A stretch of 64,000 nucleotides of DNA from Acidobacteriota bacterium (GTDB lineage Bacteria; Acidobacteriota; CAIWXX01). Position numbers and translations under genes: made by a program. Location: assembly GCA_040755995.1 (NCBI GenBank), contig JBFMAF010000028.1, positions 128,001 through 192,000 of the forward strand, read 5' to 3'. Positions within the stretch are counted from its first letter, which is position 1; every line of letters begins with the position of its first letter. Of this stretch, positions 1-64,000 are shown piece by piece. The notes beneath the pieces were generated by a model. The model was not told where the DNA came from and did not search any database. It saw only the letters and a program-made list of their open reading frames with translations.

Positions 1-859
<859 letters not shown>

Positions 860-1171
860 AGCGGATGCGCGGTGCCCCAATGCATGCGGTGACGATCGCG
901 GAGACCTCTGCGAGGGGCACGATCGAAATGAACCTTTGGGAGGCGGCGGTCTATCATTCGTGTCGAAGCTTTCAGACCAAGCCGGCGAAAGCGCCGCCTG
1001 TAGCAGAGGAGGCACCGTCTTCCTGCTACAATTCAAACAGAGAGCTGGCGGGCCACGAGACGTTCGTGCCCGCGGGTCAATTCGTCGACGAGCGACGCCG
1101 GCGAGGCTTCAACCTGAGCGAGCGCGTGGCATGCCTCGGCATTCCCCAGTCGGCGGTAGGAGCCGGGTTCG

Positions 1172-2815
1172 CTATTCCTTGACCGTGAACGGTACGACGT
1201 TGCTCTTCACGGAGCCGACCTTGACGTAGACGCCGTACTTCTTCCCGCCGACGCAGCCGGTCGGTATAGTGACAGTCAGCTTCGTCGTCGTGGCGTTCTT
1301 CACCGCACCGGCGAGTGCGCCGAAATAGACGGCGTTCCCGCTCGTCGTCGGGCTGAATCCCGAGCCGCAGATGATCGCGGGCTTTCCTGCCTTGGAGGTC
1401 TGGGAGACAATGGAGTCAATCGATACACCCGATGCTTGCAGCTTCGCTGCGAAGCCTTCCCAATCCGTCGAGAAGCGTCTCACAGGCGACCCCCACGTGA
1501 TGTAGCTGGACCCGGCGACACTGAGGTTCCCGCTGGGAGCCAGGGCCAGATCGTGGCCACGGTCTGGACCGGCTCCACCCAGGAATGTGTTCCATCGAAT
1601 TGTGCCGTTGCTGGCGAGCTTCGCCACGAATGCGTCGTCAAGCGCCGTGAACGGCCGCTGCGGAACACCCCAGGTCCAACCGCTGCTCCCCGTGACATAG
1701 ACCTCTCCGCGGCGGTCCACCGTGATGCCATTGCCCGCGTCAGCGGGGCCCGCGCCCAGGAAGGTGTTCCAGATCAGGATGCCGCTGCCGGAGAGCTTCG
1801 CAACGAAGGCGTCCGTATCGGCTGTGTATGCCCTCACCGGCGACCCCCAGGTGTAGCTGCTATTGCCCGTGAGGTAGACGTTTCCGCCGCCGTCCACGGC
1901 AGGATCATGCGCCACCTCGTTCCCGAACGCGCCCAGGAAGGTGTTCCAGATCAGGGTGCCGTTGGATGCCAGCTTCGCCACGAACGCGTCCTGGTACCCC
2001 GTGTATGGCCTTCGCGGCGACCCCCACGTGCCCCAACTGTCGCCGGCGACATAGACGTTACCGATGCCGTCTGCCTCAATTCCAAGACCCCGATCGCCAC
2101 CGGGTCCGCCGAGGAAGGTGTTCCAGATCAGGGAACCATCGCTCGTGAGCTTCGCTATGAAGCTATCATCCTGCCCTGAGTAGGGCCTTACCGGCGAGCC
2201 CCAGTCTTCAACCGTGGTGCCTCCGACATAGATGTTTCCTCCGCCGTCCACCGCGACAGCCGAATTGTCCTCGACTGAGGGCCCGCCGAGGAAGGTGTTC
2301 CAGATCAGGGAACCATCGCCGGCGAGCTCCGCCACGAACATGTCGTCAGTTCCTGTGTAGGGTCTTCTCGGCGACCCCCAGGTGGCGCGGCTCTGGCCGG
2401 CGACGTATATTCTCCCACCCGGGCCCACGGCGATTCCGGTGCCGAGGTCGTCCGATCCTCCGCCCAGGAATGTGTTCCACGTAAGGGCTCCTGTGCACGA
2501 GAACCTGGCGACGTACGCGTCGCTGCCGGATGTATACCGTCTCCGAGGCGTGCCCCACGTTGTGGTGCTCTTGCCGACGACATACACGTTCCCACTCGCG
2601 TCCACCGCGATACCGGTGGCGTCATCACGGAGCGCTCCGCCCAGAAAACTGTTCCAGACGAGCCCGCCTTCCGCGGCGCTGACGCTGTCGAAGCCCTCGG
2701 CGCTCCCCCCCGAACCGGGCTGGCAGACGTCGCCGGCATTCGGCGCACCTGAGGGCAGAGCCAGGCAAACCAGACAGCCGAAGACCATCGTGGCTCCGAG
2801 AACCCGATACCTCAT
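1172..2815 (-). CDS. Secreted SBBP-repeat beta-propeller protein with C-terminal IPT/TIG-like domain
   Basis: Signal peptide; 7 repeats of about 59 aa (WNTFLGG..D....IAVD..GN.YV.G); 177-bp DNA periodicity; C-terminal GSGFS...N.VYFG...L.V.IP; RBS AGGAGG. Confidence 0.85.
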   Translation of the reverse strand: MRYRVLGATMVFGCLVCLALPSGAPNAGDVCQPGSGGSAEGFDSVSAAEGGLVWNSFLGGALRDDATGIAVDASGNVYVVGKSTTTWGTPRRRYTSGSDAYVARFSCTGALTWNTFLGGGSDDLGTGIAVGPGGRIYVAGQSRATWGSPRRPYTGTDDMFVAELAGDGSLIWNTFLGGPSVEDNSAVAVDGGGNIYVGGTTVEDWGSPVRPYSGQDDSFIAKLTSDGSLIWNTFLGGPGGDRGLGIEADGIGNVYVAGDSWGTWGSPRRPYTGYQDAFVAKLASNGTLIWNTFLGAFGNEVAHDPAVDGGGNVYLTGNSSYTWGSPVRAYTADTDAFVAKLSGSGILIWNTFLGAGPADAGNGITVDRRGEVYVTGSSGWTWGVPQRPFTALDDAFVAKLASNGTIRWNTFLGGAGPDRGHDLALAPSGNLSVAGSSYITWGSPVRRFSTDWEGFAAKLQASGVSIDSIVSQTSKAGKPAIICGSGFSPTTSGNAVYFGALAGAVKNATTTKLTVTIPTGCVGGKKYGVYVKVGSVKSNVVPFTVKE

Positions 2816-2984
2816 TGTTCTCCTCCTTGCTGGCCCGTTCGGGTCAGAGATCCCAAATCATGCACCAGAGGCAGCTCGCAACCACCGAGCATATCATCAA
2901 CAGCTCGAACCCAATGTTACGCAGGCCCCATCTCATCGGTCTGACCCTGCCAGCAATCCCGCGGAGCGTACCGAGGAGGGGTGG

Positions 2985-5255
2985 CTAGTGACGCGACCCC
3001 TGTGAGGTACGTCCGGGCGAGCCGCCGCCCTTGGCCACGAACTGAAAGTCCGCCAGGCCCGTCTCCTGGATGTCGTGAATGGTATCGTCGGCCGACACGA
3101 CCAGGCTGTACCTCCCTGGACTCAGCTCCGGAAGACGAATGCTGAAGAGCATCTCCGCTGCCCCGCCGGGGTCCGTGTTGAGGCTGACCAACTCGGCGCC
3201 GGGCTGCCCGAGCGCTTCGCCGGTCTGGCTTCGCACCTGCCACGTGAGTCGGACCAGAGGCCGGCCGGTGGCGGCGTCGATTGGAGCATCGTAGAGCTTG
3301 ATGAGCAAAGGGTAGCTCGCACCGGGCGTGCACTGCGGCACGGACGCTGCCACCAAAGGTTTCGATCGAAATGTCAGCGGGTACTCCTGCCGAACGCCGC
3401 CAGGTTCAGCCGGGGGCTCGGTCCAGTACCTCCCCCTGACGCTCAGCACCCCGCCACCGGTGGAGACAAAGCACGGAGTGACCATGTGGAGCCGCGGCTC
3501 GTCGAATCGCGGGACGCTCACCTGGCGGCTGCACAGTCCCGTCAGTCCCGACACCGGATCGCGAACGATCACCTTCAGGGAGTACTCGCCAGGGCTGAGC
3601 TCCAGCCCTTCAGTGTAGGAGATGCCGCCGTTCGAAGCGCGCTGGAAAGCGGCATCATCGCTGAAGTCCGGAATCGCGTGGAAGAAGCCCCGCGTATTCT
3701 CCGACGCGTCGATGGCGAATGCATAGATCTCCACTCGGCGCTGAGCCAGATGCTGCACCTGGTCCCCGGGCACGCCGACCTGGACCACAGCGAGTGCTCT
3801 TCCGCCGGAAGCCCCGCCTCTTGGCGGGAAACAATATGTCGCAGTCGAGAGCGCCATGCCGTCCAGATCGACGCCGAGATTCACGAGACGCGCGATGTGA
3901 AGGTCCTTCTCAAGAGGTGTGTAGGCCGAGAAGGGCTTCGTGTCGTAGTAGCCGCGGCGGTAGGAGATGTCGAGCCCAGGGCGAGTCACTTCGACCTTGA
4001 TCTGGTGGAACGCATCCGGGGGTCTGCCGCCAGGCGGAGTGTACGTGAGGAGGTAGTACTGCTGCGTATCCGCCACCACGCGCGCCAGCGGCTTCGTGAG
4101 GTCGTTGGTGTTCATGATGAGTTCGCCGCCGGCTTCCGATGCCATGAACCCCAACGCCGCCTGGTGATCAGCTCGGACGACCGAATTTATCCCCGCGACA
4201 AGGCCGGATTGGTTGGAGCTTTCCGAGGCGTCGAGGCCCGATGGGTCGATGCAGTAGAGCCGGCAGTCGGAGCCGGCGAACGCGGCCATGGCAGTGGCAA
4301 CGGCATCGGCGACGGCTGTCTCGATCTTGGGCATGAAGCGATCCATCGTAAACACGAATCTGCGGTTGGTGTCATGTCGCAATTCGGTCTCGCGGTTGCT
4401 GGTGAAGCCGGTTGTGGAGTCGAAGCCGGTCGAGAATAGGAGCACGATCTTGCGTCCGGGGAGCACGTTCAATGACGATGCGAGACTTCGAAGGTCTTCG
4501 GCATAGTCGCGGACTGTCAGCCGATACGTGTCACGGTCGAACCGGTTGATCGCGACAAAATGCTCCGGGTTGGAGTACATCCCATAGAAGTGCCCCACCA
4601 TTATCTCGGTGATCCCGTCTCGCATGCGTCCAGGCAGGCCGGGTCCTTCGCCAGTTCCTTCCGCCTCAATCTCGTCCGGCAGGGGGTAGTTGGCCATGCC
4701 GGCGGAGCGGGCGGCGGCATCGGAGTCCTTCCGAGCCCCCAGGGTGGCCAGCGCGTGCATGATCTGCCAGCGATCGGACGTGAAATTGGTGCACAGGCTC
4801 ACACCGTGCGATCGCGTGATCGAGAAGACCGCCACGGGGCTCTCGCTGGGGATCTGGCGCTGCACCATATCCCACGCAGCGTCCCGAGCCTTCTCGATCG
4901 CGGAGGCCTCGTTGTAGACCAGGTCGAAGAGCAGGACGAAGTGCCTCTGGAGGGCCGGCTGGGCGCCCACGACCCGCGGTAGCGCCGCCCCGGCTGCCGT
5001 CTCATCCGTTGCGATGCCAGAGGAGAGAACCACCAGGTCCGCCGATTGAATCTCCTGAGGCTTGCCATCTTCGAGAAGACGGAACTCGCTGAGTTTCAGA
5101 TCGCTCACAGGGCGGCCGTCAGGTCCGGTCACATAGACAGGCACCTCGACCGCAAGTACCCGGGCCTCTTCCTGCGGACTGGTGTCCTCCGCAAGCAGAA
5201 ACCCCAATCCCCCGGCCACCAAGACCGCCACACTCAGCAGGCTCATCAGTCGCAT
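2985..5255 (-). CDS. VWA-domain protein (acidobacterial VWFA-related type)
   Basis: Signal peptide; V.VPVYVT...GRPV.DL...EF.LLEDGKPQ.I; LLFD; GRKIVLLFS.G; QYYLLTYTP...FH.IKVEV.RPGL.I.YRRGY; start chosen at ATG after GGAGG. Confidence 0.85.
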   Translation of the reverse strand: MRLMSLLSVAVLVAGGLGFLLAEDTSPQEEARVLAVEVPVYVTGPDGRPVSDLKLSEFRLLEDGKPQEIQSADLVVLSSGIATDETAAGAALPRVVGAQPALQRHFVLLFDLVYNEASAIEKARDAAWDMVQRQIPSESPVAVFSITRSHGVSLCTNFTSDRWQIMHALATLGARKDSDAAARSAGMANYPLPDEIEAEGTGEGPGLPGRMRDGITEIMVGHFYGMYSNPEHFVAINRFDRDTYRLTVRDYAEDLRSLASSLNVLPGRKIVLLFSTGFDSTTGFTSNRETELRHDTNRRFVFTMDRFMPKIETAVADAVATAMAAFAGSDCRLYCIDPSGLDASESSNQSGLVAGINSVVRADHQAALGFMASEAGGELIMNTNDLTKPLARVVADTQQYYLLTYTPPGGRPPDAFHQIKVEVTRPGLDISYRRGYYDTKPFSAYTPLEKDLHIARLVNLGVDLDGMALSTATYCFPPRGGASGGRALAVVQVGVPGDQVQHLAQRRVEIYAFAIDASENTRGFFHAIPDFSDDAAFQRASNGGISYTEGLELSPGEYSLKVIVRDPVSGLTGLCSRQVSVPRFDEPRLHMVTPCFVSTGGGVLSVRGRYWTEPPAEPGGVRQEYPLTFRSKPLVAASVPQCTPGASYPLLIKLYDAPIDAATGRPLVRLTWQVRSQTGEALGQPGAELVSLNTDPGGAAEMLFSIRLPELSPGRYSLVVSADDTIHDIQETGLADFQFVAKGGGSPGRTSQGSRH

Positions 5256-5303
5256 GCTCGAATCCTCCCCTGAGAGGTCACCCGATGATAACACTCTACG
5301 ACT

Positions 5304-5333
5304 CATGATAGCAGAATGGGTGGGATGCGCAAG
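5304..5333 (-). promoter_or_regulatory. Putative sigma70 promoter (TTGCGC-16-TATCAT, extended -10 TG), copy 1 of a 30-bp direct repeat
   Basis: 28/30 identical to 6121-6150; upstream of VWA gene. Confidence 0.55.
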
Positions 5334-5439
5334 GTCGCGCGAGGAAGGAAACGGCCAGCCAGGTGGGACTACCGCGCGAGGCAGTCCTTCGATCCGGTAC
5401 TCCCTGCTGCGGGTCCGGATCGTGAGCTGCCGGACGAGG

Positions 5440-6105
5440 CTACTTCTTCCGCTTCTTCTCCTTCGGGGCCCAGCGGTGGGCGTCGAGCGCCTGCACTACG
5501 CGCTCTCGAATGCGGGGGCTGACGTCCTCGTCGTTGGCCAGACTGATGAGCGGGTCTTTGGCCCGGGGATCTCCGATCTGGTCGAGGCACTCGATCGCGG
5601 CCAGGCGCAGGCTGTCGTCGTAACTCTGGAGGTAGGCGATGGCGGGCTCGATCGCCCGTGGATCTCTCATTTCCGTCAGCACCGACAGGACCGGCGTGAT
5701 CTGATTGGGGCGGGCCGAATGCGGCCCCACGTCTCTCAGCACCGACATGAGCTCGTCCACCAGCGCGTCTCCGCTGAGGATCTCCCTCAGGCAATCGATA
5801 GCGAGGACCGCATCGGCCTCGCGGCGTATGAACTTGCGAATGCCTGGCAGGGCCTTGTCCCGCATCTGTACGATGAGATCCTGAACGTGACGCTTCTCCT
5901 GCAGGTCCTCCGATATCTTCTCCGAGACAGCCAGGAATCGTCTGAGCAGCCCGTAGACTGCGTCGTCGGTGCCGATCTCAGCAAGCGCATCCGCCGCCGA
6001 CCATCGCTCTTCGCTCGGGCCGTATCGCTCGCACAGCTTCCGGATCAGGCCATCGGTTCGGCGTCTCTTCCGGCCCTCAGCGGACAGCAGATCCTTTATG
6101 CTCAT
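5440..6105 (-). CDS. HEAT-repeat protein
   Basis: ERWSAADALAEIG, RLAAIECLDQIGDPRAKDPL, IRERVVQAL HEAT-like motifs. Confidence 0.75.
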   Translation of the reverse strand: MSIKDLLSAEGRKRRRTDGLIRKLCERYGPSEERWSAADALAEIGTDDAVYGLLRRFLAVSEKISEDLQEKRHVQDLIVQMRDKALPGIRKFIRREADAVLAIDCLREILSGDALVDELMSVLRDVGPHSARPNQITPVLSVLTEMRDPRAIEPAIAYLQSYDDSLRLAAIECLDQIGDPRAKDPLISLANDEDVSPRIRERVVQALDAHRWAPKEKKRKK

Positions 6106-6120
6106 GGACTCTCCGCGCTG

Positions 6121-6150
6121 CATGATAGCAGAATGGGTGAGACGCGCAAG
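6121..6150 (-). promoter_or_regulatory. Putative sigma70 promoter, copy 2 of 30-bp direct repeat
   Basis: 28/30 identical to 5304-5333; upstream of HEAT gene. Confidence 0.55.
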
Positions 6151-6295
6151 CGCGAGAAGAGACCGTCACTATCAACCGGCGGTTGACGGTTCATAACCCG
6201 GTTTATGACCTTCGGGATGGCTTCATGGCCGGACGCTCACCGGACTCGCCGTAGTATCAACGGGTTGACATGAGAGGGACTAGCGGATCCGGAGT

Positions 6296-6311
6296 TGGCA
6301 TGAACGCTGCA
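6296..6311 (+). promoter_or_regulatory. Putative sigma54 -24/-12 promoter
   Basis: TGGCATGAACGCTGCA has GG-N10-GC spacing; about 180 bp upstream of hybrid kinase. Confidence 0.5.
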
Positions 6312-6490
6312 ATTGAGAGACGATGTGTAGATTTGACAAACCAGCGGGCTAATGACACTCTTTCGAACGTCGGCAAGTGGGGAAGGAACGGGTCGCGCCC
6401 CCATGACTTGATAGCAGGTGCGAGGATGATCCAGGGATGTTTTCGTGCAGTTCGCATTCCGCGGTGAGGCGGGGTCGTGGAGGTGCGCGC

Positions 6491-8272
6491 ATGAAAGACG
6501 TCGCGAAGGTCAAGGAGGAGCTCGCGGGGGTGCTTGCGGACATGCGCCACAGAATTGCCGAGCTGGAGGCCGCCGCCGCGGTCTACAAGAAGACTGAGGA
6601 GGAGCTGAGGGCGCTGAAGTGGGCGGTCGAACACATGCAGATCGGGGTCACAATCTCGAACGGGCGAGGCCAGATCATTTACACCAACCCGGCTGAAGCG
6701 AGGATACACGGGTATCAAGTCGATGAGCTGATCGGGAGGGACGCTCGCTGTTTCGCGCCCCCGGAGACATGGCGGCCGCTCACGCGCGACCGCATGAAGG
6801 AGGTCCAGAGCCTGAGGCGCGAGACGGTCAATGTGCGGAAAGACGGCACGCGCTTCCCTGTCCGCCTGCTCTCGGATGTACTCACGGACAGTGGAGGCGA
6901 ACCGATCGGCATGGTGACCACATGCGAAGACATCACGGAGCGGAAACGCGTCGAGGAAGAGCTGCAATTGGCGCATGAGGAGCTGGAGCGACGAGTTCAG
7001 TCGCGGACGGCCGAGCTGTCGAAGACGATCGCTGTGCTGAAGGAGCAGATTGCGGAGCGGAAGCGGGCCGAGGACGCGATGCAGAGGATGCAATCGCAGC
7101 TGCTGCAGGCCCAGAAGATGGAAGCTGTCGGCACGCTTGCAGGGGGTGTGGCACACGATTTCAACAACCTGTTGACGGCGATCCAGGGGCACCTGGAGAT
7201 GGCCATGTTGCGGATACAAGAGTCGGATCCGCTGTACCGCGATCTCAAGAAGACGCGGCTCTCGGCCACGCGCGCCGCAGACCTCACCCGCAAACTGTTG
7301 CTCTTCAGCCGCAGGCAGCCCATGGAGTTCACCTCGGTCAGCATCAACAAGACCATAGAGAACTTCATGCGAATCCTGGACCGGCTGATCGGAGAGGACA
7401 TTGCAGTGGAGACCAGACTGGCGCCGGACATCTGGCCGCTGTGGGCCGATGAAGGCACCATCGAACAGGTGATCATGAACCTCGTGCTGAACGCGAGGGA
7501 TGCCATGCCGGAGGGGGGCAAGATCACGATAGAGACGAAGAACGCGACGCTCACCGAGGAAGACTGCGCGGACACCTCCGAGGCGCGCCCGGGCAGGTTC
7601 GTGCGCCTGGCAGTCGCGGATACCGGCGTCGGGATGGGCCAGTCCGTTCTGTCGCACATCTTCGAGCCGTTCTTCACCACGAAGGAGGCCGGGAAGGGCA
7701 CCGGCCTTGGTCTCTCCGTCGTATACGGGATTGTCAAGCAGCACGGCGGGTGGGTCTGCGTTCTGACTGCGCCGGGAGCCGGCTCGGAGTTCGTCGTCTA
7801 CATCCCCAGCCTGCACGCGAAGCCTGCGGAGGCTCCGGAGGAGGTCACGAGCTTGGAGGGACTGCAGGGCAACGGCGAGTGCGTCCTGCTGGTAGAGGAC
7901 GAGGCCGGGGTCCTCGAAGTGGCCGGGCGCGCTTTGCGCGAAAACGGATATACGGTGCTGGAGGCGACGAGCTTCGCCGAGGCCGTCGATATGTATCGGG
8001 CGCAGGACAAGCAGATCAAGCTGCTGTTCAGCGACGTGGTCCTCCCCGACAAGAGCGGCGTGCAACTCGCCGATGAGCTGCTCTCAATGAACCGCCGGCT
8101 CAAGGTGCTCCTGACCAGCGGCTACACCGAGCAGAGGTCGCAGGCAAGACAGATCCGGGACCGAGGTATTCGCTTCCTCCCGAAGCCGTACTCCCTCACC
8201 GACCTGCTGCGTACGGTGAAGGAGATTGTCGAATCCGGAGGGGAGCCCGCCAGCGAGCCGGCGTCAGCCTGA
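6491..8272 (+). CDS. PAS-domain hybrid sensor histidine kinase/response regulator (CckA-like)
   Basis: PAS/PAC; H-box GVAHDFNNLL; N-box NLVLNARDAM; G-boxes DTGVG and FFTTK..GKGTGLGL; receiver LLVEDE...LFSDVVLP...KP. Confidence 0.95.
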   Translation: MKDVAKVKEELAGVLADMRHRIAELEAAAAVYKKTEEELRALKWAVEHMQIGVTISNGRGQIIYTNPAEARIHGYQVDELIGRDARCFAPPETWRPLTRDRMKEVQSLRRETVNVRKDGTRFPVRLLSDVLTDSGGEPIGMVTTCEDITERKRVEEELQLAHEELERRVQSRTAELSKTIAVLKEQIAERKRAEDAMQRMQSQLLQAQKMEAVGTLAGGVAHDFNNLLTAIQGHLEMAMLRIQESDPLYRDLKKTRLSATRAADLTRKLLLFSRRQPMEFTSVSINKTIENFMRILDRLIGEDIAVETRLAPDIWPLWADEGTIEQVIMNLVLNARDAMPEGGKITIETKNATLTEEDCADTSEARPGRFVRLAVADTGVGMGQSVLSHIFEPFFTTKEAGKGTGLGLSVVYGIVKQHGGWVCVLTAPGAGSEFVVYIPSLHAKPAEAPEEVTSLEGLQGNGECVLLVEDEAGVLEVAGRALRENGYTVLEATSFAEAVDMYRAQDKQIKLLFSDVVLPDKSGVQLADELLSMNRRLKVLLTSGYTEQRSQARQIRDRGIRFLPKPYSLTDLLRTVKEIVESGGEPASEPASA

Positions 8273-8599
8273 TCCCGAACCCGGCGCCCCCGGCGTCTGT
8301 TGTGATAAGCCGCCGGTTGGGAGAAGACGGAATGCGGCCCTCACCTTCCGATTCAGCGCCCATCACCCTTGGTTGCCGGGCGTGGTCTACGAGGTGAACT
8401 CGATCTCAACCGCAGACCCTGCGCCTGACGGACGCCCGCCAGTGTTGACGTCCACGTCCACAAATGCGAGGGTGATGACTTCGGAGTACGCTACCGTCGC
8501 ATCGACGCCACCCGAGATGCGTGGCGTCTGAATTTCGAATAGAATATAATCAAGTGCTTGTAGGAAATTGGAAAAGGGCACGCGGACCGAAGTAATGTC

Positions 8600-9685
8600 A
8601 TGACGAGCACGCCGAGAAGAGGCGGTCCTCCTTCAAAGGAGGTCCTGGAGCTCTCCCGCAAGGGCGATCAGTTTCTGAAACAGCAGCGGTATGAGGATGC
8701 TGAAGACGCCTTCATGAAGGCGCTGGCCGTCGATCGTGAGAATCCATATGTCCTTGTGGGCCTGGGCGATCTCTACCGGCAGACCAAGGAGTTCCACAGG
8801 TCGATCGACTTTTACTCGCGCGTGCTCGCTACCGACCCCGCCAACATCTTCGCGCTGCGCGGCATCGGCGATTCCTACCGCGGGTTGAACCAGCCCAGCA
8901 AGGCAATCGGCTACTGGGAGCGATACCTCACGCACAACCCCGACGACTACCGCGTAATGACGCGGCTCGGGGATGCCCACAAGAGGCTCAAGCGGTTCGC
9001 CGAGTCCGAGTCTTATTACAAGCAGTCGATATCGCTGAATTCCACCAATAGCTACGCGCTCATGGGCATAGGTGACCTCTACTTCAAATGGCAACGGTAC
9101 GATCAGGCGTTGGAGTTCTTCGACAGGCTCCTTGCCATCGATGGCAGCTTCGTCAATATCCTCACGATGGCCGGCAACATCTGCCGATGGAAGAAGGAGT
9201 ACGCCAGGGCGAAGGGGTACTACGAACGCACGCTGAGGATCGAGCCGGAAAACGTGTATGCCGTAGTCGGCATGGCCGATTGCGCGCGCGGCGAGAACGC
9301 TTGCGCAGAGGCAATCGGCTGGTGGTCAAAGGCGCTGAAGAGAGAACCCGACAACCAGATGCTCCTTTCCCGGATCGGGGACGCACACCTGAATCTCGGC
9401 GAGCTCTCGCAGGCCGAGGCCTGTTTCACGAGGAGCCTGGAGATCGGATTCGATCCGTGGGCGCTGCTGGGGATGTCGCGGCTGCGCCGCGCGCAGGGAC
9501 AGCACCAGGCGGCAATCGACGCGTGTGGACAGATCCTCCAGCGGCTGCCTCAGCATGCACGTGCGCTCGAAGAGATCGTCAATGCACTTGTCGAATCTGG
9601 CGATGAGGCGAGGGCCCGGGAGTATCAGGCCAGGCTCGGAGCCCTTCGCCCGGAGGCGCCCGAGCAGCCGGAGAGTCTCCCGTAG
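8600..9685 (+). CDS. Tetratricopeptide-repeat protein
   Basis: About 9 consecutive 34-aa TPR-like repeats (LGD.Y...A...Y...L..DP.N). Confidence 0.9.
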   Translation: MTSTPRRGGPPSKEVLELSRKGDQFLKQQRYEDAEDAFMKALAVDRENPYVLVGLGDLYRQTKEFHRSIDFYSRVLATDPANIFALRGIGDSYRGLNQPSKAIGYWERYLTHNPDDYRVMTRLGDAHKRLKRFAESESYYKQSISLNSTNSYALMGIGDLYFKWQRYDQALEFFDRLLAIDGSFVNILTMAGNICRWKKEYARAKGYYERTLRIEPENVYAVVGMADCARGENACAEAIGWWSKALKREPDNQMLLSRIGDAHLNLGELSQAEACFTRSLEIGFDPWALLGMSRLRRAQGQHQAAIDACGQILQRLPQHARALEEIVNALVESGDEARAREYQARLGALRPEAPEQPESLP

Positions 9686-9809
9686 GAGCTGCCGGCAGGG
9701 ATCCCGGGCCAGGGGCCCCTGCGGCTCCTCCAGTTCTTCGCCAGGCTCACGACTGGCAATTGGCGCCGGGGCGCCCGGGCTCCGCGGCCCTGCGGCCCTG
9801 CCGGCGAAA

Positions 9810-9838
9810 TTGACAACCCTCTGCCCCGATGGTATTTT
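9810..9838 (+). promoter_or_regulatory. sigma70 promoter for tRNA operon
   Basis: TTGACA-17-TATTTT with extended -10 TG. Confidence 0.65.
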
Positions 9839-9848
9839 CTACGCCGTT

Positions 9849-9925
9849 GCGCGTGTAGCTCAGTTGGATAGAGCAGAGGTTTCCTAAACCTCGCGCCGGG
9901 GGTTCAAGTCCCTCCACGCGCGCCA
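9849..9925 (+). tRNA. tRNA-Arg(CCT)
   Basis: Cloverleaf: acceptor GCGCGTG/CACGCGC, D arm GCTC..GAGC, anticodon arm GAGGT-TTCCTAA-ACCTC, T loop TTCAAGT, 3' CCA. Confidence 0.97.
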
Positions 9926-9948
9926 AGCTGCCGGTGTATGGAGGATCG

Positions 9949-10665
9949 ATGAAGGCGGAAGTCAGACACAAGATGAAGCAGGACGAGTTCGTGAGCCTCT
10001 TTTCGCGGGTCACCTCCGCCGTCGCCGACAACCCCCGGCAGACCATCACGGCCCTCGCCATCGTTCTGGCACTGGTGGCGCTCTTCTTCGGTGCGGCAGC
10101 GTACCGGCGGGCGCAGATGAACAAGGCCAACATGCTCTTCCAGCAGGGGATGAACAGCTACTATGGTCAGCGCCTCGATGTACCACCACCCTCCAAGGAC
10201 GCCAAGCCGTCCCCCGACTACCGCGCGGCTCTGGCCAAGTTCAAGGAGGTGAGCGGCTACCGCCTCACGCCGCTCCGCGAACCGGCCCGTCTGATGACCG
10301 CAGTCTGTGAGGCGAAACTCAATCGGCAGAATGAGGCCAAGGCGGCGCTCGATGGTCTTTCGAAGGGTGCCCAGGACAGCTTCTACGGTCGCATGGCACG
10401 GTTTCTGCTGGCAGATGCCCTGTATCAGGCCGGCAAGTACGCCGAAGCGGCCAGGGCTTACGCCGAGCTGTCGCAGACGAACGATCCCAACTTCCCCACG
10501 GACTGCGCGTTGCTGGCTGCCGGGATGTCACAGGATCGCGCGGGCGACCGCGCCGCCGCCGTTGCGACCTTCAAGAAACTGAAGATTCAGTACCCGCTCT
10601 CATCATGCGCGAGCACGGCAGACGAAGAAATCCGGCGATTGGCCCCGGACCAGGCCGAGCAGTAG
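9949..10665 (+). CDS. Membrane-anchored TPR protein (YfgM-like)
   Basis: N-terminal RHKMKQDEF, single TM helix, then TPRs ending YP.S..A. Confidence 0.75.
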   Translation: MKAEVRHKMKQDEFVSLFSRVTSAVADNPRQTITALAIVLALVALFFGAAAYRRAQMNKANMLFQQGMNSYYGQRLDVPPPSKDAKPSPDYRAALAKFKEVSGYRLTPLREPARLMTAVCEAKLNRQNEAKAALDGLSKGAQDSFYGRMARFLLADALYQAGKYAEAARAYAELSQTNDPNFPTDCALLAAGMSQDRAGDRAAAVATFKKLKIQYPLSSCASTADEEIRRLAPDQAEQ

Positions 10666-10827
10666 AACGCCGGACGGGCTGAGCATCTCGACTGACCCGT
10701 GCCAGCCGGAAGGGCCGGCCAATCGGCCTTCGGCGGCCGGCGACCAACCACTCCGGCGCGCGATGAGCCGGAGAGGTCGGCCGGGAGCGCAGTGAGCCCG
10801 GCGCACCGTTTTCTTTTTGGCGTACGC

Positions 10828-10857
10828 TTGACACGCTGTTTACGTTTGTAGTATAGT
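10828..10857 (+). promoter_or_regulatory. sigma70 promoter overlapping a BlaI/CopY-type operator
   Basis: TTGACA-18-TATAGT; spacer contains TACGTTTGTA (one mismatch to TACAnnTGTA). Confidence 0.6.
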
Positions 10858-10934
10858 CCGGCTCGCTTGCTTATGTGATGTTCCCTGGAAGGGAGAAAAG
10901 GCGCCTTTGTCGAACTGGCCAGGAAGGATGAGTC

Positions 10935-11234
10935 ATGGCGAAATCTGACAAGAGACTTCTGCGCGATCTGGAACTTGAGGTCATGAATGAGATCTGGCGT
11001 ATGAAGAAGCTGCCGTTGCGCGGAGTGTTCGCCGAGATCGTGAAGCGGCGGAAGATCGCCTACACGACCGTCGCGACGGTGGTGGAGCGACTGGTGGTGA
11101 AGGGATTCATCAAGCGCCATGACGACCAGCCCATCTATCACTACTCGGCGAACATCAGTCAGAAGGAAGTCGTCGGGGCCTTCGTAAACCACATCAAGAA
11201 CCATATCTACGAAGGCCGGAAGTACCTTCACTAG
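10935..11234 (+). CDS. BlaI/MecI/CopY-family transcriptional repressor
   Basis: LELEVMNEIW...AYTTVATVVERLVVKGFI wHTH signature. Confidence 0.85.
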   Translation: MAKSDKRLLRDLELEVMNEIWRMKKLPLRGVFAEIVKRRKIAYTTVATVVERLVVKGFIKRHDDQPIYHYSANISQKEVVGAFVNHIKNHIYEGRKYLH

Positions 11235-11476
11235 GCGCGTCCTGGCCGATGCCGCGACTACGTATTATCGGTTGGCGATCGGTCGTCCGTGGGCCGGGGC
11301 GGACCGATACGTCGTCGTCTACGTTCACGGGCGCAGGTGCGATGCCGCGGGAACAGGGCGTCTCGTGCCCGGTTGTGCCGGCAGCGGCCGCCGGGTAAGA
11401 TAATCGTGGCATGGGTGTCGAGAGGGCTGGGAGGTTGAGGCTTATGTGCAATGTGCGATTCGCAGGAGCAGGCGGG

Positions 11477-13159
11477 ATGAGACGGATCTGGTGGTTGGCC
11501 CTGGTGACGGCAGGTGTCTGCGTGGGAGCCTCGTCGGTTCCTGACACGGAGAAGTATTGGGTATTCTTCAAGGACAAGGGCATCACCTCCGTACGCAGCG
11601 CCCTGGCAGCCCGCGTGCGCTCGCTGCCTCCGTCGGTAGCGAGGCGATGGGAGCGCGCGGGGTGGCATGGCGATGAAGGCGATCTGAGGGTGTCACGGGA
11701 GTACGTGCGCGAGGTCGAGGGATACGGAATACCTGTGTTGAGAGAGAGCCGCTGGCTGAATGCCATATCCGCGCGTCTTACATCAGAGCAGCGCCGGACA
11801 GTGATTGGCCTGCGCTGCGTGAGCGAGATCGTGCCGGTTGCCCGGTACGTACGCCAGAACGACCAGATCGAAGCGCTTGCCACGAGGGAGGACGCCGCCG
11901 GCGGCGCCGCGCCCTACGGGTTCAACTACGGTCCCTCGCTTCACCAGTGGGAGATGGTCCAGGTTCCTTCGATGCACGACCTTGGATTCCAGGGCTCCGG
12001 GGTCACGATCTGCATGATGGACACTGGCTTCATGAAGTCCCACGACGTATTCAGTAGCACGATAGTTCAGGATGAATACGACTTCGTCTTCGATGACGGA
12101 AACACGGAGGACGAGGCGGAGGACCTGCCGGGCGCGCAGGGACACGGCACCGGCACCTGGTCGCTTACGGGCGGGAAGAAGAACGGCAGGCTGATCGGGG
12201 CTTCGTTCGGGGCACGCTTCCTGCTCGCGAAGACGGAGGACATCAGAAGCGAGACGGTTGTCGAGGAGGACAATTGGGTTGCAGCCCTGGAGTGGGCCGA
12301 CGAGCGCGGTGTGGACATCGTCAGCAGCTCGCTCGGGTACTCCGACTGGTATTCCCCGGAGGACTACGACGGAAATACTGCGATCACTTCGAAGGTTGCG
12401 AGCCAAGCGTCGAAGCGTGGCATTCTGGTCGTCAACTCCGCCGGAAACGCCGGTCCGGCTCTGCGCACACTCAACGCGCCCGCCGATGCATTCGGCATCA
12501 TCTCGACAGGCGCCCTGAACCCATCGGGGCCTATCGCCGCCTTCAGCTCGCGCGGACCCACGGCCGACGGGCGAACCAAGCCGGAGGTATGCGCACAGGG
12601 TGTGAACGTCCTCGTGGCCAGCAGCTTCAATAGCACGGCTTACGGCAGGGGAGCCGGAACGTCGTTTTCCTGCCCGATCACAGCCGGCGCGGTGGGCCTG
12701 TTGTTGTCCGCGCGCCAGGACTGGTCTCCCTCGCAACTGCGCGAGGCCGTTCTGACGACTGCCACCGGAGCATCCTCACCGGACAACACGTATGGCTGGG
12801 GAACGGTGCAGATTTTCGCCGCGTATCGCTACCTCCCCAGAAACGCCCTCGAAATCGACCACAAACCGCTCGCCGACCAGTCGGCCTCCGCCGGCGGCTA
12901 CCGCGTCAAAGCGACGTTGCGGGCGTACAACGGGATCAACCAGGCGCAGTGCTTCGTCTTCTACAGGACAGCCGCTGGAGCCGCGTTCACGCGCATAGGC
13001 CTGACGAAGCTGCAAGATGACCGGTTCGCGGCCACGATTCCCAGGCAGCCGGCGGGAACAGAGGTAGACTACTACATACAGGCCAAGGATACCTTGGGCC
13101 GGCTGCGGCGAAGACCATACGAGGCGCCGGCCGAGACCTACGGCTTCGAAGTCAGATAG
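11477..13159 (+). CDS. Secreted subtilisin-like serine peptidase (S8)
   Basis: Signal peptide; triad motifs DTG, HGT, GTSFS.P; SAGN oxyanion motif; FSSRGPT.DGR.KP. Confidence 0.95.
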   Translation: MRRIWWLALVTAGVCVGASSVPDTEKYWVFFKDKGITSVRSALAARVRSLPPSVARRWERAGWHGDEGDLRVSREYVREVEGYGIPVLRESRWLNAISARLTSEQRRTVIGLRCVSEIVPVARYVRQNDQIEALATREDAAGGAAPYGFNYGPSLHQWEMVQVPSMHDLGFQGSGVTICMMDTGFMKSHDVFSSTIVQDEYDFVFDDGNTEDEAEDLPGAQGHGTGTWSLTGGKKNGRLIGASFGARFLLAKTEDIRSETVVEEDNWVAALEWADERGVDIVSSSLGYSDWYSPEDYDGNTAITSKVASQASKRGILVVNSAGNAGPALRTLNAPADAFGIISTGALNPSGPIAAFSSRGPTADGRTKPEVCAQGVNVLVASSFNSTAYGRGAGTSFSCPITAGAVGLLLSARQDWSPSQLREAVLTTATGASSPDNTYGWGTVQIFAAYRYLPRNALEIDHKPLADQSASAGGYRVKATLRAYNGINQAQCFVFYRTAAGAAFTRIGLTKLQDDRFAATIPRQPAGTEVDYYIQAKDTLGRLRRRPYEAPAETYGFEVR

Positions 13160-13168
13160 GGCGGCGCC

Positions 13169-13612
13169 TCAGCCTATCGGCACACGGATCGAGCGCGGGC
13201 GAGCCGCCTCGCGCTTCGGCAATCGGACTTCCAGGACTCCATTGTGCAGGTCGGCGGCGACATCAGAGGTGTCGACGGAGGAGGGGATGGCAATCGTGCG
13301 GGAGAACTTGCCGTAGTGACGCTCGATCCGCATATACTTTTCCTCCTTCTCCTTGCGACTGAATCGGCGCTCGCCCTGCAAAACCAGCGTGCCATGATCG
13401 ATCTTGATATCGATGTCCTCACGCGCCAGTCCCGGCAACTCGGCGACCACAACGACGGCATCGTCGGTCTCGTAGATATCCATGGACGGCGACCAGCTGC
13501 CCGCAGAGTCCTCCCTCGACTCCGCATGTACGAACGCCTCCAGAAGCAGGCGATGCATCTTCTCCTGGAGGTCGAACAGATCCTTGAAGGGGTCGTACTT
13601 CTGAATCGGCAT
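13169..13612 (-). CDS. Hsp20/alpha-crystallin small heat-shock protein
   Basis: WSPSMDIYET, ELPG, ERHYGKFSR, A.L.NGVLEV.LPK, C-terminal I.V. Confidence 0.95.
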   Translation of the reverse strand: MPIQKYDPFKDLFDLQEKMHRLLLEAFVHAESREDSAGSWSPSMDIYETDDAVVVVAELPGLAREDIDIKIDHGTLVLQGERRFSRKEKEEKYMRIERHYGKFSRTIAIPSSVDTSDVAADLHNGVLEVRLPKREAARPRSIRVPIG

Positions 13613-13635
13613 GGTTGCGCTCCTACGCCGCCCCG

Positions 13636-15057
13636 CTACTCCAGCGAGAGATTCAGGAAGACGGATCGCTTCCCGATCTCGATCATCAGCGAGGCCAGGA
13701 ACGTTTCGAACTTGTGCAGCACGTTCGTCAATGCAGGCAGGCTTCGCGCTCGCTTGATGTCGTTGAGGAAGAGGTCGAAGTCGGCCCAGTCTTTGTACAT
13801 CAGGTATTTCAGGCTCGCCTGCTGGAAATCCACGATGTTCCGGATCAGGTTGGCCGACTGGTCCATCTCTCGAGAGGCCATGAAGCTCCTCACCTGCTCG
13901 AAGAGGACGCTCAGGTCCCGGCGGAGCTGGATGGATTGGGCCTGCCGGGTCATGAAGGTGTCGAAAATGTCTTCGCCCTTCACGTCCGGATAGAGCGACT
14001 GGGTGATCGTGACCAGGGCCTCCTGCAAACTCCGCTTCAGGATGCCGTACGAGTTCTCGACCCGGACCTTGATATCGTCGCCGGCGAGCGAGTCGGCGAA
14101 GTCGCGGAGCTCGAAGTTGTACACCTTCCTCGCCTCCATGTCGATCCCGTAGGAGACGCTGTCGATGGCATCGCGCAGCGCGCCAGTCTTGTCCAGCGCG
14201 CTGGGCCCCCTGTCTCGAAGATGGCGAATGAGAATCCGCAACTCGTACCTGACCAGGATGAATATGAGAAGATTCTTCTTGAGATAGCCCTCCCGCTGGA
14301 GGTCCTTCCCCACCAGATCCAGGTAGCGCAGAAGGCGGAAGATCTCGAGGAAGATCCGCGCGAGCTCCTTTCGCAACACGGGGTCCTCCATCTCATATAT
14401 CGCCCTGCAGATGTACGGATTCGCTATGCGATCGTAGTAGGACTTGAACTTCCGGTCCAGAAGGTAGGTCAGGTATCCGTTCCTCTCCGTCTCCCTCGAT
14501 AGCAGCCGTCCCACACTCAGGAAACAATGGAACGAGATCTTCGGAAGCCTCGACATCTCCGCGAGGACCACTCGGAAGTCCGCGATGGCCTCCCCGAGGA
14601 TCTCCATGGCCTCGGCGAACCCGTTGTTCAGGCGCAACCGCCGCCCCTTGGGACGGCCGCCGTAGTATCGATTGATGTTGCTCTCCAGGAAGTCTTCGAA
14701 GCGCGAGTACGCCACATCCCCGGTCGACTGGATCAGACTGACCAGATGCCCGAGCCTCTCGATGCCGGCACGCAGTATCTTGATCTCCTCCGTGAAATCC
14801 TTGACCGTGATGCTGTGCAGCACCTCCTCCGAAAACGGCTGCTCCTTCAACGCGAAAAAACGGTCCAGTGCTCGCAGCCACGTCTCGAGCTCGAAAGCGT
14901 AATCAGTCTTCTTCGCCGCTTCGACCTCGTTGAACCAGGCCTCCAGCTGGCTCTCCACCTTCAGCGGCTTCTCGCCACGGATCGGCTGCGTCGCATCGGG
15001 CGCGAGCGTCGGGCGCAAAAAGAAGTCCGTCAGCTCGGAAGCAGGTATCTGGCTCAT
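13636..15057 (-). CDS. Hypothetical protein (473 aa, probably all-helical)
   Basis: Long ORF with genome-typical codon use, 23 bp upstream of hsp20; no motif recognised. Confidence 0.8.
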   Translation of the reverse strand: MSQIPASELTDFFLRPTLAPDATQPIRGEKPLKVESQLEAWFNEVEAAKKTDYAFELETWLRALDRFFALKEQPFSEEVLHSITVKDFTEEIKILRAGIERLGHLVSLIQSTGDVAYSRFEDFLESNINRYYGGRPKGRRLRLNNGFAEAMEILGEAIADFRVVLAEMSRLPKISFHCFLSVGRLLSRETERNGYLTYLLDRKFKSYYDRIANPYICRAIYEMEDPVLRKELARIFLEIFRLLRYLDLVGKDLQREGYLKKNLLIFILVRYELRILIRHLRDRGPSALDKTGALRDAIDSVSYGIDMEARKVYNFELRDFADSLAGDDIKVRVENSYGILKRSLQEALVTITQSLYPDVKGEDIFDTFMTRQAQSIQLRRDLSVLFEQVRSFMASREMDQSANLIRNIVDFQQASLKYLMYKDWADFDLFLNDIKRARSLPALTNVLHKFETFLASLMIEIGKRSVFLNLSLE

Positions 15058-15094
15058 GGCTCTGAACGAAAGATGCCAGAAAGAGGCCCGGTAG

Positions 15095-16303
15095 TCAAGG
15101 AATGAAGCGCGAAGTATGAAGTCTCAAGAGGGCGAGTATTCTCTCCGCGCGCCCCTCGTAAGTGTAGTCCTGCGAATCCTGGAATGCGCGCCGTGCTAGG
15201 CGCACGCGCAGATCGCTGTCATCGACCAACCTTTTCACCTGTGCGGCCAGATCGGTTGCATCGTCCGCACGAAACAGCATCCCGTTGCGCTCGTGCACAA
15301 CGATTTCACGGATAGGCGGGAGATCAGAGGCCACCACAGGCACCGAGCAGCTCATGTACTCGAAGAGCTTCAGCGGCGAGATAAAGTGCCTTCCCATCAC
15401 GTTGTCTGCGGCTGGGAGTATTCCGATGTAGTCCCGCCTCAGGACCTGGGCGATCTGGCCGGGGGGAACCAGGCCCATGAAATTCACCCTGGATGCGGCC
15501 CCGGCCTCCGCGGCAACCCGCTTGAGCCGCTCCGTGTCCTCACTCGCCGTATAGTAGCCGCCGCCGTACAGGTCGAGCGAAGCCCCAGGCAGCTGCGCCA
15601 TCGCGCGAACTGCGGTGTCGACGCCCTTCCATGGGTAGAACTGGCCGATGCACAGGAGTCTCGGTGCCCCAAGGGGCTCCTTGGCCTCCGGCGGCACCCT
15701 CACCGCGCTCGCATCCGCAACCACATCTACGGCGCAAGGAACCTCGAAGGTACGCGTCAGGGCCTCCCGGCACGCGGCCGAAATGCAGACAAGCGCGAGG
15801 CTCCGTCCATAGACGTACTGCTCGCGAGCCTTCAGCCTGAGCGTTCGGGGCGCCGACGGCGCCGTGTTGGTGAAGAGCGCGTTGGTCAAGTGGTTCAGCG
15901 CGTGCACCTCGTAGACGACCGGCGTGCGGAGCCATCGGCGAAGCCGAATGGCGGTCGCGCCGCACAGCATGTCCCTTGTGAACAGAACCCGTTGCGAGGC
16001 CTGCCGGGATAGACTGCGCAGTGCGCGGACCATCGAGAGCTGGAACGACAGATTAAAGATGGCATCGCTTCCCAGGCGGATGGTCGGTAGGAAACGTATG
16101 TCGAGATCGTCGACGGGCGGCAGGCCGTAGTAGTCCAGTACACGCGAGCTCTCTCCGCTGCCTTCGCGTCTGGCGAGCAGGTGCACCCTGGCACCGAGCC
16201 GCGCCAGCGCGTGACAGGTGTTCATGACCTGTATGGAGTTGGCGCGCGGGGATGGAAGCTGCGAGTTGAACGGGTAGATTACATGCAATACGCGCGCAGC
16301 CAC
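15095..16303 (-). CDS. Glycosyltransferase family 4
   Basis: ANSIQVMNTC.AL; KGVD; SPLKLFEYM...PVVASD. Confidence 0.9.
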   Translation of the reverse strand: MAARVLHVIYPFNSQLPSPRANSIQVMNTCHALARLGARVHLLARREGSGESSRVLDYYGLPPVDDLDIRFLPTIRLGSDAIFNLSFQLSMVRALRSLSRQASQRVLFTRDMLCGATAIRLRRWLRTPVVYEVHALNHLTNALFTNTAPSAPRTLRLKAREQYVYGRSLALVCISAACREALTRTFEVPCAVDVVADASAVRVPPEAKEPLGAPRLLCIGQFYPWKGVDTAVRAMAQLPGASLDLYGGGYYTASEDTERLKRVAAEAGAASRVNFMGLVPPGQIAQVLRRDYIGILPAADNVMGRHFISPLKLFEYMSCSVPVVASDLPPIREIVVHERNGMLFRADDATDLAAQVKRLVDDSDLRVRLARRAFQDSQDYTYEGRAERILALLRLHTSRFIP

Positions 16304-16312
16304 CTGTCGCCC

Positions 16313-17014
16313 CTAGCTCGACGCGTGGCCGGTGGATGCCACCACAAAGAGCGACTGCCCGATCGGGGGCGGCAGCACGGCCTCTACTCTTCGCATGACG
16401 GGCACAACGACCCGGTCGAAGAAGCGGACCTGGCTCTTGGATTGCTCGCGCTTCCGCAGCAGACGGGCATTGGCCAGCCATCCGAAAAAGCCCACCAGGT
16501 TCATGTATTGGATGCGCACCGGTCGCAGCCCGGACTCGCGGACGAGCGGACCGGCCTCGCCACGGGCGTAGCGCCGGTGGTGGTGCAGCGCCCGATCGAT
16601 CGGGCCGTAGAGCGTCCTGCACGCGGGCAGCATCAGAACCAAGTGCCCGCCGGGTCCGAGCGTTTCGGCTAACTTCCGCAATGCCGCCCGGTCGTCTTCG
16701 ATGTGCTCGAGGACATTCAGGCACACGACGGTCTCGAATGTGCCGCAAGGCTGGTACTCCTCGATTCCCGCCTGCACCACCTCCACACGCTCCGAGCCGG
16801 CGAACTTCCGAGACAGCACCTCGACGCACTCCAAATGCGGCTCGATCGTGACCACCCTCGACGAGTCAGGGAACATCTCCGTGTAGTTCCCGATGCCGCC
16901 GCCGATTTCCAGAATGGTGCCGCCAAGGTAGGGCTCCATCTTCGCGTAGACCCAGCGGCGATAGTTCACCGCCAGCGCCATGGTCTCGAGATCCGAACGC
17001 GTGATGTCGTCCAC
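16313..17014 (-). CDS. Class I SAM-dependent methyltransferase
   Basis: ILEIGGGIG motif I; NVLEHIEDD; HHRRY; GTG start 6 nt after TATAAT (probably leaderless). Confidence 0.85.
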   Translation of the reverse strand: MDDITRSDLETMALAVNYRRWVYAKMEPYLGGTILEIGGGIGNYTEMFPDSSRVVTIEPHLECVEVLSRKFAGSERVEVVQAGIEEYQPCGTFETVVCLNVLEHIEDDRAALRKLAETLGPGGHLVLMLPACRTLYGPIDRALHHHRRYARGEAGPLVRESGLRPVRIQYMNLVGFFGWLANARLLRKREQSKSQVRFFDRVVVPVMRRVEAVLPPPIGQSLFVVASTGHASS

Positions 17015-17251
17015 GGGGACATTATACAGGTTCCCGCGCGCTCCCGAGCCGGACCCGTTCCCCACCAACCCTTCACGGGTACGCGAACGGGCACGGTTCG
17101 TGGGGACGACCGAGAGGGCTCGATCGTGCGGCTGACCGCCGGGGACACCGCGGTGCATTCCTCGGGCAGGGCCGCCGCTTCCAAGGCCTCTACGTCCCAC
17201 CGTCCACGTTCAGTTGACATGCCTCGCCGTTTGTTCTACTTTCCACCGCGA

Positions 17252-18205
17252 ATGAAGCTTATTGTGCAGATCCCGTGCTACAACGAGGAGCTCCACCTGC
17301 CGGCAACGATCGCGGAGATTCCCCGCGAAATCCCCGGCATCGATGAGGTAGAGATTCTCGTCATAGACGACGGCAGCTCCGACAGAACATCCGAAGTGGC
17401 GAAGGCCGCGGGCGCACATCACCTGCTCCGCCTCAAGCAGCGACGAGGATTGGCGCAGGTATTCGCCGCCGGACTCGACGCGGCCGTGCAGCTGGGCGCC
17501 GACATCATCGTCAATACCGATGCGGATAGCCAATACCCGGGGGCCGAGATCCCGAAACTCATCGACCCGATCCTCCAAGGCGAAGCCGAGATCGTCATCG
17601 GTGACCGTGGCGTCAAGGAGCTGGCCCACTTCTCCCTCACGAAGAAGATCTTGCAGGGCTGGGGCAGCTGGGTGGTCCGGCAGGTGAGCGGAACGTCCAT
17701 TCCCGACACAACCTCCGGCTTCCGCGCGCTCAGCCGATCAGCCGCAATGCGAATGAACATAGTCTCCGAGTTCACGTACACTTTGGAATCCATAATCCAG
17801 GCCGGGAAGAAGAAGATACCTCTCGCTCACATTCCCATCCAGGCCCGCGAGACCACGAGAGAGTCGAGGCTCTTTGCATCCGTCCCGGACTACCTCAAGA
17901 AGTCCGCCTCGACCATCGTTCGCATCTATGCGATGTTCGAGCCGCTGAAGATATTCGGCTCCATCGGAGCCGCGATCTTCCTCACCGGCTTTGCCATCGG
18001 CGGGCGGTTCCTCTATTTCTATTTCTTCACGCCCGGTCGCGGCACCGGGCACATCCAGTCCCTCATCCTCGCCGCCGTCTTGCTGATAGTCGGCTTCCAG
18101 ATCCTCCTCATCGGCCTCCTCGCCGACCTCATCGCATCCAACCGGAAGCTCCTCGAGGACGTCCTCCACCGCATCAGGCAGATTCAGTACGGCAAGGAAC
18201 AGTAG
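17252..18205 (+). CDS. Glycosyltransferase family 2 (DPM-synthase-like) with C-terminal TM helices
   Basis: IPCYNEE, IDDGSSD.T, NTDAD.QY, D..SGFRA; preceded by TTGACA-17-TACTTT at 17214-17242. Confidence 0.92.
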   Translation: MKLIVQIPCYNEELHLPATIAEIPREIPGIDEVEILVIDDGSSDRTSEVAKAAGAHHLLRLKQRRGLAQVFAAGLDAAVQLGADIIVNTDADSQYPGAEIPKLIDPILQGEAEIVIGDRGVKELAHFSLTKKILQGWGSWVVRQVSGTSIPDTTSGFRALSRSAAMRMNIVSEFTYTLESIIQAGKKKIPLAHIPIQARETTRESRLFASVPDYLKKSASTIVRIYAMFEPLKIFGSIGAAIFLTGFAIGGRFLYFYFFTPGRGTGHIQSLILAAVLLIVGFQILLIGLLADLIASNRKLLEDVLHRIRQIQYGKEQ

Positions 18206-18264
18206 AGTCCGAAGTGAGAAGTGCGTGAGGTTGAAGTGAAGATGCTGCAGGCGGAACCGTAGAC

Positions 18265-19449
18265 GTGCGGATACTCCAGCTGACCTCGTCGCTCCCATTG
18301 AGCCCGTCCGGGTCCAACGCTCCGTTCATCCTCCACATCGCCAGGTCCCTCGCCGCCCGCGGCCATGAGATTCATCTCGTGGCCCCGTACCATCCCAAGC
18401 TGGACTGGCCCGCGCGGGAAGGCGAAATCAGCTTCCACTTCTTCCGCTACGCGCCCCTGGCCCGATGGTGCATCTGGGGCTACGGCCAGTCGCTCCAGAG
18501 CGACGTGTCCTTGAAGCCCGGCGTGTTCGCCCTGCTTCCCGCCGCGGCCGTCGCCGCGGCCGTGAGCCTGCGGCGGCTCCAGTCCCGGTCCCGCTTCGAC
18601 GTCCTCCACGCCCACTGGCTCCTCCCCAACGGCCCTATCGCAAGCCTGGCCAGACGCGGGCTTGTCCCGCTCGTGGTGAGCCTGCACGGAAGCGATGTCT
18701 ACGTGGCCGGGAAAGGCAAGGCATTCCGCTTTGCGGCGAAACGGGCCTTGCGCCGCGCGGCGGCGGTGGTGGGCTGCAGCGAAGAGCTTGTGGCCGGAGC
18801 CCGGCGGATCTACCAGGGCGAGAGGCTATACCATACGCTGCCGTATGGAGTCGACGAGGAGCTCTTCCGGCCAGGCGAGGGAGTCGAGGCTTCTACGGTG
18901 ACCATCCTTGCGGCCGGTCGCCTGGTCGAAAAGAAAGGCTTCGAGATCCTGTTGCGCGCCCTGGGGCAGATGGCATCGCCGGCGCGCCTGTCGATCGCCG
19001 GCAGCGGCGACCTGCGCGGCCGCCTGGAGGTTGTGACGGCCGAGCTGGGGTTGGGCGACCGGGTCCAGTTCCTCGGAGACCTCTCACAGCCGGAGATCTT
19101 GAAATTGTACCGCTCCTGCGCCATATTTTGCCTTCCATCGGTCCGCGACAGCGGGGGAAATGTGGATGGATTGCCGAACGTTCTGTTGGAAGCGATGAGC
19201 AGCGGAATGGCCGTGGCGGCGAGCCGTGTCGGAGGCGTGCCGCAGGTGATGCGCGACGGGGAGAACGGGCTGCTGGTCGATGAGAAGCAGCCCGCGGCGC
19301 TGGCTGCCGCCCTCGACGCGCTGGCGGGAGACGTCGAGTTGCGGCGCAGGCTCGGGGGGGCCGCGCGCCGCACCATCCTGGACGGCTTCACCTGGCGGCT
19401 GTACGCACAACGCTTCGAAGCAATCCTGGACTCGGTATCGAAGTCATGA
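18265..19449 (+). CDS. Glycosyltransferase family 4
   Basis: HAHW, HGSD, GRLVEKKG, DGLPNVLLEAMS.G. Confidence 0.92.
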   Translation: MRILQLTSSLPLSPSGSNAPFILHIARSLAARGHEIHLVAPYHPKLDWPAREGEISFHFFRYAPLARWCIWGYGQSLQSDVSLKPGVFALLPAAAVAAAVSLRRLQSRSRFDVLHAHWLLPNGPIASLARRGLVPLVVSLHGSDVYVAGKGKAFRFAAKRALRRAAAVVGCSEELVAGARRIYQGERLYHTLPYGVDEELFRPGEGVEASTVTILAAGRLVEKKGFEILLRALGQMASPARLSIAGSGDLRGRLEVVTAELGLGDRVQFLGDLSQPEILKLYRSCAIFCLPSVRDSGGNVDGLPNVLLEAMSSGMAVAASRVGGVPQVMRDGENGLLVDEKQPAALAAALDALAGDVELRRRLGGAARRTILDGFTWRLYAQRFEAILDSVSKS

Positions 19450-20324
19450 TGAAAGACCTGCTCCTTTCGCTCAGGCCCCAACAATGGATCAAGAACACAT
19501 TCATCTTCGCGGCGTTGGTGTTTGCGAAAAAACTCGGCGAGCCGCACCAGATCCTGCTGAGCTGTCTGGCATTCTGCTGCTTCTGTGCATTGTCATCTGC
19601 TGTCTATCTGATCAACGACGTGCGGGACGCGGAGGCGGATCGGCAGCATCCGATCAAGAGAAACCGCCCGATTGCGGCGGGGCGGATGCGGCCGGGCGTG
19701 GCCGTCCTGATGGCGCTCGTGCTTGCCGGGGCGGGGCTCTTCGGCTGCGCCATGATCAACGGGTTGCTCTTGAGCATGGCCGGCGCCTACCTCGGTTTGA
19801 ACATCCTGTACACGCTCTGGCTCAAGCGCGTCGCGGTGCTGGACGTAATGAGCATCGCCGTGGGGTTCGTCTTGCGTGCCGCTGCGGGCGGGGCAGCGAT
19901 TCAGGTCGAGATCTCGTCCTGGCTGATCATCTGCACGTTCTTCCTCGCGCTGTTCCTGGGATTGGCCAAGCGCCGCCACGAGCTCGTCCTTCTGGAAGAC
20001 AACTCGGCGCGCCACCGCGCGAATCTCGCCGAGTACTCTCCGTATCTGCTGGACCAGATGATCGGAATAGTCACCACCGGGACGCTCGTCTGCTACATCC
20101 TCTACACGCTATCGGAAGAGGTCCAGAAGAAGCTGCAGGTGAAGAATCTTTACTTGACGATTCCGTTCGTCCTCTACGGGATTTATCGCTACCTGTACCT
20201 GATTCACAAGAGGGAGGGCGGCGGCAACCCCTCATCGACGCTGGTATCTGACCGCCCGTTGCTGCTGGCCGTCTTCTTCTGGGGCGTTGCGGCGGCCGCT
20301 ATTCTGTACTTCGGCCGCAGGTAG
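19446..20324 (+). CDS. UbiA-family prenyltransferase (decaprenyl-phosphate phosphoribosyltransferase-like)
   Basis: LRPQQWIKN, YLINDVRD..ADR.HP.K..RPIAAG, KRRHEL; multiple TM helices. Confidence 0.9.
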   Translation: MMKDLLLSLRPQQWIKNTFIFAALVFAKKLGEPHQILLSCLAFCCFCALSSAVYLINDVRDAEADRQHPIKRNRPIAAGRMRPGVAVLMALVLAGAGLFGCAMINGLLLSMAGAYLGLNILYTLWLKRVAVLDVMSIAVGFVLRAAAGGAAIQVEISSWLIICTFFLALFLGLAKRRHELVLLEDNSARHRANLAEYSPYLLDQMIGIVTTGTLVCYILYTLSEEVQKKLQVKNLYLTIPFVLYGIYRYLYLIHKREGGGNPSSTLVSDRPLLLAVFFWGVAAAAILYFGRR

Positions 20325-20329
20325 GATCT

Positions 20330-20363
20330 GGCAGTTGTCAGTTGTCGGTTGTCAGTTGTCAGC
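20330..20363. repeat. Intergenic heptamer tandem repeat (CAGTTGT)n
   Basis: gcagttgtcagttgtcggttgtcagttgtcagc between convergent genes. Confidence 0.8.
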
Positions 20364-20380
20364 TTAGCAAACGCGAAAGG

Positions 20381-20914
20381 TCACTTCTTCGAGAAGATCA
20401 TCGGCGGCTCGAAGAAGCCCTTCTCCTTCATGTTCTTCCTGACGTAGTCGACCAGATCGGCCTGCGTCTTGAATTCCTTGTCGACGAACTCATCTGAGAT
20501 CGTACAGACCCGAAGTATCTTCCCGTTGTCGACCAGGTCGTATCTGGCAATCAGCCACCCACTCTCCGGCTTTTCGTCGAGGAGCTTGATGCTCAGGAAT
20601 TGGACGCCGTCGATGGACGTGCGATGTGCCCGCATCCTCCCGAAATCCTCCTCGGGGCGGCCGTTCTCATCGTACTCCTGGGCTTCGACGTAGATCTCAT
20701 GCTCGTTCAGGCGCCGGACGGTGTACTCGGACGGCGTGTCGTCCATGTAGCTGGTCCACTGGCCGAGCAGGGCAGGGTCCACATCGGTCGTCGCGACGTC
20801 TCCCAGTGGTATCTTGGAATCGTACGGGCAAGACACCCACGCAGCGACGAAAAGGCCGCAGAGGCCGAGCACCGTGATGGTCGATGGTGTTCGATACAGA
20901 GACCGCTGGCTCAT
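20381..20914 (-). CDS. Hypothetical exported protein/lipoprotein
   Basis: Hydrophobic leader ending VSC-PY; D.ALLGQW motif. Confidence 0.7.
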   Translation of the reverse strand: MSQRSLYRTPSTITVLGLCGLFVAAWVSCPYDSKIPLGDVATTDVDPALLGQWTSYMDDTPSEYTVRRLNEHEIYVEAQEYDENGRPEEDFGRMRAHRTSIDGVQFLSIKLLDEKPESGWLIARYDLVDNGKILRVCTISDEFVDKEFKTQADLVDYVRKNMKEKGFFEPPMIFSKK

Positions 20915-20954
20915 CTGTTCCTCCTTGCCCCCTCAGCCGACCGAACGCCGGGGG

Positions 20955-21452
20955 CTATTCGATGACGGCGACTGTGGCTCCGCCTTCGATCGTCTCTCCG
21001 GCGACCACCCTGATTTCCCTAACCTTGCCTGCGCGAGGGCTGCGGATCTCGTTCTGCATCTTCATGGCCTCGACGACGACGATCCCTTCGCCCACGCTCA
21101 CCGCGTCTCCAACCTTCTTCAGCACGCTCACCACCTTGCCCGGCATCGGGACCGAGAGGCGGTGGGCACCGCCGTGTCCCCTGCGCCCCCTCTCCCCCAT
21201 TATCCCTCCACCACCCTCCAACACCTCGAATTCGAACGCCAAGTCGTGGATCTGTACCGAGTAGCCGGGCGGCGCGGAATGAACGTAGGCCGTGAAGACC
21301 CGATCGCCGACCATGACCGAAAGCGTGTCATCGGACACGCGCACGCAATGGAATTCGACCACCTTCCCGCCGTGCTCGAGACGGTACACCGAGTCCTGCG
21401 CGGAGATGTCGAGGTGGACGAGGCGCCCGCGATGCTGAATGTCGAACTTCAT
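20955..21452 (-). CDS. Biotin carboxyl carrier protein
   Basis: PMPGKVV...EAMKMQNE biotinylation motif. Confidence 0.95.
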   Translation of the reverse strand: MKFDIQHRGRLVHLDISAQDSVYRLEHGGKVVEFHCVRVSDDTLSVMVGDRVFTAYVHSAPPGYSVQIHDLAFEFEVLEGGGGIMGERGRRGHGGAHRLSVPMPGKVVSVLKKVGDAVSVGEGIVVVEAMKMQNEIRSPRAGKVREIRVVAGETIEGGATVAVIE

Positions 21453-21521
21453 CGGTAGGCTCCGCGTCTCCGTTTCGCCGTTTCGTCGTTTCCTCGTCCA
21501 CCGTGTCTCCGCGTCACCACG

Positions 21522-23030
21522 TCACCTCTTTCTCATCGCTTCGGCGCGGTAGAACCGCTTCCAGGGCGACATGGTGGGTACGCGGCGTGTCGTCAAGCCG
21601 GTTCGGGTCAGGCGCTCATGCAGCAGTCTCACGGCCAGCGCGGCCAGCGCGATCTCCTCCATGTGCTGCCCGTCGCGACGGCGGACGGTGAGGTGGTCGA
21701 GCAGCGAGGTCGAGTAGCTGCCGGCCAGGAAATCCGCGTTCGACAGAACCATCTGCGCCAGCGGGATGGTCGTCTTGATCCCGGTGACGTGGTACTCGTG
21801 GAGAGCCCGGCGCATGCGATCGATCGCCTCGCTCCGGTCCTTCCCCCAGGTGACGAGTTTCGCGAGCAGCGGGTCGTAGTAGATCGGCACCGTGAATCCC
21901 TCATATACGCCGCTGTCACGCCTGACACCCGGCCCGCCGGACGGCTGCACGAGCCTCACGATCCGCCCCGGCGACGGCATGAACCCATTCTCCACGTCCT
22001 CCGCATAGATGCGGCACTCGATGGAATGCCCCCGAGGCTGTATGGCGGACTGCCCGTAGCCGAGCCTCTGGCCGGCGGCGAGCCGGAGCTGCTCCTTCAC
22101 CAGATCGATCGACGTCACCATTTCGGTGACGGGATGCTCCACCTGCAGCCTCGTGTTCGTCTCCAGGAAGTAGAAATTGCGATCTGCGTCGACCAGGAAC
22201 TCGACGGTCCCGGCGTTTCGATACCCTACGGAGCCCGCCAGGCGCACTGCCAGCTCTCCCATGCGTGTACGCACGTCGTCGTTGATGAACGGGGACGGCG
22301 TCTCTTCGATAACCTTCTGGTAGCGTCTCTGCACCGAGCACTCGCGCTCGCCGAGATACACCCCGTGGCCGTGATTGTCGAAGAGAACCTGGACTTCGAT
22401 GTGGTGCGGATTTTCCAAGAACTTCTCGATGTAGATGGAGGCATCGGCGAAGGCGGCCCCGGCCTCGGAGGAGGCGGTCCGGAAGGCCTCGGCCAGGTCC
22501 TCACGGCCTCGCACGATGCGCATCCCCTTTCCGCCGCCGCCCGCGGCCGCCTTCAACAGCACAGGGTATCCGATCTCCTCGGCGACTCGCTCGGCCTCGG
22601 CCGGCGACACGCGGGTCATCGCACCGGGCACCACGGGCACCCCGGCGTTGCGCGCGGCCTGCCGCGCCGCGGTCTTGTCGCCGAGGGCCGCGATGCAGTC
22701 GCCCGTAGGCCCGACAAACGCGATCCCCGCCTCCTCCACCCGCCGCGCGAATTCGGGGTTCTCCGCGAGGAAGCCATATCCCGGGTGAATCGCCTCGCAG
22801 CCCATCGCCTCGGCCGCGTGCAGGATCTTGTCGATATCGAGGTAGCTGTGCTTCGAGACCGGGTCTCCCAGGGGCCAGGCGCGGTCGGCCATCAGGACGT
22901 GAAGAGACAGGCGGTCCGCATCCGAGTAAACCACGCAGGCCTCGACGCCCATCTCCCGGCAGGCACGGATCACTCTCACGGCGATCTCGCCCCGGTTGGC
23001 GATCAGTATTCTCTTGAACGGCACCTTCAT
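21522..23030 (-). CDS. accC: Acyl-CoA (acetyl/propionyl) carboxylase biotin carboxylase subunit
   Basis: ILIANRGEIA, HPGYGFLAEN, GGGGKGMR, ERECSVQRR, RLQVEHPVTE, YDPLLAKL. Confidence 0.93.
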   Translation of the reverse strand: MKVPFKRILIANRGEIAVRVIRACREMGVEACVVYSDADRLSLHVLMADRAWPLGDPVSKHSYLDIDKILHAAEAMGCEAIHPGYGFLAENPEFARRVEEAGIAFVGPTGDCIAALGDKTAARQAARNAGVPVVPGAMTRVSPAEAERVAEEIGYPVLLKAAAGGGGKGMRIVRGREDLAEAFRTASSEAGAAFADASIYIEKFLENPHHIEVQVLFDNHGHGVYLGERECSVQRRYQKVIEETPSPFINDDVRTRMGELAVRLAGSVGYRNAGTVEFLVDADRNFYFLETNTRLQVEHPVTEMVTSIDLVKEQLRLAAGQRLGYGQSAIQPRGHSIECRIYAEDVENGFMPSPGRIVRLVQPSGGPGVRRDSGVYEGFTVPIYYDPLLAKLVTWGKDRSEAIDRMRRALHEYHVTGIKTTIPLAQMVLSNADFLAGSYSTSLLDHLTVRRRDGQHMEEIALAALAVRLLHERLTRTGLTTRRVPTMSPWKRFYRAEAMRKR

Positions 23031-23116
23031 GCGACAAGAATCCGGGCGGTCAACGCGGGATGCGGTTCCGATCCGCCATCGGCCTTCCCCGACCGCGAAG
23101 CCCGCTGATGTTGCCC

Positions 23117-24013
23117 TCAGCCCCTGATCCGCAGAGTGACGGACGGGATGATCTTGATGTTGTAAAGATTGATCAGGTTGGCGATGTCTTTCTTGAACTT
23201 CGTTAGATACCGGGCGAACTCGTTCTCGTGGTGGATGCGGAGCAGGCTCTCGAACTCCGAGACCGAGTCGCAGAGCTCGACCAGAAGGTGCTTCATGGAG
23301 CGGTTACGCGAGTTGAGATGGTTGAGCTCCTCGATGGGCAGCTTGGGATCGTCGCACTCGGTCGGAAGCAATCCCAGGTAATCTGTGGTGTTGCTCGCGA
23401 TCTCCGCCACCAGCTCCTCGATCTCGTTCATCAGCGTCGAGTGGTAGCGCCGAGGATTCCTGAGACGCTCGCGGGCGTCAATCCGCAACCGTTCGTATTC
23501 CCGCTTCACGCATCCGAGCAGATACGGGAGGCCGAATTGTTTCTTCTCCTCGGTCAGGTTGATCTCACCGCGGCCGAGATAGATCTTGTCCGAATAGTGC
23601 GTGGTCAATTCGGCCCGTGTGTTGGTGTAAAACCTCTGTTCGTAGGTCCCCTGCCCCGCAGGTATGAACCGCACGATCGTCAGACAGTAGTTCTGCTCGA
23701 TGAAGTAGCTGTTGCCTTCGAGGATCGCGGCATGATGGACCAGATCTTGAATCACGTAGCGCTTGAGCTGCGTGAGGAACTCCTCCTCCTCCTTCAGTCC
23801 ACCCTCGAACTCACGGTCCTCCTTCGGCAGAAGCACAGCCAGAGCAGGTGAGAGCAGGTAATGGCCGTCGCCGTCGGCCAGCTCCAGGTGTATATTGTGG
23901 AGCACCTCGCGCTCGAAGGAATCCAGCCTCAGGTGCTTGGCAAGCGGCAGCTCGCGGAACTCGATCGGAAAGAATTTTTCCAGGAAATCCTCGCGCTCCT
24001 TCTTTCGAACCAT
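23117..24013 (-). CDS. Hypothetical protein (298 aa)
   Basis: RBS AGGAGG, coding-like composition; no motif recognised. Confidence 0.8.
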   Translation of the reverse strand: MVRKKEREDFLEKFFPIEFRELPLAKHLRLDSFEREVLHNIHLELADGDGHYLLSPALAVLLPKEDREFEGGLKEEEEFLTQLKRYVIQDLVHHAAILEGNSYFIEQNYCLTIVRFIPAGQGTYEQRFYTNTRAELTTHYSDKIYLGRGEINLTEEKKQFGLPYLLGCVKREYERLRIDARERLRNPRRYHSTLMNEIEELVAEIASNTTDYLGLLPTECDDPKLPIEELNHLNSRNRSMKHLLVELCDSVSEFESLLRIHHENEFARYLTKFKKDIANLINLYNIKIIPSVTLRIRG

Positions 24014-24110
24014 GGCGCTCCTCCTGTCCGCCGCTATCCTACCACAACGACGGAGACCGTCGAAACCGGTCGCCGGCTTCCCTAATCCAGCATTACCGCC
24101 GCAAGATGCT

Positions 24111-24248
24111 GAAGGCCCTGGCCGGCGAGAAGGCGGCAGGTGCGAGGCGCCGAGGAGCGAGGAGCGCAGCGTACACCGTGGTACGTGAGCACCGCAGCGA
24201 CGAAGGCAACGAAGCAGATGCCGCCTTATCGCCGGATCAGGGGGCTTC
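24111..24248. mobile_element. MITE/REP-like palindromic intergenic element
   Basis: About 24-bp imperfect terminal inverted repeats ccctg-gccggcgagaaggcggca / tgccgccttatcgccggatcaggg; no ORF. Confidence 0.6.
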
Positions 24249-24410
24249 CGCGATCCCTCCCCCGGCCCTTGAACCTTCTCGCCCTTGCCCGCTCTGGCAC
24301 CCCGCGGCCCGGGGGACCCCTTGCGAGATCAGAAATCGGGTGCTCTCGGTCCACGAACACCGCCGGTCCCCCGCCGATGAAAGCGGTCCAGATAGGCCTA
24401 TAATATGCTA

Positions 24411-25073
24411 ATGCGGTTTGATCTGGTTATCTTCGATCTGGACGGGACGCTGGTGGACTCGGTGGAGGACCTCCGCCAGAGCGTGAACCACACGATGCTG
24501 CTCGTGGGGTTTCAACCTGTCTCTCGCGCTCAGCTCTGCGACTTCGTTGGGGACGGGGCGAGGATTCTCGTCACAAGATGCCTCGCCGCAACCCCCGGGC
24601 GTGGTCCACTGGATGAGGGTCTGGTCGACGGTGCGTTCCGGCACTTCATCGCGCACTACTCCGCGCATCTACTCGATCATACCCGCCTGTATCCCGGCGT
24701 TGCCGAGACTCTGCCGGAGCTCGCGCGGCGATCGAGACTGTGCGTGCTGAGCAACAAGAGCGAGGGCTTCTCGAGGAGGACGGTCGAGGGACTGGGGGTG
24801 TCGCAGTATTTTGGAAAAATCTTCGGCGGCGACAGCTTCCCAGTGAGGAAACCCGATCCGGCAGGTTTCGTGGAGATCATGCGCCGCCTCGCGGCCCATC
24901 CAGCCGGCTGCCTGGTCGTCGGGGACTCACGGAATGACATCGCAGGGGGACGCGCGGCAGGCGCCCGGACCTGCGGGGTTCTATACGGCATCAAGCCGCT
25001 GGAGGTGAGACCCTCCGGGCCAGACTACGTGGTGGACGCCTTCCCAAACCTGCTGGATATCATCGAGGGCTGA
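24411..25073 (+). CDS. gph: HAD-superfamily phosphoglycolate phosphatase-like hydrolase
   Basis: FDLDGTLVDS, LSNK, KPDP, VGDS.NDI; TATAAT (24399-24404) 6 nt before ATG 24411. Confidence 0.88.
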   Translation: MRFDLVIFDLDGTLVDSVEDLRQSVNHTMLLVGFQPVSRAQLCDFVGDGARILVTRCLAATPGRGPLDEGLVDGAFRHFIAHYSAHLLDHTRLYPGVAETLPELARRSRLCVLSNKSEGFSRRTVEGLGVSQYFGKIFGGDSFPVRKPDPAGFVEIMRRLAAHPAGCLVVGDSRNDIAGGRAAGARTCGVLYGIKPLEVRPSGPDYVVDAFPNLLDIIEG

Positions 25074-25119
25074 GTGGTGACCGTATCCTGCCGTGTCTGC
25101 CTCGGACGGCTTCACCCCA

Positions 25120-25280
25120 TCTCCACGTCTCCACTGCTCGGCTTCTCCGATTCGCCGTTTCCCCGTTTCGCCGTTTCTCCGATTCCCCGGCTCTCCGTGT
25201 CTCCGTTTCTCCGTCTCTCCGGTTCTCCGTTTCGCCGGTTCCCCGGTTCCCGGTTTCTCCGGTTCTCCGTGTCTGCGCGG
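25120..25280. repeat. Degenerate octamer tandem repeat (TTCTCCGN-like)
   Basis: About 20 imperfect pyrimidine-rich 8-mers; similar tracts at 21460-21520 and, inverted, at 27320-27385. Confidence 0.75.
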
Positions 25281-25325
25281 CTCCGCGCCGGTGCCCGCCC
25301 CGCACGTAGTTCCACGAGTAGCTTT

Positions 25326-25352
25326 TGTAACCCGGCGGCCAGGCGGCGCGTA
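25326..25352 (+). promoter_or_regulatory. Putative ECF-sigma autoregulatory promoter
   Basis: TGTAAC-17-CGTA directly upstream of ECF sigma gene. Confidence 0.55.
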
Positions 25353-25365
25353 CTCATTGTTGAAG

Positions 25366-25965
25366 ATGGACGGCGCCTTCGGTGAGATGGCCTTGAAGGA
25401 AGCGCCCGAGGCGTCGGTAGTCGGCGGATCGCTTGGAGAGCTCGCGAAGCGAGCGGCCAAGGACGACCAGGCTTTCCGGGAGCTCTACGAACGCATGAAG
25501 CGCCCCATCTACAATTTCTTGTACCGAATGGTAGGACACATGGGAGAAGCCGAGGAACTGATGCAGGACACGCTGCTGAAGGTCTATCGCAGCCTGGACC
25601 GGCTGAACGCCGAAGAGAACTTCATGGCGTGGTCGTACACCATCGCGAGGAACACGGCCATCAGCCATCTGCGCAAGCGGCGGTGGGTCCCGCAGCCGTT
25701 GGAGCAGATGCCCGAGCCTGTATCGTCGGCGCGAGGGCACGAGGAGAAGGACGTGGAATCGGATCTGCAGCGGTTGCTGCTGGAGATCCCGCCGAGGTAT
25801 CGTTCGCTGTTCATCATGGCTGTGATCGAACAGCGGGAATACCGCGAGATAGCGAAGGCGACCGGGAAATCTCTCGCGTCGGTCAAGGCGGACGTCCATC
25901 GTGCGCGAGAGATGATGCGAGACCGGTGGAAGAGGTATCGTGAAGGAACAGGGGTGGGGCGATGA
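25366..25965 (+). CDS. ECF RNA polymerase sigma factor
   Basis: AFRELY...IYNFLYRM...AEELMQD...F.AW.Y.IARN; region 4 Y.EIA..TG.S..SVK..VHRARE; alternative start 25387. Confidence 0.92.
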   Translation: MDGAFGEMALKEAPEASVVGGSLGELAKRAAKDDQAFRELYERMKRPIYNFLYRMVGHMGEAEELMQDTLLKVYRSLDRLNAEENFMAWSYTIARNTAISHLRKRRWVPQPLEQMPEPVSSARGHEEKDVESDLQRLLLEIPPRYRSLFIMAVIEQREYREIAKATGKSLASVKADVHRAREMMRDRWKRYREGTGVGR

Positions 25966-26483
25966 ACTGCACTGAGATGCGGTCGGAACTCTCGGCTTAT
26001 ATCGACGGCGAGCTTTCTGCGACGGCCCGGACGGAGGTCGAGGCGCACTTGCAAGCATGCCAGGAGTGCCGCGGGGAGCTCGACTCGTTTCAGGCGATGG
26101 ACCTGGACTTCCAGGAACACTTGCCGAGGCTCGATCCCGATCCGTCGTTGTTTGTGCGCTTCCAGAGCATGCTTGACCGAGCCGTTCCGCGTCGCCTGTC
26201 GTGGTGGAAACTCGGATGGATCACGGCGGCGACGGCCGCGGCGACGTTGATGGTGCTGCTGGGCGTGGGAGAGATTCGCGAGCGCCGTCAGACAGAGGCG
26301 CTGCTGCACCAGATAGACGCTTACCAGCAGCGCGTCCCGGTCCGGAACGTGTTCGCGCTTGGTCGGTATAACGAGGGCCGCAACCCGTTCGACTACCATG
26401 CGAGGCTGGCGCAGCGGCACCCGTTCAAGGTCGCTGACAGCCAGCCCGTCGTCAACTCGGTTCCTCAGGGAGGTGAACGATGA
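25962..26483 (+). CDS. Zinc-binding (zf-HC2) anti-sigma factor
   Basis: MNC...LSAYIDGEL...EAHLQACQEC (HxxxCxxC); one TM helix; overlaps sigma stop. Confidence 0.9.
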   Translation: MNCTEMRSELSAYIDGELSATARTEVEAHLQACQECRGELDSFQAMDLDFQEHLPRLDPDPSLFVRFQSMLDRAVPRRLSWWKLGWITAATAAATLMVLLGVGEIRERRQTEALLHQIDAYQQRVPVRNVFALGRYNEGRNPFDYHARLAQRHPFKVADSQPVVNSVPQGGER

Positions 26484-27286
26484 TCAGAAAGGCTCTGGTA
26501 ATGATGCTTGTGGCGCTAGGGCCTCTCGCGATGCCGCGGGTTTGGGCGGCGGACGATGCGGCGGGGGACCAGGAGCGAGCGAAGGTGGAGGAGGAACAGA
26601 AGCGAGCCGAGCAGGAGCGGGCGCGCGCCGAGGCCGAGGCGAAGAAGGCGGCAGAGGAGCAGAAGAAGCACGAGGCCGAGTTGAAGGCGGCTCAGGCGAA
26701 GGAGCAGCAGAGGAGGACCGAGGAACTGCGGCGGGTGCAGGAGCAGCTCCAGGCGGAGATGCAGTGGGTCCAGAAGGCTGCTGAGCAGGAGATTCGCCGG
26801 GCGCAGGAGGAGATGAAGCATGCCCAGGAGATCGGGCGTGTGCATCTGATCGAGCCCTGGGGCAATCCTTGGGAGCAGGACAAGGAGTTCGACAAAATCC
26901 GGGTGCTCTTCGATATGGCCGAAGCGCAGCATGAGATCGTCATGATGATGATCGAGGACAACAGAATCGACGATGTGGTCAAGGAGACGCAGAAGATCAT
27001 GCAGCTCGGGTTCCCAGATCGTTACGATCTGTTCCTGCTCAACGAGATCGACGAGGTAGTCGACAGGCTCGTGCAGAAGAGCCAGGACGACGCCGCCATC
27101 CGCGTGCTCGAGATCGGGAAGAACGCTCTGCGCCATCCCGAGGCGAAGGTGGGACTGCTGATGCAGGTGGCCAAGATCCATCGCAAGCACAAACGCAACG
27201 ACCTCGCCATCCAGGCCTACCGCGAGGCGATCTCGCTCAACCAGCGGCTGCTGACGGAGAAGGCACAGGAGAGCCCGAAGAAGTAG
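26480..27286 (+). CDS. Exported coiled-coil/TPR protein in ECF operon
   Basis: Signal peptide, E/K/Q/A-rich coiled coil, C-terminal TPR-like helices; ATGA overlap. Confidence 0.75.
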   Translation: MIRKALVMMLVALGPLAMPRVWAADDAAGDQERAKVEEEQKRAEQERARAEAEAKKAAEEQKKHEAELKAAQAKEQQRRTEELRRVQEQLQAEMQWVQKAAEQEIRRAQEEMKHAQEIGRVHLIEPWGNPWEQDKEFDKIRVLFDMAEAQHEIVMMMIEDNRIDDVVKETQKIMQLGFPDRYDLFLLNEIDEVVDRLVQKSQDDAAIRVLEIGKNALRHPEAKVGLLMQVAKIHRKHKRNDLAIQAYREAISLNQRLLTEKAQESPKK

Positions 27287-27450
27287 GGAACGGTGCGGCG
27301 ACTGCAGCCCGGTGGCGCTCGGGGCGGACGTGGAGACGCGGCGACACGGGGAATGGAAGAAACGGGAAAAGGAGAGGGGGAGAGGCCAGCGCCGAATCCC
27401 GCGGGTACTCGATTGTGCCGCGACGCCCGGCTTCGTACCAAGGCGGGGAT

Positions 27451-28116
27451 TTAGATGAGGCCCAGCTCGCGGCAGGCGACAAGCATCGGGGGGCGTTGCC
27501 AGAGCCAATCAACCTTGAGCCGAAACCCCGGGAGCACCCTCGAGTGGTAGACACCTTCTGCATCGACCGGGGATGCGCGATAGTGGCCCCTTTCATCTAA
27601 CTCGTAGAACTCGACCTCCTTCCGCCCAGGATCGATCAGCCAGTACTCCCTGACCCCTCCGCACTCGTATTCATAGAACTTGTCGCCCCTGTCGCGCCCG
27701 GCGCTCTCCTTGGACATCACTTCGACAACAACGTCGGCTGGGCCTTGGAGGTATGACGGGTTGAGCCGGTCCATATGAGCCGCGGCGACGAAGAGCACGT
27801 CGGGCTCGCGCCCCACGTCTACCAGCTTCATTTGAAACGGCGCCACCAGCACCTCACCTGCGTGATGCACCTGTGCGTACGCTGTGAGCACCGAACTGAG
27901 AAACTGGACGATCTGTTGGTGTTCCAGGCCCGCAGGGCTGTTCATGATCACCTCTCCTCGAACCCACTCTGTGCGACTATCCTCGCCGGCCCAATCTAGA
28001 AACTCCTCATAGGTCATGTCGGGTGGCCGACCGCCCTTCAGAAGAGCGTCGAGAATACTCCGGCGGAGCTCTTCGGGGAGCACGACTGCGGCTGAGGAGT
28101 CCGTTCTCTGCGCCAT
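27451..28116 (-). CDS. Uma2-family (PD-(D/E)xK) endonuclease
   Basis: MTYEEFL, EWVRGEV, EPDVLFV, PADVVVEVMS, DRGDKF.EY...GVREYWLIDP. Confidence 0.92.
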   Translation of the reverse strand: MAQRTDSSAAVVLPEELRRSILDALLKGGRPPDMTYEEFLDWAGEDSRTEWVRGEVIMNSPAGLEHQQIVQFLSSVLTAYAQVHHAGEVLVAPFQMKLVDVGREPDVLFVAAAHMDRLNPSYLQGPADVVVEVMSKESAGRDRGDKFYEYECGGVREYWLIDPGRKEVEFYELDERGHYRASPVDAEGVYHSRVLPGFRLKVDWLWQRPPMLVACRELGLI

Positions 28117-28177
28117 GGCGGTATCCCTTTGCTCTCGATTATACCGGACGGTCTGGCCTGGCAGAAGCCCGGGTTTC

Positions 28178-29863
<1,686 letters not shown>

Positions 29864-30063
29864 GTCTCTCCTCCTCGCTCTGACTCGCGTATTATACCAT
29901 GTGCGCCGAGTTCTGCCGGTGAGCCCTGATCCGCCGGGTGGAGTACCTCCATCTCGGAGCTCCGAGTAGCACCCTGGTTCAGGGGTCCGCCATCGACGTG
30001 AGACCAGGCGAGCTTCGCTGTCTGCACGGCCCGTGCCCGGCAGCCGCAGTTGGAACGTGAAGC

Positions 30064-33000
30064 TCACATATTCTCAATCTCGACGATGTGGACATCCCCA
30101 TTGATGCATCCCGCTGCCAGGCGTCGGCCGCCCGGATGCCACGCCACGGAGCAGGGCTTGGTCTCGCTCCGATGCTCGGCCACCTCCCGACCGTCCTCCG
30201 GATCCAGTATCTTGAGATGCCTGTCGAACCCGGCGAAGGCCAGCCATCGACCGTCCGGCGAGAAAGCCAGGTCCAGGGCCAGGACCTTCTTGAGTGTCTC
30301 CAGCCTGAGCCTGCCAGTCTCGATCTCCCAAGTCCGAAGCATGACGTCGCGCTGGTGGGTGGCCTCGACCGCGGAAACAGCGGCCACGCGCGCTCCATCG
30401 GGCGAGATGGCGGAGGCGAACACGGGCTCGCGCTTGTTGATCAGACGGAACCGCTCCGCCCCCGAGGCCACATCCCAGATTCGAAGAGTGCCGTCATAGG
30501 AACCGGAGACAAGGCTGCGGCCGTCCGGCGCGTAGCGCAAAGTAGTGATCCAGCTCTGGTGCCCTCGCAATTCGCGCGCCTCCGCGCCCTGCTCGATCGC
30601 ACGAATCCGGACGATCCCGTCGTCGGAGCCCGATGCGACCCAAGCCCCGTCAGGCGAAATGGCGCAGGCGCGGACGGGACAGGTCACGTCCTGCCAAGTC
30701 CACTCTTCTTGGTACTTCCGCAGGTCCCATACGCGGAGCGCACCGTCTTCGCTGGCTGAAACGAGCCGTTTGCCGTCGGGAGTGATCGCCGCGCCGTAGA
30801 CTTTCTTCGAATCGCCACCTCGAATCAATCCCTCTTCGCCGGCGGTTGCCAGCCGCCCGCCTTCGTGTGTCGCGGCACCGTCTTCGACCGTGCCCCGATC
30901 GGCCGCCGGGAGCGTGGCCAGAAGCTTCTCGGTCAACGTATCCCAAATTCTGATTGTCCCGTCCCAGGATGCGGTGACCAATCGGGTTCCGCCGGCCAAG
31001 AACTGGACCCCACACGCGTGCCCTTTGTGAGCTCCCAGCAGGGGGGACGAACGAACAGGTGCGGTGGTGTGCGCGGCCCGAACCGCAGCCGCGATGTCCC
31101 AGAGGCAGACCGTCATGTCTGTCGAGGCCGAGACCGCACGACGGCCGTCGGGGTGAGCAGCACATGCGCTGACCCAGAAGGAGTGTCCCCTGAGAGTCGC
31201 GAGCTCCTCACCGCTCCCAGAGTCCCAAACCTTGAGCCGTGCATCCCACGACCCGGCCGAGAGGATCCATCTCTCATCATTGAGAAAGACGCAGGCATTG
31301 ACGCCGCCGGTGTGACCTGTAGCGATCCTTAGCGCATCGCCCGAATCGAGGTTCCAGACTCGCAGCGTCTCATCGGCTGCCGCCGTGAGAAGCCGGCGGC
31401 CGTCGCGGCTGAACGTGCATGCCTTCACCTCACCCTCGTGACCGGTGAGCCGCGCCAGTTCGTGGCCGCTCCCAGCCTGGAGGATGACGACTTGGTGGAG
31501 TCGGCCGCCGCAAGCGATCCGCCGGCCGTCAGGAGAGAACGCGCAGGCGTAGAGGCCCATGTCGCGAGGACTGACATCGCAGATGATCTCACTGGTCGCC
31601 GAATCCCAAATAACCAGGCGCCCTTCCTCGCCGGCCGACGCGATGCGATGGCCATCGGGTGATACCGCGCATGCGTTCACTTGCCGAGCATGACTCCAAA
31701 GGGTGCGGCCGGCGGGGCCGGTGTCCAGATCCCAGATCCGCAGCGTCGAATCGTTGGACGCCGTGACGAGCCGCCGCCCATCTGGGAAGAATGCGCAGGC
31801 GGTGATTCCGCCTGTGTGCTGCCTGTGTTCGTGGAGAAGCGCGCCAGTCTCGGCATCCCACAGAAGCAGATGTCCGCTGTCGGTCCCGGCTGCGATGATC
31901 CGGCCGTCAGGGGATAGTGCACACGAGAGGAAGCCCATGGAGCCCAGAAACCGCATGACCAGGGCGCTGTGGCCGGCCTGGGGCTTGTTCAGCCAGCGAA
32001 CCCAAGGGCGGCGTTCACGTCCACAGCGGGTTCTCTCGCGAGCGGCCACGGCCAGTGGCGAGTCGTCGGGCTCATTGGCGGCCATCGAGAAGAGCAGATT
32101 CGGACGGATGGCGAGAATGTGGCTTCTTGATTGTATGAACCGGGCGAACGCCGCCAACCGGGCGCGCGCCGACTCGGGCCAATCGGGCCGTGCCAAGGCT
32201 GCGTTGAAATCGGCTACGAGGGCGAAGGCGAGCCCCGCCGCGCATTTCGCTTCGAGGAACTCGAGGTCGCCGAGGAGGGAGACTGCCTCATCTCTCAGGT
32301 CCGCACTCAAGAGGTGGGCCAGAAGGTGGCTCAGGGCGTAGGGATCGCACCGGCCGTGGCCGAAATCGGCGAGTAGCCTCTCCCCGATTCGGCGGTCGCC
32401 GGCAGCGCGGTCGACGCGGTAGCGGCGGCTTCGGCCGGCCACTCCGGAGAGCCAGTCAGCGATCGATTTGTGGAACGGCCGATAGCGCCCGTCGCGCTCG
32501 GGGAAGAAGGCAGCCAATTGTTCCAAGTCGGACGCCACGGCGAAAGGCGAGCGGTCCAGGAAACGGGCAACTTGTTCGGCCGAGAGCGGTTCGCGTGCTG
32601 CGGTCAGAACTTCGAGGAGGGGACGGATCGCGTCATAGCCTCTTCCCTCAGGGAAGGCCCGGGCGAAGAATCCCTGGTAGATCCCCACCAGTCCTTCGGG
32701 GAATGCGGACACGGCAGAAGGGTCGATCTGCCCCGACTCGACGGCGGCAACGGCCTGGGTGACGTAGAGGAAATTGCCCGAGCCACCCGTGGCGATTCGC
32801 GTGGCCAGCGCTGCGGCGTCGGCACCGGCCCCGCGAAGGCGTTCCGCCAGAGCCGGCTCGGCGAGACGCCGGCTGAGGTATACGCGGATGTCCTCGAGAT
32901 TCTCGGTGCGGGCAGCATCTATCTCGTGAGGCCGGAATCGGCTGAACAGGTCGAGGATCTGCGGCTCCTTGCGGGTGCTCAGCACCAACCGCAGCCAGGT

Positions 33001-33939
33001 GGGCAGGTCTTCCAATCGCTCGGCCAGCAGCCTGGCGATGTGGCGTGAGCCGTACGCCATGCCTTCATCCAGGGCGTCCACAGCGAGAATAAGCGTCTCA
33101 TGCTGCAGCTCGGCCCTCAGTGGATCGAGAACGACTCGTCGCAGCAACGATCCAGGATCGCCGTCTGCCAAGGCGTCCAGGTCCAGCGCCTCCAGGGCGG
33201 TCCGGTAGCCGGGCAGCTGCGTGCGCAGCTGGGCTGCGATCGAACGCACGAACCGCACGGGGTCCAGCGAGTCGGCCAGGCTTGCAGCGCACAGGTGGTA
33301 GGCGGCTACTCGCGGGTGGTGTTCCACCAACCAGGCGACGATGGCCGACTTGCCCGTGCCGGGGTCGCCTGTTATGAGGAAGACACGACTACTGCCGTTG
33401 TCGGCAAGCCAGGTGGAGAGTTCCGCAAGAAGCCAGTCGCGACCTGTGAAGCCGCGGGCCAACCGGGCCAGTTCCGCGCCGAAGTCCAGTGGCCTGAGGC
33501 GCGCAAGCGGGGCCGCAGTGACTCCTTCGATGCTCGGCGCGGACGCAGCGAGCGAATCGAGTAATCGCTGCAGGGCCCGCTCGTAGCGACCCGCGGCCGT
33601 CCAGTCCTGGAAGTCGATCCAGTCCAGGCGGTAGATCCCGAGGGGCGGGCGGCACTGGAGCACCATCACCGGGATGATGCGTCGCCCGTTATAGCGGGCG
33701 AGGCTGATCTCGTCGAGACACACGCCGTCGGGGCGCCGTACGGCGTGGGGCGAGAGAAGCGCCACGAACACGTCGCACCCCATAATGGCCCCCTCGATCT
33801 GCTCCTCCCAGGAGCGCCCCGCAGTAATCGCGCGGCTGTCAAGCCAGACGATGTGGCTGCGCCCAGCAAGGTCGGTAGCCAGCCGTGCGGCCAGCTCCTG
33901 CGCGTCCGCCCGCCCGTAGCTCATGAACACGCGCATCAT
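30064..33939 (-). CDS. TIR - NACHT/STAND ATPase - WD40 repeat protein (bacterial NLR-like)
   Basis: [10 protein letters not shown]...W.D...CLDEI; Walker A GDPGTGKS; Walker [23 protein letters not shown]; about 14-15 WD40 repeats; RBS AGGAGG. Confidence 0.92.
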
Positions 33940-34646
33940 GCCACCTCCTGCGCTCCCCCGGCCCAATCGACTTCGGGTTCCAAGATGTCCCGCTCTCAAG
34001 GGGGCCGTCTTGACGACAGTCAACTCTCACGGACGCCATTATCCCGTGCTGACCACCATCCTGCAAGGTGTGCCTAACAGTTTTGGGGGCGGTCGGCTGC
34101 CCACCATCGACAACACACGACAAAGCCCGATGCCCGGGCCGAATTCCGTGGCCGTTGGCGTTACCCGACGCCGCGTTGCGCGTGTTCCTTCGCTCGAAGA
34201 GAAGAGGTACCCCCATTTCCGTTAAGCACCATCCTGCGAGCATACACCAGAATCTGGCGGCAAGTCTGGAGCATCGGTGAGTGCGGAGTCGTTGTGCCGG
34301 CCGTCACCCGATGCCCATGATCTCGGCGATGACCCCCCGGGCGACATCCTCCAAGTGAGCGATGCCCTCCGCCACGGCCGCCGTTCCTTTCAGCGTCTTG
34401 CCTACCAGTTCAAGCCGCTGTACGTTGGCGAAGAGAAGCTTGTGGATCGGCACTGCGGTCTTTCGCCAACCCCACGCGACCTCGGTCTGGAGGAACCCCC
34501 CGAAGGCCTGCAATCGGGCTGCCAGCGTCTCGGAGCCCCAAAGGCGCATTCTGGTTGAGTAACCACGTTGAGTTATCTACGGATCGGTTGTTGAGATTAC
34601 CCAACTCTGGTAGTATGGATGCGAACTCAACGATCAAGAGGAGCAT

Positions 34647-36332
34647 ATGGGTACTCGAGCACTGCAGTGTGTGGCCGGTGCAAACGCCGTCGTGGTGTCT
34701 CGTGCCGAGCTGGAAACGGACTCGGTGCAGGCATTCGCCGGCGTGAAAGAACAGGAAGGTCCCGTGGCCTATCTCGTCCGCAACGAGGACCTGCCGTTGT
34801 TGCGTTCGTTCAAGGACCTGGTGGTTGATCGAGGTAGCAAGCACGAAGCCAGACCTCTCTCTAAGCTGCTGCTCCGGTGTTCCAAGATGCCCGTGGTACT
34901 AGGCGGCTTTTCCGCGTCGGGGCAGCTGAAGCGGAGCGTCAGAAGGGTGCTGCATAATGCCACGAAGGCGAACGATCGGAACGTGTACCTGGTGGGGGTG
35001 GAGCGGGCGATCTTCGAAGAGCTGTGGGACGAGGCCAGGCCGGAGGCGGGCGCTGGAGCCACGGCGACTCCACAAGGGGCGGTGAGAAGCCGGGCGGCGG
35101 AGGCCGCCTTGACACCTCAGGCCACAACGTCCGCCCGCACTCTCCTGGAGCTGCTGCCCCGCACAGAGGTCCCCGCAGAACTGGAGAAGCGGTTCGTCGG
35201 CAGGTCGATCGAGGCTCAGGTGGTCCACCGGCTGGTCATGCACGCGGCACGGTCGGGTCATCCCGTGCTCATCATAGGAGATACCGGCACCGGCAAGGAG
35301 GTCGTGGCCCGCTGCATCCACGACTACAGCAACCGCACTGGGTTCACGCCGGTCAACTGCGGCGCTATCCCGAGCGAGCTGCTGGAGACCGTGCTCTTCG
35401 GGAACAAGGGTAGGGTCTTTACGGGAGCGGATCGGGAGCGAAATGGATTATGGAAAGAGGCGGGTAAGGGCACCCTCTTCCTGGACGAGATTGCGGATCT
35501 GCGTTTGGACCATCAGGTCAAGATTCTGCGCGCGATAGAGACCAAGAAGATCAGACCGCTGGGGGCGAGAGATGAGATCGACGTCCCGGCGCGGGTGATC
35601 GTCGCGAGCAACCGCGATCTCTTCTCGCTGGTTCAGTCGGGGTTGTTCCGGGAAGATCTTTACTATCGCCTCCGTACCTTCATGATCCGCACGCCGTCGC
35701 TGCGAGATTGTGCCGAGGACATTCCACTGATTGCTGATTTCCTGTGGAAGCGGGTGACGGGTGACGAACGGGCAGCCCTCCCCGAACCGATCTTGGCGGA
35801 GCTGGGGTCGCATGGTTGGCCGGGGAACGTGCGAGAGCTCAAGGCGATTCTCGCGAATCTCAACTCATTGTTCGGAAAGGACCGTCTTCGGGTCGACCAC
35901 CTTCGAGCGACAATCGGGCTGCAGGGCAGCCGGCCGGCACGTGGCGCCGGTGAGGACGAGATCGGCCTCCACCGCGTCCAGTGCCTCCGTCACCTGAAGC
36001 GGGTTGACGAGGTGGTACGCGCGAGCAAGGTAGCGCTGAGGCCGCTGGTGGAGCCGAAGCGGCAGGATCCCGAGAGCATCGCCTCGGTTCGAGTCGCCTT
36101 GCGTCACCGCCTGGACGAACTCGAGGTCCTATGCATGCACCCGCTCCTGTTCAGCAGCGAGGTCGCGTTTTCGATCGTGCATCGTCTCAAAGGCAAGCTG
36201 GCTTACTACGACAGCCTCCTCGAGACTGGCGCCACGAATGCCCTGCGCTACTGGAGGCGGGAGGCGGCCGAGGAGTACAAGCTGGCCGTCTCGACGCTCT
36301 TCCAGGAAGTCAATCGCCTGACCAAGATGTGA
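34647..36332 (+). CDS. sigma54-activator-type AAA+ protein with unknown N- and C-terminal domains
   Basis: GDTGTGKE, NCGAIP, LFG..RVFTGA, LFLDEI, FREDLYYRL, WPGNVREL; no Fis HTH seen. Confidence 0.85.
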   Translation: MGTRALQCVAGANAVVVSRAELETDSVQAFAGVKEQEGPVAYLVRNEDLPLLRSFKDLVVDRGSKHEARPLSKLLLRCSKMPVVLGGFSASGQLKRSVRRVLHNATKANDRNVYLVGVERAIFEELWDEARPEAGAGATATPQGAVRSRAAEAALTPQATTSARTLLELLPRTEVPAELEKRFVGRSIEAQVVHRLVMHAARSGHPVLIIGDTGTGKEVVARCIHDYSNRTGFTPVNCGAIPSELLETVLFGNKGRVFTGADRERNGLWKEAGKGTLFLDEIADLRLDHQVKILRAIETKKIRPLGARDEIDVPARVIVASNRDLFSLVQSGLFREDLYYRLRTFMIRTPSLRDCAEDIPLIADFLWKRVTGDERAALPEPILAELGSHGWPGNVRELKAILANLNSLFGKDRLRVDHLRATIGLQGSRPARGAGEDEIGLHRVQCLRHLKRVDEVVRASKVALRPLVEPKRQDPESIASVRVALRHRLDELEVLCMHPLLFSSEVAFSIVHRLKGKLAYYDSLLETGATNALRYWRREAAEEYKLAVSTLFQEVNRLTKM

Positions 36333-36419
36333 GCGGGTGTACTGGAAGCGGTATGGTCGCAGATGACCCCGCTGCGAAAGTCCAAGCCCCGTCACGTCGC
36401 TCCGCGACTCTTTGACGTC

Positions 36420-36761
36420 TCACGATATCGTCGAGTTCTTTCGCAAGGTAGGTACGAACACCACAGAGTCCCGCGTGCCTTCAGGTACGCTTCGGCGACG
36501 TCGATCTCTTGCTGCCGCGTCTCGATCTCGCCGGCATTCTGTTTCTCGGAGAGCATTCGGGACGGGATTCCCGTGTCTCGCAATCAACGTGCGCTCCCTG
36601 TCGGAGAGGCGTTCGAGGTGGTCGATATCGAACAAGCCGAGGTCCCCGCAGTGAAACACGGCCACGAGTGAAGGATGCCGTTCCAACTCCAGTGAGACGA
36701 TCCGCTCCAGCGCGTCGAACTGGCAATGCGTGTCCGCCACGGCAATGATCTGCTGCGCCAT
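36420..36761 (-). pseudogene. Truncated calcineurin-like metallophosphoesterase
   Basis: Motif I AVADTH and motif II HCGDLG present; sequence degrades after about aa 67, later motifs missing. Confidence 0.65.
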
Positions 36762-36940
36762 CCTTTTACTCTTCCTCGTGTGAAGACCCTGGCTTACTCC
36801 AGCTCCCAGGTCCGCTATTCGAGGTTGGTCACGACGCGAGTCTATGTACCGGCGGCAGGCCGGTCAACTCTCTTGTGCCCTGGCGTGCGGGAGCGGTGGC
36901 GCCCCGGCCGCGCCGGCGGGGCGCCACCCACTCCGTCCTC

Positions 36941-37212
36941 CTACTTCACGACGAACCGTGTCGTGTTGGACTTCGCTCCGTTCACCACCGCGTACACGCT
37001 GACCGTCCCTTTCTTCAGCTTCTTCGAAATGGTCACCTTAAGCTGGCTGGGGGAGGCCGACTTGATCGTGCCCTTTCGATGGATCGTGCCTGCGGATCTT
37101 GGCCGCAAGCTCGTCTTTGGTCAGCTCAGCCGGCGCAGCCGCCGACCCACGAAGCAACCGATGAGCACAAGAACAATGCCACGAGAACCGGAGGCCATGT
37201 TGACTTGATCAT
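36941..37212 (-). pseudogene. Collapsed remnant of a secreted protein (signal peptide joined to IPT/TIG-like C-terminus)
   Basis: RBS AAAGGAG + MIKSTWPPVLVALFLCSS..; frameshifts; ends KGTIKSASPSQLKVTISKKLKKGTVSVYAVVNGAKSNTTRFVVK*, resembling the C-terminus of 1172-2815. Confidence 0.6.
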
Positions 37213-37242
37213 TTCGTCACTCCTTTCACTGCAGTCCCTCGT

Positions 37243-37258
37243 TGCAACCCGCGTGCCA
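37243..37258 (-). promoter_or_regulatory. sigma54 -24/-12 promoter
   Basis: TGGCACGCGGGTTGCA on minus strand matches TGGCAC-N5-TTGCA consensus, 30 bp upstream of ATG 37212. Confidence 0.75.
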
Positions 37259-37783
37259 GGCCGGCTTGATTGCGTGAACTTGCTGAGCCGATTGATTTCG
37301 GCCTTCCGCGATGGAGTGGTCGGGTCGAGGCAGGATTAACTCAACCTCACTGGAACGCGAGATGAATCAGAACTCAACTACTCAACTGCGAGCGCAGCGA
37401 GCCCGGCGCCGGCACTCGTCCTGGCAGAGACCACGTGGAGACCGCCTGCCTGTTTCTCGATCTCGCCTGCATGTCGTCGCGGTGGAGTACGGGCCAGTCG
37501 CCTGGAACATGGACGGGCGTGAGATAGGCATGGCTCCCGGCGTATCCGAGCTCCGTTCGGAGCTGATTTCGGTGGGGCATCTAGCTCTGTTGCCGGCCGG
37601 GCGCTACTTGTCAGAAGGGAACGCGGCCAGCGCACGCTGGTAGTCCTCGATGAGCTCGTGGACTCCACCGTAGAGCTTCTTCCCCCTCCCGCCCTCGGCG
37701 ACTGTCACCCACGGCCACCACGCAGCGTGTGCGGTATCCTGAGTGGCAATCTCGGTCGACTGGGAGCTGACACTGTCCAGCCG

Positions 37784-38386
37784 TCACTGCTCTAGGTATG
37801 CCCGCAGGGCGTCAACGAGCTCGCGCCTCCGAGCGCCCATTACGATGAACTCTATCCGATCGCCCTTCTGGAATGCCAGCTTGCCCGGGAAGATGAGGGA
37901 CTTGACGCTCAGATACTCCTTGCCGTTCATGACGAAATTGCAGGAATCCATGCGAGGGAAGTGCAAGTACACCTCGCAATCGTAGATCCTGGCGACATCA
38001 CCGAGTCTTGATGTAGGCTCGATCTGGTGCCCTTCCTCCTTCTCGATAGCCTGAGTCACAACAAGGAACTCGTTGGCTTCGAGACTCTCCTTTTCTCTTC
38101 TCCAGATCTCGGCGAAGCGCCGAATCCACTCTGCAGCGGCCCGTTCCTTTCCAATATCGCGGCCTTCTTCCTGAGAGCGATACCACTGGTGCTTCTCTAT
38201 TTCACCCAGTTGCTCCGTGTTCTCCTGCTGCAGCTTTGAGCCGGCCCACAGGGCCCGGTATCGCGCCGTGAAATCCTCGATGGCCTCTTCGATGGAAACC
38301 TCCTTTCCCGATTTCTCCGAGAGATACCACTTGTGCTCCTCAATGGCTCGGAGCTCCGACGCGTCCAGTTCGGCTTTCTCGACCAT
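37784..38386 (-). CDS. Tandem DUF4032-like repeats fused to an HPr-like domain
   Basis: Two repeats (I..H.WY.S...G..); C-terminal EEGHQIEPTSRL...A..Y.C.V...SVKSLI...L.FQKGDRIEF...G. Confidence 0.7.
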   Translation of the reverse strand: MVEKAELDASELRAIEEHKWYLSEKSGKEVSIEEAIEDFTARYRALWAGSKLQQENTEQLGEIEKHQWYRSQEEGRDIGKERAAAEWIRRFAEIWRREKESLEANEFLVVTQAIEKEEGHQIEPTSRLGDVARIYDCEVYLHFPRMDSCNFVMNGKEYLSVKSLIFPGKLAFQKGDRIEFIVMGARRRELVDALRAYLEQ

Positions 38387-38680
38387 GGCTGCCCCCTTCG
38401 CCTTCTCCCCTCTGGAACACGTCTGCAGAAACCATGCCAGGTAACTCAACCGCTCACCCTTGTCGCCAGATGGAGCTGTAGAATCCTCGAAGAATCATGG
38501 TAGCATCAAACAAGGTGTGATGTTCGTCCCGAGGATTGCTGAGGGAGAAGACCTTGTGGATCACGACACGCAGGCCAGTGACTCACCTCCACGTCGGAGG
38601 GTCGAAGGCCATGGTGATCGGCACCTTCAGAGTCTCCGGTGACTCTCATTGTTCATGACCACCGAATGAGGAGGACTCCG

Positions 38681-39478
38681 ATGACGGGAGAGGTGATGCC
38701 GAGGTTTCACCAAGAAACGACAACGCCTTCGCGCAAGCTGGGCCAGATCCCACGCGGCCTGTTGCTCTGCGTTGCCTGTCTACCTTGGATTCGGACAGTG
38801 CATTCGGCGCCTGTTTCGACAACGGCCAACCGTGATGGCGTCCTCATCACGACTGGCGGAATGAAGGAATGCCCGACCATGACCGTGTATCCTGAGACTC
38901 TCCCCGACGGCACGGTCGGCGAGCCCTATGCCGCCACGATCTGGGCCGATGGCGGCACACCGCCGTATGTGTTTACGTTGGCTCCTCAGGGATCACTTCC
39001 TTACGGTCTTTGGCTCAGTCCCAGCGGCCTTCTATCCGGCACGCCGACGTTCAATGCCGGGTATTCCTTCCGCGTCTTGGCGACCGATTCCGTGGGTTGT
39101 TACAACTCGAGGGACTATCACGTTAGTATCTCCGAGCCCCAGCTGCCCGATCTCCTCGGAGATATCCTCAACGTGAAAGTTCGGGGAAGTAGCCTGGATA
39201 TTTCGTTCTGGTGCTACAACGAGGGTCCGCTTGGCGCAGGTCCCTTCAGGGTCAAGCTCTTCCTATCGAGGAGCAAGCGCTTTGGAAGGGGCTCCCAGAT
39301 GGCCTCTCTTGTCAAGATTCCCGGATTGCCGAGCAAGTCCGTGACCCGTGTAATGAGGGTCAAGTTCGAGGCAAGCAGGAGGCTAAAGAATCTGGTCCTC
39401 CAGGTGGATTCTGAGAAGGTGATAGCCGAGATCGACGAGACGAATAACCTGGATTGGAAGGAGATCCCCTGGCGGTAG
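38681..39478 (+). CDS. Secreted protein with putative Ig (He_PIG-like) and CARDB-like domains
   Basis: LPDGTVGEPY...GGTPPY...LP.GL.LS.SG.LSGTP; C-terminal PDL...N.G...VDS...IAE.DETNN. Confidence 0.8.
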   Translation: MTGEVMPRFHQETTTPSRKLGQIPRGLLLCVACLPWIRTVHSAPVSTTANRDGVLITTGGMKECPTMTVYPETLPDGTVGEPYAATIWADGGTPPYVFTLAPQGSLPYGLWLSPSGLLSGTPTFNAGYSFRVLATDSVGCYNSRDYHVSISEPQLPDLLGDILNVKVRGSSLDISFWCYNEGPLGAGPFRVKLFLSRSKRFGRGSQMASLVKIPGLPSKSVTRVMRVKFEASRRLKNLVLQVDSEKVIAEIDETNNLDWKEIPWR

Positions 39479-39616
39479 TTGAGCTATTGGCAGTCTGAGC
39501 TGGCACATGCCGGAGCCCGGATCCGTGTCTTAGTGTACAGGTGTATTGCACGTATTGCGTGCGGGGAGTCCGGATTCCACTTGATCATGCGTCCCGCGCA
39601 TGTGGCCCAGGCGCAG

Positions 39617-39820
39617 TCATAGCCAGCCCCTCCCCTCGCAACGCGGACAGGGCATCTCCTGCCGTGACCCTTCGTACCAGATTCCTGTTCCGGCGCAACT
39701 GAAACACCTGCCGTACTCATCTGTCCCATCCTTCTCACAAGCCCGCCTCCAGCCGCCCGGAAACAGCCTGCACGTTCTCAGCCATTCCCAGACCCTTGAA
39801 GACCACCCACTTTTCTTCAT
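39617..39820 (-). CDS. Small DnaJ-type zinc-finger protein
   Basis: CFSCAGTG...CPRCEGRG (two CxxCxGxG); starts 6 nt after the stop of the upstream RyR-ATPase gene. Confidence 0.55.
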   Translation of the reverse strand: MKKSGWSSRVWEWLRTCRLFPGGWRRACEKDGTDEYGRCFSCAGTGIWYEGSRQEMPCPRCEGRGWL

Positions 39821-39826
39821 CGATGC

Positions 39827-42478
39827 CTACCTCTTCACCCGTTCCACCGCATACCCTGTGCGCGCCAGGATGCGCGGGATACCGCGGATCATGTCGCGAT
39901 CGATTTGTTTGATAGCGTCCGAGAGCTGATCCCATTCCACGAGATACTCGTTCCGCTTCGGGTCATCCGGCGTTGGTTTGCCGAGCTTGAATCCGGCGGC
40001 CAGCTTTGCATCCATCCACAGCTGATGCTCGATCTGTGCCAGCTTCTCCAGGTCGTCCCCCGGGAACTCAAGCGGGGGTTGGTTGCTCCGCGAGGGAAGC
40101 ATCGCGTAGCCGGCCATGCTCAGCTTCAAAGGGATCGCGCGCACCGTCACTCGGTTCGATTCCTTCGCCAATTCGGGAAGCTGGTCATACGGTATCAGCA
40201 GCGGGTGGGTCTTCGCCTGCTCGCTCTTCGTTTCTCCGTAGCGCCACCCGTCTCGTACTTTCCCATCGCAGAAGACGTCGTGTGCGGCGGCAGCCAGACG
40301 CTCCAGGAGCTCCTCGGTCAGCACGATCTGCTGCACCAGCGAGAGAAACTCCAGCCCGTTGACGTGCAGGTTGAGCTGGTCCTCGGGAGGCAGGCACGAG
40401 CGTTCGTAGCACGCCTTGCCGCTGAGCTGGCTCATCATGACGATCGACTCCATCGATCGTGCGCCGTGGCGGTACCGGCTCACTTGGAGATACGCACGCA
40501 GAACACCGGCGTCGATGCGGAGCAGTTCCAGCCCGCTTTTCTTCTCGACGAGCTGAGGCGACTGGCGCGAGAGCATCGATCGGAGCAGGATCGCTCTCCG
40601 GATGATGTGGTGCGGATCCGAACTGGCGTCCCCGCCGACTGGATTCGGGCCCATCACGGTCACGTGCCCTTTGAGCCGGCTCACGAAGTCCGGTCCTTTA
40701 GCTGCCCGGAACTGCTCCTCGGTCAACCCGTGGCCGAAGCTCTCCATGCGCTCGCAGGTGCCGCCCGCGAAGACGAATATCGCGGGCCCTATCGGGTGCA
40801 CCACCTGCCCTTCCTGGAAGACGCCGTCCTGCATGGGGGCGAGGAAATGGCGCAGCCAGCCCAGAGGCTGCCCCTGCAGCGCCGTGTCGAACTCGTCCCA
40901 AAACACCAGCGGCATGCTGCCTGAGAGCCCCGCGTCCCGCACCTGATGCAGCGCCTGATGGAGCTCGTCCACATCTTCGATCTGCGACAGGTTGAACTCC
41001 AGCCTCTTGATAACACCGGGGAGCAATGACCGCGCCACCTCACCAATTCCGAACGACTTCCCGGAACCGGGCGATCCGAACACGGCGATCGAGATCGGGC
41101 GCTTCTGGCGGCTCTGGCTGCAGTACTCGCCCACCAGCGCACGGATGCTTCTGAAGCTCTCGATCTCGTGGCGGTCGACCGTAAGCAGATTGCCGAAGCG
41201 CCCGTGCGGTACGTCTAGAAGCGCTCTCTCGACACCCTCTAACACAACGCGTTGTGCCACCTGGTCTAGCGAATCGGGGTGACGGTCCTCGAGGATCGTC
41301 CAGAAGCTCGTGTCGCTGGTGTGAGGCGCCGTCGGCTGCCGCTGCGTGATGAAGCGCACGGGGTCCTGGACTTCGACCACCGCGTAATTGGGCGCGTCCG
41401 CGCCGATCTCTCTGGCGATCTGCTCGATCGGGAACTCCAACTGCGTCCCTTCGTGTCCCTCGGCACGGCTCACGTAGCCATCGAGATGGAGCCTGGTGAC
41501 GGCGGCCAGACCGGCCTGGATGCCCCGCTGTATCTGCCGATTCGCCGGATCGATCATCAGTTCTCGAGCGATGGCGGCGGTCAGACACGTGTCGTAGCCG
41601 ACCATGCCGCCAAAATGGTCGTGCGCCCACATTCCCTCTATGACCTCGGGGTCGAAGAACAGGAAGTACTTTGCGGCCGGGGCGCCAACTTCTGCAGCGG
41701 TTCGCGACAGAAGGAAAGCTCCCGCCCCGTCGAACGAAACGACGACGTGAGCGCACGAGGAGAGCGCATTGACCCTGGGGTTGTGCATTATCTCCCAGGC
41801 CAGGTCCTGCGCCGTCCGCTCCCACGAGAGCTCGCGGCTGATCTGTACTTCCGTGCGCCTCAGGTCATCGACGTGCATGATCGCGATGAGTCGCCCCTGG
41901 AACGTATTGCGGAGGTGTTCCCACAGCGCGCCCGCCGCGATAGGGCGTGACATCCTGAGGACCGCCCAGCAGCGCGGCGAGGGCCGCTTCACCGCCTCGG
42001 GCCAGACGTCCGGTCGGCCTCGGAATCCCAGGTCGGCGTCGTCGATGACGATCAGGTCGACGGTCTCGGGGTCGGCCTCGCAACGCGAGAGCGCCGCGCC
42101 GTCACTGCCCGGATCGGATCCGATGAACTCGGCGACCCGCCAGGCGGATCGGCGTGGGCCCGATTTCGAGCTGTGGTCGTAGGGCGACCAAATGGCGAAG
42201 GTCTGATGGTAGCGGCGGTCGTCGGGTGAGATGCTCCCCCGAGGCTCCTCGATTCTCTTGACGAGCCAGGTCCCCTTCGCCTCCTCCGGCAGTTGTCCGC
42301 CGATCGCCTCGATGAGATCGCCCAGGCGCGCGGCCCCGCCTCGCTGCCAGGAGGCGCGGGCAAGAGAACTCGACTGAGTTCTGGCCGCGTGGGGATCGGG
42401 GGTTCGCGCGATGCTCCAGTCGACCGTGATATGGCCGGTGACCAGTGCGACTTTCTTGGAACTGCCGGTGCCTGTCAT
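39827..42478 (-). CDS. PfkB-like N-terminal domain + AAA+ ATPase + two RyR repeats
   Basis: LVTGHITVDW...GGAA; Walker A GSPGSGKS; Walker B VFWDEFD; HGARSMESI; RyR repeats LA...H..F...GWRYG...KTHPLLIPYDQL...K..NR and LA..EH..W...LVEWDQL...K..DR. Confidence 0.85.
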   Translation of the reverse strand: MTGTGSSKKVALVTGHITVDWSIARTPDPHAARTQSSSLARASWQRGGAARLGDLIEAIGGQLPEEAKGTWLVKRIEEPRGSISPDDRRYHQTFAIWSPYDHSSKSGPRRSAWRVAEFIGSDPGSDGAALSRCEADPETVDLIVIDDADLGFRGRPDVWPEAVKRPSPRCWAVLRMSRPIAAGALWEHLRNTFQGRLIAIMHVDDLRRTEVQISRELSWERTAQDLAWEIMHNPRVNALSSCAHVVVSFDGAGAFLLSRTAAEVGAPAAKYFLFFDPEVIEGMWAHDHFGGMVGYDTCLTAAIARELMIDPANRQIQRGIQAGLAAVTRLHLDGYVSRAEGHEGTQLEFPIEQIAREIGADAPNYAVVEVQDPVRFITQRQPTAPHTSDTSFWTILEDRHPDSLDQVAQRVVLEGVERALLDVPHGRFGNLLTVDRHEIESFRSIRALVGEYCSQSRQKRPISIAVFGSPGSGKSFGIGEVARSLLPGVIKRLEFNLSQIEDVDELHQALHQVRDAGLSGSMPLVFWDEFDTALQGQPLGWLRHFLAPMQDGVFQEGQVVHPIGPAIFVFAGGTCERMESFGHGLTEEQFRAAKGPDFVSRLKGHVTVMGPNPVGGDASSDPHHIIRRAILLRSMLSRQSPQLVEKKSGLELLRIDAGVLRAYLQVSRYRHGARSMESIVMMSQLSGKACYERSCLPPEDQLNLHVNGLEFLSLVQQIVLTEELLERLAAAAHDVFCDGKVRDGWRYGETKSEQAKTHPLLIPYDQLPELAKESNRVTVRAIPLKLSMAGYAMLPSRSNQPPLEFPGDDLEKLAQIEHQLWMDAKLAAGFKLGKPTPDDPKRNEYLVEWDQLSDAIKQIDRDMIRGIPRILARTGYAVERVKR

Positions 42479-42687
42479 GGTTTGACTCCGTCGAGTTGGG
42501 TCTCTGTTACGAAGAGGCTGTGTCCGATGCCGATGTCCAAACTCCAGAATCACATTCTACTATGTTTCACATGACTAGCTGCCGACTCTGCTAGGGGCAG
42601 TAGACACGGCGCCGGGGAATCGAGTATGAACATGCCATCGAGTTGCTCGGCCGAGCGCCTCCAGCACTCGGAGAACGGGAGGGATAC

Positions 42688-43635
42688 ATGGACGCGTTTC
42701 AATCAGAACATGACATCCTGCGCTATTCGCGGCAGGTCGTGCTGAAGGCGATGGACAATGTGCGGGCGAGGATGCGCGGCTCCGATCGGCTGACACTCAG
42801 CGGCACCGTCGAGAGCCCGCAGGTCGCGAAGGCAGAGCTGAACCTGACGAAGGGCATCGATGCCGCGACAGAGGAGCTGATCGTCGGGACCCTGCAGAAG
42901 AAGCTCGCCAGGATACCCGCGATCAAGACGTTCTCGGTCTTCTCGGAGGAATGCGGGATTTTGAGGTTTCCTCGCGGGGCGAAGGAGGCCGACGCGGACC
43001 TGGTGGTCTTTGTCGATCCGATCGACGGCACCGAGTTCATCGAATCACTTCAGGGCGGCTGGTGCCTCGTCGCGGTGTATGACCGCAGGGCCAATGAGAC
43101 CATAGTGGCCGTGGCCGGCGACATCTTCCTTGACCGCCTCTACTGGGCATCCAAGAGCAGCTACGCCGAGGCGATCGACTTCGCGACACACTCATGGTTC
43201 AAGCTTGACGGCGGGCCGAATCCGAAGACGGAACTTGCCGGAGCGCGAGTGAACTTCCTGACGACGAAGGTTGGCCGTTACACATCGGTGGCGAAACAGA
43301 AGCGTTTACTCGACGCCATCAAGCGAAAGGACGGCAGGATCAACCTCTCATGGGGCTCGAACATGATCGTGCAGGTTGCCGCGGGATACGCGGATGCCGC
43401 CGTCGAGTTCACCAAGGGATTCGCGACCTACGACCTCATCCCCGGGCTCTTCATCGGCCTCCGCGCGGGGCTCACGATTCTTGACCTGAAGGGAAACCGA
43501 ATCGGGACGACGCTGGATATCGACGAGATCTTCGCGACCTGGCGGAGAGACCCGAAGCGCCCGAAGCGGATGTCGTTCATCGCGGCCAAGCACGAGAAGC
43601 TGGCGAGGGAGATCCTGGAGCTCCTGGAGTTATAG
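42688..43635 (+). CDS. Inositol monophosphatase/FIG-superfamily metal-dependent phosphatase
   Basis: D...E..I, SEE, DPIDGT, YDL..G metal-binding motifs. Confidence 0.85.
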   Translation: MDAFQSEHDILRYSRQVVLKAMDNVRARMRGSDRLTLSGTVESPQVAKAELNLTKGIDAATEELIVGTLQKKLARIPAIKTFSVFSEECGILRFPRGAKEADADLVVFVDPIDGTEFIESLQGGWCLVAVYDRRANETIVAVAGDIFLDRLYWASKSSYAEAIDFATHSWFKLDGGPNPKTELAGARVNFLTTKVGRYTSVAKQKRLLDAIKRKDGRINLSWGSNMIVQVAAGYADAAVEFTKGFATYDLIPGLFIGLRAGLTILDLKGNRIGTTLDIDEIFATWRRDPKRPKRMSFIAAKHEKLAREILELLEL

Positions 43636-44136
43636 CTCGAATCGGCTCAGGCACCATGCGCAACGCAGGGTCACGGCGTCGTCCCATCTGCCATTCGAGA
43701 TATCGTAAGCGACCGATGCCGTGACGGTCGGCGGGCGCAGCTACAGAGCCCGCGCGATTTCATTCAGGCAGTACCCATCGGGCATCCGCGCCGAATGCGG
43801 TGTCATCAGGAGGACTACCCTGCCCGTCCGTGGGATCTCGGAGGCCCAGTCAAGGCCTTGCTCGATATGGCTCTCCCAGTCCGCGCCGGGCTTGAGCTTC
43901 TCCACGTCGAACCAGACGGCATGCCCATGCGCGACAAGGTCTTCTTTCAATCTCTGAGCAACCGCAGCATGTTCGTCATGCCCGTAGCTCAGAAAGATGC
44001 GGCGGGAGGTACGCAGCTTCCCGGCCGAGAACTCATCGCAGCAATCCACGCACACCTGAACTTGGCGCTTGGGGCTGAAGTGGAGATTCGGCGACCCGCA
44101 CGCGGGGCAGACCGTATCGGCTGGCAGACCCGACAT
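43630..44136 (-). pseudogene. Truncated zinc-ribbon + TIR protein
   Basis: CPACG...CVDC; TIR RIFLSYGHD...VWFD...PDGYCLNEIARAL then TAG at 43741-43743; in-frame tail ...GRWDDAVTLRCAWC. Confidence 0.75.
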
Positions 44137-44223
44137 TTCGCGGGGATTCTAAGGAAGCGCGTGGGACATGACAATGTGCGGGAGCCGCGCAGCCGCGCAT
44201 CTGACAGGAGGCGCAGAAATCGC

Positions 44224-44252
44224 TTGACTGGCGGGCTTCACCTGCCTATGTT
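44224..44252 (+). promoter_or_regulatory. Putative sigma70 promoter of Nudix-channel-synthetase operon
   Basis: TTGACT-17-TATGTT. Confidence 0.5.
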
Positions 44253-44426
44253 GGGATACCATGTCTCTGGAATGGCGCAGCGAACACTGCTCTGTCCGCT
44301 GCCGCGTCAGTCTGGAGTCCTGGATTCTGAAAGAGAGGTCCCGAGCACTCGGGCCCGATTCCCGAGAAGATCTGCACTGGAGCACAATACGGACGCGCAG
44401 TCGTCCCGAAAGCGGAGGTGGATCGA

Positions 44427-44837
44427 ATGGACAAGCCGTTAGGGGTCGCGGGGAAATCGATCATCAGGAAACAGGGCAAGATCCTTCTGCTCCAACGCTC
44501 GCTGAGCTCCACGCATGACCCCGGCTTGTGGGAGCTGCCGGGCGGGAAGATCGAATATGGCGAGGTCCTGACGGAGGCGCTCGAACGAGAGGTCACAGAA
44601 GAAACCGGGCTCACGATCGAGGTACGCAAACCCATCACGACGTGGCACTTCTACAAGCTGCCGTTCTGGGTCACCGGGGTCACGTTCCTGTGCGACCACG
44701 TCGGCGGCGATGTCACGCTGAGCTCGGAGCACTACACGTACGCCTGGATCGATCCCCTGGAGTACCGTAACTACTCGCTGAGCACCTCCATGAAGGAACA
44801 GATCGAGGCGTATCTCGAGAGCCAACGACTGTCATAA
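44427..44837 (+). CDS. Nudix hydrolase
   Basis: Complete Nudix box GKIEYGEVLTEALEREVTEETGL; WELPGG; SEH..YAW; RBS GGAGGT. Confidence 0.93.
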   Translation: MDKPLGVAGKSIIRKQGKILLLQRSLSSTHDPGLWELPGGKIEYGEVLTEALEREVTEETGLTIEVRKPITTWHFYKLPFWVTGVTFLCDHVGGDVTLSSEHYTYAWIDPLEYRNYSLSTSMKEQIEAYLESQRLS

Positions 44838-44852
44838 CGCGATGCAAGTGCG

Positions 44853-46685
44853 ATGACAGAGGCGACCACTAAGCCATCCCGCCGGGCACCGGCGCACCCG
44901 AGGAGATCGCTCTGGCGGAATCGCGTCAGGTCATTCTGGCTCGACATCCGATGGTTTGTCCTGGGCGCCCTGACTGTCTTCACCTTGGGTCTCGGCTGCG
45001 TGGGATTCCATGGGCACTTCGAACTGACGGGTGAATACAGGTCGCCTGGCGATCTCCTCTACCTCTCGCTGCAGCTGTTCACGCTCGAGTCCGGCTCGAT
45101 TGTGCCTCCGATCCCATGGCAGCTCCAGATCGCGCGCCTGCTCGCTCCGGCAATCGCCGTCTACACCGCGGTGCAGGCGCTGCTCGCCCTCTTCCACGAG
45201 CAGCTGCAGCTACTCCGCGTGCGCTTCGTGAAGAACCACGTCGTCATCTGCGGGCTCGGCCAGCGCGGCCTGCACCTCGCGCAGGGATTCCGCGACCGCG
45301 GATACCGCGTGGTCGTCGTGGAACATGACGAGGATGATCCGCTGATCGGATCGTGCCGCGAACGCGGTGCGATCGTTCTGATGGGTGACGCCAGAGATCC
45401 GGCCATCTTGCGAAAGGCGAGAGTCCACCGCGCCGCATACCTGGTCGCGGTCTGCAGCGACGATGGGATCAACACGGAGGTGGCTATCCAGGCTGAGAAG
45501 CTGGTCCGGAGTCGCCGGGGGTCAGTGCTGGCGACTTTCATCCACATAGAGGACGTCGAGCTCTGCAGCCTGCTCCGTGAGCGAGGGCTGGCAAGCGAGG
45601 AGATCTCATCGTTCCGCCTCGAGTTCTTCAACATCCTCGAGACCGGCGCCCGGCTGATGCTCGACCACTTCCCGGCTCTGGAGAGGCCGCCGGGCGAAGA
45701 GGTCCCGGACTCGCCCGCAGCACCTCCGCACATCGTTGTGATCGGTCTGGGCAAGATGGGACGAAGCCTGGTGGTTGAGGCGGGGAGACGCTGGTGGCTG
45801 AGGCATTCATCCGACGGCAGCAGACTCCGCATCACCGCACTCGACAATGCGGCCGACACGAAGAAGGCGGTCCTGTGCATCCGCTACCCGCAGCTGGACA
45901 GGGCCTGCGACATCACCCCTTTCCAGATCGATCTGAGCTCCATCGAATTCGAACGAGGCGACTTCATCTTTGCCCCCGGCAGCCGGTGTGATGTTAGCAT
46001 CGTATATCTCTGCTTTGACGACGACGTGCACGCGCTCGCGGCTGCACTGTCGCTCCACCAGAGAACCCGCGAATACCGAATCCCGATCATAGTCCGAATG
46101 AGCCACGACGGGGGACTGGCTTCGCTGATGCAGCCGCTGGCGGGCGGGCCGGGCACATTCGAAGACCTCCACGCATTCGGCATGCTGGAACGCGCGTGCA
46201 CGCCGGAGCTGCTGCTGAGCGGCACGCACGAGCAGCTCGCGCAGGCGTTCCACGAACAATACGTGGTAGGGCGAGAAAAGGCAGGCGACACGCCGCAGAC
46301 CAACAAGGCCATGGTGCCATGGCATGCGCTGCCGGAGGGCCTCAAGGAGTCCAACCGGCGCCAGGCGGACGACGTGGCCGTTAAGCTCAAGGCGGTCGGG
46401 TGTCGAATCATGCCTCTGGCCGACTGGGCGCAGCCGCCGCTGGAGCTCACACGGGAGGAAGTGGAGCTTCTGGCGAAGATGGAACATGCGCGCTGGTGCG
46501 ATGAGCGCCGCACGGCCGGCTGGCGCTATGCACCGCCGCCGAAAAACGAGGCGAAGAAGACTAGCCCGTATCTCGCAGCGTGGGGGGAGCTTGATGAGAA
46601 GACGAAGGACATCGATCGCGACGCGATGCGCTCCATCCCTGCGACCCTGGCACGGGCGGGGTTCCAGACCTATCGACAGAGATAG
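44853..46685 (+). CDS. Membrane protein: 2TM/pore-like segment + two TrkA-N (RCK) domains + two RyR repeats
   Basis: TM-LYLSLQLFTLESG-TM; HVVICGLGQRG and HIVVIGLGKMG Rossmann motifs; RyR repeats PW..LPE.LKESNR.QAD and LAKMEH.RW...GWRY...KTSPYL..W..L..K..DR. Confidence 0.88.
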   Translation: MTEATTKPSRRAPAHPRRSLWRNRVRSFWLDIRWFVLGALTVFTLGLGCVGFHGHFELTGEYRSPGDLLYLSLQLFTLESGSIVPPIPWQLQIARLLAPAIAVYTAVQALLALFHEQLQLLRVRFVKNHVVICGLGQRGLHLAQGFRDRGYRVVVVEHDEDDPLIGSCRERGAIVLMGDARDPAILRKARVHRAAYLVAVCSDDGINTEVAIQAEKLVRSRRGSVLATFIHIEDVELCSLLRERGLASEEISSFRLEFFNILETGARLMLDHFPALERPPGEEVPDSPAAPPHIVVIGLGKMGRSLVVEAGRRWWLRHSSDGSRLRITALDNAADTKKAVLCIRYPQLDRACDITPFQIDLSSIEFERGDFIFAPGSRCDVSIVYLCFDDDVHALAAALSLHQRTREYRIPIIVRMSHDGGLASLMQPLAGGPGTFEDLHAFGMLERACTPELLLSGTHEQLAQAFHEQYVVGREKAGDTPQTNKAMVPWHALPEGLKESNRRQADDVAVKLKAVGCRIMPLADWAQPPLELTREEVELLAKMEHARWCDERRTAGWRYAPPPKNEAKKTSPYLAAWGELDEKTKDIDRDAMRSIPATLARAGFQTYRQR

Positions 46686-46704
46686 GAAGCCAGAGGAGGC
46701 CGTC

Positions 46705-49212
46705 ATGCATGAGCGGAACACCGACTCGAAGTCAGCTGACCGTGAATGGGCCCGGAAACAGATCGCCACATTCCGATCGCGGCTGGGGGACTACGAGGGG
46801 TTTGCCAGGGTACTGAAGGCGGTGCTGGAGCAGGTCGCCCGAAAGCTCGCTCCGCAGGCCATCGTCCAGACGCGCCCCAAGTCCATCGCCAGTTTCGCCG
46901 ACAAGATCTACCGCAAGAGGGCCGGGCACAAGGACCCCGTCAACCAGTTCACGGACCTGTGCGGCGGCAGGGTCATCGTGCACACGCCGGAAGAGGTGAA
47001 GGCAATCTCCAAGTTCATCGAGGATCACTTCATTATCGACTGGGACAACAGCGTCGACGTCAGCCAGCGCCACAAGCCCACCGAGTTCGGTTACCGCTCC
47101 GTTCACTACATCGTCAGCTTCAAGCGGCGCGCCTTTCCCAATGCGTGGGCGGATGTGAAAGTCCCCAGGTTTCTTCTCGATATGAAGAACCCCCGCGCCG
47201 AGATCCAGGTCAGAACCCTCCTCGAACATGCGTGGGCGGACATCTCTCATGACCTCGTGTACAAGTGCGGCTTCAAGATACCCTCGGGCCTCGAGCGCGA
47301 GCTTGCGGCAGTGGCCGCCCTTCTCGAGAACGCGGACAGCTCTTTCTCGCGTATCGTGACCGCGTTGCGCACGTATGCATCCTCTTATGGCGTCTACATG
47401 ACGCCGGGTCGGATGCGCCAGCAGATCGAACTTCTGGAGTTCGTGTTGGGGCACGACCGCGAGAACGTGCAGCTGGCTTCGAAGCTCGGGCAGCTGGCCA
47501 TCTCGCTTGGCGATTGGGAACTGGCCGTGCGAGTGTTGGGGAAGCACACCCGGAGCGGCCACACGGTCGTTCTGAGAGACCTGGGCAGGTCCCTGTGCAA
47601 GCTCCACGCGCAGAATCCCCGTGGTCGTGATTACCGGCAGGGCCAGAGGTTCTTGGAGAAAGCCGCTTCCGGCGCGGAACCAGACCGGGATGCGATTGCC
47701 ATGCTGGCTGGGACCTGGAGGCGCGTCGACACCGAGAAGGCGCGGCAGCTGTACCTGCGCGCCTACGAGATGGATCCGACGGATTGCTATGCGCTCGGGA
47801 ACCATCTGGACGCCGAAATCGAGGCCCGGAAGGACGTGTCGATCGTCCAGCTGATGACTCCCGTCATCCTCGCGTCGATCAATCGCTGCCGGCAGCAGGC
47901 AAGGGTGGGCATCAACCTCCCCTATGCGTTTTACGCCATGGGGAAGTTCTACCTGTACATGGAAAGACCCTACGAGAGCCTTGTCGCATATGCCAAGGCC
48001 CTCCAGCTCAGCAGCGCGCCGTTCATGATCGAAAGCCCGCTTCGATCGATTGAGGGATTGAAGCCGATCCGGGATACGCTCGCCGGGTACAACTGGGTAC
48101 ACACCCTGCTGCTAGCGGGACTCGCCGCGAAGTTCCCGACCGACGCACGGCGCAAGGCGCTCAAGGAACTCGCTTCGACGAAGCCGATCGAACCGCCGAT
48201 AGTCATCGTTGCGGGCGGCTGTGATCCCGCGTTCGAGCAGGAGATGTCGAGCTATCGAGACCTGGTGATCGGTGCTTTCCGAGATTACACGGGAACGGTC
48301 ATCTCCGGCGGCACGATCGAAGGGATCAGTGGATTCGTGGGAGACCTGGCAGAGAAGTATCGAGGGTCGATTCGCACACTATCCTACCTCCCCAAGATGA
48401 TCCCCTCAGACGCCACGTTGGACCGGAGGTATGATGAAATCCGCAGGACGGAGGGCTCGGGGTTCAGTCCGTTGGAGCCGCTTCAGAACTGGGTGGACAT
48501 CATCAGCGCCGGAATCTACCCCGCGACGGTGAAGGTCCTGGGGATCAACGGGGGCAGCATCTCGGCGGTGGAATACCGGCTGGCCCTGGCTCTTGGCGCC
48601 AAGGTCGGCATCGTCGAAGACAGCGGCCGCGAGGCCGCTAAGTTGTGGCCCGACGAGGACTGGGGCTCGGCCGAAGGGTTGGCGAAACTTCCCAAAGATC
48701 CCATGACGCTCCGTGCCTTCATCGGCACGGGCGAGCCACGCTGGAAGGAAGATGAGCGGAAGGCCGTGGCGCAGGCGATCCACCAGGAATACAGGATGAA
48801 TCGCATGAAACGGGAGATTGAGGCTGATACCGCAATGGCACCCTGGGGAGCCTTGCGAGAGGAGCTGGTGCGATCGAACCTTCAACAAGCTGACCACGTC
48901 TTCGAGAAACTCGGAGAGATCGGGTGCACGCTCGTGAAGATATCGGGAAGGAAGATCAAGCTGCTCAGGTTCACAGGTGACGAGGTGGAGAAGATGGCCG
49001 AGATGGAGCACGGAAGGTGGAACGCGGAGCGACTGCTGGATGGATGGAGTTGGGCGCCGGACCGCGATCCTCTGAAGAAGACCAGCCCGTACCTGGTGGC
49101 ATGGGCGGACCTGCCGGAGGATGTGAGGGAGTGGGATCGGGCCACGGTGCGCAAGATTCCAGAGTTCCTGGCGAACATCGGGTACGAGGTCCGGAGGGGT
49201 CGGAGGCGATAG
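46705..49212 (+). CDS. RelA/SpoT-type synthetase + TPR + SLOG-like domain + two RyR repeats
   Basis: RPKSIASF..K, DLCGGRVI, GYRSVHYIV, EIQVRTLLEHAWADISH.L.YK; TPR-like helices; ISGGT..GI and GG.IS..EY.LA...G..V...SGR.A; C-terminal RyR repeats; RBS GAGGAGG. Confidence 0.88.
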   Translation: MHERNTDSKSADREWARKQIATFRSRLGDYEGFARVLKAVLEQVARKLAPQAIVQTRPKSIASFADKIYRKRAGHKDPVNQFTDLCGGRVIVHTPEEVKAISKFIEDHFIIDWDNSVDVSQRHKPTEFGYRSVHYIVSFKRRAFPNAWADVKVPRFLLDMKNPRAEIQVRTLLEHAWADISHDLVYKCGFKIPSGLERELAAVAALLENADSSFSRIVTALRTYASSYGVYMTPGRMRQQIELLEFVLGHDRENVQLASKLGQLAISLGDWELAVRVLGKHTRSGHTVVLRDLGRSLCKLHAQNPRGRDYRQGQRFLEKAASGAEPDRDAIAMLAGTWRRVDTEKARQLYLRAYEMDPTDCYALGNHLDAEIEARKDVSIVQLMTPVILASINRCRQQARVGINLPYAFYAMGKFYLYMERPYESLVAYAKALQLSSAPFMIESPLRSIEGLKPIRDTLAGYNWVHTLLLAGLAAKFPTDARRKALKELASTKPIEPPIVIVAGGCDPAFEQEMSSYRDLVIGAFRDYTGTVISGGTIEGISGFVGDLAEKYRGSIRTLSYLPKMIPSDATLDRRYDEIRRTEGSGFSPLEPLQNWVDIISAGIYPATVKVLGINGGSISAVEYRLALALGAKVGIVEDSGREAAKLWPDEDWGSAEGLAKLPKDPMTLRAFIGTGEPRWKEDERKAVAQAIHQEYRMNRMKREIEADTAMAPWGALREELVRSNLQQADHVFEKLGEIGCTLVKISGRKIKLLRFTGDEVEKMAEMEHGRWNAERLLDGWSWAPDRDPLKKTSPYLVAWADLPEDVREWDRATVRKIPEFLANIGYEVRRGRRR

Positions 49213-49276
49213 GCCCTGAGGCGTCGGCCTCTGCCGGGCAGAATCGGACGGCGCGCTGCCCTCGACGACCCACGCC

Positions 49277-49435
49277 CTATCGCGCCGGAAGCCCCCGTGC
49301 AAACGAGGTCTCTCCGTGCTCTGCACCTGCTGGCGGCATCTTGACGATCTTCCCTCTTATGAGCTCAACGTGCGCGTCCTCGTCCGGCATGCGTTCGAGC
49401 TCCGCTGCGGTGATCCGTCGCGCTTGGACTGTCAT
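49277..49435 (-). pseudogene. Uma2 endonuclease N-terminal fragment
   Basis: MTVQARRITAAELERMPDEDAHVELIRGKIVKMPPAGAEHG.. stops after 52 aa. Confidence 0.7.
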
Positions 49436-49552
49436 CGGCCTTCTCTCGGCGTCTCTTTGAATAATACAATCCGCTTCTCTGCGGCGTCAAGGAGAGCTTG
49501 GGATCCAGGGATCCAGGCGATCCCTTGACAGCGCCCGGACCCGTGCCTATAG

Positions 49553-49882
49553 TTGCCTTATGAAATCCAGGGCGCGCCCGAGCCGGTGAGGGCCCGCCTC
49601 CTGGAGATACCGGAAAGGCACCAAGTGATGTTGGCGGATACACCCGATGCGGCTGAGTTGGCGGAGGCCTACCTTAAGCACGGGGTTGTGGGGCCAGGCA
49701 GCCGCTCGGACGCGCTGCACGTCGCGTTGGCTACGCTCGGACGTGTGGATGTGCTGGCCAGCTGGAACTTCAAGCACATCGTGAACCTTGGCCGGATAAG
49801 GCTGTTCAATGCTGTGAACCTGGAACAGGGATTCGGATTGATCGAGATCCGTACCCCACAGGAGGTGGTGTCTGATGACTAG
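49553..49882 (+). pseudogene. PIN-domain protein lacking N-terminus
   Basis: EI..AP...LAEAYL...DALHVALAT...D.L.SWNFKHIVN...IEIRTP.EV; first PIN motif (DTSV-type) absent. Confidence 0.75.
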
Positions 49883-50089
49883 GACGTTCGATGCGGTTGC
49901 GTGGATGAGACGCCGGCGCATAGAGATGATGAAGAGGACGCTCTGCTCACCTGGGATGACAAACGAGATCGGACACGGCGAGTGCTCCAACAAGATCCGC
50001 TCTGGCAGCGGCTTCGTGACCGCATGAGCCCCATACAAGCATCATACGATCGCCCGTCGAGTAGAGAAGGCGTAGGTGGCGCGGCGTGA
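49875..50089 (+). pseudogene. Frameshifted small partner gene of PIN protein
   Basis: MTRTFDAVAWMRRRRIE continues in another frame as DEEDALLTWDDKRDRTRRVL..DPLWQRL; apparent 1-nt loss near 49927. Confidence 0.55.
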
Positions 50090-50244
50090 TCGGCGGCTTA
50101 GAATCGGAAACCTGCTGCCCCATCCTGAGGTCGAGCGCTCTTCCGCTTACGAGTGCCGACTCGACGGCGTCGTGCACGAGATCGGACCCGTCCTCGTAGC
50201 AGAGTAGTGACTGTTTCGCCTTTGTTGTCTATGCGAGAACACGT

Positions 50245-51603
50245 TCACTCCTCTCCTTGCGGGGTTTTCCGCTCGCGCAGGCCGTACTTGCTCATGTAGT
50301 AGCGGAGCGAGCGGGGGGTGATGCCGAGCAGGTCCGCCGCGTCCTTCTGGACTCCGCCGCTCAGATCGAGCGCCCTCACGATGTAGTTCTTCTCGATCTC
50401 CTGTATGTACTCCTCCAGCTTGAACCCCTCCCCGACTTCGGGCGAGCCGTGCGGGAGGCCTCGATAGGCGGGCGCGCGGCGCCCGCCGATCCGCTCCGGG
50501 AGACTTTCAGCGGTGATGACGGTGGTGCTCTCCAGGGCGACGGCCCGTTCGACGGCGTTCTCGAGCTCTCGGACGTTCCCGGGCCAGTCCCACTGCTGCA
50601 GGAGCGCGGCCGCCTCCGGCGAGAATCCCGTGATCGACTTGTCATTCTGTCTGGCGAACCTGGCCAAAAAGTGCTCGGCGATCGGCATGATGTCCTCGAC
50701 CCGCTCCCTCAGCGGCGGGATGAAGATGGGGATGACGTTGACCCGGTAGAAGAGGTCCTCGCGGAACTTGCCCTCCGCCGCCAGCTTCGGAAGATCCTTG
50801 TTGGTCGCGGCAATGATCCTCACGTCCACGGGGATGTCTTTGACTCCACCGATACGGCGTATGATGCGATCCTGCAGGAAACGCAGGAGCTTCACCTGCA
50901 TCGGCGGGGACATCTCGGCGATCTCGTCGAGGAGAAGCGTCCCGTGGTCTGCGACCTCCAGAAGGCCCTTCTTGTTGGTGACGGAGCCGGTGAAAGACCC
51001 TTTCATGTGGCCGAACAGCTCGCTCTCGAGCAGCGTGTCGGGGAGAGCGCCGCAGTTGATAGAGAAGAACCGGTGGTCCCGCCGCAGGCTGCTGGCGTGC
51101 ACCCGAAGTGCCACCAGTTCCTTGCCCGTGCCGCTCTCGCCCATCAGCAGGATGGTTGAGTTGGTGCGCGCCACCTGGTCGGCCAGCTTCAGAATCTGCT
51201 CCATCTTCGGGCTCTTCCACACGATCTCCTTGCCCAGCAGGTTCTTCTTCTCCAGCGCCTGCCTCACCACCAGCCGGATCTCGTCGATGTCGAACGGCTT
51301 GGTGATGTAGTCGATCGCGCCGAGCTTCAAACTGTCCACGGCGCTCTTGGGCGATGCATATGCGGTGATCATGACGACCGAGGTAGCCGGGGAGAATTCC
51401 TTGGTGAACCTGAGCAGGTCGATGCCGTCGCCGTCCGGCATGATGATGTCGCTGATCACCAGGTCGATGCTCTCGTCGGTCAGCACTCGCTTCGCCTGCT
51501 CCCCGCTCTCCGCAGTAAACACCGTGTAGTCCTGCTTCTTGAGCATGATTGCGAGCACGTCTCGCATGCTCGCTTCGTCATCCACGACCAGTATTGTGCT
51601 CAT
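50245..51603 (-). CDS. pilR: sigma54-dependent response regulator, PilR-like
   Basis: Receiver LVVDDE..D..MP; GESGTGKE, ESELFGH..GSFTG, WPGNVREL; Fis HTH; pil context. Confidence 0.88.
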   Translation of the reverse strand: MSTILVVDDEASMRDVLAIMLKKQDYTVFTAESGEQAKRVLTDESIDLVISDIIMPDGDGIDLLRFTKEFSPATSVVMITAYASPKSAVDSLKLGAIDYITKPFDIDEIRLVVRQALEKKNLLGKEIVWKSPKMEQILKLADQVARTNSTILLMGESGTGKELVALRVHASSLRRDHRFFSINCGALPDTLLESELFGHMKGSFTGSVTNKKGLLEVADHGTLLLDEIAEMSPPMQVKLLRFLQDRIIRRIGGVKDIPVDVRIIAATNKDLPKLAAEGKFREDLFYRVNVIPIFIPPLRERVEDIMPIAEHFLARFARQNDKSITGFSPEAAALLQQWDWPGNVRELENAVERAVALESTTVITAESLPERIGGRRAPAYRGLPHGSPEVGEGFKLEEYIQEIEKNYIVRALDLSGGVQKDAADLLGITPRSLRYYMSKYGLRERKTPQGEE

Positions 51604-51626
51604 CGGCGGATCCCCTCTGCCGTTCC

Positions 51627-53327
51627 CTAGACGACGGGCTCAACCTCTCTGGCGAGCAGGATCTCGATCTCGGTCCCCTCGCCCTTCCTGCTCCGCACCG
51701 AGAGCTTCCCGTCGTAGTCCTTCACAATTCGCTGGACTATCGCCATTCCCAGGCCGGTGCCTCGCTGAAAACCCGAGAAAAACGGCTGCCCTACCCTCTG
51801 CGCCTCGCTTTCGGACATTCCGACCCCCGTGTCGCGGAAGGACAGCGCATAGCCTGTGCCGCCGTCCGGCCGCGCAATCTCGATCGTGAGTGTACCTCCG
51901 ACGGGCATGGCCTTGATCGCGTTCTTCATGATGTTCCAGAATACCTGCGCCCACTGGCGGCGGTCAGCCACGAACGGCGCTCCGGCGGCCGCCTTGAGCA
52001 CCACGTGGTGCGCGTCGGTGAGCTCGTGGCTGTTGTTCAGGAGCGACACCGTCTCCCTCGCCAGCTCCACCAGATCAATCTCCTCCATCACCACCTGGCT
52101 CGGCCGGGCAAACTCCAGGAAGTCATCAATCGTCTTGTCCAGCCGCCCCGACTCCCGCATCACGATCTCCATCAAGTACTGCTGCTCCGCAGTGAGCTCC
52201 AGCTCCTCCCCCAACACCTGCAGCGAGCCGCTGATCGAGGCCAGCGGATTTCGAATCTCGTGCGCGATGCCCGCAGCCATCTCTCCCACCGCCGCCAGCC
52301 GGTCCTTGATCCGGACCTCCTGTTCCAGCCGCCGTACGTCTGTCAGATCGAGGAAGTTGAAGACGAATCCGACGGGCTCTCCGCCGCGCGCGCGCAGCAG
52401 AGACGCCGCCACACCGACGATCAGCCGGCCACCGTCGCCTCGCGCCACCTCCCGCTCGAACCTCACCACCCGCTTTTCCAGCAGGTCGGGATAGAGACGA
52501 TCGAAGAAGCCGGGCGGCACTCCCAGGATTGTCGCCAGATCCTTGCCCCTCAGATCGGCTTCATCACAGCGCAGTATCTTGGCACCGGCGGGGTTGATCG
52601 TCGTGATCGTGGCTCGCAGATCGGTCGACAGCAGGCCGCTGGCCATGTTGTCAACGATGTCCCGGTGTATGGCCTGCAGATCCGCCAGATCCCCAAGCTT
52701 CACCTCCAGCTGCGCGCCGGTGCGTTTGAGGCTTTCGGACAGGTAGGAGCTGAGCAGGGCGGCGGCGAAGAAACCGAAGAGCGAGCTGAAGACGTTGTAG
52801 TAAACGACTCCGAGCGAGACCGCCGGCGGCGGCGCCTGCTGGGCGCTGTAGAACGGGATGACGCCGTAGTACATGAGGTCCACCAGCACCCCATAGAGGA
52901 TGCCCGAGAGCGCCGCGATGATCAGGCTGCCCTTGCGATATAAGGTGATGCTTGCCGCGATGATCGGGATGATGTATAGGAAGTAGAACGGGCTGACGAG
53001 GCCTCCAGAGAAGTAAACCAGGCCGGTAAGAAACAGCATGTCGCCCACAATCTGCAGGTAAGCCTGGGCGCGCGGGTTCCCGAGCCTCCGGTAGCAGAAA
53101 TAGTAAAGCAGGGTCAGCGGGTAGACGGCAGCCAGCATGTAGTAGAGCGGCGCGATGGAGATGAGCTCGTTGCCGATGAACTGCACGAGCAGCAAGGATC
53201 CGAACAGAGTCGTGATGATCAGCGCGCGGATGACGATCATCCAGAAGAGCTTGCGGCGGAGGCTCTGCTCGTCGCTCCCCGCCGCAGCCTCTGGATCGGC
53301 CTGCCGGAGCTCTATCTCGTCAGCCAC
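51627..53327 (-). CDS. pilS: Sensor histidine kinase, PilS-like
   Basis: About 5-6 TM helices with SGG..SPF.FLY; PAS; AHEIRNPL; GTGLG. Confidence 0.88.
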   Translation of the reverse strand: MADEIELRQADPEAAAGSDEQSLRRKLFWMIVIRALIITTLFGSLLLVQFIGNELISIAPLYYMLAAVYPLTLLYYFCYRRLGNPRAQAYLQIVGDMLFLTGLVYFSGGLVSPFYFLYIIPIIAASITLYRKGSLIIAALSGILYGVLVDLMYYGVIPFYSAQQAPPPAVSLGVVYYNVFSSLFGFFAAALLSSYLSESLKRTGAQLEVKLGDLADLQAIHRDIVDNMASGLLSTDLRATITTINPAGAKILRCDEADLRGKDLATILGVPPGFFDRLYPDLLEKRVVRFEREVARGDGGRLIVGVAASLLRARGGEPVGFVFNFLDLTDVRRLEQEVRIKDRLAAVGEMAAGIAHEIRNPLASISGSLQVLGEELELTAEQQYLMEIVMRESGRLDKTIDDFLEFARPSQVVMEEIDLVELARETVSLLNNSHELTDAHHVVLKAAAGAPFVADRRQWAQVFWNIMKNAIKAMPVGGTLTIEIARPDGGTGYALSFRDTGVGMSESEAQRVGQPFFSGFQRGTGLGMAIVQRIVKDYDGKLSVRSRKGEGTEIEILLAREVEPVV

Positions 53328-53523
53328 AGATGCCCTCCCGGCATGCGCGCGCCAAGTGATAATGCGATTGAGTCGACTTGTTGAGGCTGCGCGTCATTGG
53401 CGTGAGCTCGGGTCCGCACCCGTACCCGGCCGCGTACGCGTGAGGGTACGGATTCCGGCCTTCGGCCTGTGCACGGTGGAGGCGGTCATGCTTCATCGGT
53501 CCGAGGCCCCGCCTCGCTGGTCG

Positions 53524-54726
53524 TCAGAACTTGTTGATGAGGTCGAAGATTGGCAGGTACATCGACACGACGATGCCTCCGATGATCACGCCCAGAAACG
53601 CGATCATGATGGGCTCGAGCAACGCCACCAGCCCCTCGACTGCGCGGTCCACTTCGTCCTCGTAGAAGTCCGCGATCTTGTTCAGCATGGCATCCAGCGC
53701 GCCCGTCTGCTCGCCGATCGACACCATCTGCACCACCATCGGCGGAAATATGTCCGACCCCTTCAGCGGCTCGGCGATCGACTTGCCGCTCTCGATGGAC
53801 TTCCGGGTATTCATTATCGCGTCCTCGACCACGGCGTTGCCCGAGGTCTTGGCGGTGATTTCCAGCCCGTCAAGGATCGGGACGCCCGACGTGATCAAGG
53901 TTCCGAGCGTGCGCGTGAAACGGGCGATAGCGATCTTCTTGAAGATCATTCCGAGCACGGGCAGCTTGAGGATGATCCCGTCGATCACCCGCCGTCCATT
54001 CTCAGTCTTGTGGTATTGCCGGATCATGTAGACAACGGCGACGGCAAAGATCACGACAAGGTAGCCGAACCGTACCATGAAGTTTGACATGGCGATCACG
54101 ATTCGAGTCGGGAGCGGCAGCTCGGCCCCCAAGCTGGAGAAGAGGGACCCGAAGGTCGGGATAACCTTCCACAGGATGACCGCCACGACGACGGCGGCTA
54201 TGACCAGAACCGCTATCGGGTAGATCATCGCCGATCGGACCTGCGCCTTGAGCTTGACGTTCTTCTCGATGTACTGCGCCAGGCGCTGCAAGATGGTATC
54301 GAGGATACCGCCGGCTTCGCCCGCGGCCACCATGTTGCAGAACAGGTCGTCGAAGACGGCGGGGTGTTTCTTGAGGGCGTCCGACAAAGTGGCCCCGGCC
54401 TCGACGTCCTGTCTGACCTGAAGGAGGATCCGCTGGAAGGTCCGGTTCTCCTGCTGCGTTCCGAGTACTTCGAGGCACTGGACCAGAGGCAAGCCTGCAT
54501 CGATCATCACCGAGAACTGCCGGGTGAACACGGCGATCTCCTTGGAGCTCACGCCCGCGCCCCGCAGGCGCGGAATGGCCACCTCCTTGCCCTTCTCCCT
54601 GATGGAGGTCACGGTGACCTGGTCCTTCCGCAGCATCGCGATGACGGCCGCCTTGTTCTCGGCGGCCATCGCACCGGACACAGCCTGCCCCGCCCGGTTC
54701 TTGCCCTTCCATTCGAAGTTCGGCAT
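53524..54726 (-). CDS. pilC: Type IV pilus platform protein PilC
   Basis: FTRQFSVMIDAGLPL, AGEAGGILD, SAMIYP, GEQTGALD.ML, SMYLPIF. Confidence 0.95.
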   Translation of the reverse strand: MPNFEWKGKNRAGQAVSGAMAAENKAAVIAMLRKDQVTVTSIREKGKEVAIPRLRGAGVSSKEIAVFTRQFSVMIDAGLPLVQCLEVLGTQQENRTFQRILLQVRQDVEAGATLSDALKKHPAVFDDLFCNMVAAGEAGGILDTILQRLAQYIEKNVKLKAQVRSAMIYPIAVLVIAAVVVAVILWKVIPTFGSLFSSLGAELPLPTRIVIAMSNFMVRFGYLVVIFAVAVVYMIRQYHKTENGRRVIDGIILKLPVLGMIFKKIAIARFTRTLGTLITSGVPILDGLEITAKTSGNAVVEDAIMNTRKSIESGKSIAEPLKGSDIFPPMVVQMVSIGEQTGALDAMLNKIADFYEDEVDRAVEGLVALLEPIMIAFLGVIIGGIVVSMYLPIFDLINKF

Positions 54727-54923
54727 GAGCGCCTCCTTTCAGGCTAGTACTTGGATTCTCTCGGTCTCCGTTCCGCAGAGGGGATCGGTCGGTTGCCGGT
54801 GCAGCGTGTGCAGCCGGTCGGAGGATGAATGCCGGTGCAGGTGGGCAACATGGTTCAGTCTCCGAGCCGGGATCAGCAGGGCCTCCGCCGGCCGGTGGGT
54901 GTTGACCATACGCGCGTCGCCCA

Positions 54924-56057
54924 TCACTTCTTCTGCGGTTGCTCTCTCGGTGGGGCTGGCCGGTAGCCGGCTTGTTGGAGTACGGAACCTGCCCCACGGT
55001 TGATCATCTCCTGCAGTTCCTCGGGGAGGGAGGAGATGTTGATCGCCGTGTCCAGCGTGATCAGCTTGCGGAAGTAGAGTGTCGCCAGACTCTGGTTGAA
55101 GGTCTGCATCCCGTACTTCTCCTGGCCCACCTGCATGGACGAGTAGATCTGGTGAATCTTGTCTTCGCGGACAAGGTTGCGGATAGCGGGGTTGGGGACC
55201 AGAATCTCGCAGGCCAGCACGCGGCCTCGCCCGCCGGCTCGCGGCAGCAGCGACTGGCAGATGATGCCCTCGAGCACCAGTGAGAGCTGTGCCCGCACCT
55301 GAGACTGCTGGTGGGCCGGGAAGACGTCGATGATACGGTTGATGGTCTGGGCGGCTGAGTTGGTGTGGAGTGTGGCGAAGGTCAAGTGCCCGGTCTCAGC
55401 GATCCGCAACGCGCATTCGATCGTCTCGAGGTCGCGCATCTCTCCGATCAGCACTATGTCGGGGTCCTCGCGGAGCACCGACCGCAGCGCGTTCGGGAAC
55501 GAGAGGGTATCCGCGTGCAGCTCCCGCTGGTTTACAAGGCACTTCTTGTGCGAGTGCAGATACTCGATCGGGTCCTCCACCGTCACCATGTGCTCGTAAC
55601 GGTCGGCGTTGATCTTGTCCAGCATGGCCGCCAAAGTGGTGGACTTCCCGCTGCCGGTGGGTCCCGTCACCAGGACAAGACCTCGCGGCCTGTCGCACAT
55701 CCTGCCGACGACCGGCGGGATTCCGAGGGTCTCCATGGTCGGGATCTCGTATGGGATCCGGCGGAAGGCCGCGGCCACCGCACCGCGCTGGCTGAACACA
55801 TTCGCGCGGAAGCGCGCCAGCCCCTTGATGCCGAAGGAGAAATCGAGCTCCAGACTCTCCTCAAACCTATGCTTCTGAGCGTCGGTCAGCACCGAGTAGG
55901 CAAGCTGCTTGGTTTCGGTGGCGTTGAGAGGGGGGTGGTTCAACGCCCGCAGCACACCGTCGACCCGGATGTTCGGAGGAGCGTTGGTTGTGATGTGAAG
56001 GTCGGTCCCGTTCTGCTCGACCATCGTCTTCAGCAGCTGGTGAAGTGATGCAGCCAT
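54924..56057 (-). CDS. pilT: Type IV pilus retraction ATPase PilT
   Basis: GPTGSGKSTTLAAM, EDPIE, LREDPD, AETGHL..TLH, AIRNLVRE, GMQT. Confidence 0.95.
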   Translation of the reverse strand: MAASLHQLLKTMVEQNGTDLHITTNAPPNIRVDGVLRALNHPPLNATETKQLAYSVLTDAQKHRFEESLELDFSFGIKGLARFRANVFSQRGAVAAAFRRIPYEIPTMETLGIPPVVGRMCDRPRGLVLVTGPTGSGKSTTLAAMLDKINADRYEHMVTVEDPIEYLHSHKKCLVNQRELHADTLSFPNALRSVLREDPDIVLIGEMRDLETIECALRIAETGHLTFATLHTNSAAQTINRIIDVFPAHQQSQVRAQLSLVLEGIICQSLLPRAGGRGRVLACEILVPNPAIRNLVREDKIHQIYSSMQVGQEKYGMQTFNQSLATLYFRKLITLDTAINISSLPEELQEMINRGAGSVLQQAGYRPAPPREQPQKK

Positions 56058-56197
56058 TCTACTGTTCTCCTTGCCGTTCGCGCTGCGGCTTAGGTGCGTG
56101 ACGTTTTTCGGCACTCGGCCCATAGGTTGCAGCAAGGATCGCGTCCGCGAAAGCTCGTGTCAGCCCGGGGGAAGAGGTGCTCACAGCCCTCATCGGA

Positions 56198-57916
56198 CTA
56201 CCTCACTGTTTCTCGCAGCACCTCTTCGATGCTGGTGATACCGTCCCGTATCTTTTGCAGGCCGCTCTGCCGCAGCGTGAGCATGCCCTCTTCGATCGCC
56301 TTCTTGCGGATCTCCATGGCCGAGGCTCCCACGAGAATCAGCTCGCGCACGTCGTCGCTGATCTCGAGAACCTCGTAGCAGGCGACGCGGCCCTTGTACC
56401 CGGTGTTGTTGCACTCGGGGCATCCCTTCGGGCGATACGTATGAATGCTTCGCGCCTCTTCCGGCGTGAAGCCGATGTCGATCAAAGCCTGGGGCGGCGT
56501 GTAGACCTCTTCCTTGCATCGCGTGCACAGCCGCCGGATCAACCGCTGCGCGGCGATCAGAAGCACCGATGTGGCCACAAGGAACGGCTCGATGCCCATG
56601 TTCATCAGACGGCTGATGGTGGAAGGAGCGTCATTCGTGTGGAGAGTCGAGAGGACCAGGTGTCCCGTCAGTGCCGCCTTGACCGCGATCTCCGCCGTCT
56701 CGAAGTCCCGGATCTCGCCGACCAGGATGACATTCGGGTCCTGGCGGAGGAAGCTTCTCAGCGCGGCGGCGAAGTTCAACCCGATCTGATCCTTCATCTG
56801 GACCTGGTTGATCCCCATGATATTGTACTCGACCGGGTCCTCGGCCGTCATGACATTCGTCTCAGGCTGGTTCACCTTGCCCATGGCCGAGTACAGTGTG
56901 TTGGTCTTGCCGCTGCCCGTCGGCCCGGTCACGAGAACCATGCCGTACGGCTTCGTGACCGCCTTCTCGAATCGGCGCAGCGACTCTGGCTCGAACCCCA
57001 GCCTCGTCATGTCGAGCCGGAGGTTCTCCTTGTCGAGGAGCCGCAGCACGATCTTCTCGCCGAAGAGCGTGGGAAGGCAGCTCACGCGCATGTCGATCTC
57101 CTTCTGCACGCCCTCCTTCTTCGCCTTCATCTTGATGCGCCCGTCCTGAGGCAGCCGCTTTTCTGCGATGTCCATCTTGGCAAGGATCTTGACGCGGTTC
57201 GTGATGGAATCCCTCATCCGCATCGGCGGATTCATGACGATGTAGAGTATCCCGTCAATGCGGTAGCGGACGCGGAACTCCTTCTCATAGGGCTCGATGT
57301 GGATGTCCGAAGCGCCCCGCTTCAGCGCGTCGGTCATGATCAGGTTCACCAGCTGGATCACCGGAGCGTCCTCGGACGCCTTGGTGAGGCTCTCGAGATC
57401 GATCTCCTCCTCGGAGGCGTCCATCACCTCCACGTTGGCATCCTCGGCCAACGCCACCTTGTCCGTGATCTTCTTGACCTCGAGGTCAGTGCTCGTGCCG
57501 TAGTACTTCTCGAGGGCCGCCTTGATGGCAGACTCCGACGCGACCACCGGCTCGACGTTGTAGTTGAGCATGAACTTGATGTCTTCGATCGCGAACAGAT
57601 TGGTCGGGTCGGCCATCGCGATGGTCAGGGTGCCGCCGGTCTTGTTGATCGGCACCACCTGGTACTTCATGGCCGTCTCGGCCGGCAGTACCTTGATCAC
57701 CGTCGGATCGATCTCGAACAGCGACAGGTTGATCGACGGATACCCGTACTGGCGGCTCAGCAGACTCGTGATGTCCTCCTCGGAGACGAACCCGAGGCGC
57801 ACGAGGGTGGAGCCGAGCTTGCCGCCGAGCTGCTTTTGCATGTCGAGCGCTTTGTCAAGCTGCTCTTTGTTGATGAGGTTCTCCCTCAGCAGAAGTTCGC
57901 CAAGTTTCACAGCCAT
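56198..57916 (-). CDS. pilB: Type IV pilus assembly ATPase PilB
   Basis: KLGELL, ASDIHIEP, EKRLPQDGR, GPTGSGKT, LRQDP, tetracysteine CTRC..CPEC, GYKGR. Confidence 0.95.
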   Translation of the reverse strand: MAVKLGELLLRENLINKEQLDKALDMQKQLGGKLGSTLVRLGFVSEEDITSLLSRQYGYPSINLSLFEIDPTVIKVLPAETAMKYQVVPINKTGGTLTIAMADPTNLFAIEDIKFMLNYNVEPVVASESAIKAALEKYYGTSTDLEVKKITDKVALAEDANVEVMDASEEEIDLESLTKASEDAPVIQLVNLIMTDALKRGASDIHIEPYEKEFRVRYRIDGILYIVMNPPMRMRDSITNRVKILAKMDIAEKRLPQDGRIKMKAKKEGVQKEIDMRVSCLPTLFGEKIVLRLLDKENLRLDMTRLGFEPESLRRFEKAVTKPYGMVLVTGPTGSGKTNTLYSAMGKVNQPETNVMTAEDPVEYNIMGINQVQMKDQIGLNFAAALRSFLRQDPNVILVGEIRDFETAEIAVKAALTGHLVLSTLHTNDAPSTISRLMNMGIEPFLVATSVLLIAAQRLIRRLCTRCKEEVYTPPQALIDIGFTPEEARSIHTYRPKGCPECNNTGYKGRVACYEVLEISDDVRELILVGASAMEIRKKAIEEGMLTLRQSGLQKIRDGITSIEEVLRETVR

Positions 57917-57949
57917 GAATCTATCCGGTCATCCCCTTTTTGTTTCAAT

Positions 57950-57978
57950 ATATTAGGTAGCGACGGAGAGCCTGTCAA
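57950..57978 (-). promoter_or_regulatory. sigma70 promoter of pilB operon
   Basis: TTGACA-17-TAATAT on minus strand. Confidence 0.55.
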
Positions 57979-58106
57979 GTGGCCTTCTCGCGACCCTACA
58001 AGCATACCACATGATCGCGTTCCCGTACGTTCACCGATGTGCGGGCAATGGCGCCGGAACACGCGACCGGATCTTGCCTTTTCACGTCCAGATGGTATCA
58101 TATTCT

Positions 58107-58155
58107 TGCGTCGGAAGGGCCCCATCCTCGAAGAGGGGCACCTCCGGGACACGCA
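58107..58155 (+). ncRNA. Candidate pan RNA motif (cis-regulatory leader of panBCD)
   Basis: Hairpin TGCGT/ACGCA, CGG/CCG, bulged A, AGG/CCT, bulged A, GCCCC/GGGGC; between -10 TATCAT (58096-58101) and panB. Confidence 0.6.
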
Positions 58156-58213
58156 CTAGATCGTTGGGTGATTTCGCTCCACCCGGCCGGGCCGGGGGGG
58201 CAGAAAGGAATCC

Positions 58214-59095
58214 ATGTCACACGCTGTCGTTAATTCCAAGATCACCATCAACACCATCCTCCAGAAGAAACGCCGTGGCGAGAAGATCGTCATGGTCACG
58301 GCCTACGACTACCCGACCAGCCGGGCGCTGGACGAAGGCGGTGTCGACATTCTGCTCGTCGGCGACTCGATGGGAATGGTCGTGGGAGGCCTCGACTCGA
58401 CGCTACCGGTGACCATGGACGCCATGGTCTACCACACGGCGATGGTTTCGCGCGGACGCAAGAACGCCCTCGTAGTGGGAGACATGCCGTACATGAGCTA
58501 CCACGTCAGTCGCGCCCGGACGATCGAGAACGCGTCGCGGTTCATCAGGGAGGGTGGAGCCGAGGCGGTCAAGATCGAGGGCGGCCGGAAGCGCGCCAAC
58601 ACGATCCGCGACATCCTCCGCGCCGAGATCCCCGTGATCGGCCACGTCGGGCTGACACCGCAGTCGCTGCACCTCATGGGCGGGTACCGAGTCCAGGGGC
58701 GAACCGCCGAGGTGGCGCAGGGTATCATCGACGACGCCCAGTTCCTGCAGGACGCCGGTATCTTCTCGATTGTCCTCGAGGGCGTACCCACTGAGGTCGC
58801 AGCCAGGATCACGGAAAAACTCGAAATCCCGACGATCGGGATCGGCGCCGGTCGCGGCTGCGACGGGCAGGTGCTCGTCATCCACGACATGCTGGGATTC
58901 ACCGACAAGACCACCGCCAAGTTCGTCCGAAGATACCGCGACTACTTCGCCGACGTCCAGGCGGTGGCGCGCGAGTTCCGACGAGACATAGAGACCGGCG
59001 CGTTCCCGGCCGACAGCGAGAGCTATCACATGGCGCCCGGGGAATCACTCGGCGCCGAACAGGCGCCTCCCGGCGTTCGCGCGGCCCGCCCGTAG
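58214..59095 (+). CDS. panB: 3-methyl-2-oxobutanoate hydroxymethyltransferase
   Basis: TAYD, LVGDS.GM, DMP.MSY, AVKIEGG, GHVGLTPQS, IGIGAG..CDGQVLV. Confidence 0.97.
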   Translation: MSHAVVNSKITINTILQKKRRGEKIVMVTAYDYPTSRALDEGGVDILLVGDSMGMVVGGLDSTLPVTMDAMVYHTAMVSRGRKNALVVGDMPYMSYHVSRARTIENASRFIREGGAEAVKIEGGRKRANTIRDILRAEIPVIGHVGLTPQSLHLMGGYRVQGRTAEVAQGIIDDAQFLQDAGIFSIVLEGVPTEVAARITEKLEIPTIGIGAGRGCDGQVLVIHDMLGFTDKTTAKFVRRYRDYFADVQAVAREFRRDIETGAFPADSESYHMAPGESLGAEQAPPGVRAARP

Positions 59096-59151
59096 CTCTG
59101 GACGCGGTGGCGCGGGGAAAGAAGCCGCGCGCCTTTGGCGAGGGATCGAGG

Positions 59152-60009
59152 ATGGAAGTAGTCAAGACGAGCAAAGAGATGACCGAGTGGTCGGAGAGCG
59201 TCCGGGCCGACGGCCTGAGGATCGGGTTCGCGCCTACGATGGGATGCCTGCACGACGGACACCTTTCACTCGTGCGGGCCAGCCGAAGCACCACGGACAG
59301 AACCGTGGCGAGCATCTTCGTGAATCCTACGCAGTTCGGACCCGCGGAGGATTTCGAAAAATACCCGCGGGTCCTCGACCGCGACCTGGATCTGCTGCGG
59401 CATGAGGGCTGTGACGCGGTATTCGCCCCCGGTGTGAGCGATATCTACCCGGACGGGTTCAGGACCTGCGTCGAGGTGACGGACTTGCAGGATCAACTCT
59501 GCGGGCGCTCACGCCCGGGACACTTCCGAGGTGTGGCCACGATAGTGGCGAAGCTGTTCAACATCGTCCGCCCGCATCGGGCGTTCTTCGGGCAGAAGGA
59601 TGCGCAACAGGTCATCATCCTTGAAAGGATGACGCGCGATCTCGGCTTCCCCGTCGAGATCGTGGTCTGCCCGATCATCAGGGAACCGGACGGGCTCGCC
59701 ATGAGCTCGCGCAACACGTACCTGTCACCTGCCGAGCGAAAGGAGGCGACGGTGCTCTACAGGAGCCTCACGGATGCCGTGAGACTCGTCCGGGGCGGCG
59801 AACGCAGCGCGGCGGCCATCGTGAAAAGCGTCCGCAGGACCATCGAGAGCACCGCGGGCACGCGGATCGATTACGTGGAACTGGTCGACCCGCAGACTCT
59901 GCGGCCGGTCGCGGAGATCGGGCCGGCCTCGCTTCTGGCAGTCGCCGTATTCGTGGGAACTACGCGCTTGATCGACAATATCGTGCTTGGAGAAGGAGCC
60001 GCACTGTGA
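59152..60009 (+). CDS. panC: Pantoate-beta-alanine ligase
   Basis: PTMG.LH.GH, SIFVNPTQF, RPGHFRGV, FGQKD, GLAMSSRN, RLIDN. Confidence 0.97.
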   Translation: MEVVKTSKEMTEWSESVRADGLRIGFAPTMGCLHDGHLSLVRASRSTTDRTVASIFVNPTQFGPAEDFEKYPRVLDRDLDLLRHEGCDAVFAPGVSDIYPDGFRTCVEVTDLQDQLCGRSRPGHFRGVATIVAKLFNIVRPHRAFFGQKDAQQVIILERMTRDLGFPVEIVVCPIIREPDGLAMSSRNTYLSPAERKEATVLYRSLTDAVRLVRGGERSAAAIVKSVRRTIESTAGTRIDYVELVDPQTLRPVAEIGPASLLAVAVFVGTTRLIDNIVLGEGAAL

Positions 60010-60413
60010 GCTATTCGACCTACTTGAAGGCCAAGATCCACCGGGCTACCGTGACGTATACCAACCGCGACTACGAAGGAAGCCTGACGCTCGACGCCAG
60101 ACTGATGGAAGAAGCGGGCCTCCTGCCGTTCGAGCGTATCGAGGTCTACAACTGCTCCAACGGTGAACGCTATTCCACCTATCTCATGCCCGGCGAATCG
60201 GGCAGCGGTGTGGTGGGGGTCAACGGAGCCGCAGCCTGGAAGGCAAGAGTGAACGACATCGTCATCATCGCCGCGTACAAGATCCTGGAAGACGCCGAGC
60301 TCTCGGACCACGAGGTGCGGCTCCTCCATGTTGATGCGAAGAACGCGCTGGTCGAACGCAAAGTTGAGAGGCTCACGAGAACAACTGCGACTGCAGGCGA
60401 GACGGGCGGGTAG
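60006..60413 (+). CDS. panD: Aspartate 1-decarboxylase
   Basis: KAKIHRATVT, YEG|S cleavage site, NGER..TY, NGAAA. Confidence 0.95.
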   Translation: MSYSTYLKAKIHRATVTYTNRDYEGSLTLDARLMEEAGLLPFERIEVYNCSNGERYSTYLMPGESGSGVVGVNGAAAWKARVNDIVIIAAYKILEDAELSDHEVRLLHVDAKNALVERKVERLTRTTATAGETGG

Positions 60414-60520
60414 CCGGACAGGTGTCGCGCGGCTGTACGGCGCGTCACATGCTGCGTCGGCTCGTTGAGTCTATTGTATTGTAGACTTGTGACGCGCTGA
60501 ATAGGCTCGGGCCGCCGGCG

Positions 60521-60931
60521 TCAACGCGCCAGCATCCACGGGCCGGCGACGGCGAGGAATATCGAGAGCGCCCCAGCGAAGAGCGCGAAAAGGCCGTAGC
60601 CTACGGCCTGGCGCCGGTGAAGCGCACCCGCCGTGCTCAGGAACAGCGCTCCTGAGAAGAGCCAGAGCGGGGTCCAAACCCAACGGCCGGAGAAGTGGCA
60701 CGACCATCCGGTCCCCGCCATGACCCCGAGGCCGATGGCGCTGGAGACCATGAACGTGGGATACTTCGAGTTCTGGGCGGCCAGCCATCCCCTTGATAGG
60801 ATGCCCAGCGACATGAGGCACAGGAGGCCCACCCAGACGTTGCCAGACCCGACTGACACCGCCACGGCCATAACCACGACCAGCAGCACGTAAACGAGTC
60901 CCAGTCCTACGGAGCTCCCCTCACCCACCAA
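60521..60931 (-). CDS. Hypothetical membrane protein (about 4-5 TM)
   Basis: Highly hydrophobic 136-aa ORF with purine-rich RBS. Confidence 0.6.
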   Translation of the reverse strand: MVGEGSSVGLGLVYVLLVVVMAVAVSVGSGNVWVGLLCLMSLGILSRGWLAAQNSKYPTFMVSSAIGLGVMAGTGWSCHFSGRWVWTPLWLFSGALFLSTAGALHRRQAVGYGLFALFAGALSIFLAVAGPWMLAR

Positions 60932-61010
60932 TCCTCTCCCTCTTCCGCCCGTACTCGTTCCCGAGATCGACTCCTCCGCTCCTCCGTCGCCCGCCTCCGC
61001 AGCTCTCGAA

Positions 61011-61757
61011 TCAAAGGCGATTGATCAAACTCGCGAGGAACCCCGCGCCGAAGCCGTTGTCGATGTTCACCACGGCGACACCGGAGGAGCAACTGTTCAG
61101 CATGCCGAGCAGAGCGGCGATGCCATGGAAGCTGGCTCCGTAGCCCGTGCTCGTGGGCACGGCGACCACCGGCACCGACACCAGGCCGCTTACCACACTC
61201 GGCAGCGCTCCTTCCATCCCGGCCACCGCAACGATCGCGCGCGCGCGCTGCAGATGCGGCAGGTGGCTGATCAGCCGGTGGATTCCCGCCACGCCGACGT
61301 CATAAACTCTCTCGACCCGGTTTCCGAGCAGCTCGGCCGTGAGCGCGGCTTCCTCGGCGACCGGTATGTCGGACGTCCCGGCGGAGACCACGAGGATTGT
61401 CCCCTTGCCATGAATCGTCCGGTCGCGCCGGATGTAGATCATCGAGGCTTCTTTCGAAAACCGCGCCGAAGCATGTCGTTTCTGCACCAGTCGAAACGTA
61501 CTGGGTCTCGATCGAGTGACGATGACGTTCTGCCCGTGCGCGTACAAACGGTCGACGATCGCCGCGACCTGTTGATCCGTCTTTCCCTGGCCGTAGACCA
61601 CCTCGGCATATCCCCGCCGCAGGTGCCGGTGACTGTCGACCTTGGCGAACTCGAGATCCTCGAACGGCAATGCCTTCAGCCGCTCGAGCGCCTCCTCCGG
61701 CGTCGTCCTCCCCTCCGCGACCCGCTTCAACAGATGAGCGATCTCCGCCGATTTCAT
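61011..61757 (-). CDS. larB: Nickel-pincer cofactor biosynthesis carboxylase LarB
   Basis: FAKVD.HR..R.G..EVVYG.GK, AGTSDIPVAEEA, DVGVAGIHRL, AGMEGALPSV, PTS.GYG, VNIDNGFGA. Confidence 0.95.
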   Translation of the reverse strand: MKSAEIAHLLKRVAEGRTTPEEALERLKALPFEDLEFAKVDSHRHLRRGYAEVVYGQGKTDQQVAAIVDRLYAHGQNVIVTRSRPSTFRLVQKRHASARFSKEASMIYIRRDRTIHGKGTILVVSAGTSDIPVAEEAALTAELLGNRVERVYDVGVAGIHRLISHLPHLQRARAIVAVAGMEGALPSVVSGLVSVPVVAVPTSTGYGASFHGIAALLGMLNSCSSGVAVVNIDNGFGAGFLASLINRL

Positions 61758-62926
61758 GGCTTCACCTGAAGACTCGCCAGCAGGCTCTTGGCCTCCGCGT
61801 AGGTCGGATCGCGCTCCAACGCCTTCATCACGGATTCAAGCGCCTCCTTTCGCTTCCCTTGCGCGATCCGGCTGCGCGCCAGCGCAGTGTAAAACGCCGG
61901 CCGCGGATCCAGTGCGACCGCGCGTTTGTAGCAATCCTCGGCCTCCTTGTAACGACGATACCCGTAGTAGAGATTCCCCAGGTCGTAGCGCAGATACGGA
62001 TTCGTAGGGCTGAACTTCAAAGCCTTGTTGAGCTCGTCTATCGCCTGGGCCGCCTTCCCCTCCTGAAAGAAGATCGCCGCCCGATTGCTGTAGGCCTCCG
62101 CGAAGCGCGGATCGAGCTCCAGCGCCTTCGCGTAGTAGTCCAGCGCCTTCTTGAGCTCGCCGATCCGCTTGTACGTCGTACCCAGGTTGTTGTAGGCATA
62201 GGAGAAATCGGGGTCCACCACTATCGCCGTCTCATAGAGGGCTATCTCGCGTTCCAGCCGCGCGGCCGGATCGGCGCCGGCCGACCTGTACCCCGCTTCG
62301 TAGCCCTTGTTGTTGTAGAAGTGGGCCAGCGCCTCCACGTCGTCTATGATCCGGTACGAATGGTACTGCCTGGTGCCTCTGGGCGAGAAATCGATCAGGC
62401 GCACACGCCCCGCCTCGCTGATCACTCCGCAGATGTGGGAGCTGTGTACGATCACGCCTTCACCCGGGGAACCGCCGCTCGGAGCGTACCGTTCGATCTC
62501 CGTCACGTGGGCGTAGCGCACGTTGATGGAGCTCACGCGGGCCATGCCGACGAACAGGTTCGTCAGAGAGAGGCAGTTGCCCGTTCTGATCCGGAAGACC
62601 TCCCGTGCCGTCTCCGTTACCGCCGGATCGTACTTCAGATCGAGTTTCTTCTTGTCGGTCATCAGGTCGAGCAACGCCTGGATCCGGTCGGTCTGCTGGC
62701 CGGCACCCCGTGCCGCATCGTTCGCCGCAGCGACGATCTCATCATCGAGCTCGAACGGGATCTGGATTCCCGCCGCTCGATCTGCCCCAAGCGTCTTCTC
62801 CAGGCGGGCCCTCAGGGCCCCCAGCGACTCCTCGTAGTAGTTCTTCGACGACAGGGCGCCGGCGCACGCGAGGAGCGTCAACCAGCCCGACAGGAACGTT
62901 CGTGCTTGCATCTGCACAAATCTCAT
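61754..62926 (-). CDS. Exported transglutaminase-like + TPR protein
   Basis: Signal peptide; TA.EVF...GNCLS...F..MAR, SHI, IDF (Cys-His-Asp); C-terminal TPRs. Confidence 0.8.
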   Translation of the reverse strand: MRFVQMQARTFLSGWLTLLACAGALSSKNYYEESLGALRARLEKTLGADRAAGIQIPFELDDEIVAAANDAARGAGQQTDRIQALLDLMTDKKKLDLKYDPAVTETAREVFRIRTGNCLSLTNLFVGMARVSSINVRYAHVTEIERYAPSGGSPGEGVIVHSSHICGVISEAGRVRLIDFSPRGTRQYHSYRIIDDVEALAHFYNNKGYEAGYRSAGADPAARLEREIALYETAIVVDPDFSYAYNNLGTTYKRIGELKKALDYYAKALELDPRFAEAYSNRAAIFFQEGKAAQAIDELNKALKFSPTNPYLRYDLGNLYYGYRRYKEAEDCYKRAVALDPRPAFYTALARSRIAQGKRKEALESVMKALERDPTYAEAKSLLASLQVKP

Positions 62927-63153
62927 ATCATTCGGAGCTCATTCTTTCAACCCGTAATACGCAAGTGGGCAGTGGACAGTTCTCAGTCCTCAACCGGACT
63001 GTGCCGCGCCCATGGTGGTTCTCCATACCCGCGAGCCCTGCTGGCAACCGCCAACTGACAACTGTCAACTTGTTCCAAGTGCTGGTATACTCGGCCGTGG
63101 AGGCAACGCGGGAAGGACCGCGTGAGTATGGAACCGCCGCCGTCCGGACGTCA

Positions 63154-64000
63154 ATGGAGAAGCTTGCCGCCGATCTGCTCGCAGGTAGCCAGCGCGCCGT
63201 TGCGCGCGCGCTGTCGCTCATCGAGAATGACGACTCGGCGGCGCCGGACCTGCTAGCAGCCCTCTATCCGCATACGGGCCGCGCCGAGACGATCGGCATC
63301 ACAGGGCCGCCCGGTGCCGGCAAGTCCACGCTCGTCGACAAGCTGATCACGCTGTACCGCGGAGCCGGCAGGCGGGTCGGCGTTCTCGCCGTCGACCCCA
63401 CCAGCCCGTTCACCGGCGGCGCGCTGCTGGGAGATCGAGTCCGCATGGGGTCCCACGGGCATGATGCAGGCGTGTTCATACGGAGCATGGCGAGCCGCGG
63501 GCATCTCGGGGGGCTCAGCCGGAGCTGCGGCGAGGCGATCCAGGTGCTCGACGCCGCCGGCCTCGAGGTGGTGCTGGTGGAGACGGTCGGGATCGGCCAG
63601 GATGAGGTCGAGATAGCGCGGTTCGCCGATACTACAGTCGTAGTAATCGTGCCGGGGCTGGGCGACGAAGTTCAGGGGCTCAAGGCCGGAGTGATGGAGA
63701 TCGCCGACGTGTTCGTCCTGAACAAGGCGGACAAGCCGGAGGCCGCGAAGGCGGAGCGGGATTTCCTGTCGATACTGGAGCTCCTCGGGGACCGCGACGG
63801 CTGGACGCCGCCGCTGGTCAAGACCGTTGCGCCGAAGCTCGAGACGGTGCGTGGTCTCGTCGAGGCGATCGAAGCGTACCGGAGCCACGCCACGAGCCAG
63901 GGGCTGATCGCGAGGAAGCGGCGGGAGCTGGCTCTGCAGAGCCTGCAGCAGATGCTTGGCGAGGAGATCCAGGAGCGCCTGATGGCGCGCCTCGGCAAGG
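63154..64000 (+). CDS. meaB: Methylmalonyl-CoA mutase-associated GTPase MeaB (3' end outside window)
   Basis: Manual translation: ARALSLIE, GITGPPGAGKST, AVDPTSPFTGGALLGDRVRM, ETVGIGQDE, KAGVMEIAD, NKAD. Confidence 0.95.
   Translation, partial: MEKLAADLLAGSQRAVARALSLIENDDSAAPDLLAALYPHTGRAETIGITGPPGAGKSTLVDKLITLYRGAGRRVGVLAVDPTSPFTGGALLGDRVRMGSHGHDAGVFIRSMASRGHLGGLSRSCGEAIQVLDAAGLEVVLVETVGIGQDEVEIARFADTTVVVIVPGLGDEVQGLKAGVMEIADVFVLNKADKPEAAKAERDFLSILELLGDRDGWTPPLVKTVAPKLETVRGLVEAIEAYRSHATSQGLIARKRRELALQSLQQMLGEEIQERLMARLGK

Follow-up and report, generated by a model that had tools for sequence, protein, structure and literature searches.

TRPM2 joins SLOG-like MHR1/2 domains to a NUDT9 Nudix domain and is gated by ADP-ribose (ADPR). 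In the bacterial anti-phage Thoeris systems (types I-XI), the TIR protein ThsB produces a signal derived from ADPR, which is sensed by an effector; the text of the survey gives this effector as SLOG-SIR2 for type I, Macro-TM for type II and the ion channel ThsK for type X, its introduction naming SLOG as the 3'cADPR sensor of type I (10.64898/2025.12.03.692087). According to two 2026 preprints, the TIR-made 2'/3'cADPR is either bound at nanomolar affinity or cleaved by phage RyR-domain proteins, which employ His, Trp, His/Lys and Asp residues (PMC13232231, PMC13251945). DUF4062 is reported to be a TIR-like NADase producing ADPR (10.64898/2026.05.01.722283; 10.64898/2026.09.04.749371), and the N-terminal TIR/DUF4062 domains of STAND proteins are described there as self-sufficient NAD-depleting effectors, not signal makers (10.64898/2026.09.04.749371). 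Here we analyzed a window of 64,000 nucleotides from an Acidobacteriota bacterium that encodes an ATPase, a channel-like protein and a RelA/SpoT-type (Rel) protein, each ending in RyR repeats. Because three RyR-ended proteins recur beside NAD-cleaving TIR-type sensors, the RyR proteins are probably the hitherto undescribed receivers in a bacterial immune signaling pathway, and we lean slightly towards reading the locus as supplying the effectors of an immune or conflict signaling system that uses an NAD-derived nucleotide. Our literature searches found no characterized system of such composition, in agreement with the first-pass annotation, and no description of host RyR effectors.

The locus shares with Thoeris a TIR enzyme gene adjoining genes with a domain for which binding of TIR-made cADPR isomers has been shown, a SLOG domain, a membrane or channel effector and a patchy accessory distribution. 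It differs in that the TIR/DUF4062 domain belongs to a large NLR-like protein with STAND and WD40/TPR parts, of a kind that the survey excludes as Avs-type, and in that up to three different effectors share a tandem RyR pair as their presumed receptor. RCK channel, alarmone synthetase and PfkB-AAA+ ATPase outputs are absent from the survey's text and 'RyR' occurs zero times in it, while ThsK or any of the survey's 29 putative effectors may still contain an RyR domain (10.64898/2025.12.03.692087). The phage proteins RyDEP (PMC13232231) and RyR Tad (CB1 gp68; PMC13251945) share the PF02026 family and a His-x-x-Trp plus Asp pocket, their single-repeat homodimer being equivalent to the tandem pair here; however, they are small sponges or glycosidases that hide or destroy the signal, whereas RyR here is the C-terminal module of host multi-domain proteins and presumably a receptor. 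As in animal RyR and TRPM2, a Repeat12-type fold (Z ~14) and a TRPM-type SLOG fold (Z ~12) are predicted here, either fused to a cation-channel-like protein or encoded next to it and to a Nudix gene, but the modeled pore is a 2TM RCK-gated one (GsuK/CASTOR-like) rather than the 6TM pore of RyR/TRP, and the components are divided among several proteins. In architecture, the partner genes match the Avs-like and NIR/TIR STAND NADases (N-terminal TIR/DUF4062, STAND NTPase and repeat sensors); those are described as stand-alone NAD depleters in texts that leave RyR unmentioned (10.64898/2026.09.04.749371; 10.64898/2026.05.01.722283), whereas here they are coupled, in an operon-like manner, to RyR/SLOG genes. 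We regard the cassette as a putative Thoeris-like signaling system with host RyR effectors.

The three proteins, whose N-termini are unrelated, were noticed at first to end each in a tandem RyR pair, and Pfam and a local profile agree on this. The Pfam search gave RyR (PF02026) scores of 88.7, 53.0 and 46.7 bits for the three window proteins against a cut-off of 27.4, and the local profile aligned a full tandem pair of ~155 aa in the ATPase, channel-like and Rel proteins. Profile and fold matches point to RyR Repeat12, the models scoring Z 14.0 (Rel) and 14.4-14.7 (channel) against RyR3 Repeat12 and the Bt-hRyR chimera. The clustering is not due to chance: four of the five RyR matches in the 7.7-Mb genome are at the window locus and the fifth is in its paralogous remnant. 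Among 99 near-full tandem RyR domains taken from related loci, the first half carries a His in all 99 and an aromatic residue three positions further on in 98, while in the second half the His is kept in 98, the aromatic residue in 96 and an Arg in 87, with one further position occupied by Asp in 70 domains and by Asn in 24. H129, W132 and D171 of RyR Tad align with H, W and D in all three window second halves and K147 aligns with a Lys in the channel protein, but the equivalents of H154 (Ser/Asn) and K170 (Ile/Trp) differ. Only three of the six RyR Tad contact residues are strictly conserved in the window, and therefore the ligand may differ from 3'cADPR. Since solved animal Repeat12 domains contain ATP, ADP or AMP-PCP according to their PDB titles, a plain adenine-nucleotide sensor is also possible. 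The sequence comparisons support the RyR pair as a conserved module common to the three proteins, and its proposed role as a shared nucleotide-sensing module is consistent with the phage RyR preprints and the conserved pocket.

A recurrent cassette has the 2TM/double-RCK/RyR gene as its hub; in the window this gene occupies 44853..46685 on the plus strand and encodes a channel-like protein of 610 aa with a 2TM P-loop domain, two RCK/KTN lobes and the tandem RyR pair (Pfam TrkA_N, E 1e-17; RyR, E 4.3e-14). The earlier description of a 2TM channel-like double-RCK protein is borne out by the AF2 model (pLDDT 83), in which M1, the pore helix and M2 are predicted as helices 16-59, 65-77 and 89-124 and are followed by two Rossmann lobes. 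The model resembles TrkA (Z 21.7, rmsd 3.8 Å), the CASTOR/DMI1 rings (Z about 21-21.6; 21.6 for DMI1) and GsuK (Z 20.9 over residues 33-456, but with an rmsd of 11-12 Å). The predicted succession of M1, pore helix, M2 and two RCK lobes is shared with GsuK, MthK and CASTOR/DMI1, to which the C-terminal RyR pair is a new addition. Because the T-V-G-Y-G K+ selectivity signature is absent from the pore loop of the window protein and 17 homologues, the channel should not be filed as K+-selective. The loop reads L-E-S-G-S in the window and L/F/M-E/Q-S/A/Y-G in the homologues, and the L-E/Q-S-G form recalls in sequence the ADS(A)GNHA filter given for the Ca2+-selective CASTOR (PMC6697748). The channel has at least 413 homologues, and 218 stretches in species-representative genomes were confirmed by tblastn.

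The Nudix, channel and Rel genes form the tight operon that the first reading saw, the ORF coordinates leaving gaps of 15 nt (44838-44852) and 19 nt (46686-46704). The leading gene (44418..44837, plus strand, probable start 44427) encodes a MutT/NudG-type Nudix hydrolase (PF00293, E 8.6e-19, 68.3 bits against a cut-off of 21.1) whose translation contains the Nudix box G-x5-E-x7-R-E-x2-E-E-x-G; NudG and MutT are its nearest NCBIfam families, with the NudG, MutT and ADPRase equivalogs all under their cut-offs, and it matches the PADLOC candidate PDC-S07 (E 6e-25). The Rel-SLOG-RyR gene (46705..49212, plus strand) encodes 835 aa comprising a small-alarmone-synthetase-like RelA/SpoT domain (PF04607, E 1.8e-17, 64.1 bits against a cut-off of 27), a TPR region whose matches fall under the Pfam cut-off, SLOG and the tandem RyR pair (E 4e-12), and matches PADLOC PDC-S33 (E 1e-17). 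The nearest solved structures of the Rel domain are RelQ/YjbM and RelP/YwaC (E 4e-8), but its 47 bits against the NCBIfam YjbM equivalog, whose cut-off is 320, show that the protein is not a YjbM orthologue. Across nine homologues, the invariant Rel columns are R57, K59, D84, G87, R89, Y130-R131-S132-H134, E166, Q168, R170, T171 and H175, some of which are presumably catalytic. For the SLOG domain, the predicted fold stands while Pfam LSDAT_prok stays sub-threshold (18.9 bits against 25.4): in the AF2 model of Rel residues 488-835, model residues 10-189 match 1rcu with Z 14.3 (rmsd 3.0 Å, 155 aligned), TRPM4/TRPM2 MHR1/2 with Z 12-12.9 and DprA with Z 11.6. The synthetase fold and motifs are shared with RelQ/RelP and toxSAS, but here they are fused to TPR, SLOG and RyR, and the partner is a Nudix enzyme rather than a hydrolase of SpoT type. 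SAH antitoxins are neighboring hydrolases that act as the antidote to toxSAS, and by analogy the hydrolase adjoining the Rel gene could be an antidote. Nudix clusters with Rel-SLOG-RyR in eight of the ten Rel loci, with a weaker tblastn match in a ninth (L041).

The ATPase-RyR gene (39827..42478, minus strand) encodes 883 aa with an N-domain of predicted PfkB fold, an AAA+ type P-loop ATPase and the tandem RyR pair (Pfam RyR, E 3.1e-25, in two stretches). The PfkB-like label holds as a predicted fold only: the N-domain has no Pfam match, and residues 1-440 of the Atlas model align to PfkB clusters with TM 0.53-0.58 by query and 0.69-0.73 by target. The AAA+ label is backed by Walker A and Walker B motifs, invariant across 14 homologues, while its Pfam matches are weak (E 0.008); a GG motif is also invariant in the homologues, and no catalytic Asp motif was identified. 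The gene starts at 42478 and is, as first described, divergent from a plus-strand IMPase-family phosphatase-like gene (42643..43635, start 42643 or 42688; PF00459, E 3e-14, 53.6 bits against 27). The phosphatase had been counted as a system component, but its homologue is found neither in any of 80 related loci (tblastn, E 1e-5) nor in the locus (L093) of the same-family genome G001, and the homology to a paralogous locus on contig C35 ends exactly at its stop codon. The gene is probably not part of the system.

For the linkage survey, 78 related channel loci from many phyla were compared. A full-length ATPase-RyR homologue adjoins the channel gene in 21 loci, and Nudix plus Rel-SLOG-RyR accompany it in eight. 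A TIR gene is present in 25 loci, a DUF4062 gene in 12 and either of these, the most frequent partners, in 32, the share being 21/36 where each flank spans at least 3 kb and 16/25 where it spans at least 6 kb. In 16 of the 25 TIR-bearing loci the TIR gene lies within 500 nt of the channel gene, and the proteins are NLR-sized, not small ThsB. Per 10 kb, there are 3.28 TIR/DUF4062 genes in the nearest 500 nt around the channel gene and 0.48, 0.40 and 0.12 in successively more distant intervals, a ~27-fold excess of the nearest interval over the one at 5-10 kb; 45 of 47 such genes share the channel gene's strand. This proximity and orientation suggest operons, not loose islands. Chloroflexota account for most TIR-adjacent loci, which makes these linkage counts phylogenetically non-independent. 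The presumed catalytic Glu column is Glu in 34 of 35 aligned TIRs, and the neighbors in related loci are NLR-like (TIR, DUF4062, STAND, WD40 and TY-Chap1). Neither an ATPase, Rel, TIR or DUF4062 gene nor a further RyR gene is present in 30/78 loci (9/36 with at least 3 kb and 6/25 with at least 6 kb of flank). Locus L077 and G001 each contain all three RyR genes together with Nudix; in G001, ATPase-RyR, DUF4062-STAND, Nudix, Rel-RyR, TIR and channel-RyR genes lie within 20 kb but are ordered differently. The expectation that the RyR genes co-occur elsewhere is thereby confirmed, with these two full sets and common pairwise modules. The spread is patchy, the channel gene being found in two of 30 relatives at 41-46% identity.

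Between the two units of the window lies the TIR remnant noted before (43636..44136, minus strand), derived from a Zn-ribbon-TIR-STAND-WD40 gene and identified by TIR_2 and by blastn to L086. It consists of the first 131 codons (43741-44136; TIR_2 E 2.5e-13, a partial match to profile positions 1-76 of 122) and ~119 nt of the 3' part (43636-43754), separated by a ~3.7-kb internal deletion; positions 6673-7366 of L086 correspond to 43748-44450 (78%) and 2838-2954 to 43636-43754 (86%). An intact 1479-aa TIR-STAND-WD40 paralogue bearing NPHP3_N is on contig C35 (L086). The C35 locus is a reciprocally decayed paralogue of the window locus: its TIR-NLR gene is intact and its effectors are deleted, whereas in the window the effectors are intact and the adjacent TIR-NLR gene is deleted. 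The genome contains nine TIR_2 matches in 7.7 Mb, yet both RyR loci adjoin TIR-STAND-WD40 genes. Another intact NLR-like gene in the window (30064..34023, minus strand) encodes 1319 aa with an N-terminal TIR_2 (E 8.4e-23, residues 32-155), a P-loop STAND NTPase and WD40 propellers, and is 31% identical over its full length to the C35 protein, with the P-loop aligned; it is a candidate signal maker, located 5.8 kb from the ATPase-RyR gene with unrelated genes between. The genes flanking the window system are housekeeping ones (methylmalonyl-CoA mutase, PilS/PilR-like regulators, pilus and pantothenate genes), and the locus is not a classic defense island.

A different account, which we consider rather doubtful, denies any signaling link: the TIR/DUF4062-STAND proteins would be autonomous Avs-like NAD depleters, and the RyR proteins separate stress or defense genes that share accessory islands and sense ATP/ADP status, for example energy collapse after NAD loss. 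The NAD depletion reported for STAND N-terminal TIR/NIR domains (10.64898/2026.09.04.749371) fits this, as do the animal Repeat12 structures titled with ATP, ADP or AMP-PCP, the binding of NAD and ADP by RCK/KTN domains themselves (GsuK and KTN structure titles) and the 30 loci devoid of any tallied partner gene. However, the steep rise in TIR/DUF4062 density towards the channel gene, the nearly uniform strand, the survival of the association through the gene-order rearrangement between the window and G001, and the repeated co-occurrence of SLOG domains all speak for a link. A plain housekeeping role, with a nucleotide-regulated cation channel for ion homeostasis, Rel/Nudix as a stringent-response accessory and RyR as a common regulatory add-on, would suit the flanking genes and the ordinary regulatory parts that an RCK ring and a SAS domain are. 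It is the least probable of the readings, given the rarity of the channel gene among relatives and its low identity within the same family, the NLR-like neighbors, the PADLOC defense-candidate matches of Nudix and Rel, and the decay of one locus copy, which is typical of accessory genes.

The first-pass annotation placed the signal source in the Rel domain, which would make a (p)ppGpp-/(p)ppApp-like messenger to be read by the RyR pairs of the channel and ATPase and erased by Nudix (and IMPase), with TIR incidental. The tight operon, the recurrence of its trio in eight of the 78 loci and in G001, the invariant synthetase motifs, and RyR pockets that accept adenine nucleotides (by PDB titles) favor it. 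But Rel is absent from 68 of the 78 channel loci and is found in just one (L077) of the 21 with ATPase-RyR, which rules it out as the general source of the ligand. Rel moreover carries RyR and SLOG itself, as expected of a regulated effector, IMPase is missing from all 80 related loci, and TIR/DUF4062 genes are adjacent far more often, leaving this scheme unlikely. Of the first reading as a whole, the shared nucleotide-sensing RyR module and the co-occurrence survive, while Rel as general signal maker and IMPase as component do not.

Returning to the NAD-derived signal that we prefer, the analysis establishes the domain make-up, the conserved cassette and pocket, the linkage to TIR/DUF4062 genes and the reciprocal decay of both loci, and from there we infer the ligand, the defense role and every biochemical step as follows. 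NLR-like sensors (N-terminal TIR, or DUF4062/NIR in relatives, with STAND NTPase and WD40/TPR) would detect an invader and, once activated, cleave or cyclize NAD+ to ADPR or a cyclic/modified ADPR, which the C-terminal tandem RyR (Repeat12-like) pocket of the three effectors would bind. The GsuK/CASTOR-like 2TM double-RCK channel would then open, with ion flux and depolarization expected; the RelQ-like pyrophosphokinase would make an alarmone, with growth arrest expected, and the co-transcribed MutT/NudG-type Nudix would reset the alarmone or the signal; and the PfkB-fold/AAA+ ATPase would be switched on. In this genome, a diffusible signal could come in trans from the intact C35 paralogue and from the TIR-NLR encoded at 30064-34023. 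It counts against the pathway that, in the window, the neighboring TIR gene is broken and an intact one is found no closer than 5.8 kb. A complete bacterial pathway, in which an NLR-like NADase makes ADPR/cADPR for an RyR-Repeat12 receptor gating a CASTOR-like, perhaps Ca2+-passing, channel, with the alarmone synthetase and the ATPase in parallel, is a tentative proposal that we would not yet back. If true, it would be a prokaryotic counterpart, and possibly ancestor, of animal cADPR/ryanodine-receptor and ADPR/TRPM2 signaling and of plant TNL-to-Ca2+-channel immunity, and the reciprocal decay would be a natural experiment showing sensor-effector communication in trans via a diffusible molecule. 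The SLOG domain may be an additional binder of the NADase product. In 14 of the 78 loci, the ATPase and channel genes are separated by a small SLOG-like gene, and eight of 13 such proteins match SLOG families weakly.

Three otherwise unrelated proteins of the window each end in RyR repeats (Pfam PF02026), as the first-pass annotation had proposed, and all three matches lie above the Pfam gathering score: the ATPase-RyR protein (39827-42478, minus strand; RyR E 3.1e-25, in two stretches), the channel-like RyR protein (44853-46685, plus strand; RyR E 4.3e-14, TrkA_N 1e-17) and the Rel-RyR protein (46705-49212, plus strand; RyR E 4e-12, RelA_SpoT 1.8e-17). With a local profile, the full tandem RyR pair of ~155 residues aligned in all three, and PDB sequence searches led to the ryanodine-receptor Repeat12 domain and to a Bacteroides 'putative ryanodine receptor'. 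Only five RyR matches occur in the 7.7 Mb genome, four of them within the window locus. The families named earlier for the Nudix gene (E 8.6e-19) and the IMPase-family gene (E 3e-14) hold, as do the short intergenic gaps, 15 nt from Nudix to channel and 19 nt from channel to Rel. PADLOC found no named system among the six proteins of the locus, and its candidate models marked the Nudix protein as PDC-S07 (6e-25) and the Rel domain as PDC-S33 (1e-17). The flanks of the 30-49.5 kb stretch carry housekeeping genes (methylmalonyl-CoA mutase, PilS/PilR-like regulators, pilus and pantothenate genes) and no mobile-element genes were seen in them; a classic defence-island or mobile-element setting was thus not seen. 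A gene for a Uma2-family putative restriction endonuclease (27451-28116; PF05685, E 2.7e-33) neighbours the methylmalonyl-CoA mutase gene a short way beyond the locus, and directly downstream of the Rel gene is a 163-codon ORF without a Pfam match (49547-50038, minus strand), which may not be a gene.

To describe the channel-like protein, we built an AlphaFold2 model from 17 homologues (mean pLDDT 83), in which the chain runs from a long M1 helix through a short pore helix, a loop and M2 into two Rossmann lobes and, last, the RyR pair. Structure alignment with VIA matched the model to TrkA (Z 21.7), to the gating rings of DMI1/CASTOR (Z 21-21.6), to the whole GsuK channel over model residues 33-456 (Z 20.9, at an rmsd of 11-12 Å) and to RyR Repeat12 (Z 14.4-14.7). 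The pore loop (45078-45116) lacks the K+ signature TVGYG and reads L-E-S-G and, across the family, L/F/M-E/Q-S/A/Y-G. This acidic-Ser-Gly core is similar to the ADS(A)GNHA filter that the available text of one report (PMC6697748) gives for CASTOR, a Ca2+-selective plant channel, and CASTOR also ranks, through its gating ring, with the best structural matches. Because TVGYG is absent and the loop is reminiscent of the CASTOR filter, we describe the modeled protein as P-loop channel-like and leave its ion selectivity unassigned. A four-copy complex prediction of the pore region (residues 22-128) scored 0.27 against a mark of 0.42, which counts neither for nor against a tetramer. The family is large and well conserved, with at least 413 homologues, and both TrkA_N and RyR are found in all but one of the 120 listed.

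For the N-terminus of the Rel protein, RelQ/YjbM and RelP/YwaC, both small alarmone synthetases, are the nearest matches (E about 4e-8), and the synthetase motifs are invariant across nine Rel homologues from different phyla. A model of residues 488-835 (pLDDT 80) shows a SLOG fold, with Z 14.3 to 1rcu, about 12 to the MHR1/2 of TRPM2/TRPM4 and 11.6 to DprA, followed by a Repeat12 fold with Z 14.0 to that of human RyR3; by sequence, the SLOG region gave only a sub-threshold LSDAT_prok match. In the ATPase protein, Walker A and B are invariant among 14 homologues and the AAA matches are weak. Its N-terminal residues 1-440 are similar to PfkB/ribokinase clusters in the Atlas, a protein cluster and structure resource (TM 0.53-0.58, with the Atlas's own model); a feature search there with the N-domain gave no usable match, and only the structure rows were informative. 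The product of 39827-42478 is a putative PfkB-fold/AAA+ ATPase.

To determine which genes accompany the channel gene, we searched contigs of one genome per species, where 218 of 291 candidate stretches encode a channel relative, and kept the best 80 of these 218 loci, from many phyla. ORFs were called in the 80 loci and clustered, and local profiles were built; two loci were dropped because their channel ORF fell outside the main cluster, leaving 78 to be counted. The full-length ATPase-RyR gene is present in 21 of the 78 loci, Rel-TPR-SLOG-RyR in 10, Nudix in 10 and the latter two together in 8; of the two Rel loci that the Nudix cluster does not include, one (L041) gave a weaker tblastn match to Nudix. 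All three RyR genes and Nudix, which the first-pass annotation had placed in one system, recur together in locus L077 and in the same-family genome G001, where the ATPase-RyR, DUF4062-STAND, Nudix, Rel-RyR, TIR and channel genes lie within 20 kb in an order different from that of the window. For the IMPase-family phosphatase, proposed as a further component, neither the 80 loci nor the G001 locus contain a homologue, and we therefore excluded it from the system. A ~195-aa protein is encoded directly upstream of the channel gene in 14/78 loci (L020:9273-9899 and 13 others) and is frequently flanked on its other side by the ATPase-RyR gene; the window lacks it and has Nudix at this position. The motifs GVTGHR, LAEGAD and GGTGEIV of this protein, seen in its alignment, and weak Pfam matches to SLOG families (DprA, YpsA, YAcAr) in 8 of 13 members hint that it may be SLOG-like; its profile gave only chance-level matches against PDB sequences.

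A recurrent partner that the first-pass annotation overlooked is a TIR or DUF4062 gene. Pfam searches with representatives of the neighbours gave TIR_2-WD40, small TIR_2, DUF4062-NACHT/nSTAND1-TPR, ClpB-like AAA+ and TY-Chap1/YbjN chaperone-like proteins. By local profiles, TIR is present in 25, DUF4062 in 12 and either in 32 of all 78 loci; the corresponding numbers are 15, 11 and 21 of the 36 loci flanked by 3 kb or more on each side, and 11, 10 and 16 of the 25 loci flanked by 6 kb or more, and these adjacency counts are not independent because many TIR-adjacent loci come from Chloroflexota. Loci without an ATPase, Rel, TIR, DUF4062 or further RyR gene, which count against the link, number 30/78, 9/36 and 6/25 in the same three sets. 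As an internal control, we expressed the TIR/DUF4062 genes as a density by distance from the channel gene and obtained, per 10 kb of the flanking sequence available, 3.28 at 0-0.5 kb, 0.48 at 0.5-2 kb, 0.40 at 2-5 kb and 0.12 at 5-10 kb. The strand is that of the channel gene for 45 of the 47 TIR/DUF4062 genes. Glutamate occupies the column that we take to be the TIR catalytic position in 34 of 35 aligned TIR domains. Aligning our local DUF4062 and TIR alignments with hhalign gave a probability of 12.6% and covered the first strand only, and for regarding DUF4062 as TIR-like we rely on two 2026 preprints, the available text of which describes it as a TIR-like NADase yielding ADP-ribose (10.64898/2026.05.01.722283; 10.64898/2026.09.04.749371). 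With this activity, both kinds of partner gene would make ADPR-type products. In locus L049, a 1760-aa protein encoded directly upstream of the channel gene (4698-9980) contains a TIR-like region (residues 97-201), a DUF4062-like region (residues 275-373) and WD40 propellers.

The genome itself contains nine TIR_2 matches. One belongs to an intact TIR-STAND-WD40 gene (30064-34023, minus strand; 1319 aa), from which the ATPase gene is 5.8 kb away; between these two genes is encoded a sigma-54 activator-type AAA+ protein of 561 aa with no receiver domain detected (34647-36332), followed by small ORFs without family matches (36363-37643). The TIR remnant, a 131-codon ORF (43741-44136, minus strand), matches TIR_2 at E 2.5e-13 and covers only positions 1-76 of the 122 in the profile. 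On C35, another contig of the same genome, an intact 1479-aa Zn-ribbon-TIR-NPHP3_N-WD40 gene, which holds another of the nine TIR_2 matches, stands beside the fifth RyR match. This locus (L086 = G000:C35:92000-104000, 2622-8163) and the window locus are paralogous, with nucleotide identities of 78-86% and with homology that stops exactly at the IMPase stop codon. The two loci have decayed in opposite ways. In the C35 locus, Nudix is internally deleted, the channel gene is reduced to its start and the last RyR half, and of Rel roughly the first 50 codons are left. The window has all three effector genes complete, and its TIR-NLR gene has lost ~3.7 kb of its interior, so that the 131-codon remnant and 119 nt of the 3' part survive. 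The opposite decay implies that the ancestral unit was a TIR-NLR gene divergent from Nudix-channel-Rel. The surviving halves could presumably cooperate only if the link between them were diffusible, and with this pair of loci action in trans could readily be tested by genetics.

Phage proteins with the same domain point to the kind of ligand to be expected. According to the available text of one report, RyDEP, a mycobacteriophage PF02026 protein, binds and cleaves 2'cADPR as well as 3'cADPR, with contacts at H75, W78, H100 and D117, and six of eight tested phage homologues bind these Thoeris signals, some with nanomolar affinity (PMC13232231); that of another gives RyR Tad (gp68 of Pectobacterium phage CB1) an affinity of 43 nM for 3'cADPR, with binding of 2'cADPR and cADPR as well, and contacts H129/W132, K147/H154 and K170/D171 (PMC13251945). 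Neither structure was among the matches of our PDB sequence searches, and residues were mapped by aligning gp68, obtained by accession, to the six RyR halves of the window. H129, W132 and D171 of gp68 correspond to His, Trp and Asp in all three second halves; K147 is Lys in the channel protein, H154 is Ser or Asn and K170 is Ile or Trp. Among 99 near-complete tandem domains, the His is present in all 99 first and 98 second halves and an aromatic residue three positions past it in 98 and 96, respectively, while the Asp/Asn-Arg motif has Asn in 87 first halves and Asp in 70 or Asn in 24 second halves. The near-invariant His and aromatic residue indicate a host pocket under strong constraint that is not identical to the phage pocket, and from these sequences the host ligand may be a different NAD-derived nucleotide. 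A tblastn search of the RyR pair against a phage collection returned a single weak match, a Sinorhizobium phage RyR protein.

What has to be explained, then, is the observed architecture, recurrence and linkage of these genes and the conservation of the pocket. The reading toward which we lean, if only slightly, is that an NLR-like NADase makes a signal that is read by the RyR and SLOG domains of the channel, Rel and ATPase proteins; its biochemistry and its role in defence are what we infer. A triggered NLR-like TIR or DUF4062 sensor would turn NAD+ into ADPR itself or into a cyclic or modified form of it, the product would be bound by the RyR pair and by a fused or separate SLOG domain, binding would open the RCK channel and activate the RelQ-like synthetase and the ATPase, and the Nudix enzyme would reset the system.

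Published views of TIR- and NIR-STAND proteins, together with ATP/ADP-bound Repeat12 structures, would also fit autonomous, Avs-like NAD depleters that merely share islands with ATP/ADP-sensing RyR proteins, but the 27-fold effect of proximity to the channel gene and the strand bias make such an arrangement rather unlikely. That the messenger is instead made by the Rel domain, itself a synthetase by its motifs, is a doubtful proposition, weakened by the lack of Rel in 68/78 channel loci and 20/21 ATPase loci. Housekeeping control of ions and of the stringent response is very improbable given the patchy distribution (two of 30 relatives) and the NLR-like company of these genes.

Signalling by an NLR-like NADase would share the logic of Thoeris, whereas here TIR or DUF4062 lies within STAND-WD40/TPR proteins, the receptor is the RyR pair and as many as three effectors share a single type of receptor. 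We found no description of an RCK channel, an alarmone synthetase or a PfkB-AAA+ ATPase as a TIR-signal effector. A systematic Thoeris survey lists, in its available text, 29 putative types, one of which (type X) has an ion channel as its effector, and leaves out Avs-type TIRs; RyR does not appear in that text (10.64898/2025.12.03.692087), and overlap with an untested class of the survey is possible. Kaur et al. 2020 (eLife) mention neither RyR nor DUF4062, RyR is likewise unmentioned in the available text of the two DUF4062 preprints, and full-text literature searches combining RyR with prokaryotes, Thoeris/TIR and anti-phage/ADPR gave only the two phage preprints as relevant. If our reading is true, the RyR proteins would be the family of host receptors with which phage RyR sponges and glycosidases compete or which they imitate, TIR-type immunity would gain three effector types (RCK-gated channel, alarmone synthetase and PfkB-AAA+ ATPase), and NLR-like TIR/DUF4062 NADases, hitherto viewed as simple NAD depleters, would be tied to second-messenger signalling. 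The old question of whether the ryanodine-receptor Repeat12 is an ADPR or cADPR sensor could be tested with small soluble bacterial domains.

Other RyR architectures were seen beside or within the channel gene, namely a DUF6036 nucleotidyltransferase-RyR fusion (L074:9518-10498), a stand-alone 161-aa RyR pair (L030:1882-2367) and a channel protein of 764 aa that carries two tandem RyR pairs (L059:901-3195). ClpB-like double-AAA+ proteins adjoin the channel gene in nine loci (L027:7295-9475, L019:7627-9978 and seven others), and TY-Chap1/YbjN chaperone-like proteins are present in four (L081:5965-6396 and three others).

Follow-up and report, generated by a model that had tools for sequence, protein, structure and literature searches.

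The gene described here raises the question of what an alarmone synthetase with no hydrolase domain of its own does with three further modules attached to it. It lies at 46705..49212 on the forward strand of the window, by which we mean the whole 64,000-nucleotide stretch of Acidobacteriota contig JBFMAF010000028.1 that was analysed, and encodes a protein of 835 amino acids (P0001) in which a RelA/SpoT synthetase domain is followed by TPR-like helices, a SLOG domain and a pair of RyR repeats. The best reading of its sequence is that of a predicted sensor-gated synthetase, which would probably serve as the switch at the output end of antiviral signalling. More specifically, and by analogy with type I Thoeris, we propose, with a probability of roughly 0.5, that a conflict system based on TIR signalling uses it as effector, with the synthetase replacing the SIR2 NADase.

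The gene is taken to begin at the ATG at 46705, which is preceded by GGAGG, and therefore not with the longer frame of 962 amino acids from 46324; that frame was rejected as it overlaps the upstream gene and homologues start near 46705. Pfam places RelA_SpoT at residues 56–188 (E 1.8e-17), weak TPR matches at residues 240–437 and RyR at residues 750–830 (E 4e-12), adds a match to LSDAT_prok (E 0.017), and finds no HD, TGS or ACT domain at E<=0.1. In an AlphaFold model built on an alignment of 111 homologues (pLDDT 90, pTM 0.82) every domain is assigned. Running along the forward strand, these are the synthetase (residues 1–228; 46705..47388), an all-helical TPR-like solenoid (residues 229–490; 47389..48174), a SLOG domain (residues 494–676; 48184..48732) and the two RyR repeats (48742..48942 and 48958..49200). 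An earlier note made from the letters alone had called TPR-like helices after the synthetase and no HD, TGS or ACT domain, and both statements agree with the Pfam results and with the model, which contains none of those three domains. With the whole model as query, the Foldseek matches include RelQ/SAS1, RelP, CapRel and Repeat12 of human RyR3, with E values between 1e-6 and 6e-5.

The best fold matches of the synthetase domain are RelQ and RelP, which are non-toxic synthetases. The motifs quoted in the earlier note (RPKS..S, DLCGGR, GYRSVH and EIQVRT..HAW) are all present, and the catalytic set comprises R57, K59, S63, K67, R70, D84, G87, R89, Y130, H134, E166 and Q168, which include the complete donor-site R/K/S/K/R, the catalytic D, the G and R, the acceptor-stacking Y, and the E and Q. 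All of these residues other than H134 have the same within-motif spacing as the catalytic residues given for FaRel2 (R64, K66, S70, K74, R77, D90, G93, R95, Y128, E145 and Q147; PMC11782079, in excerpt). Nine of the eleven are invariant among 115 dereplicated homologues (113–115 of 113–115 non-gap rows), and the other two, S63 and R70, are conserved in 109/113 and 105/113 rows respectively. From these residues we infer that the enzyme would use ATP to pyrophosphorylate a nucleotide. Apart from surface charge and the N-terminal extension of FaRel2, the excerpts of PMC11782079 and PMC12691689 that we drew on give no usable motif for acceptor specificity. We tentatively name (p)ppGpp as the product, at somewhat short of even odds; (p)ppApp is a possible second candidate, and a tRNA-based or other product is rather unlikely.

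In a quick tree of 43 synthetase domains, several reference branches of which are long, the 22 domains from the family make up one side of a branch with SH-aLRT 95, separate from the stand-alone synthetases of 330–375 amino acids, from CapRel SJ46, from the Listeria/Staphylococcus SAS and from long RSH; toxSAS are represented in this tree by CapRel SJ46 only, on a long branch. The genome also encodes a separate long RSH and another small synthetase. As the long RSH lies elsewhere in the genome, and the family stands apart from it in the tree, the notion that the gene is a truncated long RSH was rejected.

Because SLOG proteins were absent among the matches listed in the whole-protein Foldseek search, residues 490–678 were modelled alone (pLDDT 94.7) and the model was compared with 48,161 chains by VIA. 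The best 25 rows were examined, and from their titles and superfamily membership we take them to be SLOG members or TRPM N-termini, with the exception of one entry whose title reads no more than 'ciliary tip central pair'. Across the fold searches the domain matches TRPM N-termini, MoCo-carrier, LOG and DprA proteins and the ThsA SLOG domain, with a Z of 18.1 to 1rcu (rmsd 2.6, 160 aligned), 15.3 to TRPM2 and 10.2 to the ThsA SLOG-3'cADPR structure. TM1055, TRPM, MoCo-carrier and LOG proteins are thus nearer (Z 13–18) than ThsA (Z 10), and the ligand therefore need not be cADPR. When the SLOG alignment was searched by sequence against the PDB, no chain scored below E 0.03, and only the fold searches resolved the domain. 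LSDAT_prok matches 111/113 family members at E<=0.01, and we place the domain in the LSDAT/TRPM-like clade, LSDAT having reportedly been defined by Burroughs et al. in 2015. The SLOG fold, on which the earlier note had staked its proposal in advance, was thus found both by the fold searches and by LSDAT_prok, and the Rossmannoid fold and glycine-rich loops are present in the 835-residue protein, as are the motifs that the earlier note quoted for this segment (IVAGG, ISGGT..G, GG.IS..EY.LA and SGR.A). In related settings, MHR1/2 of TRPM2 is a site for ADP-ribose (PMC13143021, in excerpt), and the SLOG domain of ThsA binds 3'cADPR and gates the ThsA enzyme (10.1101/2022.09.19.508568, in excerpt). 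The TPR-SLOG unit also terminates cyclase-AAA proteins (P0289, P0294 and P0330), an attachment that marks it as a predicted portable sensor. Among 103 pattern matches in viral contigs there were no relatives of the SLOG domain.

The RyR pair is a candidate second ligand site. The comparison is with phage proteins: a phage Repeat12 protein cleaves 2'/3'cADPR by means of H75/D117, W78 and H100, and six of eight homologues bind the signal but leave it uncleaved (excerpts of PMC13232231), while the residues given for gp68 are H129, W132, K147, H154, K170 and D171, and mutant pairs at the phosphate-His and K170 sites bind about 100-fold more weakly (excerpts of 10.64898/2026.06.04.730250). Aligned to gp68, repeat 2 presents H769, W772, R787, S794, W810 and D811, of which H769, W772 and D811 fall on H129, W132 and D171. 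The His/Asp dyad, the adenine-stacking Trp and the basic R787 are therefore kept in repeat 2, and the phosphate-binding His (equivalent to H100/H154) and K170 are replaced by S794 and W810. In the homologue alignment H769 is kept in 79/79 rows, W772 in 76/79 and D811 in 76/78, and the phosphate-His position is occupied by S in 61, N in 11 and T in 7 of 79. The corresponding positions of repeat 1 are H693, Y696 and N725; two repeats had been proposed from the letters alone, and the residue alignment confirms both of them, the first as a degenerate copy. The same His, Trp and Asp recur in the second repeats of two other proteins encoded in the window, an RCK membrane protein and a P-loop protein described below. 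The RyR pair is absent from 16/115 homologues, which end after the SLOG domain; 78 reach the RyR end and the others are cut or split. The RyR pair was rejected as an essential sensor on this ground, and the SLOG domain is therefore the predicted core sensor. Where 3 kb upstream is available, another RyR protein is found at 8/10 of the RyR-less loci and at 23/53 of the full ones.

The family is conserved, and it is patchily distributed across bacteria and archaea. At least 847 of the 8000 candidate proteins scored match at E<=1e-10, the best 120 of the 847 being 47–63% identical and all tagged RelA_SpoT + RyR, and the SLOG-domain profile gathers 1057 clusters (formed at 50% identity), of which 666 score E<=1e-30. 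Archaea account for 12/71 genome loci, all 71 of them metagenome-assembled, and a full-length copy is present in only 2 of 41 genomes, namely that of the window and those of 40 relatives. For the study of gene neighbourhoods we assembled 148 loci plus the window; the synthetase domain was present in 142, the other 7 (RyR-only or without the N-terminus) were dropped, and clustering at 85% left 115 loci, the window included. These loci include related genomes, such that the counts overstate independence, and as many contigs are short each count carries a flank requirement.

Upstream of the synthetase, at 44418..44837 on the forward strand, lies a gene for a Nudix hydrolase of a family-linked subgroup with an intact Nudix box. 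Where 700 nt or more of upstream sequence is available (101 loci), this one subgroup is found within 3 kb of the synthetase in 62, and in 50 it lies no more than 200 nt upstream in a two-gene layout; 39 have no Nudix gene inside 3 kb. Single chains that run Nudix-synthetase-TPR-SLOG-RyR make up 4 of 30 SLOG-family representatives picked for unusual length among 150 listed (P0271, P0272, P0296 and P0356), and in these fusions the Nudix domain sits N-terminally, at the position that HD occupies in long RSH. The 'no hydrolase' of the earlier note is thus right for the 835-residue chain only, since a dedicated Nudix hydrolase travels with the synthetase. Distance matrices of the two proteins are correlated (rho 0.38 over 60 loci, with 0/999 permutations as high), which shows co-inheritance and says nothing on function. 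In a scan of 80 loci anchored on the Nudix gene, the synthetase was found at 3/7 loci scoring above 130 bits and at 0/73 of the rest, one of the four high-scoring loci without a synthetase being on a contig that ends 400 nt downstream. An obligate pair was rejected given these 4/7 and the 39/101 loci without a near Nudix gene. Degradation of alarmones by Nudix enzymes is cited in PMC9293644 and PMC3153485, and it was Atkinson et al. 2011 (PMC3153485) who raised archaeal synthetases without an HD hydrolase as a gap (all from excerpts).

Neighbouring genes provide the link to TIR signalling. Where both flanks of a locus reach 5 kb (47 loci), neighbour-built profiles find TIR/DUF4062 within 5 kb in 35 (missing in 12) and anywhere in the locus in 39 (missing in 8), as compared with 1.6% of random windows of the genome studied here. 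Independently of those profiles, Pfam TIR_2, which has 103 matches in the 36 genomes (155.6 Mb) behind the 36 genome-collection loci of the 47, occurs at 19/36 loci against 0.51 expected from its density in the same genomes; the mapping was by coordinates without contig names, and at least 1 of the 24 mapped matches is coincidental. The catalytic Glu is present in 79/79 neighbouring TIR domains. The partners themselves are heterogeneous (DUF4062- or TIR-NTPase-WD40/TPR, TIR-TPR and TIR-ClpN), and SLATT-like, YbjN-type chaperone and Clp genes are further recurrent neighbours. TIR genes cluster in defence islands, and the enrichment, which is measured against random windows and genome density, may reflect co-residence in such islands. 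From this gene context the signal upstream of the synthetase is probably TIR-made.

In the window itself the adjacent TIR gene is broken. An internally deleted remnant of a Zn-ribbon-TIR-NTPase-WD40 gene lies at 43636..44136 on the reverse strand and consists of a 131 amino acid reading frame (43741–44136), 86% identical to the first 131 residues of an intact paralogue of 1479 amino acids on contig C35, and of the old 3' end; both ends match that paralogue by blastn. Two divergent sigma-70-like promoter matches lie between the halves, each by consensus only: 10/12 at 44146..44174 on the reverse strand ahead of the TIR gene, and 9/12 at 44224..44252 on the forward strand ahead of the Nudix, channel and synthetase genes. 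On contig C35 the TIR gene is intact, and the Nudix, channel and synthetase genes are present only as fragments. Both paralogous islands have the same divergent layout of a TIR-NLR gene and Nudix-channel-synthetase genes, each without the other's half, and from these complementary losses it follows that the ancestral unit would have held TIR, Nudix, channel and synthetase together. An intact TIR-P-loop-WD40 (NLR-like) gene for 1319 amino acids is found at 30064..34023 on the reverse strand (TIR_2 E 8e-23, WD40, and a Walker A motif read in the sequence), 12.7 kb from the synthetase, and is a candidate signal source for it. Between the two TIR genes lie a gene for a P-loop NTPase of 908 amino acids with a C-terminal RyR pair (39827..42553, reverse strand), relatives of which occur at 9/115 loci, and one for a phosphatase of the inositol-monophosphatase family (42643..43635, forward strand; Pfam), a rare companion seen at one other locus (L037, 68%).

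Several of these observations also fit an unlikely alternative, namely that the protein is a self-contained fused toxin-antitoxin like CapRel, in which the TPR region would bind a phage protein directly and the Nudix hydrolase would be a type IV antitoxin that degrades the product; just as unlikely is its corollary that the SLOG and RyR domains merely hold the enzyme off and that the TIR genes just happen to share the island. The closely spaced Nudix gene at half of the loci would suit such a pair, as would the 8/47 well-flanked loci without any TIR/DUF4062 and the fact that the synthetase is intact in the window although the adjacent TIR gene is broken. The nearest stand-alone relatives are found in prophages and plasmids (16 synthetase-domain matches in plasmids, 0/16 covering 80%), and PADLOC matches the 835-residue protein to PDC-S33 at E 1e-17. 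However, the SLOG glycine loops and the RyR His, Trp and Asp are conserved far beyond what a passive lid would need, and 47–63% full-length identity across phyla and domains suggests that the family lacks the fast-changing sensor of direct recognition.

A second alternative, and a less likely one again, is that the synthetase is a relay and not a killer: its messenger would gate a membrane protein or other effectors, and the Nudix hydrolase would end the pulse. The membrane protein in question, of 610 amino acids, is encoded between the Nudix and synthetase genes (44853..46685, forward strand) and has a predicted 2-TM/pore-helix region, two RCK (TrkA-N-like) domains and an RyR pair (Pfam TrkA_N and RyR). 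It has no GYG filter, and its hydrophobic segments and two GxG motifs are conserved in 30 homologues, from which we infer a putative channel. RCK domains bind nucleotides, and SLATT-like membrane genes are next to some loci. The RCK-RyR gene occurs at 30/115 loci, but the other 85, many on short contigs, show none, and the protein has an RyR pocket of its own with the same residues, which suggests parallel sensing. The remaining alternative, a metabolic stress sensor outside defence that would adjust (p)ppGpp to the AMP/ADP/ATP or the products of NAD breakdown sensed by its SLOG and RyR domains, is in keeping with the ATP, ADP or AMP-PCP named in the titles of the human RyR3 Repeat12 structures matched by Foldseek and with non-toxic RelQ and RelP as the best fold matches, but it is quite improbable given the patchy distribution (2/41 related genomes), the TIR/NLR neighbourhoods and the decay of the paralogous copy. 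The family's occurrence in archaea also counts against it, (p)ppGpp having gone undetected in the two archaeal species examined in PMC10249747 (in excerpt).

We therefore return to an effector switched on by TIR signalling, and propose the following model. A variable TIR/DUF4062 protein with NTPase/WD40/TPR sensors would detect infection and, judging from gene context, make an NAD-derived signal of the ADP-ribose type. This signal would bind in the SLOG pocket, joined in most members by the RyR Repeat12 pocket, as the folds and key residues suggest. The TPR solenoid would relay the change to the synthetase, whose intact catalytic set would then move pyrophosphate from ATP onto a nucleotide and so bring about growth arrest. 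The Nudix hydrolase, given its linkage and fusion, would clear leak product or reset the switch in the stead of HD, and the RCK-RyR membrane protein would be an optional second output of the same signal.

Such a system shares features with several known ones and is identical to none of those compared. Like type I Thoeris (ThsB TIR with ThsA SIR2-SLOG) it has a SLOG domain C-terminal to the enzyme and, at most well-flanked loci of the family, a TIR/DUF4062 neighbour, the TIR domains keeping the catalytic Glu, but the enzyme is a RelA/SpoT synthetase in place of the SIR2 NADase effector of Thoeris, its SLOG domain is LSDAT-like (Z 10 to ThsA and 15 to TRPM2), TPR, an RyR pair and Nudix are added, and most of the TIR neighbours are large proteins, either NLR-like or fused to TPR; PADLOC gives no ThsA match for the protein. 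With RelQ/RelP and the toxSAS (CapRel, FaRel and FaRel2) it shares a synthetase-only RSH layout, the full catalytic set and the best fold matches, but it has 835 residues and four modules, three of them added, where a small alarmone synthetase is essentially a single domain, and the partner hydrolase is a Nudix enzyme and not an HD-type SAH. Long RSH (Rel/RelA/SpoT) resembles the four fusions in having hydrolase, synthetase and regulatory domains in that order in one chain, with HD where these have Nudix and TGS-ACT where these have TPR-SLOG-RyR. The N-terminus of TRPM2 (MHR1/2, LSDAT) and ryanodine receptor Repeat12 provide the same two ligand-binding folds, which here would regulate a soluble prokaryotic enzyme, with SLOG identity of 13–18%. 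Phage RyDEP and RyR Tad, a Repeat12 glycosidase and a sponge for 2'/3'cADPR (PMC13232231 and 10.64898/2026.06.04.730250, in excerpt), have the Repeat12 fold, with equal spacing of the His, Trp, Asp and basic residue, whereas the RyR domains of the family are host-encoded, tandem and effector-fused, with the phosphate-binding His replaced. A literature search of openly available main texts found no paper uniting an RyR domain, RelA and SLOG and none on a small alarmone synthetase fused with TPR and Nudix, and the main text of PMC7229694 names no Nudix, TPR or RyR. The enzyme family is widespread and apparently unstudied.

If our reading is correct, an alarmone synthetase would join the set of effectors that TIR signals activate, and two second-messenger systems would be linked. 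Prokaryotic Repeat12 domains, which phages use against TIR signals according to excerpts of the two 2026 preprints, would gain a host-side role, and the protein would offer a small soluble system in which to probe the ligands of Repeat12 and TRPM-type SLOG domains. The Nudix-synthetase fusions would represent a bifunctional RSH assembled independently, and those archaeal synthetases that lack an HD hydrolase may depend on Nudix enzymes, a proposed answer to the gap raised in PMC3153485 (in excerpt). A more far-reaching and doubtful extension is a two-messenger immune cascade common to bacteria and archaea, in which cADPR made by NLR-like TIR proteins would be read by host Repeat12 and LSDAT-SLOG domains and turned into a burst of alarmone that the Nudix hydrolase would switch off; that an alarmone synthetase, an RCK membrane channel and a P-loop NTPase of one island would all be readers of the signal is equally speculative. 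Were this so, phage RyDEP and RyR Tad would be captured copies of host receptors, and the island would be a prokaryotic model of how ryanodine-receptor and TRPM domains sense nucleotides.

The gene between the Nudix and synthetase genes (44853-46685, forward strand) encodes a predicted membrane protein with a two-TM/pore-helix unit, tandem RCK domains and an RyR pair, in which LQLFxLESG is conserved where a GYG filter would be expected. It is found in 30 of the 115 dereplicated synthetase loci and its product is a candidate prokaryotic channel bearing Repeat12. For the linked Nudix subgroup there is a solved member, PDB 3grn (E 5e-39 in its comparison with A3), titled 'MutT related protein' in an entry that carries no assigned function.

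Other genes surround this cassette. The sigma-54 activator (34647-36332, forward), common to both paralogous islands and to the locus in a related genome, may regulate the island, and a reverse-strand gene (37784-38449) whose product joins DUF4032 repeats to an HPr-like domain has an 83% DNA match in locus L159, close to the homologous cassette. A PIN-domain gene shortly downstream of the synthetase (49553-49882, forward) and a Uma2 endonuclease gene on the far side of the TIR-WD40 gene (27451-28116, reverse) are consistent with an island setting. The paralogous island L158 (G000:C35:82000-101999), on another contig of the same genome, shares 71-86% DNA identity with that of the window; it holds two DUF4062-NTPase-TPR genes and one intact TIR-NTPase-WD40 gene, and its Nudix, channel and synthetase are present as decayed fragments.

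Three adenylate/guanylate cyclase-AAA16-TPR proteins (P0289, P0294 and P0330) end C-terminally in the same SLOG domain as the synthetase, one synthetase has an extra C-terminal KaiC-like ATPase (L034:1466-4648), and a fused TrkA-N-Nudix gene lies directly upstream of a synthetase gene (L129:2830-4098). Recurring cassette neighbours are genes for YbjN/TY-Chap1 chaperones, ClpB/C-like ATPases and ClpP (loci L009, L019, L023, L041, L081, L082, L120 and L143).

RyR repeats also occur in a 908-aa protein of the window (39827-42553, reverse), which is a member of a conserved family that bears no specific name and comprises an N-terminal region without domain assignment, a P-loop NTPase and an RyR pair whose first repeat retains the phosphate-binding His (H783). 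Because RyR repeats are elsewhere fused to a PP2C/SpoIIE phosphatase (a pair, L029:12489-14516), to a DUF6036 nucleotidyltransferase (a pair, L006:9497-10477) and, in several copies, to a TrkA-N protein (L005:421-4326), we conclude that RyR is a mobile module within the synthetase islands.
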